Assembly: GCA_900316845.1 (NCBI GenBank)
Contig: ONEG01000006.1
Span: 424-64,423, forward strand
DNA length: 64,000 nt
Direction of reading: 5' to 3'
Source of the DNA: an uncultured Bacteroidales bacterium
Lineage (GTDB): Bacteria > Bacteroidota > Bacteroidia > Bacteroidales > Paludibacteraceae
Shown here: positions 1-64,000 of the stretch, one piece after another
How positions within the stretch are numbered: position 1 is the stretch's first letter
How the letters are laid out: each line of letters opens with the position of its first letter
Notes under the pieces: generated by a model
The model's input: the letters and a program-made list of their open reading frames with translations, nothing else
Told to the model about the DNA's origin: nothing
Database searches by the model: none
Program-made: the position numbers and the translations under genes

Positions 1-97
1 CGTCTGCGGCGCGGAGTGGGATCAGCAGCACGCGTAATCGCCACCGCTCTCCCCACCGGGTGCACTACGTTAGCGCCCGTTGGGGACCCCAAAGGGA

Positions 98-130
98 GAA
101 TTAAGAATTAAAAATTAAGAATTAAGAATT
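98..130. repeat. degenerate 8-nt tandem repeat (AATTAAGA-like) directly upstream of the ATG at 131
   Basis: Reads gaattaagaattaaaaattaagaattaagaatt and ends one base before the start codon. Confidence 0.8.
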
Positions 131-334
131 ATGAGTAAGCAACAGATTTACAAAATCATCGTTACCGTAACTACCGCTATCGTGACGTGCGTGGCGATTG
201 CGCTGGGACTGAGTTCGTGCAACGTCACCCGAACGGTAACGACCCGAAGCGAAGCATGGCAGAAAGGTGACACCAGCGTCGTTATTCAAACAAAGACCAT
301 CGAAACCTACGATGCTTCGAAGAAGGGATTGTAG
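131..334 (+). CDS. small hypothetical membrane/lipoprotein-like protein (67 aa)
   Basis: ATG ORF with an N-terminal hydrophobic helix ending LGLSSC (lipobox-like). A strong hairpin terminator follows at 384..421. Confidence 0.5.
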   Translation: MSKQQIYKIIVTVTTAIVTCVAIALGLSSCNVTRTVTTRSEAWQKGDTSVVIQTKTIETYDASKKGL

Positions 335-383
335 GTGAGAAGACCCCTTCTCCTACGATGCTTCGAAGAAAGGATTGTAGATG

Positions 384-421
384 AAAAGAGGAGCGAAAAT
401 TCGCTCCTCTTTTATTTTTTT
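384..421 (+). terminator. rho-independent terminator
   Basis: Stem agaggagcga (387..396) pairs with tcgctcctct (401..410) across a 4-nt loop, followed by a T-run at 411..421. Confidence 0.8.
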
Positions 422-534
422 GCGTGCACAATTCACACAAATCACACTTTCACACAAAAATGTGTGTTCATTTTTTCAGGGGCAAAAGAAAAAAGGCAAG
501 AAATAGAGGATTTTTGTGGAAAAATAATCTTTCA

Positions 535-566
535 TTTGCATATTTCAAAAAAAAAGTGTACCTTTG
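535..566 (+). promoter_or_regulatory. Bacteroidota-type promoter (-33 TTTG, -7 TACCTTTG) for the permease gene
   Basis: TTTG lies at 535..538 and TACCTTTG at 559..566. The ATG at 605 gives a ~30-nt leader. Confidence 0.6.
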
Positions 567-604
567 CACTCGCTTTTAGCGAGTTTAAATTAATTAAAAG
601 TACT

Positions 605-1951
605 ATGGAACAATTTGTACATTCGGCATGGTCGCTGATTCCGTTCGGACTCATGCTTCTGATGATTGCTATCGGTCCGCTGGTAGCAGAACACTGGTGG
701 GAGAAGAACACCAACAAACTCATTGTTTCCCTCTTCCTCGGCGTACCGGTAGCGGTATGCCTGATTATGGGCGGAATGATGCACGAGTTGGAGCACCAGA
801 TCTTCTTCGACTACGTGCCGTTCATCATCCTTCTGCTGGCGTTGTTTGTCATCACCGGCGGTATTCATTTCTCGGGAGACCTGAAAGCCAAACCCTGGGT
901 CAACACCGGTTTCTTGGGCTTGGGCTGGATCTTAGCCTCTATCATGGGTACGACGGGCGCAGCCATGCTGCTTATCCGTCCGCTCATCGAGACCAACAAA
1001 CAGCGTGAACACAAGGTTCACACCATCCTTTTCTTCATCGCGCTGGTAGCTAACTGCGGCGGTCTGCTGACCCCGCTGGGAGACCCACCCTTGTTCATGC
1101 TCTTCCTCCGCGGCGCGCACTTCTCCTGGTTCATGCACCTTGCTCCGGAATGGGCGGTAACGGGTCTGCTGCTGCTCGGCATCTATTTCGCGATAGATAC
1201 CTATTATTACAAGAAAGAGCACTGGACAGCCCTCTCCGCGGACTCGCGTGAGGCGACGCCGATGGTGATGAAAGGTACTATCAATTTCGTATATCTGTTA
1301 GGCGTAGTGCTGGCAGTGGCTTTTGTGAACGAAGGAACCATCAAGCAGATGGGTGAAGCGGACGCTCCGCTGTGGCTCAAATACCTGCGTGAGATAGTGC
1401 TGCTCTCGCTCACAGGTCTCTCGCTCTACACGACCAAGAAAGAAGTCCGTTTCGGCGACAACAAGTTCAGCTGGACTCCGATAGTAGAGGTAGCCGTTCT
1501 GTTCCTCGGTATCTTCACGACGATGACCCCTGCCCTCGCCTATCTGAAGGCGCACGCAGCCGACCTCGGTTTCACCCACGCATGGCAGTTCTATTACTCG
1601 ACCGGTGCGCTCTCTGCGTTCCTCGATAACACCCCGACAGCCGTTGCCTTCCACGGCGTAGCTTCCGGCCTGCCGGAGTCGCTTGCTGCCGCTGAAGCCG
1701 GTGTCGTAACAGGTATGTTCAATGGCACACCTTTCGTAGCCGGTGTTCCGGAGATACTGCTCAAAGCTATCTCCATCGCGGCTGTGATGTTCGGCTCACT
1801 GACCTATATCGGCAACGGACCGAACTTCATGGTGAAAGCTATCGCAGAGGAAAGCGGAATCAAGATGCCGTCCTTCTTCGGCTACATGATTAAGTTCAGC
1901 TTGATCATCCTCCTGCCGGTTTACGTCATCGTACAACTCCTCTTCATCTGA
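605..1951 (+). CDS. NhaD/ArsB-superfamily ion transporter (sodium:proton antiporter-like permease)
   Basis: Polytopic membrane protein starting MEQFVHSAWSLIPFGLMLLMIAIGPLV. The longer ORF from 335 spans a terminator and a promoter, so the ATG at 605 is preferred. Confidence 0.7.
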   Translation: MEQFVHSAWSLIPFGLMLLMIAIGPLVAEHWWEKNTNKLIVSLFLGVPVAVCLIMGGMMHELEHQIFFDYVPFIILLLALFVITGGIHFSGDLKAKPWVNTGFLGLGWILASIMGTTGAAMLLIRPLIETNKQREHKVHTILFFIALVANCGGLLTPLGDPPLFMLFLRGAHFSWFMHLAPEWAVTGLLLLGIYFAIDTYYYKKEHWTALSADSREATPMVMKGTINFVYLLGVVLAVAFVNEGTIKQMGEADAPLWLKYLREIVLLSLTGLSLYTTKKEVRFGDNKFSWTPIVEVAVLFLGIFTTMTPALAYLKAHAADLGFTHAWQFYYSTGALSAFLDNTPTAVAFHGVASGLPESLAAAEAGVVTGMFNGTPFVAGVPEILLKAISIAAVMFGSLTYIGNGPNFMVKAIAEESGIKMPSFFGYMIKFSLIILLPVYVIVQLLFI

Positions 1952-2604
1952 TGAGTTTAGTAGATCAAGTTATCACGTGGTATTCGGCGCATATGAACTA
2001 TGCGTCGATTACTGCGTTGATGGCGGTAGAGAGTTCGTTCATCCCCTTCCCGAGCGAAGTGGTGATCCCTCCGGCGGCGTTTGTCGCGGGTCAGCCGGAC
2101 AGCGTCCTTTGCACCACCGGCAACTACCCCGTCGATGTGCTGCTGATCATTCTTTTCGGTACGTTAGGAGCCATGATCGGCGCGATCATCAACTATGGTC
2201 TCTCCGTATGGCTCGGACGGATAGTGATCTATAAGTTCGCAGACTCCCGGTTAGGCCATATGTGCCTGCTCTCGAGCGAGAAGATCCAGCGCGCAGAGGA
2301 GTATTTCCGCGAGAAAGGCAACGTCTCTACGTTCGTCGGTCGTTTCATCCCGGGTATCCGCCAGCTGATCTCCATCCCTGCGGGTCTGAGCCGCATGCAT
2401 TTCGGCGCGTTCCTATGGTGGACATTCCTCGGGGCGTTTATATGGAACTGCATCTTAGCCGTCCTCGGTTACGTGGCAGCCGGCCAGATGGACCTAATCA
2501 AAGAATATAGCCACGAGCTATCCGTGGCCATACTGGTTCTGCTCGGGGCAGTCATTCTATACTACCTCATCCGATGGATCATCAAAAAACGCGTGAAGGC
2601 TTAG
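1951..2604 (+). CDS. DedA family membrane protein
   Basis: Carries the VESSFIPFPSEVVIPPAA motif and FIPGIRQLISIPAG. Its start overlaps the upstream stop (TGATG). Confidence 0.85.
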   Translation: MSLVDQVITWYSAHMNYASITALMAVESSFIPFPSEVVIPPAAFVAGQPDSVLCTTGNYPVDVLLIILFGTLGAMIGAIINYGLSVWLGRIVIYKFADSRLGHMCLLSSEKIQRAEEYFREKGNVSTFVGRFIPGIRQLISIPAGLSRMHFGAFLWWTFLGAFIWNCILAVLGYVAAGQMDLIKEYSHELSVAILVLLGAVILYYLIRWIIKKRVKA

Positions 2605-2619
2605 CCCCACGCGTTTTTT
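2584..2619. terminator. bidirectional hairpin terminator between convergent genes
   Basis: aaaaaacgcgtg (2584..2595) pairs with cacgcgtttttt (2608..2619). The A-run and T-run flanks allow termination in both directions. Confidence 0.65.
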
Positions 2620-2620
2620 A

Positions 2621-3571
2621 TTATTGTTTCAGCCATTCGATGATGGCTTTCCTTTTGTCTATCAGCTCCGCTAATGTGCACCCGAAGATCCATCCCAGGA
2701 GGAAGAAGATGACGATCATCTTCAGACGGTTATTCACGGGAATGGGGGCAGTAGAGAAATGATTCTCGAAGGTCACCGGCGCGGTAGCCAGCAGCATCCT
2801 GTAGTCTTTTTGCTGCAGGTGGTCATGCTGCTCATAGATATCCTCCAAGAACAACTCTATATCTCTGTCACCGTAGAAATTCACGCCGTTGCTGCTATAA
2901 TTCATGGGTCTCGCAGCAGAAGGCGCATTGAAATAATACTCGGAAGTGAGGCTGTCGAGTTTCTGCGCCTGGTTATGGTTGAAAGCCACCTCCTCCGCGA
3001 GATTCTTTCTATAGACAGCGAAAGAATGCTGCATCGCTTCGTTGCTATTGAACCATTCCAACAATGCCTGCTCAATAGCCGGTACTTGATGCATGTTCTT
3101 CACCTTGACGCGGAACTGCAGGCACAAACGGTCTTTCATCTGCACCTTAACCGTATCCGTAGGTTGCGATTTATGCTTAAAATCAATATAATCCGGCGTA
3201 CCGTCATCCAGACAATCGACGACGCGGAATGTATTGAAATCGGTAGCTATATGGTCCTTAATAAAAGGCGTAATAGCCGCCTCGTCCGGCAACATTCTCG
3301 TGGACAACAATGGCGCATAAGCCTGCTCAAACTGCTGAATAGACGGGCCATTGAGCATTGCAACGGCATTCATCTTGTACGTCAGATTTTCATTCCGGCT
3401 GGTATATACCGCCGCTGCGATCGCCAGAATCAAGATAGTCACGACGATATACCAATATCGGTACGTCAGGCGAACCATTCGTTCAAAAACCCGCCAGCAC
3501 GCGGCACAAGCACGACCTATGGCACGACCGATAGCCACGCATAAGTCAAAGAAATTCATCTCTTTTTCCAT
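2621..3571 (-). CDS. hypothetical membrane-anchored protein downstream of ftsZ
   Basis: 316-aa ORF with N- and C-terminal hydrophobic helices. It is co-directional with ftsZ and separated from it by 16 nt. Confidence 0.6.
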   Translation of the reverse strand: MEKEMNFFDLCVAIGRAIGRACAACWRVFERMVRLTYRYWYIVVTILILAIAAAVYTSRNENLTYKMNAVAMLNGPSIQQFEQAYAPLLSTRMLPDEAAITPFIKDHIATDFNTFRVVDCLDDGTPDYIDFKHKSQPTDTVKVQMKDRLCLQFRVKVKNMHQVPAIEQALLEWFNSNEAMQHSFAVYRKNLAEEVAFNHNQAQKLDSLTSEYYFNAPSAARPMNYSSNGVNFYGDRDIELFLEDIYEQHDHLQQKDYRMLLATAPVTFENHFSTAPIPVNNRLKMIVIFFLLGWIFGCTLAELIDKRKAIIEWLKQ

Positions 3572-3587
3572 ATATAAAAGTGTTCAG

Positions 3588-4844
3588 TTATTTTCTCCGG
3601 ATCCACCCGAAAGGACGATGGGCTGGTTTCTCCTCCTTTTTCTGCTCGGGCTTCTCTTCGTCCTCTACGGTAATCACGATCTCCTCTGCAGAAGTAGAAG
3701 GAACGCGCTCGCGCGCGGGAGCAGCAGGCACCTCAACGCCTTCGGCACGGAGCGTGTCGCTCAGGTCAATCAGCGCCGCTTTCTCGTCCTCCAGGGGTTT
3801 GGGTTGCTGCGGAGGATAGTTCGCCTCGATAGCTTCGGAGATAGTCTTCTTGCCCTCTTCTTCCTCTTCGGAAGGCAGTCCATCGACCTTATATCCCGTA
3901 GCGATGACCGTCACGCGTACCTCTTCGCCCAAGGTCTCGTCTATCGACGCACCCCATTGCACCTCGATATCGTCGCCGACCTCCTGTACGAAATCGTTGA
4001 TCTGGTCGATCTCCTCCATGACGATCGCGTGCTCCGTCGAGCAGTAGAACTGCAGCAAGATACGCTCCGCGCCGTGGACGTCGTTCGTGTTCACCAGCGG
4101 CGAGTTCAACGCATCGTTGATAGCATTGGTGATACGTTTCTCTCCGGACGCATGACCGATATTCATGATCGCTACTCCACCCTTACGCAAGGTGTTGCGC
4201 ACGTCGGCAAAGTCCGTATTGATATATCCCGGCACGGTGATGATCTCCGCAATCGCGCGTGCTGCATTAGCCACCACGTCATCCGACTTGGAGAACGCAT
4301 TGAGCAGGTTCAGCTCCGGATAAATCTGTTTGAGCTTCTCATTATTAATAATAAGGAGTGCATCCACATGCTTCGCCAGCCGCGCCACGCCGGTCATCGC
4401 CTTCTCGATCTTCTTCTTGCCCTCAAAAGCAAAAGGAATGGTGACGATCCCGACGGTGAGTATCCCCATCTCCTGCGCCACCTCCGCTACGACAGCCGAG
4501 GCGCCGGTACCTGTGCCACCACCCATGCCGGCGGTGATAAAGAGCATCTGCGTACCGTCGTTCAGCGCCTCGCGGATATGATCCTTGCTTTCCTCGGCAT
4601 ACTGACGCGCGGTCTCAGGATCGCCTCCGGCACCCAAACCCGGTCCCAGCTGCAGTTTGCTCGGTACAGAGCTCTTGATCAGCACCTGACGATCGGTGTT
4701 ACAAACCAGAAAAGAGACATCTTTCAGCCCCTGGCGATGCATATAATTGACGGCATTGCATCCGCCGCCACCCACGCCGATGACCTTGATAATACTATCT
4801 TCCGTCAATCCTTCCAAAGGAAGCGTAATTAAATCCTCGTTCAT
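3588..4844 (-). CDS. ftsZ: cell division protein FtsZ
   Basis: Contains GVGGGGCNAVNYM and the tubulin signature AGMGGGTGTGASAV. Confidence 0.97.
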   Translation of the reverse strand: MNEDLITLPLEGLTEDSIIKVIGVGGGGCNAVNYMHRQGLKDVSFLVCNTDRQVLIKSSVPSKLQLGPGLGAGGDPETARQYAEESKDHIREALNDGTQMLFITAGMGGGTGTGASAVVAEVAQEMGILTVGIVTIPFAFEGKKKIEKAMTGVARLAKHVDALLIINNEKLKQIYPELNLLNAFSKSDDVVANAARAIAEIITVPGYINTDFADVRNTLRKGGVAIMNIGHASGEKRITNAINDALNSPLVNTNDVHGAERILLQFYCSTEHAIVMEEIDQINDFVQEVGDDIEVQWGASIDETLGEEVRVTVIATGYKVDGLPSEEEEEGKKTISEAIEANYPPQQPKPLEDEKAALIDLSDTLRAEGVEVPAAPARERVPSTSAEEIVITVEDEEKPEQKKEEKPAHRPFGWIRRK

Positions 4845-4851
4845 ATCTATG

Positions 4852-4885
4852 AAATTAAAAATTCAAAATTAAAAATTAAAAATTA
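4852..4885. repeat. A/T-rich ~8-nt tandem repeat in the ftsA-ftsZ spacer (ftsZ leader)
   Basis: Reads aaattaaaaattcaaaattaaaaattaaaaatta, 7 nt upstream of the ftsZ ATG on the minus strand. Confidence 0.8.
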
Positions 4886-4888
4886 TTC

Positions 4889-6172
4889 TCAGTCTTGGTC
4901 GATAAACATATCGAGCGTGCTCTCCTTCATGCGGTCGAAGAAACCGGGTTGGCGCACGGGCTGGTTCTTATGGTTATCCCGGTAATCCTGCCCGAGCAGA
5001 AGTGTGCCGACCAGCGATGTATAAGCCGGGGAGAGGTATTTCTCCTCCGTGTCGCGGTGCAGCAAGAGATTATGGGCGCCATAGGTGACAGGCACGGGAA
5101 TGAGCGTCTGTATATACTCCGCCATGCCGGTCATCATCGATCCGCCGCCGGTGATATAGATCGTTTTGATACGGTCCTGCACTTTCTTCAGTTCGTCCAT
5201 GAGCGGCGCGAGTATCTCTTGCAACTTCAGCTCAATCGCCTCCGCCAACTCTTCGGCAGAGATGACGATATCTCCACCTATCTCCGGCGCGGCGGGCACC
5301 CTCAGACGGACGGGTTTGGGCACAAAAGCCGGTGCCGCGCATCCGTACTGCTTCTTGAGCACCTCCGCCGTCGCAAAACTCAAGCCCTGCTGCTCCAACA
5401 TCCGGGTGATATGATATCCGCCTTTCGGCACCACTTTGTTGAGCAGATACTGTCCTGCTTTATAGACCGCGAGGCTGGTGGTCTGCGCCCCCATATCGAG
5501 TACCGCACAGCCGTCGTCCAAGACATGACTGCCGTCGCAGGTGGCAAAAGCCGACAGAAGGCACTCCGGACGCACAAAAGCATGCTCTATACTTCTTCCT
5601 GCCTGCGAGAAAGCTTTCTGCAGCTGGGTGTCAATCGCTTTGCGGCCATAGAAAGCGATATAATGCGCCTCGAGTAATGCGGCTCTCTGATCGGGCCGAG
5701 GCGGGTCGTCCTGCTCTTTGCCGTCGAGCGTGAAGAAACTCGGAACGAGTCCCAGTACCGTCACGTCGGGATTACGCATCTCGATCTTCTCTTTACATTC
5801 CTGCTCCATCTCATCCAGGAGCTGCTGGCTGATCTCTTTTCGCCGTGCCTGATCCCGTTTGGAATGTACCGCAACGATCTGCATCGATTGTCCGCCGACC
5901 GACAGAAAAGCCGTCGGCAGTTCGTCCACGCCGATACGGTTCGCCAGCAGTTTGAGCACCTCGGCGATCACATAACCGGCGTTGCTGGATTGCGAGACAA
6001 TACCCTGCTCCACGCACACGTTACCGAATTTCTGCGGCCGCTCCTCTACGCCTAAGATCTGGAACAAGTCCGGCGCAATACGCCGCGCAGCCATCGCACG
6101 GACGCTGTCGCTGCCCAGATCAATCGCTACAAGCGGAAGAGAATCAGCTGTTTTGGGTTGTTTTCTTGCCAT
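4889..6172 (-). CDS. ftsA: cell division protein FtsA
   Basis: Actin-like ATPase motifs VAIDLGSDSVR, LDMGAQTTSLAVY and ITGGGSMMTG. It sits between ftsQ and ftsZ. Confidence 0.9.
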   Translation of the reverse strand: MARKQPKTADSLPLVAIDLGSDSVRAMAARRIAPDLFQILGVEERPQKFGNVCVEQGIVSQSSNAGYVIAEVLKLLANRIGVDELPTAFLSVGGQSMQIVAVHSKRDQARRKEISQQLLDEMEQECKEKIEMRNPDVTVLGLVPSFFTLDGKEQDDPPRPDQRAALLEAHYIAFYGRKAIDTQLQKAFSQAGRSIEHAFVRPECLLSAFATCDGSHVLDDGCAVLDMGAQTTSLAVYKAGQYLLNKVVPKGGYHITRMLEQQGLSFATAEVLKKQYGCAAPAFVPKPVRLRVPAAPEIGGDIVISAEELAEAIELKLQEILAPLMDELKKVQDRIKTIYITGGGSMMTGMAEYIQTLIPVPVTYGAHNLLLHRDTEEKYLSPAYTSLVGTLLLGQDYRDNHKNQPVRQPGFFDRMKESTLDMFIDQD

Positions 6173-6199
6173 TGTTGTTTGGTAGTTAAGGATTAGTAA

Positions 6200-6943
6200 T
6201 CAATATCGACCTATCACTTGCCCGTGAAAACGGAGGTCGTATTCTATATAATGTTTGTCTTTGGTCGCCTCTGCGCTGTTCTCCAAGAAGGTACGCATCT
6301 TGGCGAGTTTCTGCGCATATCTGTTCATGTTTCCCAGCAGTACACGGGGTTGTCCGGGTTGACGCATATAGAGATAGATCCTCTGTGGCGTCTGGACGTG
6401 TACAAACCGTATTCGTGCCCGCCAATACGGCTCGTCTTGCAGCCACTGAGCAAAATCCGCCAACTGCCGGCTCGCTATCTGCGGTCCTACAGCGCCGGTA
6501 GCAATCAGTACGCTGTCTTTAATCACCGCCCGCGCCTGCATCACACGCCTGTCGGTATCAATAAAATACGTATCTCCGGGCACCTGCACGCGCAGCAGCG
6601 GCACGCGTTGGGTGACGCGGATACGCATCTCGCTTCTCGGCGTGACATAACACTCCGCCGTGCGGATCATGGGATGGTGACCGATCGTCTGCTCGATGCG
6701 GTGAATCTGCCGTATATCTATCGCACGGCCGACGGGATACAGATTCTCGCTGCGCAGCAGGTTATTCATCTCCCCCACGGTGATATACATCCGCTCCTGC
6801 TGATCCAGGATCTCGTATTCAAGCGAAGCGCAGGGCTCCTCAGAGGGACGCATCCGGTAACCGGCAACGACCGCACCCACCAGCATCGCGGCTACCACCG
6901 TGACGCCTATGATCTGCCATATGATTCGCGCAAGACTACTCAT
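6200..6943 (-). CDS. ftsQ: cell division protein FtsQ-like
   Basis: 247 aa with a single N-terminal TM helix. Its position between murC and ftsA matches the dcw cluster order. Confidence 0.75.
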   Translation of the reverse strand: MSSLARIIWQIIGVTVVAAMLVGAVVAGYRMRPSEEPCASLEYEILDQQERMYITVGEMNNLLRSENLYPVGRAIDIRQIHRIEQTIGHHPMIRTAECYVTPRSEMRIRVTQRVPLLRVQVPGDTYFIDTDRRVMQARAVIKDSVLIATGAVGPQIASRQLADFAQWLQDEPYWRARIRFVHVQTPQRIYLYMRQPGQPRVLLGNMNRYAQKLAKMRTFLENSAEATKDKHYIEYDLRFHGQVIGRY

Positions 6944-8333
6944 TCTCCCATTTCTCTTTTAACGCACGGGTAATGTCCGGCACCAAGCGGTCTATATCTC
7001 CGGCACCCACGGTCAGTACGACCACCGGTTCATGACTCTGCTGAACGCGCCTTATGAGTTCCGCCACCAACGCCGGTTTCTCCACCACTTCGCCGCCTAA
7101 CATCTCACTCGTCACGCCCGGTATCGGCTCTTCGCGTGCCGGATAGATCGGCAGCAGTACGCACTCGTCCAAGGTGCCCAACACCGCCCTGAAGCCATCC
7201 GCGAAATCACGCGTACGGGTATAGAGATGCGGCTGAAAAACACCAATCAGTTTGCGCTCCGGGAAGAGTTTACGGATCGAATCGATCGCCGTAGCTATCT
7301 CTTGCGGGTGATGCGCATAATCGTCTATATATGCCACTTTCGGGGTGTTCACATGGATATTAAACCGCCGCTGCACGCCCTTGAAGGAAGCCATCGCCTC
7401 GCGCATCGCCTCATCTTTTACGCCGCAAAGATGCGCTACCGCCATCGCCGCTACCGCGTTCTCTATATTCACCCAAACCGGCACGCCTAACTGCACATCC
7501 TTGATCTGACCATCCGGCATCACATAATCAAACACTATCTGCCCGTCCGCGATACGGATATTCCTGGCATAAAAATCCGGGCCATCTACCATTTGGCCAT
7601 TTACCATTTGGTCATTTAGGAGTCCGTACGTATAGCACTTTACTCCCTCTTTTAGTCTCGGCTCCAACTCGATCCCGTGCTTCATGACCAAAGCGCCGGT
7701 AATCAGACTCGTATAATGCGCAAACGCCTCCCGATACGCCTCTGGCGTGCCGTATATATCCAGATGGTCCGCATCCACCGCCGTCACCACGGAGATAAAC
7801 GGCGTCAGATGATGAAACGACCGGTCGTACTCATCCGCCTCCACGACGACATACTCGCTCTGTTTCGACAGCAGCAGATTCGTATGGTAATTCTCGCTAA
7901 TCCCGCCCAGAAACGCGTTGACGGGGTGCATCAGATGCGCAATCATCGTACTCGTCGTCGTCTTCCCATGCGTCCCGGCGACACAGAGCGCCTTCATCCG
8001 TTGCGTCACGATACCCAACACCTCTGCACGCTTGCGGATATCGAATCCTTCCCGACGCAAATACGTATAGATCTCGCAATCCTCCGGCACCGCCGGCGTG
8101 CGTACAATCAGCGTATATTTACGGTCCAATCCCAGACCATTGAGCTTACTTACAGCATCTATGTACGTGATCTCAATGCCCTCTTTCTCCAACTCACGGG
8201 TCAGAGGCGAAGGCGTACGATCATAGCCGAAAACGGGATATCCCCGGTGATGAAAATAACGAGCTAAGGCACTCATTCCGATGCCTCCGATGCCCAAGAA
8301 AAAGAAATTTTTAATATCTTTTGAATGAATCAT
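6936..8333 (-). CDS. murC: UDP-N-acetylmuramate--L-alanine ligase
   Basis: Contains FFLGIGGIGMSALARYF and the GTHGKTTTSTM P-loop. Confidence 0.95.
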   Translation of the reverse strand: MIHSKDIKNFFFLGIGGIGMSALARYFHHRGYPVFGYDRTPSPLTRELEKEGIEITYIDAVSKLNGLGLDRKYTLIVRTPAVPEDCEIYTYLRREGFDIRKRAEVLGIVTQRMKALCVAGTHGKTTTSTMIAHLMHPVNAFLGGISENYHTNLLLSKQSEYVVVEADEYDRSFHHLTPFISVVTAVDADHLDIYGTPEAYREAFAHYTSLITGALVMKHGIELEPRLKEGVKCYTYGLLNDQMVNGQMVDGPDFYARNIRIADGQIVFDYVMPDGQIKDVQLGVPVWVNIENAVAAMAVAHLCGVKDEAMREAMASFKGVQRRFNIHVNTPKVAYIDDYAHHPQEIATAIDSIRKLFPERKLIGVFQPHLYTRTRDFADGFRAVLGTLDECVLLPIYPAREEPIPGVTSEMLGGEVVEKPALVAELIRRVQQSHEPVVVLTVGAGDIDRLVPDITRALKEKWENE

Positions 8334-8374
8334 TTTCGCTTACTCACAAATTTCCGCGCAAAGGTACAAAAAAA

Positions 8375-8406
8375 TTTGCACATATCAAAATATTTTTGTA
8401 ATTTTG
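8375..8406 (+). promoter_or_regulatory. Bacteroidota-type promoter (TTTG-N20-TAATTTTG)
   Basis: TTTG lies at 8375..8378 and TAATTTTG at 8399..8406. The TTG start at 8404 falls inside the -7 box, so the ATG at 8416 is preferred. Confidence 0.65.
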
Positions 8407-8415
8407 CGGCGAAAA

Positions 8416-9726
8416 ATGAAAAAAGTTCTTTTAGTCATATCACTCTGCGCTTGTTTACAAGCGTTTTCGCTACCTCATTACGAGTTGGCGTATCGTTTTG
8501 GCGGGACGGCACTCTTTATGTTGCCGGACGAGAAAGTGTCTCCGTTTTTAGGTCCGACGCCGATTGTCCCGGGTGGTGCTTTTACCGTAGAGTTTCTGCC
8601 GACGGGACGACGGAGCAGCCTCCAACAGTGGAACAATGCCTCTATCGGTGTCGGTGCGCGGTATCTGAATTTGGGCAATAACGCCATTCTCGGTTCCGCC
8701 ATCTCGGCGTACGGGTATATCAACATGCCTTTTTACAACGGCACGCATTTTCGTATCGGTGCCCGCCCCACCGTCGGCATTGCTGCCGTCACGAAGACCT
8801 ACGCCAATACCTACAAAGGCGAGAATCTGTATAAAGACCACGATGGTGCCAACTGGTCGATCGGCTCGGTGCTGAACGCCTATCTGGCGTTGGAGCTATA
8901 CATGGATTTTCCGATCAAGGAAGGCTGGGAAATCACCCTCAATGGCGGATGGCATCATATCTCCAACGGCTCTATCATGCACCCGAATGCCGGCTATAAC
9001 ATGCTCGGCGGAGAACTCGGGCTGCGCTATCATCCGCATGAGAAAGACTACTCTTCTCCCGAACCCGACGTGCCGCGCAAACTGTACGACGGCGTGGACA
9101 AACCCTGGGCAGTAGAGATCAGCGCTACAGGCGGCGTGAAGCAGAACTACTACCGCGACAACTATCCCAAGATGCAGTTCTTCGGCGCTGCTACCGTCAA
9201 AGCCGCGGCATACTGGGTGCCCGTCTCCATCTTCCGCATCGGAGCCGGTGTCGATGCCTTTTACGACGGCTACTACCGATGCGTGAACGATGAGTTTGCA
9301 GAGGCCAACCCGGGTGCGCCGCAGACCTTTTTCGGCAAGACGTACCTCAAAACGAGCGACCTCAAGAACTGCTTCCGCGTGGGTGTCAGCCTTCAGCCGG
9401 AGTTCATCATCGGGCATCTAACCGCAGGTATTCATGTGGGATTCTACGTCTTTGACCCGATCAAAAACCTCGAGCCGTATATCGGCAAGAAGTCCTGGGA
9501 TAAAGGGCAAGGCGCAGCCGAAATGGACCAAGCCGGCACGCCGCTGAACCGCGGTGTTTTCTATAAATACGACTTCTCCGACGCCAGCAATTATCAGGAC
9601 GGCTGGTGCTACATGCAATTTGTGCTCAAGTACCACGTACTCGACCACCTCTTCGTTCAATTAGGACTGAAAACACACGGCGCACGAGCAGAATTTATCG
9701 ACGCCGGTTTGGGTGTAGCTTTCTAA
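8416..9726 (+). CDS. acyloxyacyl hydrolase / PagL-like outer-membrane beta-barrel protein
   Basis: Signal peptide MKKVLLVISLCACLQA and a GWHHISNGS (His-x-Ser-Asn-Gly) motif typical of lipid A deacylase-like barrels. Confidence 0.6.
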   Translation: MKKVLLVISLCACLQAFSLPHYELAYRFGGTALFMLPDEKVSPFLGPTPIVPGGAFTVEFLPTGRRSSLQQWNNASIGVGARYLNLGNNAILGSAISAYGYINMPFYNGTHFRIGARPTVGIAAVTKTYANTYKGENLYKDHDGANWSIGSVLNAYLALELYMDFPIKEGWEITLNGGWHHISNGSIMHPNAGYNMLGGELGLRYHPHEKDYSSPEPDVPRKLYDGVDKPWAVEISATGGVKQNYYRDNYPKMQFFGAATVKAAAYWVPVSIFRIGAGVDAFYDGYYRCVNDEFAEANPGAPQTFFGKTYLKTSDLKNCFRVGVSLQPEFIIGHLTAGIHVGFYVFDPIKNLEPYIGKKSWDKGQGAAEMDQAGTPLNRGVFYKYDFSDASNYQDGWCYMQFVLKYHVLDHLFVQLGLKTHGARAEFIDAGLGVAF

Positions 9727-10946
9727 GGATTGATCAGCTGATCCTCCATCACATAGACGTGCTCCAGAGGAATGCCATGGTCTATGAGATTCTTCCGATC
9801 CGGACGGAAAAGAGCGAAAAACTCCTTGGACGTCTTGCATAACAACCGCGCTTGCTTATAGTTCTCATACGCCATCATCCGGTCGCCTCGCAGCAACAAA
9901 CAATGGGCATAATTGATATAATCCATCGGCTTATCTGTGCCCTCTCGCAAGATCTCCAGATAAATCTTCTCCGCGATCTGCGGATAATCCCACATCGCAT
10001 CGCGGAACCCGGCATGAACCATCACATACGCCAGCGCTTTCTCTCGACTCGGATACCCCTCAATTATCAAGGCATATAGCCACGTCCGCGGTATAAGCGG
10101 GATGACCTCCGTGATATATTTATGCTCCTGCGACGGGAATAATTGTGCAAAGGTCTGTGAATCATGCCCCATTCCGGACATCTCCATCAGCCGCTTCAGC
10201 TCCTCAGGAAACTGATTATCCTCGAACATGCTTTTCGCCAGCTCCTCTATCCAATTTTTCGACGAACTCTCCACCAGCGCACAAAGCACCTCAAACACAT
10301 GCTCGCTCAGGTCATTCTCGCCAATCACGTTCACCACCGCATCTTGTATCTGCGGAAAGAAATCGATGCGGATATCGTACTGAACCAGCAAAAGTGCCAC
10401 ATTCGAGATGCATTGGTCCAACACCGTCTCATTCTCTACGCTCATGCACTCGATCATCGTCAGGAAGGCTTCGAGTGAGAAACACGTTCTCAAATTATGC
10501 GCCAACGCAGACGTCGCCGCAAGCGCCAAAGAGGCTTTTGACTCATCGTTCATCACCTCTTTATACCACTCCAGATCCTCCGGCCGAAAACGGACGCAAT
10601 GTTCGAAATAATGCATGACCGAAGTAATGGAGTCATGGTTGAAACCATGAATCTCCGGCGACAGACCGCGCAACAGACGGATATCCGCATAGACGGCATC
10701 CACCATCTGGTAGGTCTCGCCGGTGATCTTACTCAACTCCTCATCCGAAGACGGCACATCGATATTCAGCCATTGCGTGAAGATCTCTTGGTAGCGCTTC
10801 TGGATGGAAGTGAACGCCTCTTCATAGGGGTTGTTCTCCCCTAACTCATTCAACCACGCACGTACGACCACCAGCGCTGTATCAATCATACATTCGCCTA
10901 ACGCCCGCTCGACTACCGTTACTTGTTCATCCAGAGTTTGTGCCAT
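9723..10946 (-). CDS. hypothetical protein (helical, TPR-like C-terminus)
   Basis: 407-aa ORF with core-like codon usage. I recognised no diagnostic motif. Confidence 0.6.
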   Translation of the reverse strand: MAQTLDEQVTVVERALGECMIDTALVVVRAWLNELGENNPYEEAFTSIQKRYQEIFTQWLNIDVPSSDEELSKITGETYQMVDAVYADIRLLRGLSPEIHGFNHDSITSVMHYFEHCVRFRPEDLEWYKEVMNDESKASLALAATSALAHNLRTCFSLEAFLTMIECMSVENETVLDQCISNVALLLVQYDIRIDFFPQIQDAVVNVIGENDLSEHVFEVLCALVESSSKNWIEELAKSMFEDNQFPEELKRLMEMSGMGHDSQTFAQLFPSQEHKYITEVIPLIPRTWLYALIIEGYPSREKALAYVMVHAGFRDAMWDYPQIAEKIYLEILREGTDKPMDYINYAHCLLLRGDRMMAYENYKQARLLCKTSKEFFALFRPDRKNLIDHGIPLEHVYVMEDQLINP

Positions 10947-10960
10947 CTGTCTCTTCCTTC

Positions 10961-11911
10961 TTAAAACTCCTCGCGAATCAGATAATCATTACGCGAAGGG
11001 CTGTTTCGTATCACTAATTCTGCCAGGAAGCCTGCCAAGAACAACATGCATCCCAAGATCATCATCAGTATGGCGATGTGGAAATACGGATTTACGCCCA
11101 CTAACATCGCGTGCACGCCATGCGACAGCGCGTACAACTTCATGCCGCCGACCACAATGACAGCGATAAATCCGATGAAGAACATCAGACTTCCAACCAG
11201 GCCGAAGAAATGCATCGGCTGCTTGCCGAACTTATTCAGGAACCACAGCGTCAAAAGATCCAGGTAGCCGTTTACGAAGCGGTTGATACCGAACTTCGAC
11301 GTACCGAACTCCCGCTTGCGATGCTGAACGACTTTCTCTCCGATCTTCGTAAATCCCGCATTCTTAGCCAGATACGGGATATAGCGATGCATCTCCGAGA
11401 AGACCTCGATATTCTTCACCACCTCATTCCGATACGCCTTCAGTCCGCAGTTCATGTCATGCAAATGAATGCCGGTCACCTTCCGCGCCGTGGCATTGAA
11501 GAGTTTGGACGGCAGATTCTTCGTCAAGGCGTTGTCATATCGTTTTTGCTTCCATCCGCTCACGAGATCGTATCCCTCTTCCGTAATCATGCGATAGAGC
11601 TCCGGGATCTCGTCCGGACTATCCTGCAAATCGGCGTCCATCGTGATGACCACATCTCCTTTCGCTGCCTTGAATCCGCAATACAAAGCCGCAGACTTAC
11701 CATAATTGCGACGGAAACAGATTCCGCGAATGACTTGGTTCTTCTCACGAAGCGATTGAATCACTTGCCAAGACTCGTCCGTTGACCCGTCATTGACGAA
11801 AATCAACTCATAAGAGAACTTGTTCTCCTTCATTACCCGGGCAATCCATTCATAGAGATGCGGCAACGATTCCGCCTCGTTAAAAAGTGGCACAATGATA
11901 GAAATATCCAT
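10961..11911 (-). CDS. family 2 glycosyltransferase (polyprenol-phosphate glycosyltransferase-like)
   Basis: Contains DISIIVPLFNEAES and FVNDGSTDES, with C-terminal TM helices. The ATG at 11911 lies downstream of a minus-strand TAATTTTG box (11932..11939), while the longer start at 11956 lies upstream of that box. Confidence 0.85.
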   Translation of the reverse strand: MDISIIVPLFNEAESLPHLYEWIARVMKENKFSYELIFVNDGSTDESWQVIQSLREKNQVIRGICFRRNYGKSAALYCGFKAAKGDVVITMDADLQDSPDEIPELYRMITEEGYDLVSGWKQKRYDNALTKNLPSKLFNATARKVTGIHLHDMNCGLKAYRNEVVKNIEVFSEMHRYIPYLAKNAGFTKIGEKVVQHRKREFGTSKFGINRFVNGYLDLLTLWFLNKFGKQPMHFFGLVGSLMFFIGFIAVIVVGGMKLYALSHGVHAMLVGVNPYFHIAILMMILGCMLFLAGFLAELVIRNSPSRNDYLIREEF

Positions 11912-11947
11912 ACTAAATTTTATTTTGTGTGCAAAATTACTATTTTT

Positions 11948-11979
11948 TTTGCACATATCAAAATTTTTTTGTAATTTTG
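11948..11979 (+). promoter_or_regulatory. Bacteroidota-type promoter (TTTG-N20-TAATTTTG) for the GH13 operon
   Basis: TTTG lies at 11948..11951 and TAATTTTG at 11972..11979, with the ATG at 11999. Confidence 0.65.
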
Positions 11980-11998
11980 CGCCAAAATACGTACCATT

Positions 11999-14044
11999 AT
12001 GAAAAAGACGATTTTCTTTTTAGCGATTCTTTCCTGTTTTTGGGGATGTAATAAGCCACATTATGCAGCCGGCTTGATGGCTGTCGAGTCTCCGATTATG
12101 CCGATTCGCATGAGTGGCGATACGATGCATATCGTGCTCACCGACTACGTGCCGGTTTTATACGGGGATACGACTTATTGGCAGGGCTTACAATGGACTA
12201 CCGGCGAGGCGATCGAATATACCAACCTCATCGGTACTCCGCAAGTCGTTCGCGAGATGGATATCATCAACCGTGATCATTCTATCCACGCTATCACTTT
12301 CCATGACAAGACCGGCAGTTTTGCCATCCCTGTATTGCCAGCCAAGCCCGTTCGCCAGAGCCTTTATTCGCTCAGCTACGAGGATGGCAAACTGCGTGTG
12401 GCATTCTTCGATACCGTCACGAATCCTACTATCGAGGCATATATCCAAAACACGCTCATTGACCACACCTTATGGCAAGCGGAGGAAGACGGCAGTTGGG
12501 CTTTGGACATGAACGCCATCGGCGATCAGTTGTCCGCGCTTCAGGGAAGAAGTTATCTGCGCGTCTTTGCCGAAGATGAGACATACCTCTACAACGACCT
12601 GCTATTGCCTTTGGAGAATGGACAGATTGTCACCGACGCTGCCCAACTGAACCGCCATGACCAGCAAGCACAGGTGTTATACTCCTTAATGATCGACCGG
12701 TTCTACAATGGCAATACCGCCAACGATTGGAAGATGAACAGCCCCGAAGTGCTCGACATCGTGGATTATCAAGGCGGTGATTTGGCCGGCATCACGAAGA
12801 AAATCAGCGAGGGCTATTTCGACCATTTGGGTGTCAACACGATCTGGATCAGCCCGATCACCCAGAACCCGTGGGACGCGTGGGGACTCTATCCTTTCCC
12901 GAACGGCAATAAATACGACAGTACCAAGACTTATACCAAATTCAGCGGCTACCACGGTTACTGGCCGATATATGCCACCAAACTCGATGAACGTTTTGGT
13001 ACGCCGGACGAACTGCGCACCTTATTAGATACCGCGCACGCGCACGAGATAAATATCATTCTGGATTATGTTGCCAACCACATGCATATCAACTCTCCTA
13101 CCCTCCAGGAGCACCCGGATTGGCATACAGACTCGATCCTGCCGGACGGCAGAAGGAATTTCGAGCTCTGGGACGATGCACGTCTGACCACGTGGTTTGA
13201 CAAGCATATCCCGACGCTGGACCTGGAGCGTGAGGAGGTCTGCGAGCAGATGACGGATAGCGCCCTTTATTGGTTAGCCAACTACGACCTGGACGGCTAC
13301 CGTCACGATGCCTGCAAGCATATCCCCGAGGGTTATTGGCGCATGTTGGGGCAGAAGATTGCTGCACGCTGGCCCGGCAGACCGATCTGGATGATTGGTG
13401 AGACATACGGTTCGCCGGAACTCATCGGCAGCTACGTCAAGTCCGGCATGCTCAATGCGCAATTTGATTTCAACGTCTATTTCACCGCCCGTGAGGCGCT
13501 TTGCGGACTCAAAGGCATGGATCAGGTGATGCAGAACGAATTGACTTCGCTCAGTACCTACGGTGCCCACCACACCATGGGAAATATCTCCGGAAACCAT
13601 GATCAGACACGTTTCGCCTCCATCGCCGGCGGTGCTATAGATATCTACAGCCAAGGCAAAGAAGAAGGATGGACCCGCGAAGTCGGTATCGGTGATACTG
13701 CTGTCGCTTACAAACGTGCGCTGCTGATGGAGGTACTCAACATGACCCTCCCCGGCGTGCCTTGTATCTACCAAGGCGATGAGTACGGAGAGGTCGGTGG
13801 TAATGACCCTGACAACCGTCATATGATGCGATTCGACAACCTCAATGAGGACGAGCAAAAGATGCGGAACGAAGTGGCTAAACTGATTCAGCTCCGCCGT
13901 CACTCGATGCCGCTCCTCTACGGAGATTTTATTCCGCTGATTGACCGCCCTGAGGAGATCGTCTTCCAGCGCATTTACCTCGGTCAGAAAGTAACCGTCA
14001 TGATCAACCGCGATGACTTAACATATCAAATCATAAATGAATAA
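11999..14044 (+). CDS. GH13 alpha-amylase family glycoside hydrolase (neopullulanase/cyclomaltodextrinase-like)
   Basis: GH13 conserved regions DGYRHDACKHI, MIGETYG and GNHDQTRF, plus a lipoprotein-like signal ending FWGC. Confidence 0.9.
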   Translation: MKKTIFFLAILSCFWGCNKPHYAAGLMAVESPIMPIRMSGDTMHIVLTDYVPVLYGDTTYWQGLQWTTGEAIEYTNLIGTPQVVREMDIINRDHSIHAITFHDKTGSFAIPVLPAKPVRQSLYSLSYEDGKLRVAFFDTVTNPTIEAYIQNTLIDHTLWQAEEDGSWALDMNAIGDQLSALQGRSYLRVFAEDETYLYNDLLLPLENGQIVTDAAQLNRHDQQAQVLYSLMIDRFYNGNTANDWKMNSPEVLDIVDYQGGDLAGITKKISEGYFDHLGVNTIWISPITQNPWDAWGLYPFPNGNKYDSTKTYTKFSGYHGYWPIYATKLDERFGTPDELRTLLDTAHAHEINIILDYVANHMHINSPTLQEHPDWHTDSILPDGRRNFELWDDARLTTWFDKHIPTLDLEREEVCEQMTDSALYWLANYDLDGYRHDACKHIPEGYWRMLGQKIAARWPGRPIWMIGETYGSPELIGSYVKSGMLNAQFDFNVYFTAREALCGLKGMDQVMQNELTSLSTYGAHHTMGNISGNHDQTRFASIAGGAIDIYSQGKEEGWTREVGIGDTAVAYKRALLMEVLNMTLPGVPCIYQGDEYGEVGGNDPDNRHMMRFDNLNEDEQKMRNEVAKLIQLRRHSMPLLYGDFIPLIDRPEEIVFQRIYLGQKVTVMINRDDLTYQIINE

Positions 14045-15395
14045 AACTACCATGAGAAAAACATTACTTTTTGCACTCGCATCCTTATTGATGGCGAGTT
14101 GCGCGGAAAAACAAGAGTTGCGTCACCCGGAATGGTCATATGACGCTACTATCTATGAGTTAAACACCCGTCAAGCGACCCCGGAAGGTACTTTTGCTGC
14201 AGCAGAGGCATTATTGCCCACCCTGCGTCAAAACGGTATCGACATCATCTGGGTCATGCCGTGCCAACCGATCGGCGTCATCACCCGCAAAGGTACACTC
14301 GGCAGCTACTACTCGATCATCGATTATTGCGCTATCAACCCGGAGTTTGGTACACGCGAGGACTTCGAGCATTTCCTGACAGCGGCTCACAAGCAGGGCT
14401 TTAAGGTCATCCTCGACTGGGTAGCTAACCACACGGCGCCGGATAGCGAATGGACCAAAAATGACGGATGGCACTACCGCGACAGCCTGGGTAACCTGAT
14501 GGTACAATACGATTGGACCGACATCTCCAAACTGAACTACAACAACCAAGATATGCGTAATGAGATGCTCAAAGCCATGCATTGGTGGATGGACTCTATC
14601 GGTATCGATGGTTTCCGCTGCGACGTAGCAGGCGAAGTGCCGACTGATTTCTGGAACTGGGCGATGGCTGATCTCCGTCTGACGCACCCGGACATGTTCA
14701 CCTTGGCGGAGGACGAAGATAAAGCGCAAGAGCTGACCGAAACGGCGTTCGACATGTACTACGGTTGGACGCTCCATCATATCATGAACGACGTAGCACA
14801 AGGAAAGAAAAGCGTTGATGACCTCTGGGCTTATTTTGCAAAGGCAGACACGACCATCCGTCCTGAAGCTATCCGCATGAATTTCATCACGAACCACGAC
14901 GAGAACTCCTGGAACGGAACGGAGCAAGAGCGCATGGGTGATGCAGTGCCTTTGTTCCAAGCCTTCTGTTATGTAGTACCGGGCATGCCGATGATCTACA
15001 CGGGTCAGCTGAGCGGTAACCACCATCGTCTGGAGTTCTTTGAGAAGGACTTGATTGATGTCGATGAGAACTACGCACAAGCGGATCTGTACAAACAACT
15101 GAATGGTCTGCGTGAGCGCAATAAGGCATTGTTCAGCCCGGAGGTTGGTGCACCGATGGTTCGTCTTGCGGCAGACAACGAGGCTATCTTCGCTTGCGCG
15201 CGTCAGAAAGAAGGTCGATGGCATACCAACACCGTCATTGCGGTGATGAATATGTCCGACAAAGAGCAAGAGGTTACGCTCGATCTCGCCGGATACGAAG
15301 GTTCTTATCAATGTATCTGCGGCAAGAAAGAGAAACTCGAAACCGCACAGACCTTCACCCTCGCCCCCTGGCAGTTTAAGATCTTTGAGAGATAA
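14037..15395 (+). CDS. GH13 alpha-amylase
   Basis: Contains DGFRCDVAGEV and FITNHDENSW, with lipoprotein signal LLMASC. An alternative start is at 14052. Confidence 0.9.
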   Translation: MNKTTMRKTLLFALASLLMASCAEKQELRHPEWSYDATIYELNTRQATPEGTFAAAEALLPTLRQNGIDIIWVMPCQPIGVITRKGTLGSYYSIIDYCAINPEFGTREDFEHFLTAAHKQGFKVILDWVANHTAPDSEWTKNDGWHYRDSLGNLMVQYDWTDISKLNYNNQDMRNEMLKAMHWWMDSIGIDGFRCDVAGEVPTDFWNWAMADLRLTHPDMFTLAEDEDKAQELTETAFDMYYGWTLHHIMNDVAQGKKSVDDLWAYFAKADTTIRPEAIRMNFITNHDENSWNGTEQERMGDAVPLFQAFCYVVPGMPMIYTGQLSGNHHRLEFFEKDLIDVDENYAQADLYKQLNGLRERNKALFSPEVGAPMVRLAADNEAIFACARQKEGRWHTNTVIAVMNMSDKEQEVTLDLAGYEGSYQCICGKKEKLETAQTFTLAPWQFKIFER

Positions 15396-15443
15396 TCGTT
15401 ATTACGTAATCCCGAAATAACGTCATCCCGTGATTACGACCAT

Positions 15444-15481
15444 AAAAAATCCCGAACGTGTTGTTCGGGATTTTCTTTTTT
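15444..15481. terminator. bidirectional rho-independent terminator
   Basis: atcccgaac (15449..15457) pairs with gttcgggat (15463..15471), flanked by an A-run and a T-run. It lies between the convergent amylase and fabG genes. Confidence 0.85.
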
Positions 15482-15490
15482 GACGGACGA

Positions 15491-16231
15491 TTATGCCATC
15501 GCTCCGTTGACTTGGATGACTTGTCCGGAGACATACGAACTGAGGTCGGACGCCAAGAAGAGCGCCACCTTGGCAACCTCTTCCGGTTCACCACCGCGCC
15601 TCATCGGAATGAGCGATACAAACTGCTTGAGCGTCTCTTCGCTAAGCGCCTTCGTCATGTCCGTCAGGATGAATCCCGGGGCGATGGCATTAGCGCGTAC
15701 GCCGCGGCTGCCTAACTCTTTCGCCACGGATTTGGTCAGCGCGATGATACCTGCCTTCGACGCCGCATAATTCGCTTGACCGGCGTTGCCGTTGATACCC
15801 ACCACAGAACTAAGCGAGATAATCGAACCGCTACGTTGGCGCATCATCACCGGCGTTACAGCATGGGTGAAGTTAAAGGCGGATTTGAGATTCACCTGCA
15901 TCACCAGATCCCATTGTTGCTCCGTCATACGCATGAGCAACGTGTCACGGGTGATTCCGGCGTTGTTGACCAGAATATCTATGCGTCCGAAATCCTTCAT
16001 AACGTCATCCACTACCGCGTGCGCAGCCTCAAAATTAGACGCATCGGAGGCATAAGCCTGTACTTTGACGCCCAGCGCTTTAAGTTCATTACTGGTCTCA
16101 ATACATGCTTCGTTCATCTCCAAGTCCGTGAACGCGATATTAGCGCCTTCACGAGCGAAAGCCAACGCTATCTGTTTGCCTATTCCACGGGCAGCCCCCG
16201 TGATCAAAGCTGTTTTTCCTTCCAATAACAT
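15491..16231 (-). CDS. fabG: 3-oxoacyl-ACP reductase (SDR)
   Basis: Contains TGAARGIGKQIA (TGxxxGIG) and the catalytic NYAASKAG (YxxxK) motif. Confidence 0.9.
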   Translation of the reverse strand: MLLEGKTALITGAARGIGKQIALAFAREGANIAFTDLEMNEACIETSNELKALGVKVQAYASDASNFEAAHAVVDDVMKDFGRIDILVNNAGITRDTLLMRMTEQQWDLVMQVNLKSAFNFTHAVTPVMMRQRSGSIISLSSVVGINGNAGQANYAASKAGIIALTKSVAKELGSRGVRANAIAPGFILTDMTKALSEETLKQFVSLIPMRRGGEPEEVAKVALFLASDLSSYVSGQVIQVNGAMA

Positions 16232-16279
16232 AAAGACATTAACTATTTAGTCAATTTACCATTTTGCTATTTAACCCTT

Positions 16280-16849
16280 TCACTCATCCTCTATAGGGAA
16301 AACACCGGTCGGATGAAGAATCGTATATTTGCTCATTTCCTCGTTGGAATCAAACCCCACTCCCTCGATGATACTCTTCTCCCGCGTGATATGAATCGTC
16401 GAATCTGAATAGACACGATGGGTCTGCTGGTCCCAGTTCAGTTCCGGCGTGTCGAACTGCTCTCCTTTGCGATTCAGGGCATGGACGTTTCCCGTCAGCC
16501 GCCAGCGTTGCGCTTTCTCGTCATAATAAGCGTAGTCCGCCTTGAGCGATGCCTGTACGGAGAGGTCGAAATCAAACTGCTCGAGGTATATTCCCTTCGG
16601 AAACTCCTGATAAGGAGGTTCTGTCTGGTCGTAGATAAGCCATTGCGGTGCCTCGATGCGGTAACGGGTGATACCCGAGTCGGAAATCAAGGTACTTACC
16701 GTATCGGTGATGAGCACGGCTATCTGCTCACGGGGCACAGAGACAGCGGTCTGCTGTACCTCACTACGACGACAGGCAGAAAAAAACATAGCGAGCATCA
16801 TCAAGACACTCGCTATGCAGATATTATCGGATAGACGTCGTCTCACCAA
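16280..16849 (-). CDS. lptC: LptC-like LPS export periplasmic protein
   Basis: 189 aa with an N-terminal anchor ending FFSAC and a beta-jellyroll-like repeat pattern. The start may instead be an internal Met near 16801. Confidence 0.65.
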   Translation of the reverse strand: MVRRRLSDNICIASVLMMLAMFFSACRRSEVQQTAVSVPREQIAVLITDTVSTLISDSGITRYRIEAPQWLIYDQTEPPYQEFPKGIYLEQFDFDLSVQASLKADYAYYDEKAQRWRLTGNVHALNRKGEQFDTPELNWDQQTHRVYSDSTIHITREKSIIEGVGFDSNEEMSKYTILHPTGVFPIEDE

Positions 16850-18236
16850 TCCAGCCTCCTACGTAATAAGTGGAGCCCGAGAACTCGTTCGGCAAGTCGA
16901 AACGCTCCTCTTTGGTCGGATAGTACTTGCTATAGGACGAGATGAACTCGGAAGCCTGTGCCTCTACCGACGGGTCAATCTGTTTTGCTTTCACGAACTT
17001 ATCTACAGCAGCCCAGTAAACGGTCTTGTTCAAGATCCGTCCCTTAGCATCCTGCGGATAGAGTTGCGTTGAAGCATAAGCCATACCGATGATGATGTAG
17101 CAACGGCCCTGACCTTTGTTCAAACCCAGACCTTGCAGCGTAGCGATAGATGCCAACGCGTACTTACGCGCCTCTGCGTATTTCTTGAGGTTGTTGTAGC
17201 AATAGAACGCTGCGTTGTACTGATAATCAGCTACGTCCTCGAGCTCGTCCTCTACCATCGCCAACTTGATGGCCTGATCGTAGTAAGCCACAGCTGCCTC
17301 GTAGTCGCCTTTCTTTGCGGCCATCGAAGCACAACCTGCTGCGGACTCGTCGGTCGGTTGCAGTTTGTGAGCGGCCTCGCATGCTGCGAAATAAACGTCA
17401 CTCTCCGTGCAACGAACACGTTTGTAGAGTTTCGCGATCTTGGTCAGCATATCGAGGTTCGTCAGGTTGTCCTTCACTACTGCAGCGTAGATCTCATCCA
17501 GCTTCGAGCAATCAGCTGCTCCGGAAACAGCGAAGATATTATCTACATAATCTTTCTGTTTGCCTGCGATCTCGGCGTTCTTGTTGTTGGTGTTGGATGC
17601 CTGCTCGCCCAGATAGGTGCTTGCCAACTCATAATCCGCGATGAACTGCTCTGCTTTGCCGTTCGGGTCTTGTTTGTAGAGCGCATACGAAGCATCTACC
17701 AGTTTGACAAGAACAAGGATCTTGCTGCCTGCAGCCATACCCTCTACCGATTGACGCAGACACTCGCGAGCCTCTGCAATCTTTGAGTCTCCGAAGAAAT
17801 CGAGGTATGCCAGACCCTTCTCACCGAGGATATATGCCTTCGGATATTTGGGGTCATTGCCGAAGAAACGGATACGTTTGTCTTGCATCTCTACTGCCAA
17901 CTTCGCCAGACGCTCTTTCTCTGCGGGATCTGAAGCAGCCTGATACAGTGCCTCGACAATCTTCGAACCATCGGAATAGATGGATTTGTTAGCGTTCGGG
18001 CAAGTGGTATAAACCTCCCACCACGGTCCGTACGCGTCGGCGTACATTTTGTTTTTTACTGCCTCGTGGAAGAGCGATACGTTCATTACGCATTCCTCCG
18101 TGATTACGGGATCTTCCTCCACTACAGCGGGCGCCTGAGCAGGAGCCTCTTCCGCTGCTTTCTTCGGTTTCTTAGCGCATGCCAACGCCGGAACGGCGGC
18201 TGCCAACGCTACTACAAGGATAGTTTTCAGTTTCAT
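16824..18236 (-). CDS. TPR-like lipoprotein, function unknown
   Basis: Signal peptide MKLKTILVVALAAAVPALAC and a helical repeat-rich body. The longer start at 18278 is also possible. Confidence 0.6.
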   Translation of the reverse strand: MKLKTILVVALAAAVPALACAKKPKKAAEEAPAQAPAVVEEDPVITEECVMNVSLFHEAVKNKMYADAYGPWWEVYTTCPNANKSIYSDGSKIVEALYQAASDPAEKERLAKLAVEMQDKRIRFFGNDPKYPKAYILGEKGLAYLDFFGDSKIAEARECLRQSVEGMAAGSKILVLVKLVDASYALYKQDPNGKAEQFIADYELASTYLGEQASNTNNKNAEIAGKQKDYVDNIFAVSGAADCSKLDEIYAAVVKDNLTNLDMLTKIAKLYKRVRCTESDVYFAACEAAHKLQPTDESAAGCASMAAKKGDYEAAVAYYDQAIKLAMVEDELEDVADYQYNAAFYCYNNLKKYAEARKYALASIATLQGLGLNKGQGRCYIIIGMAYASTQLYPQDAKGRILNKTVYWAAVDKFVKAKQIDPSVEAQASEFISSYSKYYPTKEERFDLPNEFSGSTYYVGGWIGETTSIR

Positions 18237-18283
18237 AATCGTGTATTTTTTTGTTATTGTTGTTGTCTTTTTTATCATAGGGC

Positions 18284-18313
18284 GTCCTAGGTTGTCCTAG
18301 GTCATCCTATGTC
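18284..18313. repeat. 9-nt degenerate tandem repeat (GTCCTAGGT-like)
   Basis: Reads gtcctaggttgtcctaggtcatcctatgtc, just upstream of the minus-strand TPR gene. Confidence 0.75.
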
Positions 18314-18336
18314 TTTCTATCAAATCCCGTGCCAAA

Positions 18337-19572
18337 CTACAGTTTGCGCTTGAAGAACCAGTTCTCCGCAATCGAAGCACCGATGGTGAACCGCAGGGCA
18401 TGTTCCTCCAAACCGGCAGGAGAGCCGCGGTGGGTATATTCGATAGTGGTATTAATGACCGTTCCTATCGTATAGAGCGGAAAACCGATACCGATACCGG
18501 CGGTAATACGTTTGGATCCGATCATACTCAGATACTCGTCCTGCACGCTCACGCCGGCTCTCCATAACATCCGCTCAGCATACTTACGTCCCATCGGGTT
18601 ATGGCGGTACTCTACACCGAAAGCATAGCGGTTCTTGTCCTGCAGACCGTTATACGGATTATCGCCACGCAGGCCGTTATACATTGCCGACGCCATGCAT
18701 TGGCGTTCAAAATCAAAACCGATCGTCAGCCGGTTTGCCCAGTTATAGCTGGCTCCCACGCCCCACACCATCGGCAGCTGCCATCCGTCGCGGTAAACGG
18801 GGATGGAGTCCTCCGTCTGGGTCTCCACCACGATCAGGTCGCTATGCAGCTTCATCCGGTTCTCGAAAATAGCTCCGACGTTGATACTATGATCGCCAAA
18901 CGTATGGAAGAACTGCGCGCCGTAACGCAGACGCACGTTGCTCACGCTCAGGATCTCTGCCTGAATCGTCGGGTTCATGCCGGCCTCGTCAAAAGTGAGC
19001 GTGCGCATGTGCGACAGATCGCCCCACATATAATAGACGTTCGCACCCACAGCAAACCAATTCAGCACATTAAAACTCAAACCGCCATAGACCTGGCTGA
19101 TATTTCCATCGCCTGTATAGGCCTTGGTATAATGGTAATCTCCGCCGGAGGTGGAGTCACGCAACTCAATGTTATAGCCCACGGAACTGTACGGCAGCAA
19201 ACCCACCGACATCGCGATCCAACGCTTGAACAGCGGGAATTGCATCGTCACATATTCGAGGTTACCGTTGGCTTTGTTCTTCTTTCCTCCGGAATCATGA
19301 TACCTGCTCCAGTTTGCGCTGGCGGCGACATCAAACATAAAGGTCAAGGTATCGCACGAGGTATAGGAAGCAGGCTGTGAGGGGTTGATAGCGCGGTTGT
19401 TGCGCATACCAAGCCCGATGCCTCCCATCGCACGATAAGCCGTGGGGACGTTCTCGTTGAGGTCTCCGTATGCGTAGCGCGAGTAAGGCGAACTGGTCAT
19501 GTTTTGTGCCATGCCGTTTGCCGTTACCACAACAGCTATCAGCAAAAATATAGTTCTAAATTTTATATTCAT
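18337..19572 (-). CDS. outer-membrane beta-barrel protein (porin/FadL-like), putative
   Basis: Signal peptide, a TSSPYSRYAYGDL N-terminal motif, alternating beta-strand pattern and a C-terminal aromatic residue. Confidence 0.6.
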   Translation of the reverse strand: MNIKFRTIFLLIAVVVTANGMAQNMTSSPYSRYAYGDLNENVPTAYRAMGGIGLGMRNNRAINPSQPASYTSCDTLTFMFDVAASANWSRYHDSGGKKNKANGNLEYVTMQFPLFKRWIAMSVGLLPYSSVGYNIELRDSTSGGDYHYTKAYTGDGNISQVYGGLSFNVLNWFAVGANVYYMWGDLSHMRTLTFDEAGMNPTIQAEILSVSNVRLRYGAQFFHTFGDHSINVGAIFENRMKLHSDLIVVETQTEDSIPVYRDGWQLPMVWGVGASYNWANRLTIGFDFERQCMASAMYNGLRGDNPYNGLQDKNRYAFGVEYRHNPMGRKYAERMLWRAGVSVQDEYLSMIGSKRITAGIGIGFPLYTIGTVINTTIEYTHRGSPAGLEEHALRFTIGASIAENWFFKRKL

Positions 19573-19604
19573 TTTCAGTCTTTACTCTTTCAGCGGAGCG
19601 GTCT

Positions 19605-20381
19605 TTACTCTTTGAGCGGCTTTGCCGCGGTCTTATTAAAAATCAGTATTGTATTCAATCCTATCAGCACTAAGTTCTTCTCCACCCGTATATCCCGTTT
19701 CTCCGTGCGCGACGTGCGTACGTTATTAAGGATATAGGGCGCGTTTCCGCCGGTGAGGAAGGTCTGGAAATGCGGCACTTTCTCGCTCAGCGTCCGCATG
19801 TATCCCTTCACCTCGTAAGCGATCCCCCGTATCACTCCGGCAGCTATCGCGTCGCGGGTGTTTTTGCCGAAAAGCGGAATGAGTTCATTCTCCTCCACTT
19901 CCACCAGCGGCAGTTTCTTTGTCATCCGTTGCAGCATCGTGAACCGCATCTTCAGTCCCGGCGCTATGTTTCCGCCCATGTATTCTCCTTTGTCGGACAC
20001 AAAGTCATACGTGACAGCCGACCCGGCGTCGATGATCAAGAGGTTCTCATCGGGGCACAAACTCTTCGCTCCCACAGCCGCAGCCAGACGGTCCTGTCCG
20101 AGCGTTTGCGGCGTGTCATAACGGTTCACAATCGGTACCGGCGTGTTGTGATCGAAAAGCACGAAATGTTGCGAACGGCGATGAAGCGTATTCACTACCG
20201 CCGCTTCGATATTCACCACCGAGGAGATAATCGAATCCGAGATGTCGTACAAGTCAAACAGACGCTCCACGTCCGCCGATGAGAACTGCTTGTAGATAAA
20301 ATGGTTCATCATCTTACCATCGTCCGTCATCAGAGCCACTTTCGTCCGGCTGTTTCCTTGATCAATACACAGATTCATCAC
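19605..20381 (-). CDS. coaX: type III pantothenate kinase
   Basis: N-terminal LCIDQGNSRTKVAL, plus IIDAGSAVTYD and TGGNA motifs. Confidence 0.9.
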   Translation of the reverse strand: MMNLCIDQGNSRTKVALMTDDGKMMNHFIYKQFSSADVERLFDLYDISDSIISSVVNIEAAVVNTLHRRSQHFVLFDHNTPVPIVNRYDTPQTLGQDRLAAAVGAKSLCPDENLLIIDAGSAVTYDFVSDKGEYMGGNIAPGLKMRFTMLQRMTKKLPLVEVEENELIPLFGKNTRDAIAAGVIRGIAYEVKGYMRTLSEKVPHFQTFLTGGNAPYILNNVRTSRTEKRDIRVEKNLVLIGLNTILIFNKTAAKPLKE

Positions 20382-22054
20382 ACCATATTCGTGTACAGGA
20401 ACCGTTTGATAGATTTCTTCGGCGTCTTCTCAAACTCATGCGGATAGAGTTTGACGATGGAGATCTGCTCGTACGCCGCGAGTTCGGAGTTCACCTGTTT
20501 GCGGGCGTCTTCCATCTGCTCGTCCAACTGCTCACGGGTCAGACCATCGGCGTCCACTTCATTGTAGTCCGGACAGATGAGTGCCACCAGACGGGTGTCT
20601 TCCTGTTGGAGTACCAGCGACTCCAGGACGTACGGCATATTATTGATCTTCGCCTCAATCTCTTCCGGATAGATATTTTGTCCGCTCGGTCCCAAGAGCA
20701 TGGTCTTGCAACGACCTTTGATAAAGAGGAATCCGTCTTCGTCCAGCTGTCCCAAATCACCCGTTCGGAGCCATCCGTCTTTGGTGAAGGCCTCTTTGGT
20801 AGCCTGGGGATTCTTGTAATAACCGGTCATCGTGTTCTCGCCGCGAACCACCACCTCACCTATTCCTTCTTCGTTCGGGTCAAGGATCTTCACTTCCATG
20901 ATTCCCGGTAACGGACGACCGCAGGAGTATATCTTCGGGCCTTCGCTAATCGGCGTGTAGCAGATCAGCGGAGCGCACTCCGTCATACCGTAACCCACCG
21001 AAACGGGGAATTTTATTCTGTGCAGGAATGCTTCTACTTCGGGGTTCAGCGGAGCGCCGCCGATGATCATCTGGCTGAACTCGCCGCCGAAGGCCTGAAC
21101 CAACTGCTCGCGGATCTTCGAACAAACGACTTCGTCCAGGAACGGCACTTTGAGTACCCAGCTTACGGGCGGTTTCTGAATCTGCGGCACGATCATCTTC
21201 TTGTATATCTTCTCCAGGATCAGCGGAACCGAGAGGATGACAGTCGGCTTGACTTCCGCAAAAGCATTCAGCAGAATCTTCGGACTCGGCGTACGGCCAA
21301 CCAACCATGTGTGGCCGCCGGCTGCCAGACAGGACAGAAAATCAAACGCGCAACCGTACGCATGTGCCAGCGGCAGGAACGTCACGAACCGTGCGCCCTT
21401 ATGCGCGATACCGCTCTCCAAGCCGTAACGCACGTTTCCAGCCAGACCGTTCAACGGCATGATCACGCCTTTGCTGAAACCCGTCGTGCCGGAGGTATAG
21501 TTGATAGAACCTATCTCGCTGTTGGCGCGCTCGTCGAAATGCACATCTTTTGCCCAGTAACCTTCCGGGTGTTTCTCTTTGAACATCGTCCCGATAGCCT
21601 CGTAGTTGATCTTCTTCGGGTCCAACGCCAAGGTTATCGGATGCCAGTCATTCAGGCTCACGGTCGCTTTCACCTTGGGGATCTGATCCAACTCAATACC
21701 CTCCCAGTTGATGTCGCTGATGAAAAGCAGCTTACTCTCCGAGTGGTTGATGATGTGAATCGCGTCGTTCGCACGGAAATCCTGCAGAATCGGCACGATG
21801 ATCGCTCCGTACGTCACAGCCGCCAGATATACAGCGACCCAGTTACTGTTGTTCTTGCCCATGACGGCTATCTTGTCGTTTTTCTTCACGCCGCATTCCT
21901 TGAAAAGGATGTGCAACTTCTCGATGTTGATAGCCAACTGGCCGTAAGTCAAGGTCACGTTTGTGCCGTAATCGGTCACAGCGGGCTCGTCCCAGTTCTC
22001 GCGGAACGAACGCTCGTACATCTTGACAAAATTATATTTCTCATCCGTCATCAT
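20378..22054 (-). CDS. AMP-dependent long-chain acyl-CoA synthetase
   Basis: AMP-binding signature YTSGTTGFSKGV, plus GYGMTE and TGDLG motifs. Confidence 0.9.
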   Translation of the reverse strand: MMTDEKYNFVKMYERSFRENWDEPAVTDYGTNVTLTYGQLAINIEKLHILFKECGVKKNDKIAVMGKNNSNWVAVYLAAVTYGAIIVPILQDFRANDAIHIINHSESKLLFISDINWEGIELDQIPKVKATVSLNDWHPITLALDPKKINYEAIGTMFKEKHPEGYWAKDVHFDERANSEIGSINYTSGTTGFSKGVIMPLNGLAGNVRYGLESGIAHKGARFVTFLPLAHAYGCAFDFLSCLAAGGHTWLVGRTPSPKILLNAFAEVKPTVILSVPLILEKIYKKMIVPQIQKPPVSWVLKVPFLDEVVCSKIREQLVQAFGGEFSQMIIGGAPLNPEVEAFLHRIKFPVSVGYGMTECAPLICYTPISEGPKIYSCGRPLPGIMEVKILDPNEEGIGEVVVRGENTMTGYYKNPQATKEAFTKDGWLRTGDLGQLDEDGFLFIKGRCKTMLLGPSGQNIYPEEIEAKINNMPYVLESLVLQQEDTRLVALICPDYNEVDADGLTREQLDEQMEDARKQVNSELAAYEQISIVKLYPHEFEKTPKKSIKRFLYTNMV

Positions 22055-22057
22055 GGC

Positions 22058-22096
22058 GATTAACGATTTAACAGTTTAACGATTTAACGGTTTAAC
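22058..22096. repeat. ~10-nt tandem repeat (ATTTAACGNT-like) in the acyl-CoA ligase leader
   Basis: Reads gattaacgatttaacagtttaacgatttaacggtttaacg, 3 nt upstream of the ATG on the minus strand. Confidence 0.8.
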
Positions 22097-22475
22097 GTTG
22101 CGGAGCAACATACACGCTATCGACGATAAACTGGCTGTTTCCGCGCCAAGGCAAAGTGCCGAGATAGCGTTTCCAATGAAGTTTCACACCGGTGTTGGCG
22201 CCGTCGTTCAGCTGCTTTGCCACATGCTCGTCCACGACCGAGAACTTGAACTCGTTCGATTGGATGGAGCCTTGTACCTTGGTATTCTTCAGACCTGTCT
22301 GGATCATCTTGCCCTCGTAGGTCTTGAAAAGAAAGCCCTCTTTCTGGAAATAGTTGATGTCACCTTCGTTCACGCCTTCGCTATACACGAAGCAGAATTT
22401 GAAAAAGATAAATACCGCCAATGCCAGCACGGCAATGACCGACGTCCACGTTACGACTTTTCCTGTTGTACTCAT
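22092..22475 (-). CDS. hypothetical N-terminally anchored protein (127 aa)
   Basis: ORF with one N-terminal TM helix. A minus-strand TAACTTTG box lies upstream. Confidence 0.6.
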   Translation of the reverse strand: MSTTGKVVTWTSVIAVLALAVFIFFKFCFVYSEGVNEGDINYFQKEGFLFKTYEGKMIQTGLKNTKVQGSIQSNEFKFSVVDEHVAKQLNDGANTGVKLHWKRYLGTLPWRGNSQFIVDSVYVAPQR

Positions 22476-22583
22476 ATCTGTATATTATTTTTTCTACGCA
22501 ATTCGGCTGCAAAGTTACAACAAAAATTGCACATATGCAAATAAAAATGTATTTTTCCGCAAAAAATAGAATTTTATTCTATT

Positions 22584-22613
22584 AAAAAATCTGCACTTGG
22601 GATGCAGATTTTT
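22584..22613 (-). terminator. rho-independent terminator downstream of rubredoxin
   Basis: atctgca (22589..22595) pairs with tgcagat (22603..22609), flanked by an A-run and a T-run. Confidence 0.75.
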
Positions 22614-22633
22614 GGATTTTACGCTTCAATGAA

Positions 22634-22792
22634 TTACGCCTTGGAGAATTGGTCCTTGCCTACTCCGCAGAGCGGACAAACCCAATCTTCGGGAAGAGAT
22701 TCAAACGGAGTGCCGGGAGCGATTCCGTTGTCCGGATCGCCTACTGCGGGATCGTACTCGTACCCGCATACATCACAAATGTACTTTGCCAT
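22634..22792 (-). CDS. rubredoxin (52 aa; below the ORF-track size cutoff)
   Basis: My hand translation reads [52 protein letters not shown]. It has two CxxCG knuckles and the conserved aromatic residues. Confidence 0.9.
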
Positions 22793-22831
22793 AAGATGTT
22801 AATTTTTAGAGAGTTAATATTTAGATTGCGC

Positions 22832-23983
22832 TTATTTCGCCAGCAAGGCATCTGCGAGGGCTTCTAATTCAGCCGTTTGTTCCGGCTTGAGGGAACCACG
22901 GATGGTTACAGTCGGTTCGACGATTTCGATGTTCTTGCAACCCGCCAACATCTCCTTCATGACACGTACCGCTTGCGGTGCCCAGGAGCCGTTTTCTACG
23001 AGTGCGACACGCCTGTTCTGATAGCCCTTGAGGCGGAGTTTATGCAGGAACATATGCATCGCCGGGAAGATGTCGCCGTCGTAGGTAGCGCAGCAAAGCG
23101 CCAAACGATTCATACGGAATGCATCCTCTATCGCCTCCGCCATGTCGTCACGGCTGAGGTCGGTAATGGCAACCTTCCCTGCCCCTTTCGCCTTGAGTAT
23201 CTCTGCGAGTTGCTCAGCCGCCTTCGCCGTATTGCCGTGGATGGAGGCATAAGCCACCAACACACCTTCGGTCTCTACGCCATACGCGCTCCATATCGAA
23301 TAGAGACGCAGCGCCTCGTCTTTCTTCCCGCCTTCCAACATCGGCCCGTGCAGCGGCGCGATGGTCTGAATATCCTTGTCCGCCAGCTTCTTCAACACAT
23401 TCGTTACCTGCACGCCGTACTTGCCGACGATATTGAAATAGTACCGCCTTGCCTCGCAAGCCCAGTCGTCCTCATCGGCGTGATAGACGCCGAACTTACC
23501 GAACGCGTCCGCGCTGAACAACACCTGTTCTTCGGCACAATACGTCATCATCACTTCCGGCCAGTGGATCATCGGCGCTGCGATGAACTGCAATGTCACG
23601 CCACCAAGGTCTATTCGCTGTCCTTCTGCCACAATCTGCACGTTCCTGGCCTCGATGCCGAACTGCTGCATCATCACCACCGCTTGCTTCGAACAAAGCA
23701 CTTGTGCCTGCGGATATTTCGCCAGGAACAAAGCCATCGCGCCGCTGTGATCCGGCTCCATATGCTGGCACACCAGATAATCGGGCGTGCGGCCGTCCAT
23801 AGCCTCCTCCACCTTGTTTAACCACTCATGCGCACACCGCGCATCTACTGCATCCATCACCGCCACCTGCTTCTCGCCGGGCACTACATAACTGTTGTAG
23901 CACATGCCGTCCGGCAAAGCGTACTGGCTCTCGAACAAATCTAACTCTGCGTCATCGCAGCCTACATATTTGATATTTTTCAT
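22832..23983 (-). CDS. flavodiiron protein (FprA-type; metallo-beta-lactamase-like + flavodoxin domains)
   Basis: Di-iron ligand motif HMEPDHSG and a C-terminal flavodoxin-like domain. It lies immediately upstream of rubredoxin. Confidence 0.9.
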   Translation of the reverse strand: MKNIKYVGCDDAELDLFESQYALPDGMCYNSYVVPGEKQVAVMDAVDARCAHEWLNKVEEAMDGRTPDYLVCQHMEPDHSGAMALFLAKYPQAQVLCSKQAVVMMQQFGIEARNVQIVAEGQRIDLGGVTLQFIAAPMIHWPEVMMTYCAEEQVLFSADAFGKFGVYHADEDDWACEARRYYFNIVGKYGVQVTNVLKKLADKDIQTIAPLHGPMLEGGKKDEALRLYSIWSAYGVETEGVLVAYASIHGNTAKAAEQLAEILKAKGAGKVAITDLSRDDMAEAIEDAFRMNRLALCCATYDGDIFPAMHMFLHKLRLKGYQNRRVALVENGSWAPQAVRVMKEMLAGCKNIEIVEPTVTIRGSLKPEQTAELEALADALLAK

Positions 23984-24099
23984 AAGCTTTAAAAATATTC
24001 TGCAAAGTTACGGTATTTTTCTCAATTATGCAAATAAATTGCAAAAATTGTTCGAGAAACTTGCACATTTGCAATTTTTGCAGTAATTTTGCAGGGCAA

Positions 24100-25011
24100 T
24101 TAGATCAGCATTCTCGTTTGCTTGCGGTAGGCGGCATAGCCGGGTTTGTTAGCGAGCTGGCGTTGTTCCATGAGAGGAATGGAGATACCAAGGAACAAGG
24201 CCGTCATGGCTATTGGACCGAGGATGAACCAATCGATGCCGTTTAAGGCCGCATACATGATCCAAATCCCCCACCAAAACTGAATCTCTCCGAAATAGTT
24301 CGGATGGCGACCGTTTTTCCATAGACCGACATTGCAGACCTCGCCCGGATGAGCCGCACGAAAATCATGGCTCTGCTTGTCGGCGATGAGCTGGATGGTA
24401 GCGGACGAAAGGCAAACAAGGAAGCCAAGTATTAAGACCACTCCGCTGACAGAGTACAGACCGCCTTCGGCTGACAGAGTATAGACCAAGTTTCCGGGTT
24501 CAAACAGTTTCAGGCCGGGGAGCATGGCAGCAAAGACAACAAGCGTCGGTACCATGTTGAGCCCAAAGAAATTGATGAGATGGAAGAGCACAGGATGCAG
24601 ACTTCTATACTTGGTATAACGCCAATCTTCATGAGCGATGCCCTTGAAGGTGATCACCCAGTTGCGCGTCAACCGCCAGCCCCAATACCACGAGGCTATC
24701 AGGAGCAGAATCACCGGCAGCGACCAGACACCCGTGTAAAACGCCCAAAGCAGAAAAGCGACCGGAGGAAAGACCGACCAATAAGGGTCATAGACGGACA
24801 CGTTTTCGTACAACAGCCCGAATGCCCATACCACGATCGTTGCTACCACATCCGCTATCAATAAGGCAATGATCGGCTGTGCAGAAGCAGTGAAGTCTAA
24901 GATTGATAAACGATTGGCAGCAAAATAGACCACGATGCCTACTACTGTAGCAAAGAGATAAATGGCAACTATGAGTGCAATGCTTGACCATTTGGAGTAA
25001 GAGCGACGCAT
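24100..25011 (-). CDS. DUF1295 / steroid 5-alpha-reductase-like membrane protein
   Basis: Polytopic protein with a C-terminal GLWKNGRHPNYFGEIQFWWGIW motif. Confidence 0.75.
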   Translation of the reverse strand: MRRSYSKWSSIALIVAIYLFATVVGIVVYFAANRLSILDFTASAQPIIALLIADVVATIVVWAFGLLYENVSVYDPYWSVFPPVAFLLWAFYTGVWSLPVILLLIASWYWGWRLTRNWVITFKGIAHEDWRYTKYRSLHPVLFHLINFFGLNMVPTLVVFAAMLPGLKLFEPGNLVYTLSAEGGLYSVSGVVLILGFLVCLSSATIQLIADKQSHDFRAAHPGEVCNVGLWKNGRHPNYFGEIQFWWGIWIMYAALNGIDWFILGPIAMTALFLGISIPLMEQRQLANKPGYAAYRKQTRMLI

Positions 25012-25186
25012 AACAATTTTATTTACTAAGTAAAAACAATATTTTTTTTCGAAATATGCTGCAAAGATACATCAAAATTTGCATATATGCAAAATAATTT
25101 GTTAATTTTTGCATAAACTCAATATTTTTTGCGCATAAGACATACACTATCCTTGTTCTATAGTGTAAAATTTAGCCTTCATTTCC

Positions 25187-25229
25187 GTTACCATCTCGTT
25201 ACCATCTCGTTACCATCTCGTTCCCATTA
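25187..25229. repeat. 11-nt tandem repeat GTTACCATCTC x3 plus a partial copy
   Basis: Three perfect units at 25187..25219 followed by gttcccatta. It lies in a 478-nt non-coding gap at the left edge of the island. Confidence 0.9.
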
Positions 25230-25489
25230 CGGACGTGTACGTACAGTTTGAGTCGTTCCGGAGATCAGTTTGAATCGGTTTCCTACCCCGTTCCAGGTAA
25301 GAAATAGGTCCGAGAATGGTTAACGATGACTAAGAATATATAAGAACAACTAACGCTCAATTTTTGAACAAAGCGTTCGAAAAAGGGAGGTTGGAAGTAG
25401 AAGAAAAAGACAATTTTTTTTCTTTCAGTTCACAAATTTAACCAATTAAACGAACTTATTCACAAAGCGGATAGTAGATGCAACTGTAA

Positions 25490-25951
25490 TCACGCCAAGC
25501 CTATTCCTGTTAGTTTGTAGAAGATGATTGCGGCTCCACTTACGATTATTCCAAAGATCAGGAGCAACACTATTTCGCCTACCGATGATTCAAAAAAACG
25601 CTCCCAGGCATCGCCTCGCGTGCCATAATCCGGGTGGATAATATCGGCAATCAATCCCCAAATATAAGTGAATGGGAAAAATATACGGTACGCGTCCGGA
25701 TGAAAGAGCCTTAGCCCTGAACGATGCAACTCACGATCATATTTATCGTTGAACGGATTTTTAGCCAACCATACATGCTCCAGGGCATTCTTCTTGTCCA
25801 GCCACCAGCCTTGCGAGAACACTCCGGGTTCCTTATCACAGCCGTACAATACCGAACCATCCGGTTCTACTTTTTGGTTTTCAGGTTGCTCCAATAACTC
25901 ATCCAACCAATACTCGTTTTCTTCCATTTTTGTTTTCTTGTTCGTTTTCAT
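25490..25951 (-). CDS. hypothetical protein with C-terminal TM anchor (153 aa)
   Basis: ORF preceded by the cassette promoter (-7 TACCTTTG, complement of 25981..25988). No motif recognised. Confidence 0.5.
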   Translation of the reverse strand: MKTNKKTKMEENEYWLDELLEQPENQKVEPDGSVLYGCDKEPGVFSQGWWLDKKNALEHVWLAKNPFNDKYDRELHRSGLRLFHPDAYRIFFPFTYIWGLIADIIHPDYGTRGDAWERFFESSVGEIVLLLIFGIIVSGAAIIFYKLTGIGLA

Positions 25952-25977
25952 ACTTATGCGCGTTTAAAATTTTTTTT

Positions 25978-26049
25978 CGGCAAAGGTAATACTTTATTTT
26001 GGGATTAAAAAATAGAAGTTCTTATTAGCCCTAATTAGCCCAATAAAAG
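25978..26049. repeat. cassette junction/promoter element, copy A (contains GCCCTAATTAGCCC)
   Basis: Reads cggcaaaggtaatactttattttgggattaaaaaatagaagttcttattagccctaattagccc. It is homologous to copies at 31392 and 42281. A perfect 16-bp inverted repeat pairs 26005..26020 with 26072..26087. Confidence 0.85.
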
Positions 26050-26153
26050 TTATTTTTTTTCATTTTTTATTAACTTCTATTTTTTAATTTAAAACCTTTT
26101 TATTACTTTTGCGGCGAAAATTCAGTTTTACAATTTAAAATCAGGAGGTAGAT

Positions 26154-26588
26154 ATGGAAAAGAAATTCAGTGAATGGTTAGCAGAAAATTACGGCAAGAC
26201 GGTCACCAAGTCTTTAAAAGGTTCTCAAAAGTGCTTTGAGTCCTTGTCCGCCGATGAGGATCTGAATGACATGTGTCTCATGGAACTGATGGAGCACATG
26301 GCGAACATGGCGGAAAATAACGGCTCTCCAAGACAACAAATCAAGCGCCCAATCATGGCCTTCTACGCCACCGAATTAGGTAATCGGTTGGACATCACTC
26401 CGTTGCAGGTATTCTTGCTCGCGGAGTTTGTAGACCAGTTTCCCGACGATAGTATTGAGACGAAGCAACTGGCAAAGAACCTCGGTTGCAGCAATCTTTC
26501 CATCATGTCATGTTATCAGGATATTGCCGTCCTGCGCGATAAGAAGTATCTCTCCGAGCGCAGATATAATAAAAACAAAGTGGTGTGA
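26154..26588 (+). CDS. N-terminal (winged-helix-like) fragment, possibly the 5' part of the downstream AAA+ ATPase gene
   Basis: Has a TACTTTTG box at 26104..26111 and an AGGAGG 5 nt upstream of the ATG. It ends at a TGA that is in frame with the next ORF. Confidence 0.55.
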   Translation: MEKKFSEWLAENYGKTVTKSLKGSQKCFESLSADEDLNDMCLMELMEHMANMAENNGSPRQQIKRPIMAFYATELGNRLDITPLQVFLLAEFVDQFPDDSIETKQLAKNLGCSNLSIMSCYQDIAVLRDKKYLSERRYNKNKVV

Positions 26589-26660
26589 TACCAGATCCCT
26601 ATCCGTGTCATTACTGCGTTTCAGGCAAACCAAAATGTAGAGCCTTTGGACTATAGCAAT

Positions 26661-27899
26661 ATGAACGGAGATCAGCTGATGGACGAGCTTTTCCAAGTGA
26701 TATCCTCCTATCGGAGTGATGACATCGATATACACGAAGCCTACGAAACCACTTCTGCTATGATTGCAGCCAATATGCAGCTTGGTTTCTGCCGCCAAAT
26801 AAACGAATACTCCCTTTCCAAAGAGAGTTGGATAATTCTTGTCTATGTCTGCACGGGTTACTATTACAGCCCGAAATTTACGATGGATAGTGATGAGTTC
26901 CGGGAGTTTTTTGATATGCGTTGCGGTCTTTCGCAGCTGCGACTTTTCCGCAGTAACAAGCACGAACTGCTCACAAAATCGATTCTAGAACCCGCCGGAG
27001 GAGAACTGGCTAATGCGAATGAGTGGTGCCTTTCACGCCGCGCAGCCAACGATCTGATGAGCGAACTGTGTCCTGTTACGGCGAAAAGCACCAAACAAGG
27101 CGTGATTGATGCGGAAAGTATCGGCAAGAAGGCTCTGTTCTACCCGACAAAGACCACCAGACAGGTTTCTGAGTTGGAGAGTTTGCTCTCGACGGAGAAG
27201 TTCCAACAAGTGCAGGAGAGCTTGGAGGCGCATGGTATGCGCAAAGGTTTCGCGTGCCTTTTCTATGGTACGCCCGGAACAGGAAAGACCGAGACCGTTC
27301 TGCAAATAGCCCGAAAAACGGGCCGCGATATCATGCAGGTAGATATGTCGCAGATGCGCGACAAGTACGTCGGTGAAAGCGAGAAGAACGTGAAGCAGAT
27401 CTTCACGCGTTACCGCCGGATTTGCAAAGAGAGTGATCAGACGCCTATTCTCCTCCTCAATGAAGCGGACGCCCTGCTCGGCGTGCGTATGACGAATGTG
27501 GAGCACTCGGTGGATCAGATGGAGAACACGATGCAGAATATCCTGTTGCAGGAAATGGAGAACTTCGACGGCATCCTGATTGCGACAACCAACCTTACGC
27601 AGAATCTGGATGGAGCGTTCGACCGTCGGTTCCTCTACAAAGTAGAGTTCCTCAAACCCACACCGGAGGAGAGCCGGCATATCTGGCAAGCCATGTTGCC
27701 GGAAATCAGCGAAGAGGATGCTTGGACACTCGCGAAGCAGTATGCTTTCTCCGGCGGCCAGATTGAAAATATTGCCCGCAAACAGATAGTGAACTCTATC
27801 CTCTTTCCTGAGGAAGGCAGAGATCTGAACAAAATCCGCCAGGCTTGTGACAGCGAGTATCTGAACAAAAAACAAACCCGCCCCATCGGCTTTTGCTGA
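26661..27899 (+). CDS. AAA+ ATPase (classic AAA clade)
   Basis: Walker A FYGTPGTGKTE, Walker B ILLLNEADAL, and a second region of homology ending FDRRF. The frame is open back to the TGA at 26586 (TTG at 26646, ATG at 26661). Confidence 0.8.
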   Translation: MNGDQLMDELFQVISSYRSDDIDIHEAYETTSAMIAANMQLGFCRQINEYSLSKESWIILVYVCTGYYYSPKFTMDSDEFREFFDMRCGLSQLRLFRSNKHELLTKSILEPAGGELANANEWCLSRRAANDLMSELCPVTAKSTKQGVIDAESIGKKALFYPTKTTRQVSELESLLSTEKFQQVQESLEAHGMRKGFACLFYGTPGTGKTETVLQIARKTGRDIMQVDMSQMRDKYVGESEKNVKQIFTRYRRICKESDQTPILLLNEADALLGVRMTNVEHSVDQMENTMQNILLQEMENFDGILIATTNLTQNLDGAFDRRFLYKVEFLKPTPEESRHIWQAMLPEISEEDAWTLAKQYAFSGGQIENIARKQIVNSILFPEEGRDLNKIRQACDSEYLNKKQTRPIGFC

Positions 27900-27920
27900 T
27901 GCGGCGGGGGTTGGTGACGA

Positions 27921-28160
27921 TCACGCTAAGAGCATTTCTGCATCGATTGTCTCACAATGGATGATGTCGTGCAGATAGGTTTCCATCTTGGCTCGAGTAG
28001 TCTCATCCATGTGTATTTCCGGCAGGAGAGATAGAATCTCTTCTGCTGTTTTTTTTGCAGAGGTATCATCTACACTATCCGATAGACAGTCATTCACCCC
28101 GCGTAGCAGATACCATAAAAGACCGTTGTTATAAACGACTTGAAGAAGTTCTTTTGTCAT
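27921..28160 (-). CDS. small hypothetical protein (79 aa), paralogous to the N-terminus of the 33071..33658 product
   Basis: ATG at 28160 overlaps the hydrolase stop (ATGA). It shares LLWY...G...LP...DE(T/A)TR motifs with the 195-aa protein. Confidence 0.5.
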   Translation of the reverse strand: MTKELLQVVYNNGLLWYLLRGVNDCLSDSVDDTSAKKTAEEILSLLPEIHMDETTRAKMETYLHDIIHCETIDAEMLLA

Positions 28161-28798
28161 AAGTTTCCAAATAGAATATTCTTGATTTGTTTGGCGGCTT
28201 GTTCGTTGCAGCGATGCCCGAATTTGGCATTCCAATAGATCTCATAGCCCAAGGATTCCAAGATAGCTGCGTTTTTCTTCGAGAACTCACGCCCAATCAG
28301 TTCGTCGTCCGTGGAGAATAATGCAATATTCCGTGTTCAGGGAATAGGCGTATGGGTCTCGCGGAATGTAATAAACTGGCGTATCATCGGTTCGTCAATA
28401 GTATATTCCGTCTCGCCATTCTCCCGTGGTTGCAGATAGGGATGCTTGCCATAGCCAATCTTACGAAGCACCCGCTCTATCTCAATACACGGATTGACGG
28501 CTACTTTGATGGCATTCGGACTGTTGACATACATTGCCAACAATCCGCCCATCGATGTGCCGGCAATCAGAGCCGGCTGGAATGCAGCAACCCACTCATT
28601 CAATATATCTGATGATTCAAACGGGTTATGCGTTATTTCCGGCGACAGCCATTCATAAGCATCCAAACTGCGCGCCAGAGAGGATTTCGTTCCAGACGCC
28701 GCGCTGGATCCTAAGCCGTGAATATATAGTGCGTACGGCTTTTGTGCCGGAGTGCCATAATAGAAAGATTTATTCATTTCATCAAATAACATAAGCAA
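28157..28798 (-). pseudogene. YqiA/YcfP-like alpha/beta hydrolase interrupted by one in-frame TGA (28337..28339)
   Basis: The N-terminal part has YIHGLGSS and the nucleophile elbow GTSMGG. After the TGA the same frame continues TRNIALFSTDDELIG...KFGHRCN, supplying the Asp and His of the triad, and reaches a stop at 28157. Confidence 0.7.
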
Positions 28799-29356
28799 TT
28801 AAAACGCATAGCCCGTTAGTTCTGGGTTGCGGAGTGATTCATGTTGTGCGAGTTGACAGAACCAATATAAAGCCTCATCCTTATCGCAGCAGCGTTCATC
28901 CTTGGCAAGGATCTCCGCCAAGAACAGCTGACCACGCTGCTCTCCTTGTGTAGCTGCCTCTTTCAGCCACGACAAAGCGTCAGACAAATTAGGTTCTGTT
29001 CCGACTCCTTTGTACAAACACATTCCTACTGCTGTCATCGCTTCTGCGCATCCTCGGTTAGCCGCTTTGCGATACCATGCAAAGGCCAGTTTCTCATCTT
29101 TGGCATCTGCGACTTTCCCTCCGAGACAGCCTGTCTCATGGATGACTCCCATATTGTATTGTGCGGTCGGGAATCCCTGTTCTGCCGATAAGCGAATCAA
29201 TTCAAACGGGTCTTCATTAACTTCCACACCATCCGGCAATTGAGAGTTCAGAATCCAAATCCCCAATAAGTTTTGGCTCAAGGCATTCCCTTCCCTGGCT
29301 CGCTTCAGCGTACCTTCAAAGGTAGATATTTCATTATCATTCTCTTGGGTCGTCAT
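28799..29356 (-). CDS. Sel1-repeat (SLR) protein
   Basis: Repeated A..WY.KAA..G...A pattern, for example AFAWYRKAANRGCAEAMTAVGMCL and ALSWLKEAATQGEQRGQ. Confidence 0.85.
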   Translation of the reverse strand: MTTQENDNEISTFEGTLKRAREGNALSQNLLGIWILNSQLPDGVEVNEDPFELIRLSAEQGFPTAQYNMGVIHETGCLGGKVADAKDEKLAFAWYRKAANRGCAEAMTAVGMCLYKGVGTEPNLSDALSWLKEAATQGEQRGQLFLAEILAKDERCCDKDEALYWFCQLAQHESLRNPELTGYAF

Positions 29357-29362
29357 TTGTAT

Positions 29363-29839
29363 TCACTTTTGGCGTTTCTCAAAGCATTTTGTTACTTCCT
29401 GCGGCATGATTTCTTCGTAGCAATCCACGAAGATACGCATGTAATATTCCTGGCTGACAATATGGACAAATACGCTGTCCAGTGCCGATTCGGTGCGATT
29501 CAGTTGCTTAACAAACTCCCCGGAAGCACCTGAGCGCAGAGGCAAAGTTTGCTGATGCAGGTAGGTCTTGGCGTTCTGCAATCGATGCCAGTATCTTGCT
29601 GAATATTCGGGCGGGAAGTTGGGATGTATTTGTGCTCCTATATCTTCCGCCCAGTCGCAGTTGTACGGGCGGTAATAAAGCGTGTCTATCAATGCCCAAT
29701 CTACCGTTGAGCAATTATAAAAGTTCTGCAGAACAGTTTCCGAAGTCTGCTGCTGGCATGGACGGGAACAACTGACCAACACCAATAAGGCAATCAGCAG
29801 AAGTTCCGATACGACTTTTTTTGAAAATTTATAGTTCAT
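29363..29839 (-). CDS. hypothetical lipoprotein
   Basis: The internal Met gives the signal peptide MNYKFSKKVVSELLLIALLVLVSC. Confidence 0.55.
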   Translation of the reverse strand: MNYKFSKKVVSELLLIALLVLVSCSRPCQQQTSETVLQNFYNCSTVDWALIDTLYYRPYNCDWAEDIGAQIHPNFPPEYSARYWHRLQNAKTYLHQQTLPLRSGASGEFVKQLNRTESALDSVFVHIVSQEYYMRIFVDCYEEIMPQEVTKCFEKRQK

Positions 29840-30482
29840 AGGTGTTAATCTTCCCCAAAGGTATATTGCACATTTGTTTTTCCGCACCATTAGGAATAAA
29901 GACTTGTTTCAGGTTCGGGATGTTCGAGAAACTATTATCGCCTATCTCACGCAGAGACGATGGAAAAGTTATTCGTTCCAGTTTGTCATCATACCAGAAT
30001 GCGACTTTTTCTACACGCTTCACTCCATCCGGAATAATGAGTTCTCTACGCCTGAACAGGCTTCGCAGCAAGGTCGTTCCATCTTGAGTCAACACCAACC
30101 CGTCTTGTACTCTGAGATGCGGATTGTGCCTATCAATCGTAATGGAATGCAACTTGGGGCAACAACGGAAATGCCAGTTGAGCAAGTATTGCACCCCTTT
30201 CCCTATATATACACTACGGAGGTTAGGCAGGTGTGTAAATTCATCCTCATCAATATATTCGATTGTATCCGGGAAAACCAAATGCTGCAACGTACGCGGA
30301 CACTTGTATGCCCCAAGTTCCACGGAAGTGATGGCATAACGCACTCCTTCTATATTTACAGAGGAGGGGATTCGGTAAGTCTTGCACCTACCGATATGCC
30401 CATGTTTAATCCAGACGGTATGGTCGTTATCGTCTAATAGATAAACGTATCGACCTATTCTGTATTCTCTCCTTTCTGTCAC
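29829..30482 (-). CDS. BspA-type leucine-rich repeat protein
   Basis: Repeated patterns such as IPSSV..I...AF..C..L..V.FP.SL..IG..AF, e.g. ITFPSSLREIGDNSFSNIPNLKQVFIPNG. Confidence 0.75.
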   Translation of the reverse strand: MTERREYRIGRYVYLLDDNDHTVWIKHGHIGRCKTYRIPSSVNIEGVRYAITSVELGAYKCPRTLQHLVFPDTIEYIDEDEFTHLPNLRSVYIGKGVQYLLNWHFRCCPKLHSITIDRHNPHLRVQDGLVLTQDGTTLLRSLFRRRELIIPDGVKRVEKVAFWYDDKLERITFPSSLREIGDNSFSNIPNLKQVFIPNGAEKQMCNIPLGKINTYEL

Positions 30483-30485
30483 ACT

Positions 30486-31325
30486 TTATTTTCCCCAGCC
30501 GGCATCTTTGAGTTTTTTGACGATCAACTCAGGACTTTCCCATACATCCACATAAGGAATGCCTTCGCAAAGGAATCGTTTGTCTTTTTCCGACAATTCT
30601 TTGGAAAGTAGTCCTATGAGATACAAGCGGCTCCCTTTGTATTGGTGAGATTCATAGCAATTCAGCTCAATTTCCTCAACATACGTAACTGCTGCAGCAT
30701 GCAAAATAATGGACTTGCTCCAGAATTCATCCCGCCGGCTCCCATCATTGTTAAAACGAGGCGCCTCTGTCAATCTAACCAACTTGCCATCAGCCGGCTC
30801 TTCATTGGGTTGAGGAGCACGGAAGAACAGATGATTGTTTTTCGCCTTGTCTGTGCCTTCTATCTTCACATTCTCGTAATAGTTGTTGATATAAAAATCA
30901 TAATTCTTAGCTACTATGGAGTCTCTTTCGTCAATGCGCAGTAATTCTATTTCATCTTCAAATCGAATCTCTTTTCTGCAATACTCATCCCCTAAAGATA
31001 TACCGTATTTGTCAGGATTATAACTATTGGCCCATTTGAAAATGTAATACGTTTTTCTCCACCATCTAAAATCTATTTTCTTCTCTCCGCCTTTGGTAAA
31101 AATCACCCCGTCTGACTCCTTTACTGCAGCCTCGTACTTACTACCGATACTGTAGAGCGGGGAACAAAAAACCTTTGCATTCTTATATTCATTGCGAAAC
31201 TCCTTTTCTATTTCTATTACCGAATAAGGAGAGATGCGCTGATCTATGCCATCCACTTGGCAGATGTCCTTACTACACGCATCATAATTGAGCAGCTTAG
31301 ATGGGATTTTTAGTAGATTTTCCAT
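30486..31325 (-). CDS. hypothetical protein (279 aa)
   Basis: First ORF downstream of cassette promoter copy B. No motif recognised. Confidence 0.55.
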   Translation of the reverse strand: MENLLKIPSKLLNYDACSKDICQVDGIDQRISPYSVIEIEKEFRNEYKNAKVFCSPLYSIGSKYEAAVKESDGVIFTKGGEKKIDFRWWRKTYYIFKWANSYNPDKYGISLGDEYCRKEIRFEDEIELLRIDERDSIVAKNYDFYINNYYENVKIEGTDKAKNNHLFFRAPQPNEEPADGKLVRLTEAPRFNNDGSRRDEFWSKSIILHAAAVTYVEEIELNCYESHQYKGSRLYLIGLLSKELSEKDKRFLCEGIPYVDVWESPELIVKKLKDAGWGK

Positions 31326-31391
31326 ATGCTATTAAATTTTTAAAGTTTCGCCCCCTTCTTTGTTCGGCATTGGGGCACTTTCCGATTTTGC

Positions 31392-31477
31392 GCGGCAAAG
31401 ATAATACTTTATTTTCAAATAAAAAAATAGAAGTTAATCTTTTTTGCAATAAGCCCTAATTAGCCATAAAGGTATTA
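31392..31477. repeat. cassette junction/promoter element, copy B
   Basis: Reads gcggcaaagataatactttattttcaaataaaaaaatagaagttaatcttttttgcaataagccctaattagccataaaggtatta. The -7 box TATCTTTG is the complement of 31396..31403. Confidence 0.9.
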
Positions 31478-31501
31478 ATTTTGCACTTTTAATGAAAAAT
31501 A

Positions 31502-31533
31502 TTTGCACAATTCATTTTATTTTTGTAATTTTG
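31502..31533 (+). promoter_or_regulatory. Bacteroidota-type promoter (TTTG-N20-TAATTTTG) for abiEi/abiEii
   Basis: TTTG lies at 31502..31505 and TAATTTTG at 31526..31533, with the ATG at 31595. Confidence 0.65.
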
Positions 31534-31594
31534 CAGCGGATTTGTTTCTATAGTGTAACAATATCATCACATTACAGAAATAAAACGCGCATTT

Positions 31595-32212
31595 ATGACT
31601 TATCAATCGTTTTATAATCAGTGGCATCATTTGGCTTGTTTTTCTATCACACAAGTGAGGGCAATATATCCGACATTTAACCGCCGGAACTATTCCGAAT
31701 GGCAGAAAGCGGGCTATATCGTTCCTTTGCGTCAAGGATGGTACGCCTTTGCGGATTATGTGAACAAGCCGGATTACGCACGCTATTTAGCGTCAAAGAT
31801 CTATACCCCATCGTATATCAGCCTGCATACCGCCTTGTCCTTTTACGGCATTATCCCGGAAGCAGTGGTAGCCATTACGAGTATCACTACGCGCAAAACA
31901 GCTCAGTTTGAGAACGTCTTTGCGTCTTACAGCTACCAAACAATCAAGCCTTCTCTGTTCTGGGGATATGAGCCCAAGCAACTATCCGACGGAAAGACCT
32001 ATCTATTAGCCACGCCGGAGAAAGCGCTGATTGACCTGCTTTACCTCTATCCGCAGTATTCGACGGAAGAAGAGATGCGTGAGTTGCGTCTGGATGAAGA
32101 TTTCATGCACAACGAGTTAGATAAGGAACGGCTTATCGAATATTCTACTCGCATTGGAAGTCCGATAATCACCAAGCGGGTACAACTCTTGCTCAAAACA
32201 CACGGATTATGA
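31595..32212 (+). CDS. AbiEi-like antitoxin / transcriptional regulator (type IV TA)
   Basis: The N-terminal wHTH-like region and the YISLHTALSFYGIIPE motif are typical of AbiEi_4-type proteins. It has a 4-nt ATGA overlap with the next gene. Confidence 0.8.
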   Translation: MTYQSFYNQWHHLACFSITQVRAIYPTFNRRNYSEWQKAGYIVPLRQGWYAFADYVNKPDYARYLASKIYTPSYISLHTALSFYGIIPEAVVAITSITTRKTAQFENVFASYSYQTIKPSLFWGYEPKQLSDGKTYLLATPEKALIDLLYLYPQYSTEEEMRELRLDEDFMHNELDKERLIEYSTRIGSPIITKRVQLLLKTHGL

Positions 32213-32991
32213 TTGATTTAACATACATACGCGGTTTCTATCCGCCGCAGATTGCCAATAATGCCAACTTTCAGAAGCATTTGCTCAAGGAATACATTGA
32301 GTGTCTGGCAATAGAATGGATTTCACAGTCGGCGTGGTCGGACAAGTTGGCTTTTATCGGCGGCACGAACTTACGGCTGATACAGGGTATTGACCGTTTC
32401 TCCGAAGATTTGGATTTTGATTGCAAGAACCTGAGCCAAGAGGATTTCGTCCAAATGACGGATGGTTTAATGCGCTATCTGACGCTACAGGGTTTAACGG
32501 TCGAGGCACGCGATAAAGAGAATCCGAACTTGACGGCTTTCCGTCGAAATGTCTATTTTCCGGAACTGCTCTTCTCGCTCCAACTAACGGGGCATCGGGA
32601 AGAACGTTTCTTAATGAAGATCGAGGCGCAAGACCAAGGTATCAGTTATCCGCGTGAAATGGCGACAATCAGTCGCTTAGGTTTTTATTTCCCAGTTCCT
32701 GTTCCAACGATTAGCATTCTCTTGTCCATGAAACTATCGGCTCTGTTGACTCGTCAGAAAGGCCGTGATTTTTACGATGTCCTTTTCTTGTGGCAACGCA
32801 CAAAGCCGGATTACGCATTCCTAAAGCAACGCCACGGCATAGAAAACGAGGAGCAGTTACGTACGCAACTCCAGGAAACCGTCGCTCATACGGACCTCAA
32901 AACCAAGCAGCGTGATTTTGAGCATCTGCTCTTTGAGCCCCGCAAAAGCGAGCAGATTCTTCATTTCCTGGAGATAATGGGAATAGCGTAG
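32209..32991 (+). CDS. AbiEii/AbiGii nucleotidyltransferase toxin (DUF1814)
   Basis: Contains the nucleotidyltransferase motif FIGGTNLRLIQGIDRFSEDLDFD. Confidence 0.85.
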   Translation: MIDLTYIRGFYPPQIANNANFQKHLLKEYIECLAIEWISQSAWSDKLAFIGGTNLRLIQGIDRFSEDLDFDCKNLSQEDFVQMTDGLMRYLTLQGLTVEARDKENPNLTAFRRNVYFPELLFSLQLTGHREERFLMKIEAQDQGISYPREMATISRLGFYFPVPVPTISILLSMKLSALLTRQKGRDFYDVLFLWQRTKPDYAFLKQRHGIENEEQLRTQLQETVAHTDLKTKQRDFEHLLFEPRKSEQILHFLEIMGIA

Positions 32992-33024
32992 AATTTTGGA
33001 AACGATTTCAAAGATCACATTTTA

Positions 33025-33062
33025 TTTTTTGCAATTCACCCTAATTAGCCATAAAGGCATTA
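33025..33062. repeat. cassette junction element, partial copy D (direct repeat of 31440..31477)
   Basis: ttttttgcaattcaccctaattagccataaaggcatta matches ttttttgcaataagccctaattagccataaaggtatta at 34 of 38 positions. Confidence 0.9.
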
Positions 33063-33070
33063 GGAGGATA

Positions 33071-33658
33071 CTATTTCAATAGTTTCTCATACTTGCTGAT
33101 TGTGTCGTCAAAATACCACAACTTGCCATTGAGTGCTGGGTCATCGGACTTCTGCAGCATCTCCCGTATCGCGAGTGTAACGTCATATGCGGATTGAAGT
33201 TCTTCCTTAGGAGTTCTGGCATCGCAATAGCAATCCAAGCCGTTCGCGAGAATCCATAACAAGTCTATATCATCATCGGGAAAGCGAATAGAAGCCAATC
33301 GTTTTAACAACTCCGGAGTGATTATTCCCGAATCTTCTTTTTCTTCTCCATTTGAGAAAGAAAGGAATCTCTCTCTGTAGGAATAGTACGGGCTTATAGA
33401 CTTCCTGGACATGGCTAAATCTGTTCCGAAATAATCCTGAATTTCCTTCATTTGCCGGACTAACTGCAAGCGGGTTGCTTCGTCAATAGAGGTGTATGGT
33501 AGTACTTGCAGGAAATCATTAATCATTTCTATGGCCTCGAGTTCATTCTTATAGGTGATAATCATATCCGCGTCAAAACCTTCCACCATATACCATAGCA
33601 ACTTGCGCTGATACAAGTTGTCTATGAACTCTTTTATTTTCTGCTCAAACTCTGTCAT
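33071..33658 (-). CDS. hypothetical protein (195 aa)
   Basis: Last ORF of the co-directional cluster. Its N-terminal ~70 aa are paralogous to the 27921..28160 product. Confidence 0.55.
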   Translation of the reverse strand: MTEFEQKIKEFIDNLYQRKLLWYMVEGFDADMIITYKNELEAIEMINDFLQVLPYTSIDEATRLQLVRQMKEIQDYFGTDLAMSRKSISPYYSYRERFLSFSNGEEKEDSGIITPELLKRLASIRFPDDDIDLLWILANGLDCYCDARTPKEELQSAYDVTLAIREMLQKSDDPALNGKLWYFDDTISKYEKLLK

Positions 33659-33709
33659 GGATTTTTGAGGATGAATGCGGCATTTTCGCCGATTATTTGC
33701 TGTTTTATG

Positions 33710-35590
33710 TTATTTTGATACTCTGTATAATTCCTTCAAAATAACCACCATTGACCAGGTGTCGAGTGCGCAGTATTGGAGCAAGTCTTTGCGTGTTTGT
33801 GCTTCTTTTTCGGGAGACATGTCCTTCATCTTCGGGAAGATCTCCATCGCCTCACCGCCGTTATGCACACAGCCCGGCAATTTGTGATAATTGAGTGTCG
33901 GGTCATCGGGGAATAACGCCGGCAGCACTTTTTTGATGCTGAACGAACCATCCATCGCAGGGCGATAGTAAGCGCCATCGCGGAAGGGATCCAACAGATC
34001 TACGATGTTCTCACGAATCGCCAGTAGATGGTTGCTCAAATCAGGGAAAGCCTTTGCCATCTCTTTGAGACGCGATTTCTCAAAATTATCATTAAATACC
34101 ATAACGGTGACATCCATCGGGATATCTTTGCAGAGCTGCTCTGCTACTTCACGCATCGGATTCGCGCTATGCGCATCGGCGAGGAACTCGAAGTGCTCAC
34201 ATGTGTCGAATTCAGAATGCTGAATATGGAGCGAATACTGCGTAGGAATCTGCTGATAAGGATGCGTACCTTGATATTCAGGAATAGTAGGCTGGATGGT
34301 CTCGAAATCCAAGTGATAGATCGGATATTTTAGCCCCGCCAAGAACGCACGTATCTTCGCTTTGTCGATGATATCAACATTATGCAACGTGCTTTCTATT
34401 TGGATTCGCTGAATCTCATTTTGCTTGTTCTCTTTATTACAAAATTCCTTGTCTGCAAGTATATCCTCAAAAGAAGCTACACCTCTTTTGAAACACTTCA
34501 GCGCCGTTCTCCATTGCATTCCATACAAGTCAAATACACTCGGCGTAGGAACGTGATGCTGCTCCATGCAATAAGCCTTGAACGGGCAGGGATATGGTTT
34601 GTTGCAACCATTATTGAGGTCAGCAGATTCATACGCGAGTATAAGTTCCCTTTTTGCCAATTCAACAGAATCTGCCATCTTGGGAGATTCTGCATCTACC
34701 AATTTGGCCATATCATAGATATTGAACAGTTGCTTTATGTCCAAATCGCCGTCCAGGATATAGTGCTTATCCAACTGCATTAGGTATGTGCCGGTTACAT
34801 CAATGCCACATTTCTTCAACACGTATTTCTGGAAAGAGACATCCCAGATGTAAACCTCATCGGGCTTCTTTTCTTTTTTCTTTTTGGTTTCGTTCTCATC
34901 ATCAAGGTCAGACTCATAATCCTTTGCGGTAGAACTCTTTACCTCATAAATCGCCCATCCGCCTTTCTCGCGATGCAGCAGATCCACGGCACAATAACAG
35001 CCGTTTGCCTCAAACGCCGCTTCGCAGATGGTCTCAACCGAAGGATCAGCCATCAAGCGTTGCGTCTCTTCGAGCATAGCTGCGATATCCAAACTGCCAT
35101 CCGCCCTGCGCTTGGTTGCTTCGTGGTAGGTACCGAAATAGGTTTTCGCGAGATTACCTACTTCTATTCCGGCTTTGATGCGTGATTCCGGAATAGCTTC
35201 CTCAACAGCCTCTTCCGGCTTATTGATTTTCATCCACAAGCATTTCGGGCATTGCCGAAAGGCGGTGTAACGGGATTTGGTTAAGAGGATGGGCTCCGGT
35301 CTCGGCTTTTCAATTGGGTGGTCAAGATCTATCCAAAGTACATCAGCTTCTTGAAGAATAAAGCCGTTCCAAAATTCATACTTGAAATCGTATTCCTGCG
35401 TGAGTGTTTCCTGAAGCCATTGGTTCCAACCTTCTTCGTTGTCGGCATCCTCGGGATATTCTTCCAAGAACTCCTTACGCGCAGCATCTACCGCTTTGCG
35501 GTATTCTGCATATTCTTTCTCATCCAGTTCTATCTCCCATGTATCATACACTTCGGGATAGAATACTTTTGCTTTATAATATGTAGCCAT
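33710..35590 (-). CDS. DUF2779-like protein: Cas4/RecB-type PD-(D/E)xK nuclease with Cys cluster fused to a DEDD-type exonuclease-like domain
   Basis: Contains CPKCLW, then D...IYEVKSS (D/ExK), CNKPYPCPFKAYC, YHLDFETI (Exo I-like DxE), NDNFEKSRL and YCALDTW. Assignments are by motif only. Confidence 0.65.
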   Translation of the reverse strand: MATYYKAKVFYPEVYDTWEIELDEKEYAEYRKAVDAARKEFLEEYPEDADNEEGWNQWLQETLTQEYDFKYEFWNGFILQEADVLWIDLDHPIEKPRPEPILLTKSRYTAFRQCPKCLWMKINKPEEAVEEAIPESRIKAGIEVGNLAKTYFGTYHEATKRRADGSLDIAAMLEETQRLMADPSVETICEAAFEANGCYCAVDLLHREKGGWAIYEVKSSTAKDYESDLDDENETKKKKEKKPDEVYIWDVSFQKYVLKKCGIDVTGTYLMQLDKHYILDGDLDIKQLFNIYDMAKLVDAESPKMADSVELAKRELILAYESADLNNGCNKPYPCPFKAYCMEQHHVPTPSVFDLYGMQWRTALKCFKRGVASFEDILADKEFCNKENKQNEIQRIQIESTLHNVDIIDKAKIRAFLAGLKYPIYHLDFETIQPTIPEYQGTHPYQQIPTQYSLHIQHSEFDTCEHFEFLADAHSANPMREVAEQLCKDIPMDVTVMVFNDNFEKSRLKEMAKAFPDLSNHLLAIRENIVDLLDPFRDGAYYRPAMDGSFSIKKVLPALFPDDPTLNYHKLPGCVHNGGEAMEIFPKMKDMSPEKEAQTRKDLLQYCALDTWSMVVILKELYRVSK

Positions 35591-35681
35591 AGTTAGAAAT
35601 TATTTATTGCCCAAAGGTGGGGTAATGGAATTTGGGTAAGAGATAGGGCGTAGCATTAAAAGTATTAACTATTTAAAGTTG

Positions 35682-37973
35682 TTATTTCATTATATGCAAG
35701 GATTGCAATTTCTCTATTATCGCCTCATCAGCCAACACTTGTTGAGAGCAGTTTTTATCTGAGTATAAATATTTTCCCCCATTAGTAAGACCTATACAAA
35801 TATTATTAGTAGAAATTGATAGAGTATTAGAGTTGCCATTCTCTGGATACCAATCTAATATAATTGCTTTGTCTTGATCTATTTGCGACCACAAATATGC
35901 CAAGAATATTTCCCGATGTTGAGTATCTGATTGTAGTTTCTGACGAAGGAACATATGTTCTGTATTCGTATCATACCAAAGTTTCGAGTTGGATGCAAAC
36001 TCAAGTATTGATGGATTTCGAACTATATGTTTTCTCCAATCTTGAGGTTCAAATCGTTTTCTTAATTCTTCAAAAAGTTCATCAAATGTAACACAATCTG
36101 CAAATTCTGCATACCACAAATCTATGAGTTTCTTAATAACTTCTCCATAACTTGATTCCTGTGAGCGAAGGAAATTTTTGAAACTGCGGTCGCGATTGAA
36201 ATAATTTTCGCACAAATATAAATCTTCGGCACTCTTTTTCCAGTTTCCATAATTTTCCACACATAGCAAAGCCGCCCTTAATTTATATTCGTCAGAGATA
36301 GGAAATATTTTTTGAAGTTTCTCTGCATATGACTTAAATAATGCGAAAACAGGTTTTCCACTCGGTTGCATTGACCATTGAAGTGGAGCTATAATCTGCC
36401 CCCATAGATATGTATTATTTTCCAAATTTTCAATTTCTTCAAGCCAATTAGAGTCTGCCAATTGAACACTGGATTTAATTCGTTCTTCTTCTAACGACAC
36501 ATTGGCCAATCCCGAAATATTATCTAAATTGGATAAGAATTCACGCATGGAACTATTTTGAGTTCTATACTTTTTCCAGATATTTTCTATAGCCTCAATA
36601 GCTTTTCTTTCCTTTTCTGATTTATCAATTTGTTGCTGCGTGTTTCTTAACAAAACTGTATTACGGATAAAACGCATCCAATCATTAAATTCTTTAATAA
36701 GTTCATCCTTATTTAAAAGTTCTGTAGCAGAATACGTGCGCAAAAACAATATCATTGCAAAAAAGGCAACTTGTAAATCTTTTTCTGGATCTTTAAGATA
36801 TTCATCCCATAAAGACTTCTCCGGTAGCCATAGTATATTTAAAAAATCAGAAGCATTATGTATTTGCCCACCGTCAATGTAAAACAAGTTGTTGATATCT
36901 GTGATTAAACTTTCAAAATCAAGTTTCTCTGGAAAATTCACTTTGCGCTCAATAGTTCTTCGTTTCCATGCCAAATCACAATACATGGGTAAAACATTTT
37001 CAAAATCTAACTGCTTACCAATCATCCATAGTTCATAATCAACATCAACTCGGTTATAGAATTGAACACATATTATCCGTTGAATGAGTCGTTTTAACTG
37101 CATTTCAACTTTTCCCTCTACATCGTCATATGCTATATTTGGAATATCATTGATGTTTTTGTCTTTGCAATAATTCTGCCAAAAATAATTTATCCAAAGA
37201 CCATCTATTTGCGTTCTCCATTGCTTTTCTGTCTCACTTCCAGATAGACCTTGTATTTGCATTTCCTCTTCTAGCACCGATTTCATGATGTCAAAAGATG
37301 ATAATTGCTTTCCACGTGCATTCATCTTGACATATAATTCATCTCCCATATCAAACTCATCTAGATTAAGTAGATGAAATGATATGTTCTTCAAATTCTC
37401 ATAATGAGGGTCTTGATACTTGTTTTGGATTATTAAATTGTCAATTTCTTCAATAACCACCAACATTGATAATATACTTGGATCATACCGCCACTGCCAT
37501 TTAAACCACCCCTCCTTCATAAGGAAGAGTGATAAGGGCAACTCCTCTTTCTGTTTACAATAAGCACTCTTTTTTTTACATATTTCACTGGCGGAATGAC
37601 AAACTAACTCGTTGCAAAAATCAATAGTTGATTGTCTTGTTGCATATGAAAGAACTGCTTTTCCGTTCAATATCAAATCATTTTTAAAATTTTCAGGACA
37701 AAAAAACCAGTGCAATAAGAATAACGTGGTTAATCGTTGTTGACCATCAAGAGGTTCAAATGCGCCGTCTCTGTCATAACCATACACAAAATCCAAATGC
37801 AATCTATCTCCAGAAGGCGAATAAATCACTTTTAGTAAATCATTTAAAAATAATCTGCGAATCTCATTAACGCGAGTGGTTCTTCTGCCTTCGGCATAAT
37901 CTCGTTGGATTCCTGGGACTCTAATCATTTTATTCTTACACAAAGTAAGAAAGTTTTTTTCAAAAGTAACCAT
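35682..37973 (-). CDS. DUF262 (ParB/GmrS-like NTPase) protein with a long C-terminal region and no recognisable His-Me finger
   Basis: Contains IRVPGIQRDYAEG, LDGQQRLTTLFLL and MNARGKQLSSFDIMK. Its ATG overlaps the upstream stop (TAATG). Confidence 0.8.
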   Translation of the reverse strand: MVTFEKNFLTLCKNKMIRVPGIQRDYAEGRRTTRVNEIRRLFLNDLLKVIYSPSGDRLHLDFVYGYDRDGAFEPLDGQQRLTTLFLLHWFFCPENFKNDLILNGKAVLSYATRQSTIDFCNELVCHSASEICKKKSAYCKQKEELPLSLFLMKEGWFKWQWRYDPSILSMLVVIEEIDNLIIQNKYQDPHYENLKNISFHLLNLDEFDMGDELYVKMNARGKQLSSFDIMKSVLEEEMQIQGLSGSETEKQWRTQIDGLWINYFWQNYCKDKNINDIPNIAYDDVEGKVEMQLKRLIQRIICVQFYNRVDVDYELWMIGKQLDFENVLPMYCDLAWKRRTIERKVNFPEKLDFESLITDINNLFYIDGGQIHNASDFLNILWLPEKSLWDEYLKDPEKDLQVAFFAMILFLRTYSATELLNKDELIKEFNDWMRFIRNTVLLRNTQQQIDKSEKERKAIEAIENIWKKYRTQNSSMREFLSNLDNISGLANVSLEEERIKSSVQLADSNWLEEIENLENNTYLWGQIIAPLQWSMQPSGKPVFALFKSYAEKLQKIFPISDEYKLRAALLCVENYGNWKKSAEDLYLCENYFNRDRSFKNFLRSQESSYGEVIKKLIDLWYAEFADCVTFDELFEELRKRFEPQDWRKHIVRNPSILEFASNSKLWYDTNTEHMFLRQKLQSDTQHREIFLAYLWSQIDQDKAIILDWYPENGNSNTLSISTNNICIGLTNGGKYLYSDKNCSQQVLADEAIIEKLQSLHIMK

Positions 37974-39775
37974 TATAGATAGAATTTAAGGGTTTCAAAT
38001 AATTGTTCCTTATATGCTTGCCTATCAGTTTCATTCCACCGTATTATATCTAATTGGGAAGAACCCCTTTTAGCGCCCGTGTAGTATTTTAAAAACAAAT
38101 TACGAGTACATAGTGGAATAAATACACCGTTTTTATCATTTTGAATAATTATTGAGCGTTTACATGAGAAAGGTGCATTTTTATAACTACGATTAATACC
38201 ACAATTTAATAATGCCAAATTATCTATTGTATCTTTTTCTTCTCCAATAATATTGCTGTTATAGTATTTATATACTGCATCATAGAAATCCTTGAATACG
38301 TTATTTGAATCCTGATTCTCGGTTTTAAATTTATCGAGCAATTCTTTTCCTTGTTTCATTAACTGCTTAGCTTGTTCCATTGGATCGTATTGCAATTGCT
38401 CTATTACCAAATTTATCCATTCAATTTTATGTTTCAACTCTTGCATATTATTATCTTTCTGGGAGTCGACATGCTCCACATCCCATTCCTTCTTCTTAAA
38501 CTGTTCAAATGGAAATTTAAGATTGGATTTATTATACGACTCTATATTAAACAATAAAAGCATTTCTCTTATTTTGCTTAAATCAGTAGAATATTCCCAT
38601 TCCTCAAAAGGACGTTTCGTTTCTATACAATATTTAGAGCAATTTATTTTGCTTTTTATTAATTCTTGTAAAGATTTTATTAATAGATCTTCATCCATTT
38701 GAACTGCAGTTTTGTATACGCCTGCCTTAATATGTTGGGGCAACATTCCTTTCCATACTAAATATCCTACGTAATTATAGATACGGTTATCTTCATACCA
38801 ACGAAGAAACATATCATAAACTTTTTTTACTTCTTCCCATATATGCTCAAAACTATTAGAGGCGTTATCATATTTCTTTTGAAAAAATCTATATGCCTCC
38901 AGAGGGTCAGTCTTTTGATAATCAACATCAGCCACATAATCAAATAACACATCCATCCGAGTTCCTACATTTTCTCTTCTGTCACTAATAAAATACCAAA
39001 AATCATCTTTCTCAAATTGCTTCTCCATTATGTCCCATTCCATACTGAATCTATCCACATTTAATTGATTGTTATTAGGAGTTGTGGATTTAAATTTAAT
39101 ATAGAAAAGTGCTTTTATAAGTTCAGAACTAGTTAATGAAATCTTACCCTTGTTAAGTCGGTTGAAAACTTTGATTGCACTCAGATCTGAAACTATGGCA
39201 TCTTTATTTTCCTCTGAAACCACATACCATATAAACTTTACTTTTTTCTCATTGTCTCTATAAAATAATGCCTCTGCCATATTCCGTAAGGCGCGTTTAT
39301 AATCTTTTTTCTCTTCGCACCATTGAATAATCTTTTGTTGTGCTTTCATTAGATAGAAACTATCTATATTATCAAAGGGGCACAATGAATCAAAGTTAGG
39401 CGTAACACGTTCTATATAATTGACGGTATATAACTGGAAGTCCTCTGCCTCTTCTTTATTAAAACGTTTGATAAATTGTTTTAAAATCAACAACATTGTG
39501 GTAAGACGTTGTTGTCCGTCTAATACTTCCCATTCATTTTTATTTTGCCCTCTACGCACAACTAATGGCTGAAGGAAATATGATTCTTCTTTGTTATCTT
39601 GAGATACAAAATTATAAATATCATCTAACATATCAATAACATGTTTTTCTTCCCATCTATATCCTCTTTGAAAAGAGGGTATTTGGAAGACATAAGGTGC
39701 CTGTTGACCTTGCAATAGAAATGCTACTGGCAGTGTATCAAAGTCCTGTAGCGTGTCTTTTAATAAATCATTCAT
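37973..39775 (-). CDS. GmrSD-family DUF262 + DUF1524 (HNH/His-Me finger) protein
   Basis: Contains IPSFQRGYRWE, LDGQQRLTTMLLIL and FNRLNKGKISLTSSELIK. The C-terminal nuclease motifs are WDVEHVDSQ and IDNLALLNCGINRSYKN. Confidence 0.85.
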   Translation of the reverse strand: MNDLLKDTLQDFDTLPVAFLLQGQQAPYVFQIPSFQRGYRWEEKHVIDMLDDIYNFVSQDNKEESYFLQPLVVRRGQNKNEWEVLDGQQRLTTMLLILKQFIKRFNKEEAEDFQLYTVNYIERVTPNFDSLCPFDNIDSFYLMKAQQKIIQWCEEKKDYKRALRNMAEALFYRDNEKKVKFIWYVVSEENKDAIVSDLSAIKVFNRLNKGKISLTSSELIKALFYIKFKSTTPNNNQLNVDRFSMEWDIMEKQFEKDDFWYFISDRRENVGTRMDVLFDYVADVDYQKTDPLEAYRFFQKKYDNASNSFEHIWEEVKKVYDMFLRWYEDNRIYNYVGYLVWKGMLPQHIKAGVYKTAVQMDEDLLIKSLQELIKSKINCSKYCIETKRPFEEWEYSTDLSKIREMLLLFNIESYNKSNLKFPFEQFKKKEWDVEHVDSQKDNNMQELKHKIEWINLVIEQLQYDPMEQAKQLMKQGKELLDKFKTENQDSNNVFKDFYDAVYKYYNSNIIGEEKDTIDNLALLNCGINRSYKNAPFSCKRSIIIQNDKNGVFIPLCTRNLFLKYYTGAKRGSSQLDIIRWNETDRQAYKEQLFETLKFYL

Positions 39776-39886
39776 ATAAATATTTTTTTAAGTTCTAATA
39801 TAATTTAGAACCTCAGTTAATAACATTCCGATTCGCAACTGCTCATACATATTTCTTTCTCGTCAAAAGAGACACGAATGAGGGCT

Positions 39887-41251
39887 CTAATGTGTTCTGT
39901 TTCCATTCTTATCTATGGTATATTCCTCACCATCTTTCTGAACCCTATATGTTCCATCACTATTTTTTTTAATCTCCTTATATATAAGCGGTACTTGTTC
40001 TTTCCCTTGTTTATTTACAAGACCACATTGACCTGACTGAGAACCGCTTTCTACTAAAAACAATCCATTCTCATCACAAAAACAAACGTGTCCATACTTA
40101 AAGGGAACTATTACATGCAGCTGTTTATCAACTACCCCCCATTTGTCGTTTCTACGTATAAGATATAAACCATCAAGACCTTGTCTAAGACATGGAGTAT
40201 TATCTTTCCTCAAAATGGGGATACCATTACTTCCTTGTTTATAAGTCTTGTTCTTTGGCGACACAATCACATTTATTGTTTCGGATATATAAGCGAGATC
40301 GTAAACTCTATAACAACCATCAGAGAGTTCATCACATCTAAATCTATCTGCGAAGTATATATTTTGGGGATTAGCTCCATATCGGCGACAGATTTCCATC
40401 TGATCTATTCCCGTCCAATCACCATCCAAACCTAAGGTATCTGTTTGTTTGTCATAGAAGTAAGACAAATTATGCCACTGAGGAAAAATATTCTTTCCTC
40501 CCAATACTATCGGGTTTGAGGCCAAACTTTGTGGTAAAGATATAGGATTGTTTTTCCACGATGGAATGACATAATCTGCCAGTTGAATCTTATACGATTG
40601 CAAGTAGTCACGCAATGTTGCATCTCCTTGCAAATATTGATCCATCAACTTGGCGCCATATTTATAGCACGTCTGTTTAATACTCACATCGTTATATGCC
40701 CAATCATAGTAACTACTTTTAGTTTCTTTCAAATAGAGAAGCATTCCGAACTCTGCTAATGGTTCTTCTACAAATAGAACGTATGGATACTTTTCGTGCC
40801 CGGAACGATTGAAATAGGCATGCATCGTCTCATGAGCAAACGTAGAGACAAGTAATTCGTCCATATGTTTACCACCATACTCTTGCCGCATTTCTTCAGG
40901 GAAAAGTTTTATTTGATTTTTCTTCGGATCATACAAGCCACGAAGCCGCATTGTCCGCCATGCTTCTATATTTTGACTTATTATATCAAGATTTCGTTCG
41001 GCCTGATTTCGTTCTTCCATGTAAACATCAGCTTGCTTTTTTTTCGCATTCCAATAGTCCTGCGCTTCTTCTAACTCACGTGGTATAGATCTTGTGATAA
41101 TACCCGGCTCAATTATGACATCTACCTTTAACTTTGTTAAAATATTATCTATCGATCCAATCGTGTCAAGATAAAAAGGAACTGCGGCACATTGCTTAAG
41201 CAAATCTAACTGTTGCTGTGATAATAATGAGTGGTCATCAATAATTGTCAT
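39887..41251 (-). CDS. HExxH metallopeptidase-like (ImmA/IrrE-like spacing) protein with C-terminal WG repeats
   Basis: Contains FAHETMHAYF followed ~17 aa later by EEPLAEFG. The C-terminal repeats are NDKWGVVDKQLHVIVPFKY and GLVNKQGKEQVPLIYKEI. Confidence 0.6.
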   Translation of the reverse strand: MTIIDDHSLLSQQQLDLLKQCAAVPFYLDTIGSIDNILTKLKVDVIIEPGIITRSIPRELEEAQDYWNAKKKQADVYMEERNQAERNLDIISQNIEAWRTMRLRGLYDPKKNQIKLFPEEMRQEYGGKHMDELLVSTFAHETMHAYFNRSGHEKYPYVLFVEEPLAEFGMLLYLKETKSSYYDWAYNDVSIKQTCYKYGAKLMDQYLQGDATLRDYLQSYKIQLADYVIPSWKNNPISLPQSLASNPIVLGGKNIFPQWHNLSYFYDKQTDTLGLDGDWTGIDQMEICRRYGANPQNIYFADRFRCDELSDGCYRVYDLAYISETINVIVSPKNKTYKQGSNGIPILRKDNTPCLRQGLDGLYLIRRNDKWGVVDKQLHVIVPFKYGHVCFCDENGLFLVESGSQSGQCGLVNKQGKEQVPLIYKEIKKNSDGTYRVQKDGEEYTIDKNGNRTH

Positions 41252-41352
41252 AAATGTTTTAGATTTTTAAAGTTGCACTTACTCTTTTCCGGATTGCCTT
41301 GTCTCACTCACGTTCGAACGAATGCGGCATCATCCAATATATTGTGAGTTTA

Positions 41353-41823
41353 TTATTTTTTGACCATTTGCCATTCTCCTTCTTCATCCGAAAATAGCGG
41401 ATAGTATTGTTCCGCCTCTTCAAGAGGCATGGCTTTGTCTAAATTTTTGACGATAGATTTATATAGATCTAAAAAATTAAGATCGCAATATAGGTACGCA
41501 TCTTTTCCCTTACTATCTTTGTAACAAAGAGGTTGGAATTTATCATCTGGACTTGGTTCATTCCACTCCGCATAAGATTTTAGTTGTATGGTTCCATCAA
41601 AAGCGCCTACAGCCCATATCACGTGGTCTTCCGTATAGAGTACATCTTCACTCTCCGGAGCAAATAAGATGCAGTTTCCTTTTGGATTCTTACTCAAGAT
41701 TTCGTAACACTCGGCTAATGCTTGCAAGCCGATTGCATTAATTTGAGATTTAATCTCCTTTATCTGCGCATAAAGGGGTGTTACCATTTCTTCGAATTTG
41801 TTCGGATTCAGTTTTGTTTCCAT
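41353..41823 (-). CDS. hypothetical protein (156 aa)
   Basis: ORF co-directional with its neighbours. No motif recognised. Confidence 0.5.
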   Translation of the reverse strand: METKLNPNKFEEMVTPLYAQIKEIKSQINAIGLQALAECYEILSKNPKGNCILFAPESEDVLYTEDHVIWAVGAFDGTIQLKSYAEWNEPSPDDKFQPLCYKDSKGKDAYLYCDLNFLDLYKSIVKNLDKAMPLEEAEQYYPLFSDEEGEWQMVKK

Positions 41824-41910
41824 ACTATTATAGTTTTAAAGTTTTACCTAATCTTATATTGATTTTCTCATCTCGCAATGCAAGAACGATTACACGGCTT
41901 TCTCCAATTA

Positions 41911-42249
41911 TTATTCGATTATTAAAAGGAAGTGATACCCCTGTATTTCGATACAATAATTGTATTCTACATCCTCATATTCCATTTCGTCTTCTACTTC
42001 AAATGCCTCTTGAACTATCCATTTTCCTGATTGTAACGGATAGTAGGCACCGCCATAAACGATAGCCAATTCTCCCTGTTCGTTTTCATGGAGTTCGCCA
42101 TCGACCACCACGTTTTCATACGTGTTAGAAATTTGTTTATGCAATTCAGGATTGTCTGCGCGTAAAGCCATTATGGCGTCCTGCTCAATTGCACCTCCTA
42201 TGCAAATAACAAATTTTGAGGATTTTTTCCAAGATGATTTACCATTCAT
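41911..42249 (-). CDS. hypothetical acidic protein (112 aa)
   Basis: First ORF downstream of cassette promoter copy C. Confidence 0.5.
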   Translation of the reverse strand: MNGKSSWKKSSKFVICIGGAIEQDAIMALRADNPELHKQISNTYENVVVDGELHENEQGELAIVYGGAYYPLQSGKWIVQEAFEVEDEMEYEDVEYNYCIEIQGYHFLLIIE

Positions 42250-42280
42250 AAATTTTCTCGTTTAAAATTTTAGTATTCAC

Positions 42281-42360
42281 GCTGCAAAGATAATACTTTA
42301 TTTTCAAATTAAAAAATAGAAGTTATTCTTTTTTTCATTTTGCCATAATTAGCCATAAAG
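42281..42360. repeat. cassette junction/promoter element, copy C
   Basis: Reads gctgcaaagataatactttattttcaaattaaaaaatagaagttattctttttttcattttgccataattagccataaag. By hand alignment it is about 87% identical to copy B. The -7 TATCTTTG is the complement of 42285..42292. Confidence 0.9.
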
Positions 42361-42421
42361 TTTTACTTACTTGCTTACGAGCGACATACGACTCACATAC
42401 GAGACGATAGCGACAAACTAT

Positions 42422-44155
42422 TTATACCAGACACAGTGCTTGTTTTAATAATTGCTTGCGTGCATCAACAAAAGTTCCGAAATCTGCAATATCAATAGAT
42501 AACTTCTTGAAGAAATGATCTTGGGGATATTTGATTTGATCTGCCGGAGTTGCATTGTTTAGCCAATCTTTCAAAGGTTTCTTATTCTTGGAGCGATTGG
42601 TATCATTATCCAATAATTCGAGATTTGCAACGGTGTCATACGTAATTCCGTCGTTCGCAACATTTGCATCGTTAGGAGTATTAAAACTAATTGTACTTAA
42701 TGTTGCAGGAGTAAATGTTGCTTTGGGATGCATATGATCCACATCGTATGCCTGTCCTGCCACCGGAGTCATACACAACCCGCTTGATGCGCCCAAGGCA
42801 TAAATGATATTCAAAACAGGGAACGCGTTCTGTTTCCTGGTTGCTAAAAAATTATCAACATCTGCGTTTGTAATGATTAGTTTAGTATACGTACTTTCAA
42901 TTTCATTATAAGGGAAGTGGTTGTTTGAGGAAGAAGTATTTATGATATCTCTTATATTCTTCAAAATCTCATCCGTCCCTGCTTCATATAAGTTTTTGAG
43001 AATGGCACGATACAGATATTTTCTCATGTCTATATATACGCCACTCATCGCGTTTGTTGATTGGATGGCTGTATGTGAAAGTTTATGCTTGTATATATAA
43101 TAGACCAGAGGAATAACTGCTAATTTTGTAGTCAAGCCTTTTTCTAACAGATGAAAATCAGCCACCAAGTCAAATGCTTTTTCCACACTATCCATTATCA
43201 GTTGGCTATTCATATATATGGATTGCGGGATATTGGGTGTAGTGGCAGTTGCCATAAAATCGGATGGTTGTACACTAAGGGTATTGCCAAATAACATCAA
43301 GAACATCTTGAATACCCAATCTTTATCCACCTCATAGTTCTTTTTTTCCACTAAATCGATTATATCTCCCACATAATCCCGTGCACTAATCGTATAACCA
43401 TTATTTGCCCAACTAACTGTAAGGGCAGACATTAACAGATCACCTTTCTTAAGGACATATCCGCCACTATTAGTACGAACAAAGATTTCCAACACATCAT
43501 CTATATTATTGCTGTTTATCTCGTAATAATTGATCACTGCATTGTTATTTACCAATGCCCACAACAGTTGAATGGAGGTTTGCGCATATTCATTATCTTG
43601 TAATCCTAACTTATTTAATGTGTTTATCATATTAGACCCAGAAAGAATATCTTTCACTTTGAACCATATTTCACCGTTCTTTTGATTGCTCGCCAGTTTG
43701 GTGGGCGTTAAGAATTGAAAATCATATTTCAATTCAGAATTCGTTCGTGGTTTATCTAAACGAAGATATAATTCCGCAGCTTGCTTTCCAGATGGCGTTT
43801 TGTAGGAACCGTATAAACCGATCCATAAACTAGTTAAACGCTGCTGACCGTCTATCACTATCTCATATGATTCATTTGGTATTGCAGCTTTATGATTGAA
43901 TATAGGATTAGGAGTTCCGCTTATATGGTTTGCCGGTAAGAATTGATAAAAAGCTATCGGTTGATTAGGAAGATTATTCGTGTTCCAAAACATCATGGTA
44001 TTTATTGGATAGTCCTGCATCAAACTATCAAACAATTCGCATATATCTCTTGTTTTCCAAACAAATTCGCGCTGCAGAGCAGGGAGGAGAAGTTTATTAG
44101 AAGGTATCTTGCTTAAAACTCCGGTAATTGAATTGCTTAAAATTCTAGGTGTCAT
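42422..44155 (-). CDS. GmrSD-family DUF262 + DUF1524 protein (third DUF262 paralogue)
   Basis: Contains LPALQREFVWK, IDGQQRLTSLWIGL and VRTNSGGYVLKKGDLL. The C-terminal motifs are YDVDHMHPKA and LELLDNDTNRSKN. Confidence 0.85.
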   Translation of the reverse strand: MTPRILSNSITGVLSKIPSNKLLLPALQREFVWKTRDICELFDSLMQDYPINTMMFWNTNNLPNQPIAFYQFLPANHISGTPNPIFNHKAAIPNESYEIVIDGQQRLTSLWIGLYGSYKTPSGKQAAELYLRLDKPRTNSELKYDFQFLTPTKLASNQKNGEIWFKVKDILSGSNMINTLNKLGLQDNEYAQTSIQLLWALVNNNAVINYYEINSNNIDDVLEIFVRTNSGGYVLKKGDLLMSALTVSWANNGYTISARDYVGDIIDLVEKKNYEVDKDWVFKMFLMLFGNTLSVQPSDFMATATTPNIPQSIYMNSQLIMDSVEKAFDLVADFHLLEKGLTTKLAVIPLVYYIYKHKLSHTAIQSTNAMSGVYIDMRKYLYRAILKNLYEAGTDEILKNIRDIINTSSSNNHFPYNEIESTYTKLIITNADVDNFLATRKQNAFPVLNIIYALGASSGLCMTPVAGQAYDVDHMHPKATFTPATLSTISFNTPNDANVANDGITYDTVANLELLDNDTNRSKNKKPLKDWLNNATPADQIKYPQDHFFKKLSIDIADFGTFVDARKQLLKQALCLV

Positions 44156-44265
44156 AATATTATTATTATTTATAAAAGTTTTGCCTACTCTTTTTCGGAT
44201 TTTCGGCTTCCTCCATTAATTGTATTTTTAGGTTGTTTCTGCATCTATATAGTCAAAATCAGACT

Positions 44266-44335
44266 GGCGAGACACTAACGAGAGAGAATCGAGTCGAGAG
44301 TATTTCGAGGGTTTATCGAGGGTATATCGAGAGCA
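44266..44335. repeat. degenerate CGAG-rich tandem repeats in the long leader of the 42422..44155 gene
   Basis: Reads ggcgagacactaacgagagagaatcgagtcgagagtatttcgagggtttatcgagggtatatcgagagc. Confidence 0.7.
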
Positions 44336-44697
44336 TAACATATCCTACTGCACCCTATATATACATAGTATATATCCCGTGATTTTTAATTTTTCTCCTT
44401 CATTCGTAAATAAAAGATCTCTTTTGTTCCGACCATTCTTTCCAAATCCGCTGCAAAGATACAACAAATTTTGCATATTTGCAAGCGTTCGGAGATTTTT
44501 TGGGGCAGAATAGAATAAAATTCTATCTATTTTATGTGGATATAGGGGGTCATGCTCGCATGAAGCGGTCTATAACCACATAAAAGAGGAAGCCTTCTGG
44601 CTCGGCAAAAAAATCGCCGCCGCACAATATATTCCGCAAAATGCGAACGTATTTTCGGTGGGTGACCCTGCTATATCTCATATAGTCCAAAGGCTTG

Positions 44698-45252
44698 TTA
44701 TTTGCCCCTTACTATATATCCGTGCTTGTCCAGATGATTCGTGCGATCCAAAACCGCGTCAATCATAGCTCCGATAAACGCCTTTTGGCACAACGGAAAC
44801 GAAGTTTCTGGAATGTCATTCTGTGCGGATTGTTCCTGCGCTTTCTTGATTCGTTCGGGGCAAAAAACGATTCGGAATGCTTCCCCGTCATAGTACCCGA
44901 GAGACTCCAACGGGATGTATTCAACCTCGGTTACTTCTGGCATTTCTGATTCCTTTGCAAAACGGACACAGAGTGTAGCAACTACCTCGGAAATATCCAA
45001 CCTCTTGTTCCGCATTTCTTTTTCTTCCGGCATACTGAAATATGCCTTAGTAGGATCAAACGCATCCCAGAAATCAGCAACGATGTCTGCCGGAACCGCT
45101 TGCACGATGCTTGTAAAATCGGGTTCCGGAGTTGGCGAGTCTGCCAGACACGAAATGATAAAATCCTGCTCATCGTCAGTAAGTTGTTCCCTACATATTT
45201 TCAGGAGTAAACGATTGTATTCAATAATATCTGCAAGTGTATTATTTTCCAT
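44698..45252 (-). CDS. hypothetical protein (184 aa)
   Basis: The ATG at 45252 lies just downstream of a -7 box (complement of 45264..45271). The longer start at 45294 would lie upstream of that box. Confidence 0.5.
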   Translation of the reverse strand: MENNTLADIIEYNRLLLKICREQLTDDEQDFIISCLADSPTPEPDFTSIVQAVPADIVADFWDAFDPTKAYFSMPEEKEMRNKRLDISEVVATLCVRFAKESEMPEVTEVEYIPLESLGYYDGEAFRIVFCPERIKKAQEQSAQNDIPETSFPLCQKAFIGAMIDAVLDRTNHLDKHGYIVRGK

Positions 45253-45259
45253 GTTTTTT

Positions 45260-45340
45260 GCGACAAAGATACAATAAAAAATCAAAAGACGCAAAGGTTT
45301 GACCCTTTACGCCCTAATTAGCCCCAATTTAACGAGTGAA
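45260..45340. repeat. cassette junction/promoter element, copy E (family 2)
   Basis: Reads gcgacaaagatacaat...cgcaaaggtttgaccctttacgccctaattagccccaatttaacgagtgaa. The 51-nt core at 45290..45340 matches 47181..47231 at 50 of 51 positions. Confidence 0.9.
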
Positions 45341-45400
45341 CGAAACAATCGTTCGAGATAGTTCGAGAAAAGAATTAACGAGTGAATGAATGAGTGAATT
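45331..45400. repeat. ACGA-rich degenerate tandem array
   Basis: Reads aacgagtgaacgaaacaatcgttcgagatagttcgagaaaagaattaacgagtgaatgaatgagtgaatta. Confidence 0.7.
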
Positions 45401-45405
45401 ATTTG

Positions 45406-45681
45406 TTACTCAGTAATATTCTGCCAAATTGCATTACAAGCAAGGCTAAGCAACAATACAATCCATGGCCATTTAAGAGACAAGTATATCTGTGTCTTTC
45501 CACGGACACTCATGATAAAAAGCACGAGTAGCCATATAGCCATCACCGGCCATGGGGGAAAACGATACAAGCTGTCCAAAATGCGGCCATCCAGCAAGAG
45601 CAACATAGCCCGCTGGAAGCCGCACAAAGGACAGCTTATACCAAAGAGTTGCTTATATGCACAGGGCAGTAACAAGAACAC
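45406..45681 (-). CDS. DUF2752 family membrane protein
   Basis: Contains the N-terminal CAYKQLFGISCPLCGFQRA motif typical of DUF2752. Confidence 0.7.
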   Translation of the reverse strand: MFLLLPCAYKQLFGISCPLCGFQRAMLLLLDGRILDSLYRFPPWPVMAIWLLVLFIMSVRGKTQIYLSLKWPWIVLLLSLACNAIWQNITE

Positions 45682-45693
45682 TCTATCGGCCGT

Positions 45694-46008
45694 TTAGGAG
45701 AACATGTTCATCCATTCGAGCCAAGCGAAACCGGCCGTTCCAAGGATAGCCACTACAACTACATAATAAACGATGTAGATTGCGCCGAAAATGATACCAA
45801 TGATGGAAGTAATCCGTCCCGCATTGAGCATGCCATAACCGGAATAGATAGCGGGATTAGCGTGATAAGCAGCCAAGCCTTTGTTAGCCAATACAAGACC
45901 TACAATGCCACAAATGAGGCCTACAAAAAAACATCCGAAAACGAGGGAACAAATTCCCAGCACTAATGCCGCTACGGCATAAGGTGCATTTTGTTGCTGA
46001 GTTTCCAT
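45694..46008 (-). CDS. DUF4190-like small membrane protein (CCC-motif type)
   Basis: Two TM helices, with AALVLGICSLVFGCFFVGLICGIVGLVLA containing three Cys. Confidence 0.65.
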   Translation of the reverse strand: METQQQNAPYAVAALVLGICSLVFGCFFVGLICGIVGLVLANKGLAAYHANPAIYSGYGMLNAGRITSIIGIIFGAIYIVYYVVVVAILGTAGFAWLEWMNMFS

Positions 46009-46038
46009 AAATAGAATAATTAAATTTGATTGGTTATT

Positions 46039-46845
46039 TTACATTTGAGCCGCAGCGGAAGCCATTTTTGCTGCAATTTTCTGGAATCTTGTTGCTTGTG
46101 CGACGCTCATGTTATCGTTTGCAGAGGACAACTTTTCATTCAGTTCATTGCATTCCTGCATTAATGACATCATTTCTGAATAAGCATTAGCATCACCCGC
46201 ATTCACTTTCTTCAAAACTTTGATATACTGATCCATATAGCTCTCATACGAATCCAATATGGCATCCCAATCTTCCGAAGAGCCAGAATTCTCCATATCT
46301 TCATCATCCAAATCTGCCTCTGCCTCTAAGATGTCACGTTCAAGTGCAGACAGGAAATCCTCCTCTTCCGGTTCATCTACATGCAATTCTATGTCGCAAG
46401 AAGCAAAGGACTGTAATACTTCTTTCACTTGTTTGCTATCTGCAAGTATGCACGTAAATTTAACCTTAACCACATCTCCTATTGATGCACTTATAAGGTC
46501 TTTATAGGCAGATGTCATATTTTCGGCGGCAAACTCTACATCCTTGTGATTGATCTCAATATCACGCCCTTCTTTATCTTTTGCTTCAAGAATGAATTTT
46601 TCTACGATATAATCGGGATTTTCATATCTTCTAACTATCTTTAAATCAATCGTTGTTGAAAGTGCGTTTTCTTCCACCGAAATAGTATATGTGCCCGGAA
46701 CAGGTTCAAAGAAATCGTTACTGCCGTACACATCCCCAATATCCTCTGCGTCATCTGTTGTGATCACAAAGGTAGTGCTTTTACTGGAGCAACCGGTTAA
46801 AATAATTGCAAATGCAATTACAAACAAACTAAAATACTTTTTCAT
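46039..46845 (-). CDS. hypothetical lipoprotein with acidic linker and helical C-terminal domain
   Basis: Signal peptide MKKYFSLFVIAFAIILTGC. Confidence 0.6.
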   Translation of the reverse strand: MKKYFSLFVIAFAIILTGCSSKSTTFVITTDDAEDIGDVYGSNDFFEPVPGTYTISVEENALSTTIDLKIVRRYENPDYIVEKFILEAKDKEGRDIEINHKDVEFAAENMTSAYKDLISASIGDVVKVKFTCILADSKQVKEVLQSFASCDIELHVDEPEEEDFLSALERDILEAEADLDDEDMENSGSSEDWDAILDSYESYMDQYIKVLKKVNAGDANAYSEMMSLMQECNELNEKLSSANDNMSVAQATRFQKIAAKMASAAAQM

Positions 46846-46857
46846 ATTGATTAAAGA

Positions 46858-47076
46858 TTAAAAATTTGCTTCCAAAGTGATTTTGTGAAAACGTTCCAAT
46901 TGTTCCATTGTTAGTTCGTTTTCGTCTAACTTTTCCATAATTTTTAACGCTTCTACCTGATCTCCCTTCTTACATGCTTTTTCATACTGATCAAGCAACG
47001 AATCGTTAGAAGGAGTACAAGCAACCATAGCTAAACAAAATAATGCCATGACTGCAAAAATTAACTTTTTTTTCAT
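46858..47076 (-). CDS. small lipoprotein (72 aa)
   Basis: Signal peptide MKKKLIFAVMALFCLAMVAC. It is the first ORF after cassette promoter copy F. Confidence 0.55.
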   Translation of the reverse strand: MKKKLIFAVMALFCLAMVACTPSNDSLLDQYEKACKKGDQVEALKIMEKLDENELTMEQLERFHKITLEANF

Positions 47077-47147
47077 ATTATTAATAGTTTTAAAGTTTTG
47101 CCTACTCTTTTAAGGATTTTCGGCATCTTCCATTTCATTGACAATTT

Positions 47148-47231
47148 GCGAGCGCAAAGATACAACAAAATAACGAAAGGCGCAAAGGTTTGACCCTTTA
47201 CGCCCTAATTAGCCCCATTTTAACGAGTGAA
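47148..47231. repeat. cassette junction/promoter element, copy F (family 2)
   Basis: Reads gcgagcgcaaagatacaac...cgcaaaggtttgaccctttacgccctaattagccccattttaacgagtgaa. The -7 TATCTTTG is the complement of 47155..47162. Confidence 0.9.
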
Positions 47232-47288
47232 GGAATTAACGAATGAACGAATTAACGAATGAACGAATGAACGAATGAACGAATGAAG
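47221..47288. repeat. tandem array of GAATGAAC / AATTAACG units at the right edge of the island
   Basis: Reads taacgagtgaaggaattaacgaatgaacgaattaacgaatgaacgaatgaacgaatgaacgaatgaaggg. Confidence 0.9.
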
Positions 47289-47322
47289 GGTGTTTAATGT
47301 TTAGATGGAGATGGAAGAAGTA

Positions 47323-48534
47323 TTACTCGGCAAGCGGTTTTTGCTGAATAATCATTGTATCGCCGTTAAGGTTTACATACATTATCGGATAATCTTTATA
47401 GATGATTTCCAAGCGCGGGAGGTCACGGGTATAGGTAACAAGGTATTGCTTTTGCAGTTGTTCCTCATATTGAGGATAGGACTTCGCTAATTTGTCTCGC
47501 GTTTGGTGCATCTGCGTAGCATAGCGATTTGTCATAGTGATGCCTTCATTCATACTCTTTACCGGCATATTCCTGAGCGAATCGGAATAAGTGCGGTACA
47601 AGGCGCTATACTGCCGTTCTGCCCTACTCTTTACATCCAGCCAAACGGAGTCAACAACAGGTTTTGCAGGAACAATAACCACCACTGTGTCGGTCTGTAT
47701 CTCTATTGGTTGCACCGTTTCCTTCGGGCTTGGCAAGAATACTATGACAAATGCCACAATAGCAGCTAACGCAAGAGCCAAAGGCAGTAACCATCTCATC
47801 CGCCAATAGCGGTGAAGCGCAGCACGGACTTGGCGGACGGAAGTGTAACGGCTTCTATCGGAGGCAAGGCAACGACGGATAATTGGTTTAGCCGAATGCG
47901 GGAAAAGAAGTGCCAACATCTTGCCTAAGGCATAGATGTCCCGCTCAGGCAACAAGGTATCGGACGGCAGTTGCTCCGGGACGCTGATTGACGGCGATGT
48001 GCCGATATTCTTAGCTATATAGGCTTCATTATCCGCAAAGCCGAAATCAATCAGCCGCACATGATTGCCGGAGTCGTTAATAAGGATGTTAGAAGGCTTG
48101 AGATCACCGTGGACTATCTGGCGTTCATGGAGGAAAACCAAGGCTTCCATTAATTCGTCCGCTACGCGCCGACGCTCTGTACAGGAGGGCTTTTCTGCTA
48201 TGAATTTATCCAATGGGCGACCATGGATGTATTCCATGAGGATAGCTCGCCCTAACTGCGGATCGTCCACCATGGATATTGTCTGAACCACATAGATTGA
48301 GTCCAGACGGTGCATGATCTCAAACTCACGTTCCAACAGGAGTTGATTGCGAGTCCGTTCGCCTTCGGTGGGCTTGGCAGCCTTCAGAACGACCCATTTG
48401 CCGCCCATTTGCGCACGATAAATCAGATTGTGCCCGGAGTCAGACAACAACTCATAATCCGTAAGGTGATCCACGCCTAATTCTTGCGAACTAAGCGGAC
48501 GGATAGGACCCGATGTGAACGAATTTGTATCCAT
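47323..48534 (-). CDS. serine/threonine protein kinase with TM segment and C-terminal extracytoplasmic domain
   Basis: Catalytic loop HGDLKPSNILI and the DFG motif LIDFGFA. The ATG at 48534 lies downstream of a minus-strand TACTTTTG box. Confidence 0.85.
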   Translation of the reverse strand: MDTNSFTSGPIRPLSSQELGVDHLTDYELLSDSGHNLIYRAQMGGKWVVLKAAKPTEGERTRNQLLLEREFEIMHRLDSIYVVQTISMVDDPQLGRAILMEYIHGRPLDKFIAEKPSCTERRRVADELMEALVFLHERQIVHGDLKPSNILINDSGNHVRLIDFGFADNEAYIAKNIGTSPSISVPEQLPSDTLLPERDIYALGKMLALLFPHSAKPIIRRCLASDRSRYTSVRQVRAALHRYWRMRWLLPLALALAAIVAFVIVFLPSPKETVQPIEIQTDTVVVIVPAKPVVDSVWLDVKSRAERQYSALYRTYSDSLRNMPVKSMNEGITMTNRYATQMHQTRDKLAKSYPQYEEQLQKQYLVTYTRDLPRLEIIYKDYPIMYVNLNGDTMIIQQKPLAE

Positions 48535-48542
48535 TGACGGTG

Positions 48543-48590
48543 CAAAAGTACAAAAAAATTTGCGTATATGCAAATAATTTTATAATTTTG
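48543..48590. promoter_or_regulatory. divergent promoter pair sharing a palindromic -33 region
   Basis: TACTTTTG is the complement of 48543..48550 (kinase). TTTGCGTATATGCAAA lies at 48559..48574 and TAATTTTG at 48583..48590 (gene at 48607). Confidence 0.6.
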
Positions 48591-48606
48591 CACAAATTTT
48601 TGAATT

Positions 48607-49146
48607 ATGGACACATCCTATCCATCCAATAGTATCGCTATCTGCCAACTGAAGAAGGCAGTTGAAGCACGATTCGGACATGTTCCATCCGGCCCCGCCG
48701 ACTTCGGAGAGTTGAGTATCGCTATCTCTAAAACGACCGGTGAACGCATCAGTCCGGACACTCTCAGCCGTATTTGGGGCTACAAAAAAGGCTATTCTTC
48801 CGTGCGGCAGAGCACGGTGCGTGTGTTGGAACAATACGCAAAAGCGAACGAAGAATCGGACTTCGTTCATACAACCGCTATTTATGCCGACGAATGCCAG
48901 AAAGGTGATCGCGTGCGTATTGCATGGCTGCCGGACCGCGTTTGTGTGCTGAGTTATCTGGGGAACTACCGATGGCGATTGGAGGAAGCTATCAACTGCA
49001 AACTGCATGTCGGAGACACATTCTCTTGCCGCACGATAGCAAAATGTGAAATACTGGTAGTGGATCACGTGGAAACGGCAAACGGCTCATATGAATGTTA
49101 CCGCATGGGGAACAAAAACGGGCTCACGATAGTAGAAAAACTATAA
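48607..49146 (+). CDS. hypothetical protein (179 aa)
   Basis: ORF with core-like composition and its own promoter. No motif recognised. Confidence 0.6.
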   Translation: MDTSYPSNSIAICQLKKAVEARFGHVPSGPADFGELSIAISKTTGERISPDTLSRIWGYKKGYSSVRQSTVRVLEQYAKANEESDFVHTTAIYADECQKGDRVRIAWLPDRVCVLSYLGNYRWRLEEAINCKLHVGDTFSCRTIAKCEILVVDHVETANGSYECYRMGNKNGLTIVEKL

Positions 49147-49169
49147 TAGAATTGATAAAACGCATAGAT

Positions 49170-51176
49170 ATGCAAGACGAACGGTATTTACGGCTATTAA
49201 GCGAGAAGTTTCCGAACTCGCAAGCGGTTGTGACTGAGTTGATTAACCTGCGCGCTATCCTCTCTCTGCCCAAAGGGACAGAGCATTTCGTGAGCGACCT
49301 GCACGGCGAGTCGATGGCTTTCATCCACATGATCAAAAACGCTTCCGGCGTGGTACGGAAGAAAGTGGATGAGGTCTATGGCGCGACGCTCTCCGAAGAG
49401 GAGAAAAGGGCGATCTGTGCGCTCATTTACTACCCCGACGAGCGGATCGAGTTGATAAAGAAGTACTACGACGGAGACAAAGACGAGAACTACACCACGC
49501 TCTTTACGCTCAATGCGCAGATATCGAACCTGCCGACTTTGGAAGAATGGTACCGGACGAGGCTGCATCAGGTGGTGAATATCGCGCGGGCGGTGACCAT
49601 CAAATACAGCCGCTCGAAAGTACATCGGCTCCTGCCGAAAGGCTATGAATACGTCATCGCCGAGTTGCTGCACGAGTCGAACCTGGAGCAGCACGACCGC
49701 CAGACGTATTACAACGCCATCATCGATGCCATCATCGAGACCGGTTGTGCGGATCAGCTGATCATCGCTATCTCGTATCTGATACACGGTCTGACGATCG
49801 ACACGCTGCATATTGTCGGAGATATTTTTGACAGAGGACCCGGTGCTTCGAAGATTCTGGACGTGCTCTCCACCGTGCGGGATTATGACATCCAGTGGGG
49901 CAATCACGATATCGAATGGATGGGTGCGATGGCAGGCAACATGGCGTTGTTGGCGACCGTGCTGCGCGTCTCTATCCGTTACGCCAATATCGAGACCCTC
50001 GAAGAGGGTTACGGCATCAACCTGCTGCCGCTGGCGAACTTCGCGATGACCGTTTACGGGGACGACCCGTGTACTATCTGGCAGACCAAAGATTTTGAGA
50101 ATAACCCGCGTCTGACGCGCTCGGCACAACTGATGGCGAAGATGCACAAGGCTATCTCCATCATTCAGTTCAAGCTCGAAGGACAGACCGTCAAGCGTCA
50201 TCCGGAGTGGCACATGGATCATCGGGCGGTATTGGATCATTTGAGATTTGAGGATGGACATCTGACATTTAACGGTCAGCCTTTGCTGGACACCAACCTG
50301 CCGACTGTTGATCCGAAAGACCCTTACGCGCTGAACCAGTACGAGCAGGATCTGATGAACCAGCTATGGCGTTCGTTCCGTAAGTCCGAGAAGATGCAAC
50401 GGCACCTGAAGATGCTGTATGAGCACGGATCGCTGTACTTGGTTCGGAACGGTTTCCTACTCTACCACGCGGCTATTCCGCTGAATGCCGATGGGTCTTT
50501 TGCCGAGGCCGACGTATGCGGCAAACGCGTGAAAGGCAAGGCGCTTATGGACCGCACGGACGAAGTGATCCGCATGGCGTATTACGGTGAAGGCAAAGAG
50601 AAAGAGGATGCGCTGGACTATATGTTATACCTCTGGGAAGGCGAGTTCTCTCCGCTGTACCACAAAGACAAGATGACCACTTTTGAGCGGTATTTTCTGG
50701 CAGACAAAGAGACCTGGGCGGAGAAGAAAGGCGCTTATTTCACGTTAGCAGACGACGAGAAGATCTGCGAGCAGATACTCAAAGAGTTCGGTCTCAACCC
50801 TGCGACGGGGCGTATTATTAACGGACACGTACCCGTTCGCACAATAAAAGGAGAAACACCTATCCGCGCAAACGGTAAGCGTTTTGTGATTGACGGAGGG
50901 TTCAGCAAGCCTTACCAGGAGAAGACCGGCATCGCCGGTTACACGCTGATCTACAACAGTCATGGCATCCAGCTCGTGGAGCATGAGTCGTTCGAGAGCC
51001 GCGAGCAAGCGATCCTCTCCGGTTCGGACATCCATAGCCGGACTTTGCTGCAGGATTTCTCCGGCAGCCGGCTGCGTATCAAAGATACGGACAAAGGCAA
51101 AGAGCTTTTGGAGCAATTAGAGGCGTTAGAGCAACTGCTGCATGCTTACCGTTCCGGTATCTTCCGCGAGCAATAA
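49170..51176 (+). CDS. fbp: fructose-1,6-bisphosphatase class 3
   Basis: Contains YLRLLSEKFPNSQAVVTELINLRAILSLPKGTEHFVSDLHGE and IVGDIFDRGP. The ATG at 49170 is preferred over the longer ORF start. Confidence 0.93.
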   Translation: MQDERYLRLLSEKFPNSQAVVTELINLRAILSLPKGTEHFVSDLHGESMAFIHMIKNASGVVRKKVDEVYGATLSEEEKRAICALIYYPDERIELIKKYYDGDKDENYTTLFTLNAQISNLPTLEEWYRTRLHQVVNIARAVTIKYSRSKVHRLLPKGYEYVIAELLHESNLEQHDRQTYYNAIIDAIIETGCADQLIIAISYLIHGLTIDTLHIVGDIFDRGPGASKILDVLSTVRDYDIQWGNHDIEWMGAMAGNMALLATVLRVSIRYANIETLEEGYGINLLPLANFAMTVYGDDPCTIWQTKDFENNPRLTRSAQLMAKMHKAISIIQFKLEGQTVKRHPEWHMDHRAVLDHLRFEDGHLTFNGQPLLDTNLPTVDPKDPYALNQYEQDLMNQLWRSFRKSEKMQRHLKMLYEHGSLYLVRNGFLLYHAAIPLNADGSFAEADVCGKRVKGKALMDRTDEVIRMAYYGEGKEKEDALDYMLYLWEGEFSPLYHKDKMTTFERYFLADKETWAEKKGAYFTLADDEKICEQILKEFGLNPATGRIINGHVPVRTIKGETPIRANGKRFVIDGGFSKPYQEKTGIAGYTLIYNSHGIQLVEHESFESREQAILSGSDIHSRTLLQDFSGSRLRIKDTDKGKELLEQLEALEQLLHAYRSGIFREQ

Positions 51177-51203
51177 CTGACAAAATGGCAGAACTGACAG
51201 CTT

Positions 51204-51218
51204 TGGCACAGAGTTTGC
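51204..51218 (+). promoter_or_regulatory. sigma-54 type -24/-12 element (TGGCAC-N5-TTGC) upstream of groES
   Basis: Reads tggcacagagtttgc, with GG at 51205..51206 and GC at 51217..51218 (10 nt between). It lies 70 nt upstream of the groES ATG. The same bases form an inverted repeat TTGGCA-N7-TGCCAA. Confidence 0.45.
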
Positions 51219-51227
51219 CAATGATGA

Positions 51228-51267
51228 AAGCGGAAAGTCGAAAGTAAAAAGTCGAAAGTAGAAAGAC
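51228..51267. repeat. degenerate tandem repeat (GAAAGT-like units) in the groES leader
   Basis: Reads aagcggaaagtcgaaagtaaaaagtcgaaagtagaaagac. Confidence 0.7.
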
Positions 51268-51287
51268 AATTTTAAAACACAGATATT

Positions 51288-51563
51288 ATGAGCAAGATTC
51301 AACCATTAGGAGACCGCGTGCTGGTAAAAGCAGCGGCTTCAGAGGAAAAGACCGTAGGCGGTATTATCATTCCTGATAACGCCAAAGAAAAGCCCAACCG
51401 CGGCGAAGTAATAGCCGTAGGAGCAGGAACCAAAGACGAGCCGATGCTTCTACAACCGGGAGACCAGATCCTATTCGGCAAATGGGCCGGTTCGGATTTT
51501 GAGTTCGACGGCGAGAAATACCAGATGATGAAACAAAGCGATATCTGGGCGGTGATTAAGTAA
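51288..51563 (+). CDS. groES: co-chaperonin GroES
   Basis: Reads [30 protein letters not shown] and lies directly upstream of groEL. Confidence 0.97.
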
Positions 51564-51568
51564 TTTAG

Positions 51569-53230
<1,662 letters not shown>

Positions 53231-53258
53231 AAAAGACGCCTTCGGGCGTCTTTTTTTT
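53231..53258 (+). terminator. rho-independent terminator of groESL
   Basis: agacgcc (53234..53240) pairs with ggcgtct (53245..53251) across loop ttcg, followed by a T8 run. Confidence 0.9.
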
Positions 53259-53260
53259 AT

Positions 53261-53274
53261 TGTGTGTGTGTGTG
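53261..53274. repeat. (TG)7 dinucleotide microsatellite
   Basis: Reads tgtgtgtgtgtgtg, between the groEL terminator and the dnaA stop. Confidence 0.95.
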
Positions 53275-53278
53275 GAGT

Positions 53279-54649
53279 TTATGCGTTGAGTTGGGATTGG
53301 ATCTGTGCGACGGCTTGACGCAGAACAGGATCGTACTCCAGCTGGTCACGCATGATCGCAAGGGAATGCAGGACGGTTGCGTGCGTACGGCGACCCATCT
53401 TAAAACCAATCTCCGTGAGGGAGGAATCGGTTAACTCTTTAGTCAAGTAGATGGCTACGTGGCGTGCACGGGTGATCTCGCGTGAGCGGTTCTGGCTGAG
53501 GATCGCTTTCTCCGGCAGACCATAATGTTCTGCGACCGCCCCAATGACATCTCCGATGGCGATCTTACGCGGCTGGATAGCGACGATATGGCTGACAACC
53601 TGCTCTGCCAGAGCGAGATCTATCTCACGATCTGTGAGCGTGGAGTGCGCCAAGAGGGATGCAAGAATACCTTCCAAGTCACGAACGGAGTTGCGGACGT
53701 TCGTTGCAATGAAATCCACCACTTCGTCCGAGAGCGATATGCCGTCACGGCGCATCTTGGAGAGGAGAATATTCTTACGCAGCTGGTAGTCCGGATGCTT
53801 GATCTCCGCGGAGAGACCCCATTTGAAACGGGTGAGGAGTCGCTCCTCGATATCCTTGAGCTCAATCGGCGGCCTATCGGACGTGAGGATCAGCTGTTTG
53901 CGGCTCTGCTGGAGATAGTTGAAGATGTGGAAGAAGGTATCCTGGGTTCCTTTGAGACCCGCGAAATACTGAATATCATCCACGATCAGCACATCTACCG
54001 ACTGATAGAAATTGAGGAAATCGGGGATGCGGTTGCTCTTCGCTGCGTCCTGATACTGGAGCTTGAAGGTGTTCGCACTCACGTAGAGCACACGCGCATG
54101 AGGATTGAGCAGTTGAACCTGATTTCCGATGGCGTTTGCCAGATGGGTCTTTCCTACTCCGCTACCGCCATAGATGAAGAGCGGGTTGAAAGCAGTGTAG
54201 CCCGGTTGCTTGGCAATCGCAATGCCGGCTGTACGCGCCAGTTTATTCGGTTCTCCCGCTACAAACGAATCAAAGGTATAATAGGTATTGAGTTGGGAGT
54301 CGAAGTTATCCGTACGGATCGGCGCGTTATTAATTATATGGTTCGCCTGCGCTTGTGCGCCCGCGGAAGGAAGCATGGTTCCTGCTCCGGAGGTGGAGTC
54401 AATCAAGACGCGGTACTCGAGATGGGTTCCCTGTCCGAAGACGCGGATGATGGTTGCGGAGAGGAGAGATATATAGTTCTCCTCTATATATTCCGCGACG
54501 AATTGCGATTTCACTTGAAGGACAAGAATGCCATTCTCAAACTGCAACGGCACAATGGGTGCGAACCATGTTTGGTAGGCACTGCTTGTCAAGTTGTCGG
54601 CGAGAATAGCCTGACACCGACCCCATTGTTGTTGTAGTGTTTCTGTCAT
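53279..54649 (-). CDS. dnaA: chromosomal replication initiator DnaA
   Basis: Walker A GGSGVGKTHL, Walker B LIVDDIQYF and a C-terminal DNA-binding region RARHVAIYLTKELT. Confidence 0.97.
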   Translation of the reverse strand: MTETLQQQWGRCQAILADNLTSSAYQTWFAPIVPLQFENGILVLQVKSQFVAEYIEENYISLLSATIIRVFGQGTHLEYRVLIDSTSGAGTMLPSAGAQAQANHIINNAPIRTDNFDSQLNTYYTFDSFVAGEPNKLARTAGIAIAKQPGYTAFNPLFIYGGSGVGKTHLANAIGNQVQLLNPHARVLYVSANTFKLQYQDAAKSNRIPDFLNFYQSVDVLIVDDIQYFAGLKGTQDTFFHIFNYLQQSRKQLILTSDRPPIELKDIEERLLTRFKWGLSAEIKHPDYQLRKNILLSKMRRDGISLSDEVVDFIATNVRNSVRDLEGILASLLAHSTLTDREIDLALAEQVVSHIVAIQPRKIAIGDVIGAVAEHYGLPEKAILSQNRSREITRARHVAIYLTKELTDSSLTEIGFKMGRRTHATVLHSLAIMRDQLEYDPVLRQAVAQIQSQLNA

Positions 54650-54703
54650 TTTTTTCGGCGAAAAACTGTTCGCAAAATGGTGCTCTCAGAGCGAAATCGA
54701 GTG

Positions 54704-54735
54704 CAAAGGTACTACTTTTTTTTGAATTGAGCAAA
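54704..54735 (-). promoter_or_regulatory. Bacteroidota-type promoter for dnaA (TTTG-N20-TACCTTTG on the minus strand)
   Basis: caaaggta at 54704..54711 and caaa at 54732..54735 are the plus-strand complements of the motifs. Confidence 0.6.
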
Positions 54736-55030
54736 TGTCAAGTTAAGTTGTTAAAAAACAAGAATGCGTAACATCCTGATTTTTCGGGAGTTACGCATAA
54801 ATATGCCTATTTTCAGGGGTTTACACGAAATGGCGTTTCGTAAGTTGCTGATTTTCAGTGGTTTTTATATATGCAAGAGCAAAATAATTTTTTGTTAATA
54901 ATTTTTATAAGACACTGATAATAAGCACGATGAATTTTGTTGAAAATATTTTCAGTTTATAAAATCTACAAATTGCGGAACGCGTGTTCCACAGTTTTTT
55001 TTGAGCATTTTATACCCTTTTTTTCGGTTG

Positions 55031-55948
55031 CTATTTATCCTTGCGTCCGAAGACGGAGAAATGGACATAACGCTTGGGGTGTGCCTTGATATCCGTGAGG
55101 AGCGAATCGGCAGAAACGATGGTAGCATCGATGTGCTGCAGGATCGGCGATTTGACTTGTGCAACAACGTTATTGATGTTATCGACGGCATCATCCACTT
55201 TGGCGACGGTTGCTTTGAGATTAGCATCTTTGATGTCCGCCACGACAGTATTGAGGTTGGCGATGGCGGTATCGGCGTTATTGACGATCCGCGGCACTTG
55301 GTTATTCATCATCCCTTTGAGGTCATGCGAGACGGAAGATAGGTCTCCGGAGACGCGATCTACGTTCGCAAGGGTGTTTTTGATATGATTGCCTTCGACC
55401 TGTCCGCGCAGACCCGCCACAAGCGAATCCACACCATGGATTGTCTGATCCACATCCTGGATAGCGCTATCCAGATGCGCGAGGAGCTCACCCTGCAGGT
55501 TCTCCATGAGACCCGGGACGTATGTCGTGGGAAGGAAAGAGCCTTTTTGAATGTTGGAATGAGCCGCTTCGCTTAATGATGCACCCTCGGTGCCTAATGA
55601 TGAATTCGGCAGTTGGAGTTCGATCGCCATGCCACCGAGCAGACCATCTGAAATGAGCGCCATACGGGTTCCTTGAGGCAGGACGATGTCGCGGTTGATG
55701 GAGATGTCGATGGTGAAAGCGCTGTCGCGTGTGTAGTCATAACGGATGGCATCCACCTGTCCCACTTTATGGCCTCGGATATAGACCGCTGCTTGTTCTT
55801 CCAAACCATGCAGATGGGCATAGGTGCCATGAAAACTATTGGTTGGCGAGAAGATATTCACGCCTTTGAGGAAGTTAAAACCAAAGAACAACAGGAAAAG
55901 ACAAACTGCGGCCAGGATGCCAACTTTTATTTCACGTGTATGTTTCAT
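55031..55948 (-). CDS. mlaD: MlaD/MCE family protein
   Basis: N-terminal anchor KVGILAAVCLFLLFFGFNFLKG, an MCE-like beta domain and a helical C-terminus. Confidence 0.8.
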   Translation of the reverse strand: MKHTREIKVGILAAVCLFLLFFGFNFLKGVNIFSPTNSFHGTYAHLHGLEEQAAVYIRGHKVGQVDAIRYDYTRDSAFTIDISINRDIVLPQGTRMALISDGLLGGMAIELQLPNSSLGTEGASLSEAAHSNIQKGSFLPTTYVPGLMENLQGELLAHLDSAIQDVDQTIHGVDSLVAGLRGQVEGNHIKNTLANVDRVSGDLSSVSHDLKGMMNNQVPRIVNNADTAIANLNTVVADIKDANLKATVAKVDDAVDNINNVVAQVKSPILQHIDATIVSADSLLTDIKAHPKRYVHFSVFGRKDK

Positions 55949-55995
55949 AATTCAGTATTCAGTATTCAGTAATCAGTATTCAGTTATCAGTAATT
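55949..55995. repeat. 8-nt tandem repeat (ATTCAGTA-like, about 5.5 units) abutting the mlaD start codon
   Basis: Reads aattcagtattcagtattcagtaatcagtattcagttatcagtaatta. Confidence 0.9.
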
Positions 55996-57085
55996 ATTTT
56001 TCCACTTTGATGATCCAACAATCAGGGAAGAGGGATTTGAGTTCTTGTTGTGCGGTCTGCACTTTGGCGCGGTCGGTATCCGCTGCCGTGTAATATTTGT
56101 ACCACTCACCGACTTGGATGAACTCGCAGGTCCGGCCTTTGAGTTTGGGGTCGTTGGGAGCAAGAGGAGTCTTGGATGCGCAAATTTGCACCGCATAGTA
56201 CGTCTGTGGCTGTTGCCCCTTGTTTAATACGCTTTTACTCTCGATCCGATTCTCTCTCGATAGTGTCTCGCCAGTCTGATTTGGCGTCTCTACGGCCATC
56301 TCGGTGGTGTCGATAGCGAGGCTCTCTTGGCGTACTGCCTGTTTATGAGTGTACGCGCCAAAGGCGTTGACGATGGCATTCGCCATCTGGGCGATGGAGG
56401 CAGGTTGGTTGAGGAAACGCTCTTCTTCGGGGTTGGAGATGAAGCCCATCTCAAAGAGGATGGACGGACAGGCAGTTTTGAGAAGTACCCAGAAGGCGGC
56501 TTGCCGCACGCCGCGGTCTTCCCGATTGAGGTGTCCGACGAAGCGTTTCTGGACTTGCTCGGCAAAACGCAAGGATTGATCCATATAACTGTTCTGCATG
56601 AGTTCGAACATGATATAGGAGTCGATGGAGTTTGGGTCGAAACCCTGGTAGGTTGTTTTATAATCCGCCTCGAGTTTCATTACGGCGTTCTCACGCATCG
56701 CCACGTCGAGGTTTTTCTCCATTTTCTCGGTTCCGAGGATAAAGGTCTCCACGCCACAAGGCGCTTTGTTCTCCGAAGAGTTGGTGTGGATGGAGATAAA
56801 GAGGTCTGCGTTATTCTTGTTGGCTATATCCGCACGGGTCTGCAAAGGGATGAAGACATCCGTGGAACGGGTATAAACGACGTTGACGTCGGGGTATTGT
56901 TCGTTGAGTTTCTTGCCGATCTCGAGCACGAGCTTGAGGTTAAGATCTTTCTCCTGTGAGAATTTCCCGACCGCTCCGGGGTCTTTGCCTCCATGCCCGG
57001 CATCCAGAACGACGGTATATTGTTTCTCCGCTGCCAGAGGCAGGAAGAAGAAAGAAAGGAATGCAATAAAAAGATATTTCCGCAT
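55994..57085 (-). CDS. N-acetylmuramoyl-L-alanine amidase (Amidase_3) with C-terminal SPOR-like domain
   Basis: Contains VVLDAGHGGKDPGAVG and ISIHTNS. The C-terminal YYAVQICASK...WYKYYT stretch resembles SPOR. Confidence 0.88.
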   Translation of the reverse strand: MRKYLFIAFLSFFFLPLAAEKQYTVVLDAGHGGKDPGAVGKFSQEKDLNLKLVLEIGKKLNEQYPDVNVVYTRSTDVFIPLQTRADIANKNNADLFISIHTNSSENKAPCGVETFILGTEKMEKNLDVAMRENAVMKLEADYKTTYQGFDPNSIDSYIMFELMQNSYMDQSLRFAEQVQKRFVGHLNREDRGVRQAAFWVLLKTACPSILFEMGFISNPEEERFLNQPASIAQMANAIVNAFGAYTHKQAVRQESLAIDTTEMAVETPNQTGETLSRENRIESKSVLNKGQQPQTYYAVQICASKTPLAPNDPKLKGRTCEFIQVGEWYKYYTAADTDRAKVQTAQQELKSLFPDCWIIKVEK

Positions 57086-57291
57086 AATTAGCCAATTTAA
57101 CCGATTGCAAAATTACAAAAAAAGTTGCATATAGACAAGAGTCTATCGCAGTTAGGTCAAAAAATATGCCAAAAATGCACTTTTTTCATTTTTTTTGCGC
57201 GCGGGCTTGCGTATATAAAAAAAAAGTAGTAACTTTGCGGTCGCGTTTGATTTATGTGTACATACACCCACACGAACCCAAAAGAATAAAG

Positions 57292-59526
57292 ATGCAAAAG
57301 AGCGAGTTTTCACAGGAAGAAGATCTGATGATCCAACGCGAGTTTGAGGCGTTGTTGGACGATTACGCGCATACTCTTCACCGCCAGAAAGTGGAGCTGA
57401 TTACTCATGCCTTTAATTTTGCTTACAAGGCTCATTATGGCGTTCGTCGTCTGAGCGGCGAGCCGTATATCATGCATCCCCTCGCTGTCGCGCGTATCTG
57501 CGTGAAGGAGATTGGTTTGGGCAGTACGAGTATCTGCTCGGCGTTGTTGCACGACGTGGTGGAAGATACGGATTACACGGTAGAGGATATCGCGGGGCTT
57601 TTCGGCGACAAGATTGCGCAGATAGTAGATGGATTGACGAAGATCAGCGGTGGTGTGTTCGGCGACCGCGCGAGTGAGCAAGCGGAGAACTTCCGTAAGC
57701 TGCTGTTGACCATCAGCGAAGATATCCGTGTGGTGCTGATCAAGATAGCGGATAGGTTGCATAACATGCGTACCTTGGGTTCGCAGCCGAAAGACAAACA
57801 ATACAAGATCGCCGGCGAGACGCAGTATATCTACGCACCGCTGGCCCATCGTCTGGGACTTTTCCCTATCAAGACAGAATTAGAGGACCTGAGTTTCCGT
57901 TACGAGCATCCGGAGACCTGGCAGGAGATACACGACAAGTTAGAGGCCATCAAAGCCAGCAAGTTAGAGAGCTACGAGGTGTTCTCGAAGCCTATTCGCG
58001 AGCGGTTGGAGAGCATGGGTTACACGTTTACAATGAAGGCCCGCATCAAAACCGCCTACTCGATCTGGAAGAAGATGATGCGGCAACAATGCGCTTTCGA
58101 GGATGTGTACGACATCATGGCCGTGCGAATCGTGTTCACGCCGAACGAGTCGATGAGCGAGAAAGACCAGTGTTGGATGATCTACTCGGCTATCACGGAG
58201 ATTTACCGTCCTCACCCGGAGCGTATCCGCGACTGGATCTCCACGCCGAAAGCCAATGGTTACGAGGCTTTGCACGTGACGGTCATGGGTAAGAACGGCG
58301 AATGGGTCGAAGTACAGATACGTACCGACCGGATGAATGAGATAGCGGAGCATGGTTATGCAGCGCACTGGAAATACAAGACCGGTGAGTCGGACGACAG
58401 CGAGCTCGATAAATGGCTGCAGGAGATCAAGGAGATCCTTGCGCATCCGGACAAAGATGCGATGGAGTTCCTCGGCACGTTCAAGCTGAATCTGTTTGCG
58501 CAAGAGGTGTTCGTGTTCACGCCGAAAGGCGAGATCAAGACGATGCCGCTCGGTGCTACAGCGCTGGACTTCGCGTTCATGTTGCACTCGGAGTTAGGCG
58601 AACACTGTATCGGCGCGAAAGTGAACCATAACTTAGTGCCGCTGTCGTATCAGTTGAAAGGCGGCGACCAGATAGAGATCCTCACGTCGAACAGCCAACA
58701 TCCGCAGAAAGAATGGCTCAAGCTCGTCACGACCGCCAAAGCGCGAAACTGTCTGAACCAGTATTTCAAACGCGAAGAGCGCAAATACATGAAGCATGGC
58801 GAGCGGCTTGTGGCGGACGCTATCAGCATGGATAAAGACCTCGCCGCCAACCCGGAAAAGAGTTTGGCACGATTATTGGACTACTATGGTTCGGAATCCC
58901 TTTCGGAACTCTATACAGCGATCGGCCAAGGGTCCATCCGATTGACGAACATCCACGACATCGTGTTCCCGAAGCGAGGATTGCTGTCTTACATCCCGTT
59001 CATCGGCAAGAAAGATACGCCGGTCAACGAGCGCAACGGAGAGAACCAGGAGATCGTCAAGCCGAAAAAAGGCTCGCACGCGATAGTGCTGACGGATGAG
59101 AACTTAGGGAAGGATTATCTGCTGAGCAACTGTTGCCATCCGATCCCGGGCGACGAGGTGTTGGGATTCCTGGACGAGAAAGGCCAGATGCATATTCACA
59201 AGGTGGACTGCCCGGAGGCGAATCTGCTGAAGACGAGTTACGGCAAACGGCTTTACTCCGCAACCTGGAACACCCACCGCGTGCAATCGTTCGTAGAGAC
59301 GATCGAACTGAAGGGAATAGACAAGTTCGGTGTGTTCATCCAGGTGTTGCAGACCATCACTACGGAGTTCCACATCAACATGCGCGCTATCCATATGTCC
59401 AGCGACGACGGCATCTTCCAAGGCACGATGGAGATCTACGTGTATGACAAGAGCGAATTGGAAGATCTGTTGAAGGCTATCAAAAAGATAGATGATATCA
59501 AAGAAGTAAGAAGAATTGACAATTGA
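57292..59526 (+). CDS. bifunctional (p)ppGpp synthetase/hydrolase, RelA/SpoT family
   Basis: HD domain HPLAVARI...HDVVEDT, and synthetase motifs MAVRIVF and YEALHVTV, followed by TGS and ACT-like regions. The ATG at 57292 lies downstream of a TAACTTTG box. Confidence 0.93.
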   Translation: MQKSEFSQEEDLMIQREFEALLDDYAHTLHRQKVELITHAFNFAYKAHYGVRRLSGEPYIMHPLAVARICVKEIGLGSTSICSALLHDVVEDTDYTVEDIAGLFGDKIAQIVDGLTKISGGVFGDRASEQAENFRKLLLTISEDIRVVLIKIADRLHNMRTLGSQPKDKQYKIAGETQYIYAPLAHRLGLFPIKTELEDLSFRYEHPETWQEIHDKLEAIKASKLESYEVFSKPIRERLESMGYTFTMKARIKTAYSIWKKMMRQQCAFEDVYDIMAVRIVFTPNESMSEKDQCWMIYSAITEIYRPHPERIRDWISTPKANGYEALHVTVMGKNGEWVEVQIRTDRMNEIAEHGYAAHWKYKTGESDDSELDKWLQEIKEILAHPDKDAMEFLGTFKLNLFAQEVFVFTPKGEIKTMPLGATALDFAFMLHSELGEHCIGAKVNHNLVPLSYQLKGGDQIEILTSNSQHPQKEWLKLVTTAKARNCLNQYFKREERKYMKHGERLVADAISMDKDLAANPEKSLARLLDYYGSESLSELYTAIGQGSIRLTNIHDIVFPKRGLLSYIPFIGKKDTPVNERNGENQEIVKPKKGSHAIVLTDENLGKDYLLSNCCHPIPGDEVLGFLDEKGQMHIHKVDCPEANLLKTSYGKRLYSATWNTHRVQSFVETIELKGIDKFGVFIQVLQTITTEFHINMRAIHMSSDDGIFQGTMEIYVYDKSELEDLLKAIKKIDDIKEVRRIDN

Positions 59527-59551
59527 TATTTTTAACATTAAGGAATTTTAT

Positions 59552-60631
59552 ATGAAAAAGATTTTCAGTACTCTCTTCATGGCTCTCACGGCAGTAGCCA
59601 TGATGGCACAACAGCCAGTGATTACATTTGAGAAGACCGAGCACGATTTCGGCAAGATCAACGAGGCCGACGGTCGTGTATCCACCGTTTTTGAGTTTAA
59701 GAACGAAGGAATGGCTCCGTTGGTATTAAGCAACGTCCGCGCGAGTTGCGGTTGCACCACTCCGACCTGGACGAAAGAGCCGATTGAGCCGGGACAGACC
59801 GGTAGTATCACCGTCACTTACAACCCAAACGGCCGTCCGGGACGTTTCCAGAAGACTGTTACCATCACTTCCAATGCTACAGAGGCAACAAAGCGCGTGT
59901 ATATCAAAGGTGAAGTGATCCCGAAGGCAGCCAAACCGGCCAACAAATACAACGTGGCAGTAGGTGCGCTGAACATGAAGACTAAGACACTGGATCTCGG
60001 TACAATCAAGAAAGGCGAGAACAAATCCGGCGAGTTGGAGTACGCTAATCTCGGCAAGGATGCTCACCACGTAGAGTTGGCTACCAACGGCGCTGACGCT
60101 TACCTGATCAACCAAGTGACACTGGCAGACGTGAAAGCCAATGAGACCGGAAAATTCGTCTTCGCTATCGATAGCAAGAACCCGAAACTGTATGGTCCGC
60201 AAGAGGCTTATGCATTCGTGGTTATCGACGGGAAGAAAGAGATCGACGAGACACACAAGCTGACCATCAAAGCCAATATCGTAGAGGACTTCAGCGGTCT
60301 GAGCGTAGAGGAGAAACAGCAGGCTCCGATTATCGAGCTGCCGGCTGAGTTCAACGCAGGCAAGGTGGCAGCAGGCAAGAACCTGAAGTTCTCGTTGCCG
60401 ATCAAGAATATCGGTGTGAACCCGCTGGAGATTCGTCGCGCATATGCTGCTGACAAGGCGGTGAACGTGAAACAGCCGAAAGCCGTTAAGTCCGGCAAGA
60501 AAGGTTCGATCGCAGTGGAGATCAACACCAAAGGTATGAATCCGGGTGCTTACGGCCGCGAGGTGGTTGTCATCACCAACGACTACATGAACCCGATCAA
60601 ACGCGTGAAAGTCAACTTCGTTGTTGAATAA
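59552..60631 (+). CDS. DUF1573 domain protein (three tandem domains), secreted
   Basis: Signal peptide MKKIFSTLFMALTAVAMMAQQ and RASCGCTTPTWTKEPIEPGQTGSITVTYNP, typical of DUF1573. Confidence 0.8.
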   Translation: MKKIFSTLFMALTAVAMMAQQPVITFEKTEHDFGKINEADGRVSTVFEFKNEGMAPLVLSNVRASCGCTTPTWTKEPIEPGQTGSITVTYNPNGRPGRFQKTVTITSNATEATKRVYIKGEVIPKAAKPANKYNVAVGALNMKTKTLDLGTIKKGENKSGELEYANLGKDAHHVELATNGADAYLINQVTLADVKANETGKFVFAIDSKNPKLYGPQEAYAFVVIDGKKEIDETHKLTIKANIVEDFSGLSVEEKQQAPIIELPAEFNAGKVAAGKNLKFSLPIKNIGVNPLEIRRAYAADKAVNVKQPKAVKSGKKGSIAVEINTKGMNPGAYGREVVVITNDYMNPIKRVKVNFVVE

Positions 60632-61728
60632 TGATAGACCATCCCGAAAATAGTGCAGAATACAAGGGGCTGACGGTGAATGCGGGTGTTGAGAACCTGC
60701 CATCCGTCAATCCGTATGCGACTTTCCGGCGCAAGAAGACGGTGCTTACCCCCGAAGAGTATTTCGAGGGTATTCGCCGTGGCGACATGACGATTCTGAG
60801 TCAGGCGGTGACGCTGGTGGAGAGTAATCTGTTAGCGGATCAGGCGATTGCGCAGAAAGTGATAGAGCTGTGCCTGCCCTACGCAGGTAACTCGATTCGC
60901 GTGGGTATCACCGGTGTGCCGGGAGCAGGCAAATCGACCTTTATTGAGGCCTTAGGAAGCGAACTTTGCGACCATGGCAAGAAACTTGCCGTGTTGGCGA
61001 TAGACCCGTCGAGCGAACGCAGCAAGGGTTCGATCTTAGGCGACAAGACCCGTATGAACGAGCTCTCCGTGAAGTCCAATGCGTTTATCCGCCCCAGCCC
61101 GTCGGCCGGTTCGTTAGGCGGCGTGGCGCGTAAGACGCGCGAGACGATCGTGCTATGCGAGGCAGCGGGGTTTGACACGATCCTACTGGAGACCGTCGGT
61201 GTCGGTCAATCCGAGACGGCAGCACACTCCATGGTGGATTATTTCCTGTTGCTGCAGGTAACCGGCACGGGTGATGAACTGCAAGGCATCAAACGCGGTA
61301 TCATGGAGATGGCGGACGGTATAGCTATCAATAAATGCGATGGTAATAATATAGAACGTGCGCGTGCTGCGCGCGTGAGTTTCAAGAATGCGCTGATGCT
61401 CTTCCCGCCCTCTGAATCCGGATGGAAACCCGAGGCTATCTGTTGCTCCTCGATCGACCATTCGGGCGTCATGGAGGTTTGGCAGAATATCGAAGAGTAT
61501 ATCGCTTTCACGAAAGAGAACGGTTATTTTGATGCGCACCGCACGGAGCAAGCCAAGTACTGGATGTACGAGACGATCAATCAGGCGCTGCTGGACGGTT
61601 TCTACAAGAACGAACAGATGGAGCACCAGATAGAAGTAGCCGAGCGGCAAGTGCTCAATAACGAGATCAGCAGCTTTATCGCTGCGCACAACCTAATCAC
61701 TACTTATGGCAGGATTAACCAAAAATAA
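60631..61728 (+). CDS. meaB: methylmalonyl-CoA mutase-associated G3E GTPase MeaB/ArgK
   Basis: P-loop GITGVPGAGKSTFIEALG, plus ETVGVGQSE and INKCD motifs. Confidence 0.9.
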   Translation: MIDHPENSAEYKGLTVNAGVENLPSVNPYATFRRKKTVLTPEEYFEGIRRGDMTILSQAVTLVESNLLADQAIAQKVIELCLPYAGNSIRVGITGVPGAGKSTFIEALGSELCDHGKKLAVLAIDPSSERSKGSILGDKTRMNELSVKSNAFIRPSPSAGSLGGVARKTRETIVLCEAAGFDTILLETVGVGQSETAAHSMVDYFLLLQVTGTGDELQGIKRGIMEMADGIAINKCDGNNIERARAARVSFKNALMLFPPSESGWKPEAICCSSIDHSGVMEVWQNIEEYIAFTKENGYFDAHRTEQAKYWMYETINQALLDGFYKNEQMEHQIEVAERQVLNNEISSFIAAHNLITTYGRINQK

Positions 61729-63229
61729 CAAACGCACTCCTCAGACCACCATTATCAAAGTGGGAACCAACGAAGCCGGCAAACTCCCCCCTCAGGCACA
61801 GGAGTTGGAAGACTCGGTATTGGGTGCCCTGATGATCGAGAAAGATGCCTACGGAACGGTAGCGGATCTGCTGCGTCCGGAGGTATTCTATAAGGATCAG
61901 AACCGGCTGGTTTACGAGGCTATCCGTGAGTTGGCAGGTAAAGACCAACCGATTGACATGCTGTCTGTAGGCGAGAAGATGCGTTCATTAGGCACGCTGG
62001 AGAAAGCCGGCGGCGCCGTCTATCTGGCTGATTTGACCCGCCGTGTGGCTTCCACAGCTCACCTGCGTTATCATGCAGAGATCATTGCGAAGAAGGCTAC
62101 CGCGCGTGATGTGATCGCACTCGCAGCACAAATAGAGGAGATGGGATTCGATGAGACCCAAGATGTGGATGAGCTGATGCAGACAGCGGAGGCGGGCATT
62201 TTTGAGATCTCGCAACGCTCGCAGAAACGCGACGTGACGCAGATAGACCCGGTGATTGAAGAGGCTTTCAAACGTATGGAGAAAGCGGCGATGAACACCG
62301 GTTCGATCTCCGGTATTCCTTCGGGATTCCATGCCTTGGATAAGATCACATCGGGTTGGCAGTCTCCGGATCTCGTGATCATCGCTGCGCGACCGGCGAT
62401 GGGTAAGACCGCTTTTGTGCTCTCGATGGCGAAGAACATGGCTATCGACCGTGAGATACCGACAGCCGTCTTCTCGCTGGAGATGAGTAACGTACAGCTC
62501 GTGAACCGTCTGATCATGAATGTGTGCGAGTTGGAAGGCGACAAGATCAAGACAGGAAAGATGAGCAAAGAGGATGCCAAACGACTCAATACAAAGATCA
62601 ATATCATGAAGGGTAAGCCGCTCTATCTGGACGACACCCCTTCCCTCTCGATCTTTGAGTTGCGCTCCAAAGCCCGTAAGTTGGTTCGCGAGCATGACGT
62701 CAAGATCATCATCATCGACTACCTGCAGCTGATGAACGCGCAGGGGACATCTTTCGGCAGCCGTGAGCAGGAGGTATCTATCATCTCACGCGGTCTGAAA
62801 GGCTTGGCCAAAGAGTTGGACATCCCAATTATCGCCCTCTCACAGCTGAACCGTGGTGTAGAGGCTCGTCAGGGTGTGGAAGGTAAGACGCCGCAGTTGA
62901 GCGACCTTCGTGAGTCGGGTGCCATCGAGCAGGATGCCGACTTGGTTTGCTTCATCCACCGCCCCGAATACTACCATCTCTACAACGATGACAAGACCGG
63001 AAAAGACCTGCGTGGGTTGGGTCAGATCATCGTAGCGAAGCACCGTAACGGTGCTACAGACAGTATCTGGCTGCGGTTCCGGGGCAAGTACGCGAAGTTC
63101 CAGAACGAGGACGACGCTATCGATCCGGAGGAGTTGGGCGCTCCTATACCGCCGACACCGGAGAACACCGTATCTATCCAATCCAGCATGAACGGCATGG
63201 GAGAAGATATTAGTCAGTATAATTTATAA
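61706..63229 (+). CDS. dnaB: replicative DNA helicase DnaB
   Basis: Walker A AARPAMGKTAFVLSMA, Walker B IIIIDYLQLM, and SQLNR. Confidence 0.95.
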   Translation: MAGLTKNNKRTPQTTIIKVGTNEAGKLPPQAQELEDSVLGALMIEKDAYGTVADLLRPEVFYKDQNRLVYEAIRELAGKDQPIDMLSVGEKMRSLGTLEKAGGAVYLADLTRRVASTAHLRYHAEIIAKKATARDVIALAAQIEEMGFDETQDVDELMQTAEAGIFEISQRSQKRDVTQIDPVIEEAFKRMEKAAMNTGSISGIPSGFHALDKITSGWQSPDLVIIAARPAMGKTAFVLSMAKNMAIDREIPTAVFSLEMSNVQLVNRLIMNVCELEGDKIKTGKMSKEDAKRLNTKINIMKGKPLYLDDTPSLSIFELRSKARKLVREHDVKIIIIDYLQLMNAQGTSFGSREQEVSIISRGLKGLAKELDIPIIALSQLNRGVEARQGVEGKTPQLSDLRESGAIEQDADLVCFIHRPEYYHLYNDDKTGKDLRGLGQIIVAKHRNGATDSIWLRFRGKYAKFQNEDDAIDPEELGAPIPPTPENTVSIQSSMNGMGEDISQYNL

Positions 63230-63253
63230 TTTGAAATTTGAAATTTGAAATTA
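63228..63253. repeat. 8-nt tandem repeat AATTTGAA x3 in the asnS leader
   Basis: Reads aatttgaaatttgaaatttgaaatta, 5 nt upstream of the asnS ATG. Confidence 0.9.
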
Positions 63254-63258
63254 GATAT

Positions 63259-64000
63259 ATGCAAAGAACAGTAATCATAGACGCGTTAAAACGCACCGAT
63301 TTCGGGTCGGAGATTAACGTGCGAGGCTGGGTTCGCAGCCGTCGAGGCAACAAGAACGTCTCATTCATCGCCCTTAACGACGGCTCAACCATTAAGAACA
63401 TTCAGATCGTAGTGGATCTGGAGAAGTTTAGCGAGGAGCAACTGAAACCCGTTACGACGGGTTCGTGTATCTCCGCCACGGGTATCCTGGTAGAGAGCCA
63501 GGGAGCAGGTCAGGCCGTGGAGATCCAACTGACGGAGTTAGAGGTTTATGGCACCGCCGATCCGGAGAAATACCCGCTGCAGAAGAAAGGTCTGAGTATG
63601 GAGTTCCTGCGCACGGTAGCTCACCTGCGTCCGCGCACCAACACGTTTGGCACGGTCTTCCGCATTCGTCATAATATGGCAATGGCGATCCACACCTATT
63701 TCCACGAGCACGGCTATTTCTATTTCCATACGCCGCTGATTACCGCGTCGGATTGTGAAGGTGCCGGTCAGATGTTCCAGGTCACAACCAAGAACCTCTA
63801 TAACCTCAAGAAGGACGAAAACGGACAGATTGATTACTCCGATGACTTCTTCGGCAAACAGGCAGCGCTGACCGTCAGCGGCCAACTCGAGGGAGAGTTA
63901 GGCGCCATGGCGCTCGGTAAGATCTATACCTTCGGTCCTACTTTCCGCGCAGAGAACAGTAACACCCCGCGTCACTTGGCAGAGTTCTGGATGATTGAGC
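63259..64000 (+). CDS. asnS: asparagine--tRNA ligase (5' partial; runs off the window end)
   Basis: My hand translation reads [44 protein letters not shown]...[44 protein letters not shown]. There is no stop before 64000, so the ORF is not in the track. Confidence 0.9.

Follow-up and report, generated by a model that had tools for sequence, protein, structure and literature searches.

The window analysed here, a 64,000-nucleotide stretch of DNA from an uncultured Bacteroidales bacterium of the Paludibacteraceae, contains an intact gene of the DUF2779 family (PF11074), whose product is predicted to consist of a Cas4/RecB-like PD-(D/E)xK nuclease and a DEDDy exonuclease connected by a helical linker, and to whose front a separate 98-residue module has been fused in frame in a narrow lineage. 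The two-nuclease reading is not new, having been published in 2014 and 2026, and apart from a small novelty, the rare extra domain at the front, the locus is largely unremarkable. The gene is accessory and is a conserved 'anchor' in a hypervariable defence island, where the slot upstream of it is occupied, in different strains, by defence genes of nuclease type that are unrelated to one another: a GrwAB-like GmrSD pair in the window, and very divergent PDDEXK_4/PDC-S26 genes elsewhere. The explanation that we favour overall, at a probability of about one half, is that DUF2779 serves in defence as an accessory nuclease, degrading DNA ends, and carries a fused module, a reading that draws on the sequence, the predicted folds, residue conservation, selection on the fusion, distribution and gene neighbourhoods. 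The two domains would attack DNA ends with opposite polarity, 5' single strands or flaps being the substrate of the Cas4-like domain and 3' ends that of the DEDDy domain; foreign DNA that is linear or already nicked would then be resected and destroyed with no need of a partner helicase, and the N-terminal module would most likely regulate the nuclease or dock it to a partner.

Domain architecture and conserved motifs

The reading frame (Table 1) is open throughout, and a profile search of the source genome finds a single copy of DUF2779. The Pfam model is matched over its full profile (1-126) at residues 425-551, with 156.5 bits against a cut-off of 23.3, and the NCBIfam UU173 model is matched partially, over residues 354-617, with 53 bits against a cut-off of 225. 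From about residue 100 to residue 626, 84% of the query, the protein is collinear with homologues of about 500-535 residues that are 48-81% identical to it, and the collinearity with family members spans an LSKSRY..CPK opening to a YCxLDT end. The first-pass annotation had quoted six motifs and had read them as a Cas4-type nuclease fused to a DnaQ-like exonuclease; all six are present, their key residues are near-invariant in 120 homologues (C114, at least 90% conserved, D203, E216, K218, C329, C335, C341, D428, E430, N500, F503, E504, Y606 and D610), and profile and structure comparisons support both folds, through Pfam scans of 56 homologues, an AF2 model with a mean pLDDT of 86 over the two nuclease domains, and Foldseek. 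The Foldseek E-values for the whole chain are only 1e-3 to 3e-2, with top-match probabilities of 0.85-1.0 across both halves. A single-sequence search of the PDB returned chance matches only (isochorismate lyase, E 0.03), and a profile built from the 120 homologues matched no PDB sequence.

Table 1. Features of the DUF2779 gene and its immediate neighbours, in window coordinates
Feature	Position	Strand	Basis or remark
Whole DUF2779 ORF	33710..35590	-	626 aa + stop; N-terminal module, Cas4-like nuclease, helical linker, DEDDy exonuclease (predicted)
N-terminal module, aa 1-98	35297..35590	-	Acidic, fused in frame; rare unnamed domain family
Predicted Cas4-like PD-(D/E)xK nuclease domain, aa 101-345	34556..35290	-	PF01930 in homologues, PADLOC Cas4, Foldseek
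CPKCLW, aa 114-119	35234..35251	-	C114, first Cys of putative four-Cys cluster
CAVDLL...IYEVKSS, aa 200-220	34931..34993	-	PD-(D/E)xK motif, D203/E216/K218; triad invariant in 120 sequences
Low-complexity acidic and lysine-rich loop DYESDLDDENETKKKKEKKPDE, about aa 222-242	34865..34927	-	Length varies among homologues (alignment indels)
CNKPYPCPFKAYC, aa 329-341	34568..34606	-	Three-Cys cluster C329/C335/C341, C-x5-C-x5-C; all three invariant
Helical inter-domain linker, aa 346-420	34331..34555	-	AF2 model
Predicted DEDDy (DnaQ-like, RNase H fold) 3'-5' exonuclease domain, aa 421-626	33713..34330	-	Pfam, Foldseek; family F.17 in PMC3985635
Pfam DUF2779 match	33938..34318	-	Within exonuclease domain
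Exo I motif YHLDFET, aa 425-431	34298..34318	-	D428/E430, invariant
Exo II-like NDNFEKSRL, aa 500-508	34067..34093	-	N500/F503/E504, near-invariant; Glu at acidic position
Exo III motif YCALDTW, aa 606-612	33755..33775	-	Y606-x3-D610, DEDDy type; Y606 and D610 invariant in 56 sequences
AT-rich overlapping pair, GmrSD-like (600 aa) and DUF262-only (763 aa)	35682..39775	-	Neighbour in variable slot upstream of DUF2779
195-aa ORF downstream of DUF2779	33071..33658	-	Without family match

For the nuclease half, the best Foldseek matches are to Cas4 (Pcal_0546, PDB 4R5Q, probability 1.00; SSO0001, PDB 4IC1, 0.97), MGME1 and Dna2. Pfam Cas_Cas4 (PF01930) is matched by 34 of the 56 homologues (best E 8.5e-6) and PDDEXK_1 by five; the target itself falls below the PF01930 threshold and is unlisted at E<=0.1. 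It matches the PADLOC Cas4 model at E 2.4e-4, a weak match and its only one in PADLOC-DB 2.0, in which a DUF2779 model is absent. The published HHpred comparison with Cas4 of MMSYN1_0389, the family member of JCVI-syn3.0, gave E 2e-6 (PMC13621843).

The PD-(D/E)xK core, the fold, and the placement of one N-terminal and three C-terminal cysteines are shared with the two Cas4 proteins. The target departs from them in the C-x5-C-x5-C spacing of its C-terminal cysteines, the canonical Cas4 spacing being C-x2-C-x5-C, in its missing His ligand and in its fused exonuclease. The one-plus-three set of cysteines probably holds an Fe-S cluster, judging from sequence. The upstream His metal ligand (His62 in SSO0001) is absent, the target reading AGIEVGNLAK there, and the DUF2779 family, for which the same D..ExK triad has been published, likewise lacks it and has G-x3-G-N-L-A-K instead (PMC13621843). 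No Cas1 is matched in the 96.6%-complete genome and no cas genes are found among the neighbours of the DUF2779 gene; in a genome without cas1 the Cas4-like protein is a 'solo', unconnected to CRISPR adaptation.

The C-terminal half is supported as a predicted 3'-5' exonuclease of DEDDy type. Foldseek matches it to RICE1 (5V5F) and Pol III epsilon (2IDO), both with a probability of 1.00, and to Nibbler (7JW2) and Exo I with 0.94-0.97, and RNase_H_2 (PF13482) is weakly matched by 13 of the 56 homologues. The RNase H-like fold, the Exo I DxE, an Exo II motif and the Exo III Y-x3-D are held in common with the DEDD/DnaQ-like enzymes, and the Exo I, II and III likenesses proposed at first reading are borne out by the conservation of D428/E430, E504 and Y606/D610. 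E504 is a Glu in place of Asp at the Exo II acidic position and lies in an N-x2-F-E context, which sets the target apart from other DEDD exonucleases, as does a domain that is neither free-standing nor part of a polymerase. MrfB (8UN9) is the DEDD-type comparison cited in PMC13621843.

In the AF2 model pLDDT falls below 50 at residues 224-240, within the low-complexity loop, and a breakpoint of recombination between alleles lies in the 3' part of the inter-domain linker, near window position 34405.

An island with a variable slot upstream of DUF2779

The gene lies in a hypervariable chromosomal island, at about 25.4 to 49 kb of the window, that is flanked by housekeeping genes. Pfam and PADLOC identify in it AbiE (AbiEi, E 1.5e-73; AbiEii, E 8.1e-100), HEC-05 (PADLOC, E 8.7e-134) and GmrSD genes, GmrSD_N being matched in three reading frames, and a HEC-06/Orf5-like match is also present among the neighbours. 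The defence-island setting proposed in the first-pass annotation also holds for the target's close clade. The island is near dnaA. We considered an integrase-borne mobile element and rejected it, as there is no recombinase or tRNA within the window and the island is chromosomal, between housekeeping genes.

DUF2779 is co-directional with the pair upstream, from which it is separated by a 91-nt gap (35591-35681) with no clear Bacteroidota-type -7 box. A scan for sigma-70 promoters and terminators was uninformative, the genome being of Bacteroidota type. The G+C content of the DUF2779 gene had been put at about 50%, which is too high, the actual value being 45.5% (42% in the N-terminal module and 46% in the core), although the sharp contrast drawn with the adjacent DUF262 genes (31-34%) stands; the backbone is at 51-52%. 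Because of this break in G+C, and because the upstream gene is a different one in relatives, the link of DUF2779 to the adjacent GmrSD genes looks like one of neighbourhood rather than partnership. A synteny comparison with L005 shows that the surroundings of DUF2779 have been replaced cassette by cassette while DUF2779 itself has been kept, and the GmrSD pair is absent from relatives. On the other side, the 195-aa ORF accompanies DUF2779 in the closest unfused relatives (L005-L007, 92% nucleotide identity) but not in more distant ones.

DUF2779 is found in 40 of the 301 genomes of the order (13%), and in none of three genomes of the same family (two congeners and one confamilial). In the close clade a PDDEXK_4/PDC-S26 or GmrSD_N neighbour is present in all seven contexts, whereas across the order PDDEXK_4 or GmrSD_N lies within 10 kb in only six of the 39 other genomes that carry DUF2779; PDDEXK_4 lies within 5 kb in four genomes, against a rough, hand-estimated chance expectation of about 0.1. 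The PDDEXK_4 partners are at most 33% identical to one another, mostly without detectable similarity, whereas the DUF2779 genes are 50-79% identical, and we therefore rejected a co-evolving pair of PDDEXK_4 and DUF2779 in its simple form. Inactivated DUF2779 alleles, an internal-deletion remnant (L001) and a truncated 95-aa call (P0123), fit a dispensable gene. The anchored slot points to a helper role that is shared or else to a hotspot of insertion, and a rival to our favoured reading can be built on each.

If the role is that of a helper, DUF2779 would be a non-autonomous downstream component of whichever nuclease cassette sits upstream, the cassette sensing and cutting foreign DNA and DUF2779 resecting the ends so that the cut becomes irreparable. 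The same-strand spacing to PDDEXK_4 genes is tight enough to fit this (2 nt in L004, 25 nt in L005, 15 nt in L008 and 4 nt in L018), although in L012 and G150 the order is reversed, with DUF2779 first. Throughout the close clade the gene in the upstream slot is a defence gene of nuclease type, and DUF2779 is conserved as its partners diverge, but most DUF2779 genes in the order sample have neither PDDEXK_4 nor GmrSD_N nearby. In the window, co-directionality and the short gap without a clear -7 box favour a helper, and the low G+C of the GmrSD pair and its absence from relatives do not; moreover GrwAB has been published as a two-gene system, and PDC-S26 is a single-gene candidate according to PADLOC. 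We regard this model as rather unlikely.

We consider it similarly improbable that DUF2779 is a housekeeping or stress-induced nuclease of DNA repair and recombination, acting on ends or flaps and merely sitting beside an insertion hotspot that collects defence cassettes. Its patchy distribution, in 13% of the order's genomes and in neither congener nor the confamilial genome, speaks against such a role, as do a G+C content below that of the backbone, alleles that recombine and are lost, and the presence in the genome of an AddB-like PDDEXK_1 protein. What speaks for it is that DUF2779 stays while its neighbours are swapped, that the Cas4, MGME1, Dna2 and DnaQ-type relatives include repair enzymes, and the findings in Mollicutes: JCVI-syn3.0 depends on its family member to a quasi-essential degree (PMC13621843), and when the M. 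bovis homologue is hit by a transposon the mutant is growth-deficient in cell culture, alongside mutants of replication and repair genes. This quasi-essential or growth-relevant status points to a housekeeping role in DNA metabolism and counts against the defence reading.

The N-terminal module

The module is acidic, as the first reading had it, with 27 D+E against 10 K+R and a pI of 4.2. Modelled alone by AF2 (pLDDT 84), it is predicted to fold as a beta-hairpin, two helices and two strands, and this fold has no significant match in the PDB or BFVD (best E 1.9 and 0.45, probabilities mostly at or below 0.33). The N-terminus had also been called unique, which does not stand. The module is carried by five other 90%-identity clusters (86-94% identical, 617-626 aa), and relatives of it occur as free-standing proteins, in fusion with other domains, or in genes that lie a few kb away from DUF2779. 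P0124, P0129 and P0132 are true free-standing module proteins, and at L014 and L018 a separate small module protein is encoded near DUF2779. Fusion to DUF2779 is confined to homologues at least 86% identical to the target, only three of the 301 genomes of the order carry the module, and in G090 it lies 540 kb away from DUF2779. A constant association of module with DUF2779 was rejected, as the module HMM finds nothing in L005-L012. The 102-aa P0122 was likewise rejected as an independent module gene; a degraded DUF2779 3' end follows directly after its stop, and the locus (L001) is therefore an internal-deletion remnant of the fused gene.

Within the narrow lineage in which it is fused, the module has become obligatory to the protein. 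It is under purifying selection equal to that on the core (dN/dS 0.11 for each), and no in-frame ATG, GTG or TTG occurs between codons 43 and 117, so that the LSKSRY..CPK opening of the core cannot be reached without the module.

The fusion here could be taken as a 'Rosetta stone' for a modular defence system composed of the module, a variable upstream nuclease (of the PDC-S26 or GmrSD type) and DUF2779, with DUF2779 as the common DNA-destroying effector and the module as its regulatory or inhibitory partner, which would usually be a separate small protein with its gene nearby, although we think this quite doubtful. That the 98 residues stem from an annotation error or mark the start of pseudogenisation, with any functional protein beginning downstream, is very improbable indeed: most family members, at about 500-535 aa, do begin at the LSKSRY motif and the fused gene has known deletion derivatives, but the module is as constrained as the core, is conserved across the five other clusters and belongs to a real domain family with a confidently predicted fold, and any shorter product would be without C114 and the invariant opening.

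Comparison with related nucleases

The two-nuclease architecture of DUF2779 was described by Majorek in 2014, as family F.17 (PMC3985635), and again in mSphere in 2026 (PMC13621843). The closest comparison is with MMSYN1_0389 (PMC13621843), which like the target is read as a Cas4-like PD-(D/E)xK nuclease with a DEDD(y) exonuclease, and which shares with it and with the family the D..ExK triad, the DxE, the Y-x3-D and the absence of the upstream His ligand. The target differs in having four cysteines where MMSYN1_0389 has only two, in its extra 98-aa N-terminal module, and in being accessory and island-borne where MMSYN1_0389 is quasi-essential. Proteins of COG2251/PF13482 (family F.13) similarly pair a DUF83/Cas4-like nuclease with a clade-F exonuclease, that is, a RecB-like nuclease with an RNase H-like exonuclease, often with AAA or helicase domains (PMC3985635); the target falls in another Pfam family and lacks any ATPase or helicase domain. 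The likeness to AddAB/RecBCD is one of functional analogy only, in that an Fe-S-stapled RecB-type nuclease and strand degradation of two polarities at DNA ends would be common to both, whereas the target, a single 626-aa polypeptide, lacks a helicase motor. The genome separately encodes the AddB-like protein (946 aa, PDDEXK_1).

As a family DUF2779 is large and widespread; its two-nuclease design has been on record since 2014, and the literature searched bears out the earlier statement that no function has been defined for it by experiment. There is a contrast between its near-essential status in minimal Mycoplasma cells and its behaviour as disposable island cargo in Bacteroidales. The fusion described here marks a rare small domain, sometimes found near DUF2779, as a candidate regulator or partner of the nuclease; the fusion and the anchored slot are two modest leads, neither of which alters the basic picture of the family.

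Two nuclease folds in one DUF2779 protein

The minus-strand DUF2779 gene of the window, the only copy in the source genome, is an open reading frame of 626 residues. It encodes an intact protein under selection that combines two nucleases with an additional N-terminal domain, and it lies in an accessory defence-type setting. Its DUF2779 (PF11074) match scores 156.5 bits relative to a Pfam cut-off of 23.3, and all six motifs quoted in the first-pass annotation are present in the open frame. Alignments of 120 and of 56 homologues show C114 at 90% conservation or more, and little or no variation at D203, E216, K218, C329, C335, C341, D428, E430, N500, F503, E504, Y606 and D610. All four cysteines are retained, but with the spacing C-x5-C-x5-C, whereas canonical Cas4/AddB proteins have C-x2-C-x5-C.

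Sequence searches of the PDB, both single-sequence and profile, gave no useful match to the protein. Pfam scans of 56 family members match Cas_Cas4 (PF01930) in 34 (best E 8.5e-6), PDDEXK_1 in five and RNase_H_2 (PF13482) in 13, and the protein itself matches the PADLOC Cas4 model (E 2.4e-4). An AlphaFold2 model built from 120 sequences has a mean pLDDT of 86, exceeding 90 over most of both nuclease domains, and the top Foldseek PDB matches are Cas4 Pcal_0546 (4r5q, probability 1.00), SSO0001 (4ic1, 0.97), MGME1 and Dna2 for the first half, and RICE1, Nibbler, Pol III epsilon (probability 1.00) and Exo I for the second. Whole-chain Foldseek E-values are only 1e-3 to 3e-2, which is expected for a multi-domain query set against single-domain targets. 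The proposed fusion of a Cas4-type nuclease to a DnaQ-like exonuclease is thus supported. The source genome has no cas1, and the Cas4-like domain is therefore 'solo'; a separate AddB-like PDDEXK_1 protein of 946 aa is also encoded.

This Cas4-like plus DEDD exonuclease reading is not new, however. Within the RNase H-like superfamily DUF2779 has been assigned, as family F.17, to the 3'-5' exonuclease clade and noted to co-occur with the PD-(D/E)XK-like DUF83 domain (Majorek et al. 2014, PMC3985635), and MMSYN1_0389 of JCVI-syn3.0 was described as a Cas4-like plus DEDDh/y fusion that keeps the D/E/K triad, lacks the upstream His ligand and has a Tyr in its Exo III motif, in a paper that calls the family functionally uncharacterised (mSphere 2026, PMC13621843). 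The window protein shares the His-ligand substitution (AGIEVGNLAK) and the Exo III Tyr (Y606-x3-D610) but, unlike MMSYN1_0389, has all four cysteines.

Features of the DUF2779 gene, its island and related loci (window positions unless stated)
Feature	Position	Remarks
DUF2779 gene	33710-35590	minus strand
N-terminal module	aa 1-98	AlphaFold2 model
Cas4-like nuclease	aa 101-345	AlphaFold2 model
Helical linker	aa 346-420	AlphaFold2 model
DEDDy exonuclease	aa 421-626	AlphaFold2 model
DUF2779 (PF11074) match	aa 425-551	Pfam
CPKCLW	aa 114-119	motif
CAVDLL...IYEVKSS	aa 200-220	motif
CNKPYPCPFKAYC	aa 329-341	motif
YHLDFET	aa 425-431	motif
NDNFEKSRL	aa 500-508	motif
YCALDTW	aa 606-612	motif
Segment matching L005 allele	33956-34405	gene nt 1186-1635, DEDD domain
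Island	about 25.4 to 49 kb	40.5% G+C
GmrSD-like (600 aa) and DUF262-only (763 aa) genes	35682-39775	overlap one base; 31-34% G+C
Split AAA ATPase	26154-27899	144-aa and 417-aa ORFs
Syntenic AAA gene	L005 18981-20726	single 581-aa protein
Ser/Thr kinase (416 aa) and 162-aa ORF	47323-49068	FBPase-side island edge
Junction elements	25976-26056, 31391-31471, 33025-33062, 42280-42360, 45264-45344, 47155-47235	38-81 nt
P0122	L001 86-467	102 aa
Tandem module-family genes	G090:C1:1330509-1331803	262-264 aa

A defence island and its swapping slot

The island lies between backbone genes for an AMP-binding enzyme, an ODP flavoprotein and DUF1295 on one flank and FBPase, GroEL and DnaA on the other, and no integrase or tRNA was found in the window. 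It holds AAA ATPase, UPF0227, Sel1 and LRR_5 genes, AbiEi/AbiEii, a 195-aa ORF with the DUF2779 gene, the overlapping GmrSD-like and DUF262-only genes, a WG-repeat protein, a DUF262 gene of the PADLOC type HEC-05 and a Ser/Thr kinase; AbiE, the GmrSD-like pair (its 600-aa member having GmrSD_N and a weak GmrSD_C match) and the HEC-05-type gene bear out the defence setting suggested earlier. The sharp G+C contrast with the adjacent DUF262 genes also held (45.5% against 31-34%), although the value of about 50% first given for the gene was too high, and the gene also falls below the flanking backbone (51-52%).

The 77-kb relative contig L005 is syntenic with the entire island, with differences that are cassette-wise. 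DUF2779 and the 195-aa gene are kept, AbiE is missing, and the 9.4 kb upstream of the nuclease core, which in the window carry the module together with three DUF262 genes and the gene for the WG protein, give way to a PDDEXK_4 gene and a gene of 185 aa. In L004, L005, L008 and L018 DUF2779 is preceded, at a distance of 2-25 nt, by a PDDEXK_4 gene; in L012 the PDDEXK_4 gene follows it. All five (PF14281) match the single-gene PADLOC candidate PDC-S26. In L010 the upstream genes are a Bro-N gene and two with GmrSD_N. No two of the PDDEXK_4 partners share more than 33% identity, and most pairs show no detectable similarity, whereas the adjoining DUF2779 genes are 50-79% identical, and DUF2779 is therefore the constant gene flanking a swapping slot. 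We note the extreme diversification of the slot genes beside it.

Of 301 genomes sampled from the order, 40 carry DUF2779; the two other species of the genus and the confamilial genome do not. PDDEXK_4 lies within 5 kb of it in G214, G200, G150 and G261 (hand-estimated chance expectation about 0.1), and G179 and G023 have GmrSD_N no more than 10 kb away (about 0.3), numbers that are rough because relatives are not independent. The neighbour survey suggests an association above chance, although it covers just six of the 39 other DUF2779 genomes.

Several further features of the island were observed. The AAA ATPase, split in the window, is a single protein in L005. The kinase and the 162-aa ORF are conserved there at about 86% nucleotide identity, and the kinase is called at 546 aa, so that the window copy may be truncated. 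Repeated junction elements, up to 90-91% identical, lie at cassette boundaries, each with a GCAAAGATA promoter-like block and a CCCTAATTAGCC motif; they also occur in unrelated metagenome contigs (L002), and may drive the cassette shuffling seen relative to L005.

The N-terminal module

The N-terminus had been called unique, but five other 90%-identity clusters (86-94% identical, 617-626 aa) share it; homologues at most 80% identical (about 500-538 aa) all lack it and begin at the LSKSRY..CPK opening. Between the window gene and L004, dN/dS is 0.11 over codons 1-96 and 0.11 over the remainder. The fusion is genuine and under selection. Predicted alone, the module has a confident fold (pLDDT 84; a beta-hairpin, two helices and two strands) with no significant match in PDB or BFVD, and it has no Pfam family.

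The first 100 residues matched nine proteins in a HMMER search of 1.84 billion representatives, and a profile search added others. The family includes free-standing forms of 95-97 aa (P0124, P0129, P0132), forms of 127-177 aa, proteins of 241-265 aa with the module in the middle, and P0135 (266 aa, 76% identical), whose C-terminal region is unrelated but attached to the module at the same point (...DLDHPIEK). The genes for P0135 and P0134, found independently of each other, both precede a DUF2779 gene: the first by about 7 kb in L014/L015, where DUF2779 has 521 aa, and the second by 2.8 kb, with a 334-aa gene and then PDDEXK_4 in between and a DUF2779 that is 74% identical to the window core. 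Linkage is not general: the module HMM has no match in L005-L012, just three of the 301 genomes have the module, and in G090 it lies 540 kb from DUF2779. Two tandem genes of G090 both carry the module family.

P0122 was rejected as a stand-alone module, because a degraded DUF2779 3' end, the final 100 nt with indels and a stop, comes after its stop codon; L001 is an internal deletion of about 1.5 kb in a fused allele. P0123, a truncated 95-aa call whose tail is an out-of-frame reading of the CPKCLWMKIN region, appears to represent another deletion allele, one that shifts the frame, in a near-identical record. Inactivated DUF2779 alleles therefore circulate. The window allele itself is recombinant: over a DEDD segment it shares 99-100% identity with the unfused L005 allele, but over its 5' part only 56-83%, against 83-95% with the fused L004 allele. 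The pattern points to a recent exchange within the gene, with its breakpoint in the inter-domain linker.

Possible roles

We favor, at a probability of about 0.5, a model in which the Cas4-like and DEDDy domains would resect DNA ends with opposite polarity, destroying linear or nicked foreign DNA, and the module would regulate the enzyme or dock it to a partner. That the protein is instead a dedicated helper of the upstream cassette seems unlikely. The adjoining GmrSD pair, putatively GrwAB-like, differs from it sharply in G+C and is missing in relatives, and GrwAB is published as a two-gene system, and we therefore argue that the GmrSD genes are neighbours rather than partners. A repair nuclease adjoining an insertion hotspot is no more probable, although Mollicutes data favor it. 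An artefactual N-terminus is very improbable: codons 43-117 have no in-frame ATG, GTG or TTG, and the conserved opening and C114 therefore require the upstream ATG. What is new at this locus is the fused module and the anchored-slot pattern.

What the first reader, a model, noticed from the sequence alone, without database searches (positions are those of the whole stretch)
35682..39775. Translationally coupled pair: a complete GmrSD-like enzyme plus a DUF262-only paralogue
The upstream 600-aa protein has the DUF262 motifs (FQRGYRW, DGQQRLTT, NRLNKGKxLTSSELIK) and a C-terminal DUF1524 His-Me finger (EHVDSQ...NLALLNCGINRSYKN). The downstream 763-aa protein keeps the DUF262 motifs (IQRDYAEG, DGQQRLTT, NARGKQLSSFDIMK). 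After these it has about 500 aa in which I find no H...N...N nuclease motif. The stop and start codons overlap (TAATG at 37971..37975), and both genes share the most AT-rich composition in the window. GmrS and GmrD activities can be split or fused, and two-protein DUF262-based type IV systems have been described. The long nuclease-less C-terminal region may be a specificity or sensor module.
Basis: partly seen in the sequence, partly recalled or inferred. Interest (0 to 1): 0.65.

Follow-up and report, generated by a model that had tools for sequence, protein, structure and literature searches.

The report
GrwAB-type two-protein type IV restriction system
These two overlapping genes are a new member of the recently described GrwAB family, a two-protein anti-phage system in which a DNA-cutting enzyme needs a nuclease-less partner to attack chemically modified phage DNA; the find is real but the family was already published in 2025.

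Summary
Two minus-strand ORFs (600 aa at 37973-39775; 763 aa at 35682-37973) overlap in TAATG and lie in the lowest-GC part of the window. Protein A has DUF262 plus an intact His-Me nuclease motif (E434-H435, N519, N528). Protein B has an intact DUF262 (DGQQR) followed by about 520 aa with no nuclease signature by motif, Pfam, profile-profile or fold search.

The pair is not a local oddity. In 78 of 78 evaluable loci from many phyla, an A-type gene sits directly upstream of the B-type gene.

It belongs to the GrwAB family (Vibrio cholerae WASA lineage; Nat Microbiol 2025, PMC12137116). A matches GrwA (E 4.5e-39) and B matches GrwB (E 4.4e-38). Family HMMs cover all available GrwA and GrwB sequence (E 1e-129 and 8e-137). 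Gene order and catalytic-residue spacing also agree. In V. cholerae both genes are required, and the system restricts phages with 7-deazaguanine or glucosyl-hmC DNA.

What this work adds:
- A natural A::B fusion protein, seen on 13 contigs, supports a physical complex.
- B's C-terminal region occurs almost only behind DUF262.
- A confident model of B's last 204 aa has no PDB or viral match.

Verdict: new member of a known kind; modest interest.

The parts
37973..39775 (-). Gene A, GrwA-like (600 aa): DUF262 NTPase/sensor domain, alpha-helical linker, split DUF1524 His-Me nuclease
   Evidence: ORF. Pfam GmrSD_N 8.8e-32 plus a weak GmrSD_C hit. BLASTP to V. cholerae GrwA residues 1-399: 31.6% over 342 aa, E 4.5e-39. 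The A-family HMM matches VcGrwA at E 1.2e-129.
39104..39709 (-). A: DUF262 (GmrSD_N) domain, residues 23-224, with QR (36-37), DGQQR (86-90; nt 39506-39520) and FxxxN (204-208)
   Evidence: Pfam. These residues are 100% conserved in 73 A-family sequences. R90 corresponds to GrwA R81, whose R81A change abolishes defence (PMC12137116).
38177..38476 (-). A: His-Me finger nuclease motif, E434-H435 ... N519 ... N528, with an ~84-aa insertion between H and the first N
   Evidence: E434, H435, N519 and N528 are 100% conserved. H-to-N spacing has a median of 85 in the family. GrwA has H431, N521 and N530 (spacings 90 and 9), all essential. The insertion explains why Pfam GmrSD_C matches only residues 514-593.
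37971..37975 (-). TAATG stop/start overlap between A and B
   Evidence: Sequence. In homologous loci, 41 of 78 pairs overlap and 33 of 78 have gaps of 0-30 nt.
35682..37973 (-). Gene B, GrwB-like (763 aa): DUF262 domain followed by ~520 aa with no nuclease motif
   Evidence: ORF. Pfam GmrSD_N only. BLASTP to V. cholerae GrwB residues 1-399: 34.7% over 294 aa, E 4.4e-38. The B-family HMM matches VcGrwB 1-398 end to end, E 7.8e-137. AF2 model has mean pLDDT 88.
37272..37937 (-). B: DUF262 domain, residues 13-234, with Q23-R24, DGQQR 76-80 (nt 37734-37748) and YxxxN (214-218)
   Evidence: Pfam. Q23 and R24 are 98% conserved; D76-R80, K216, M217, N218, R220 and G221 are 100% conserved in 79 sequences. 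R80 corresponds to GrwB R86, whose R86A change abolishes defence.
36369..36686 (-). B: best-conserved part of the B-specific helical region, residues ~430-535 (W432, R434, N438, E496, E497, K500, E518, G525)
   Evidence: N438, K500 and E518 are 100% conserved; E497 and G525 are 98%. All lie in helices or loops of the AF2 model. Function unknown; a role as the interface with A or with DNA is inference.
35685..35993 (-). B: C-terminal beta-rich domain, residues 661-763, the most variable part of the protein
   Evidence: Mean identity to the family is 0.10 with 29% gaps. The model of residues 560-763 has pLDDT 90.9 and pTM 0.89. No significant PDB match (best E 0.9) or viral match (best E 0.49).

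Best explanation
The two genes encode a GrwAB-family, two-component, modification-dependent (type IV) restriction system.

Shown here:
- A carries an intact DUF262 nucleotide-binding domain and an intact His-Me nuclease.
- B carries an intact DUF262 and a conserved ~520-aa region that is not a nuclease.
- The genes overlap and are co-inherited as an A-then-B unit across phyla.
- Each is homologous to its V. cholerae counterpart.
- A natural A::B fusion exists.

Taken from the published V. cholerae system:
- Neither protein protects alone.
- The DGQQR arginine of both proteins and the H/N/N of GrwA are essential.
- The targets are phages with hypermodified DNA (7-deazaguanine; glucosyl-hydroxymethylcytosine).

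Inferred mechanism: A and B are made in fixed ratio from one transcript and form a hetero-complex. This would be analogous to the intertwined homodimers of BrxU and SspE, but with only one nuclease-bearing subunit. Both DUF262 domains bind or hydrolyse NTP to sense modified foreign DNA and license A's His-Me site to cut or nick it. B's conserved helical core (residues ~430-535) probably makes the contact with A or DNA. Its variable C-terminal beta domain may tune specificity or escape phage inhibitors.

Which modification this particular system recognises is unknown.
For: - Anatomy and motifs.
- Pair conservation: an A-type gene lies directly upstream of B in 78 of 78 evaluable loci from Bacteroidota, Pseudomonadota, Bacillota, Spirochaetota, Verrucomicrobiota and others, with differing flanks. 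In 74 of 78 pairs the ORFs overlap or lie within 30 nt.
- Homology to the reference system: A vs VcGrwA E 4.5e-39 and B vs VcGrwB E 4.4e-38, with cross pairs only 1e-5 to 1e-6.
- Family HMMs against the reference: 1.2e-129 and 7.8e-137, covering all 399 available residues, including ~150 aa of GrwB beyond DUF262.
- Bridge: VcGrwA and VcGrwB are 62% and 56% identical to the pair in L076, which the window-derived query recovered.
- Catalytic-residue numbering: window R90/H435/N519/N528 against GrwA R81/H431/N521/N530.
- The authors' own hit list includes a Bacteroidales pair (Phocaeicola vulgatus BVU_RS20895/20900). It matches my HMMs at 1.5e-113 and 3.4e-107.
- Published genetics and targets: PMC12137116.
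- Complex: P0180 (1458 aa) is an in-frame A::B fusion. Residues 5-590 match the A-HMM (2.7e-141) and residues 626-1376 match the B-HMM (3.9e-125). It is found identically on 13 contigs from several sequencing runs.
Against: - Identity to the V. cholerae proteins is only 32-35%, so substrate specificity cannot be transferred.
- Only the first 399 residues of VcGrwA and VcGrwB were available (supplement cells are cut). GrwA's nuclease domain and GrwB residues 400-821 were compared only indirectly, through family members.
- No experiment exists for this locus or for any Bacteroidota member.
- An A-B complex was not modelled here, because the tools predict single chains only.
- The role of B's C-terminal region is unknown. 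It has no detectable similarity to anything of known function.
Confidence: 0.85

Rival explanations
1. Two independent single-chain GmrSD-type enzymes that merely sit next to each other, with B carrying a cryptic or highly diverged nuclease domain.
For: Both proteins have intact DUF262 motifs. Foldseek's best full-length match for B is SspE, although weak (E 6e-3, TM 0.18). B residues 664-697 form a beta-beta-(beta)-alpha element containing H673. The top, non-significant hhalign alignment places that element on A's N...N segment.
Against: - No conserved His or H...N...N motif in 79 B-family sequences.
- 0 of 41 members hit GmrSD_C.
- hhalign of C-terminus against C-terminus gives E 0.5, probability 0.1%.
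- The domain-level fold search finds no HNH or His-Me protein.
- A and B co-occur in 78 of 78 loci and a fusion protein exists.
- In GrwAB neither gene works alone.
Confidence: 0.04
2. A member of the TgvAB / ECOR17 GmrS1-GmrSD2 type of two-gene GmrSD system.
For: The general logic is the same: one DUF262-only protein plus one DUF262+DUF1524 protein, both required (PMC11411939; PMC12373910). In other genomes the pair is embedded in type I RM operons, as TgvAB is.
Against: - Gene order is reversed. In TgvAB and GmrS1-GmrSD2 the DUF262-only gene comes first; here, and in all 78 loci, the nuclease gene comes first.
- The catalytic His sits much later in the TgvB-type nucleases (TgvB H571, GmrSD2 H583) than in A (H435); TgvB N602 lies 31 residues after its His, but whether it matches A's N519 or N528 was not aligned.
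- The GrwAB authors state that GrwB and TgvA are distinct apart from DUF262.
- Direct homology to GrwA and GrwB is strong.
Confidence: 0.05
3. B is a decaying or inactivated GmrSD remnant with no function of its own, and A works alone.
For: B lacks a nuclease. PADLOC (2023) and NCBIfam have no model for it.
Against: - B is a full-length ORF in a family of more than 6,700 clusters.
- Its DUF262 motifs are 98-100% conserved (DGQQR 100%) and several C-terminal residues are invariant.
- Its AF2 model is confident.
- GrwB R86A abolishes defence.
Confidence: 0.02
4. A three-gene variant in which the downstream DUF2779 / Cas4-like exonuclease gene (33710-35590) is a functional part of the system.
For: - A DUF2779 gene lies on the same strand 91 nt downstream of B.
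- The closest relative locus, L007, has the same arrangement.
- DUF2779 genes also follow B in L048 (Piscinibacter) and L079 (Campylobacter).
Against: - Only 4 of ~82 loci show it.
- In L079 the gene is split, and in L048 it lies 527 nt away.
- Most pairs have unrelated neighbours, and V. cholerae GrwAB works as two genes in E. coli.
- Defence genes often cluster without functional coupling.
Confidence: 0.04

Closest known systems
[quoted passage not shown]
   Same: - Same gene order: the nuclease-bearing DUF262+DUF1524 protein of ~600 aa comes first, and the DUF262 protein with an uncharacterised C-terminal region of ~760-820 aa comes second.
- Same motifs with near-identical numbering.
- Reciprocal sequence homology.
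- The authors' own survey already lists a Bacteroidales homologue.
   Different: - Only 32-35% identical.
- B is 58 aa shorter than GrwB (763 vs 821 aa), and its C-terminal domain is the most divergent part.
- Different host phylum and island context: next to a BrxU-like enzyme and a DUF2779 gene, not a Shedu gene.
- Substrate specificity is untested.
TgvAB (V. cholerae VPI-2) and GmrS1/GmrSD2 (E. coli ECOR17)
   Same: Two-protein GmrSD-like type IV systems with one DUF262-only subunit and one DUF262+His-Me subunit. Both proteins and both DGQQR motifs are required.
   Different: The gene order is opposite. The nuclease subunit has its catalytic His near residue 571-583. The accessory subunit's C-terminal region is reported as unrelated to GrwB's.
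Single-chain GmrSD family: Eco94GmrSD, BrxU (PDB 7P9K), SspE (PDB 6JIV), HEC-06
   Same: A has the same DUF262-linker-DUF1524 architecture. B's DUF262 is homologous to A's (hhalign probability 97.7%). SspE is the best, though weak, structural match to B.
   Different: Those enzymes act alone as homodimers. Here a second, nuclease-less subunit is obligatory by homology with GrwAB. A matches the PADLOC HEC-06, Orf5 and SspE models only over its first ~100-300 residues. A's His-Me finger carries an ~84-aa insertion.

Membership tests
GrwAB | Two adjacent same-strand genes: the DUF262+DUF1524 gene first, the DUF262-only gene second, tightly coupled | tested here: met
   for the window. The same order holds in 78 of 78 evaluable homologous loci. 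The order in V. cholerae is given.
GrwAB | First protein has the QR, DGQQR and FxxxN motifs and the His-Me H...N...N residues (GrwA R81, H431, N521, N530) | tested here: met
   A has Q36-R37, D86-R90, F204-N208, H435, N519 and N528, all 100% conserved in the family.
GrwAB | First protein is homologous to V. cholerae GrwA | tested here: met
   BLASTP E 4.5e-39 and family HMM E 1.2e-129 over GrwA residues 4-399. GrwA residues 400-603 were not available, so the nuclease domain was compared only by residue numbering.
GrwAB | Second protein is homologous to V. cholerae GrwB, including the region beyond DUF262 | tested here: met
   BLASTP E 4.4e-38 (B 16-276). The B-family HMM aligns to GrwB 1-398 end to end, E 7.8e-137. 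GrwB 400-821 was not available. The bridge is L076_B: 56% identical to GrwB and homologous to B over residues 16-534.
GrwAB | Second protein lacks a nuclease domain | tested here: met
GrwAB | Both proteins are required for defence, and the system restricts phages with hypermodified DNA | not testable with these tools
   Known only for the V. cholerae system. Strict co-occurrence and a natural fusion give indirect support here.
TgvAB / GmrS1-GmrSD2 | The DUF262-only gene precedes the nuclease-bearing gene | tested here: not met
   The order here is nuclease gene first. The TgvAB and ECOR17 order is given.
TgvAB / GmrS1-GmrSD2 | The accessory subunit's C-terminal region is homologous to TgvA | not tested
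   No TgvA sequence was at hand. PMC12137116 states that GrwB and TgvA are distinct apart from DUF262.
Single-chain GmrSD (Pfam GmrSD_N + GmrSD_C) | B contains a DUF1524 / His-Me domain | tested here: not met
   No Pfam hit in 41 members. No conserved His. hhalign E 0.5. No fold match.
HEC-06 (PADLOC) | Full-length match to the HEC-06 models | tested here: not met
   A matches only residues 29-126 of ~560-residue models. B has no PADLOC hit.
SspE (phosphorothioate-sensing) | Association with sspABCD or dnd modification genes | tested here: not met
   No such genes were found among the ORFs scanned between 20 and 49 kb. A matches SspE models only at the N-terminal ~90 aa.

The most novel reading that the evidence does not exclude
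B's ~520-aa C-terminal region, and especially the confidently modelled C-terminal domain with no structural neighbour, is a new kind of DNA-modification reader or regulatory module. It would set the specificity of the A nuclease. In this Bacteroidota clade the system may also have recruited the adjacent DUF2779 / Cas4-like exonuclease as a third component.
Probability: 0.15. Interest if true: 0.5.

Novelty: new member of a known kind. Interest (0 to 1): 0.25.

Why it matters
Type IV restriction systems decide whether phages with modified DNA can infect a host. That bears on phage therapy and on gene flow in gut Bacteroidota.

This locus shows that the GrwAB design is widespread far beyond Vibrio. 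It often travels inside defence islands or type I RM operons.

The natural A::B fusion gives independent, sequence-based support for a hetero-complex. The mapped conserved residues in B (N438, E497, K500, E518) give concrete targets for working out what the nuclease-less subunit does, which is still an open question for this family.

None of this changes the picture published in 2025.

Tried and rejected
- NCBIfam gave no model for A, B or the BrxU-like protein.
- PADLOC 2023 gave no hit for B. The library predates GrwAB.
- Sequence searches of the PDB found nothing. Single sequences A and B, and the B-family profile, gave only E 0.3-0.7 hits at the DGQQR region of SspE.
- Foldseek of the full-length B model gave only SspE at E 6e-3 with TM 0.18. 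Foldseek of the C-terminal 204-aa model gave nothing significant against PDB or BFVD. The LytTR domain was top in PDB at E 0.9, which is not evidence.
- I considered B residues 664-697 (beta-beta-alpha with H673) as a degenerate His-Me finger. I rejected it as unsupported: the His is not conserved, and hhalign probability is 0.1%.
- The E496-E497-x-x-K500 motif is not a PD-(D/E)xK site. It lies in a helix and has the wrong spacing.
- The published paper's supplementary Table 6 is truncated in the held copy. The bioRxiv supplement supplied only the first 399 residues of each protein.
- The sigma-70 promoter and terminator scan was no better than shuffles.
- No tRNA was found in the window to mark island ends.
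- The organism was not identified. The nearest B homologues are metagenomic, at about 60% identity.


Full report
OBSERVATION. The two ORFs are real and lie where stated: 37973..39775(-) encodes 600 aa (A) and 35682..37973(-) encodes 763 aa (B). The minus strand reads TATCTATAATGGTT. The TAA of A (37975-37973) and the ATG of B (37973-37971) share one base. GC is 0.305-0.337 across 36-40 kb, the lowest in the window, against about 0.52 in the flanks. All quoted motifs are present. One small correction applies: the A motif is NRLNKGKISLTSSELIK.

DOMAINS. In Pfam, A matches GmrSD_N (DUF262) at 8.8e-32. It also gives a sub-threshold GmrSD_C (DUF1524) hit that covers only the C-terminal half of the model (residues 514-593). 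B matches GmrSD_N at 1e-18 and nothing else. A has DGQQR at 86-90, E434-H435, N519 and N528. B has DGQQR at 76-80. The ~84 residues between H435 and N519 are an insertion in the His-Me finger. This insertion is typical of A's relatives (median 85) and explains the weak Pfam score. PADLOC (2023) matches only the N-terminal part of A, to the HEC-06, Orf5 and SspE models, and does not match B. NCBIfam matches neither.

THE PAIR IS A CONSERVED UNIT. B has more than 6,700 homologous clusters, all carrying Pfam GmrSD_N only and measuring 750-850 aa. Metagenomic contigs encoding three homologues show a ~600-660-aa GmrSD_N (+faint GmrSD_C) gene immediately upstream, in unrelated flanks. A scan of species-representative genomes returned 80 loci from Bacteroidota, Pseudomonadota, Bacillota, Spirochaetota, Verrucomicrobiota, Campylobacterota, candidate phyla and others. 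In 78 of them an A-type ORF lies directly upstream on the same strand. In the other two, B starts at the contig end. Among the 78 pairs, 41 overlap and 33 have a gap of 0-30 nt. In 73 A-type sequences, E434, H435, N519, N528 and the DUF262 motifs are 100% conserved. In 79 B-type sequences, DGQQR and the KMNxRG motif are 100% conserved, as are N438, K500 and E518. E497 and G525 are 98% conserved, and no histidine is conserved after the DUF262 domain.

IDENTIFICATION AS GrwAB. A literature search found three described two-gene GmrSD-like systems:
- TgvAB of V. cholerae VPI-2 (PMC11411939);
- GmrS1/GmrSD2 of E. coli ECOR17 (PMC12373910);
- GrwAB of WASA-lineage V. cholerae (PMC12137116).

In the first two, the DUF262-only gene comes first. 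GrwAB has exactly the arrangement seen here. GrwA (603 aa; DUF262, helical linker, DUF1524; R81, H431, N521, N530) comes first. [quoted passage not shown]

In that system both genes are required. Changing R81, H431 or N530 of GrwA, or R86 of GrwB, abolishes defence; N521A abolishes it against Bas24 but not Bas37 in the source data. The system restricts Queuovirinae (7-deazaguanine DNA) and Tevenvirinae (glucosyl-hmC DNA), and escape mutants map to the phage dpdA gene.

The bioRxiv supplement holds the first 399 residues of both proteins and of other hits, including a Phocaeicola vulgatus pair. The comparisons are:
- BLASTP: A vs VcGrwA 31.6% over 342 aa, E 4.5e-39. B vs VcGrwB 34.7% over 294 aa, E 4.4e-38. 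The cross pairs score only 6e-5 and 3.5e-6.
- HMMs built from the window proteins plus the genome-locus homologues: VcGrwA scores 1.2e-129 and VcGrwB scores 7.8e-137. Both alignments run over all available residues, about 150 aa past GrwB's DUF262. Cross hits reach only 1e-10 to 1e-12 and are confined to the DGQQR region.
- VcGrwA and VcGrwB are 62% and 56% identical to the pair in locus L076 (Psychrobacter), which the window-derived query had recovered.

Membership is therefore established for everything that could be compared. The last 200 residues of GrwA and the last 420 of GrwB were not available.

WHAT IS B'S C-TERMINAL REGION? It is not a nuclease by any test available:
- No member of a 41-sequence sample hits GmrSD_C.
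- hhalign finds the two DUF262 domains homologous (probability 97.7%, E 1.8e-12). It finds nothing between B 241-763 and A 231-600 (E 0.5).
- The AF2 model of B is confident (pLDDT 88). It shows DUF262, a long helical region (247-660) and a small beta-rich domain (661-763).
- Foldseek against the PDB gives only SspE, weakly (E 6e-3).
- A separate model of residues 560-763 (pLDDT 90.9, pTM 0.89) has no significant PDB or viral neighbour.
- A profile search of PDB sequences finds nothing.

Within the family, conservation is highest in DUF262, then in residues 446-575. It is lowest in the C-terminal beta domain (identity 0.10, 29% gaps).

A phmmer search of B 241-763 against 1.84 billion representative proteins gave only 143 hits. 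Nearly all are 700-900 aa with the match starting near residue 250-300, so this region exists essentially only behind a DUF262 domain.

The one different architecture is P0180 (1458 aa), an in-frame A::B fusion. Residues 5-590 match the A-HMM (2.7e-141). A ~35-45-aa linker follows. Residues 626-1376 match the B-HMM (3.9e-125). The fusion is encoded identically on 13 contigs from several sequencing runs, so it is not an assembly error. This supports a physical A-B complex with the same polarity as the gene order.

MECHANISM. The shown, imported and inferred steps are these.
- Shown here: intact catalytic motifs in A, an intact NTP-binding motif in B, overlapping and co-inherited genes, homology to GrwAB, and the fusion.
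- Imported from the V. cholerae work: mutual dependence of the two proteins and modified-DNA targets.
- Inferred: A and B form a hetero-complex that resembles the intertwined BrxU and SspE homodimers but has a single nuclease site. NTP binding by both DUF262 domains gates A's His-Me nuclease on modified foreign DNA. B's conserved helical core mediates contact with A or DNA. The variable C-terminal domain modulates specificity or inhibitor escape.

The modification recognised by this particular pair is unknown.

CONTEXT. The pair lies in a low-GC defence island that also holds:
- an IetA-like AAA ATPase (26646-27899);
- AbiEi/AbiEii (31595-32991);
- a DUF2779 / Cas4-like gene directly downstream of B (33710-35590);
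- a BrxU-like single-chain GmrSD (42422-44155; PADLOC HEC-05 8.7e-134; PDB 7P9K 8e-52);
- a PD-T4-6-like Ser/Thr kinase (47323-48573).

No dnd, ssp or methyltransferase genes were seen nearby. In other genomes the pair is often embedded in type I RM operons, in the order HsdM-HsdS-[A-B]-HsdR-YgjP. It also sits next to WYL/WCX regulators, AAA ATPases or AbiE genes, and it occurs on plasmids.

VERDICT. However, the system belongs to a family that was described and tested in 2025, and whose authors already listed Bacteroidales homologues. It is a new member of a known kind. The residual interest lies in the unknown function of the GrwB-type C-terminal region, the natural fusion, and the recurrent DUF2779 neighbour.

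Noticed in passing
window 42422..44155 (-): A third GmrSD-family gene (577 aa). It is a single-chain BrxU-like type IV enzyme: PADLOC HEC-05 at 8.7e-134 full length, PDB 7P9K (BrxU) at 8e-52, DGQQR at 102-106, and DVDH at 471-474 (the counterpart of BrxU's DHIYP) with H474. Pfam sees only GmrSD_N. The island therefore carries two different type IV systems 2.6 kb apart.
   Followed up: partly
window 33710..35590 (-): A DUF2779 protein (626 aa) with a Cas4-like N-terminus plus an RNase H-like exonuclease domain lies 91 nt downstream of B on the same strand. A DUF2779 gene also follows the B gene in L007 (closest relative), L048 (Piscinibacter) and L079 (Campylobacter, where it is split). The family is uncharacterised (PMC13621843).
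   Followed up: partly
L089 4001..8377 (protein P0180): A natural in-frame fusion of a GrwA-like and a GrwB-like protein (1458 aa), next to a type II RM (two C5 methylases plus a BpuJI-like REase). It is seen on 13 contigs from several runs.
   Followed up: yes
window 31595..32991 (+): An AbiEi antitoxin (205 aa, PADLOC 1.5e-73) and AbiEii nucleotidyltransferase toxin (260 aa, 8.1e-100) pair with a 4-nt overlap. AbiEii pairs also neighbour GrwAB-like pairs in L027, L051 and L062.
   Followed up: partly
window 26646..27899 (+): An AAA ATPase (417 aa) that matches PADLOC IetA (2.1e-29). I did not look for an IetS-like protease partner.
   Followed up: no
window 47323..48573 (-): A Ser/Thr protein kinase (416 aa) that matches PADLOC mad6 and PD-T4-6 models (3e-26 and 4.8e-24). 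It lies at the edge of the low-GC island.
   Followed up: no
window 39887..41251 (-): The gene directly upstream of A encodes a 454-aa protein with an HExxH motif (FAHETMHAY) and C-terminal WG-containing beta repeats (Pfam WG_beta_rep 1.3e-09). It has no defence-library hit, and two small ORFs (156 and 112 aa) of unknown function lie upstream of it.
   Followed up: no
window 39792..39811 (-): A perfect 7-bp inverted repeat, GTTCTAA-ATTATA-TTAGAAC, lies 17-36 nt upstream of A's start codon. It could be an operator or the end of the upstream transcript.
   Followed up: no
L036, L045, L052, L059, L062, L076, L085: The GrwAB-like pair is embedded inside type I RM operons (HsdM, HsdS, A, B, HsdR, then a YgjP-like metallopeptidase). 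This mirrors the embedding reported for TgvAB.
   Followed up: partly
protein P0156 (915 aa): A GrwB-family member (B-HMM 4.7e-155 over residues 10-814) with an extra C-terminal stretch. That stretch gives a weak PD-(D/E)xK hit (PDDEXK_7, 0.0015, residues 778-842), so some family members may have gained a nuclease at the C-terminus.
   Followed up: no
window ~24000..47000: A low-GC region (0.30-0.46, against ~0.52 in the flanks) holds the defence genes. No tRNA gene is present anywhere in the window, and no integrase was seen among the ORFs scanned. The island's borders and mobility are undefined.
   Followed up: no
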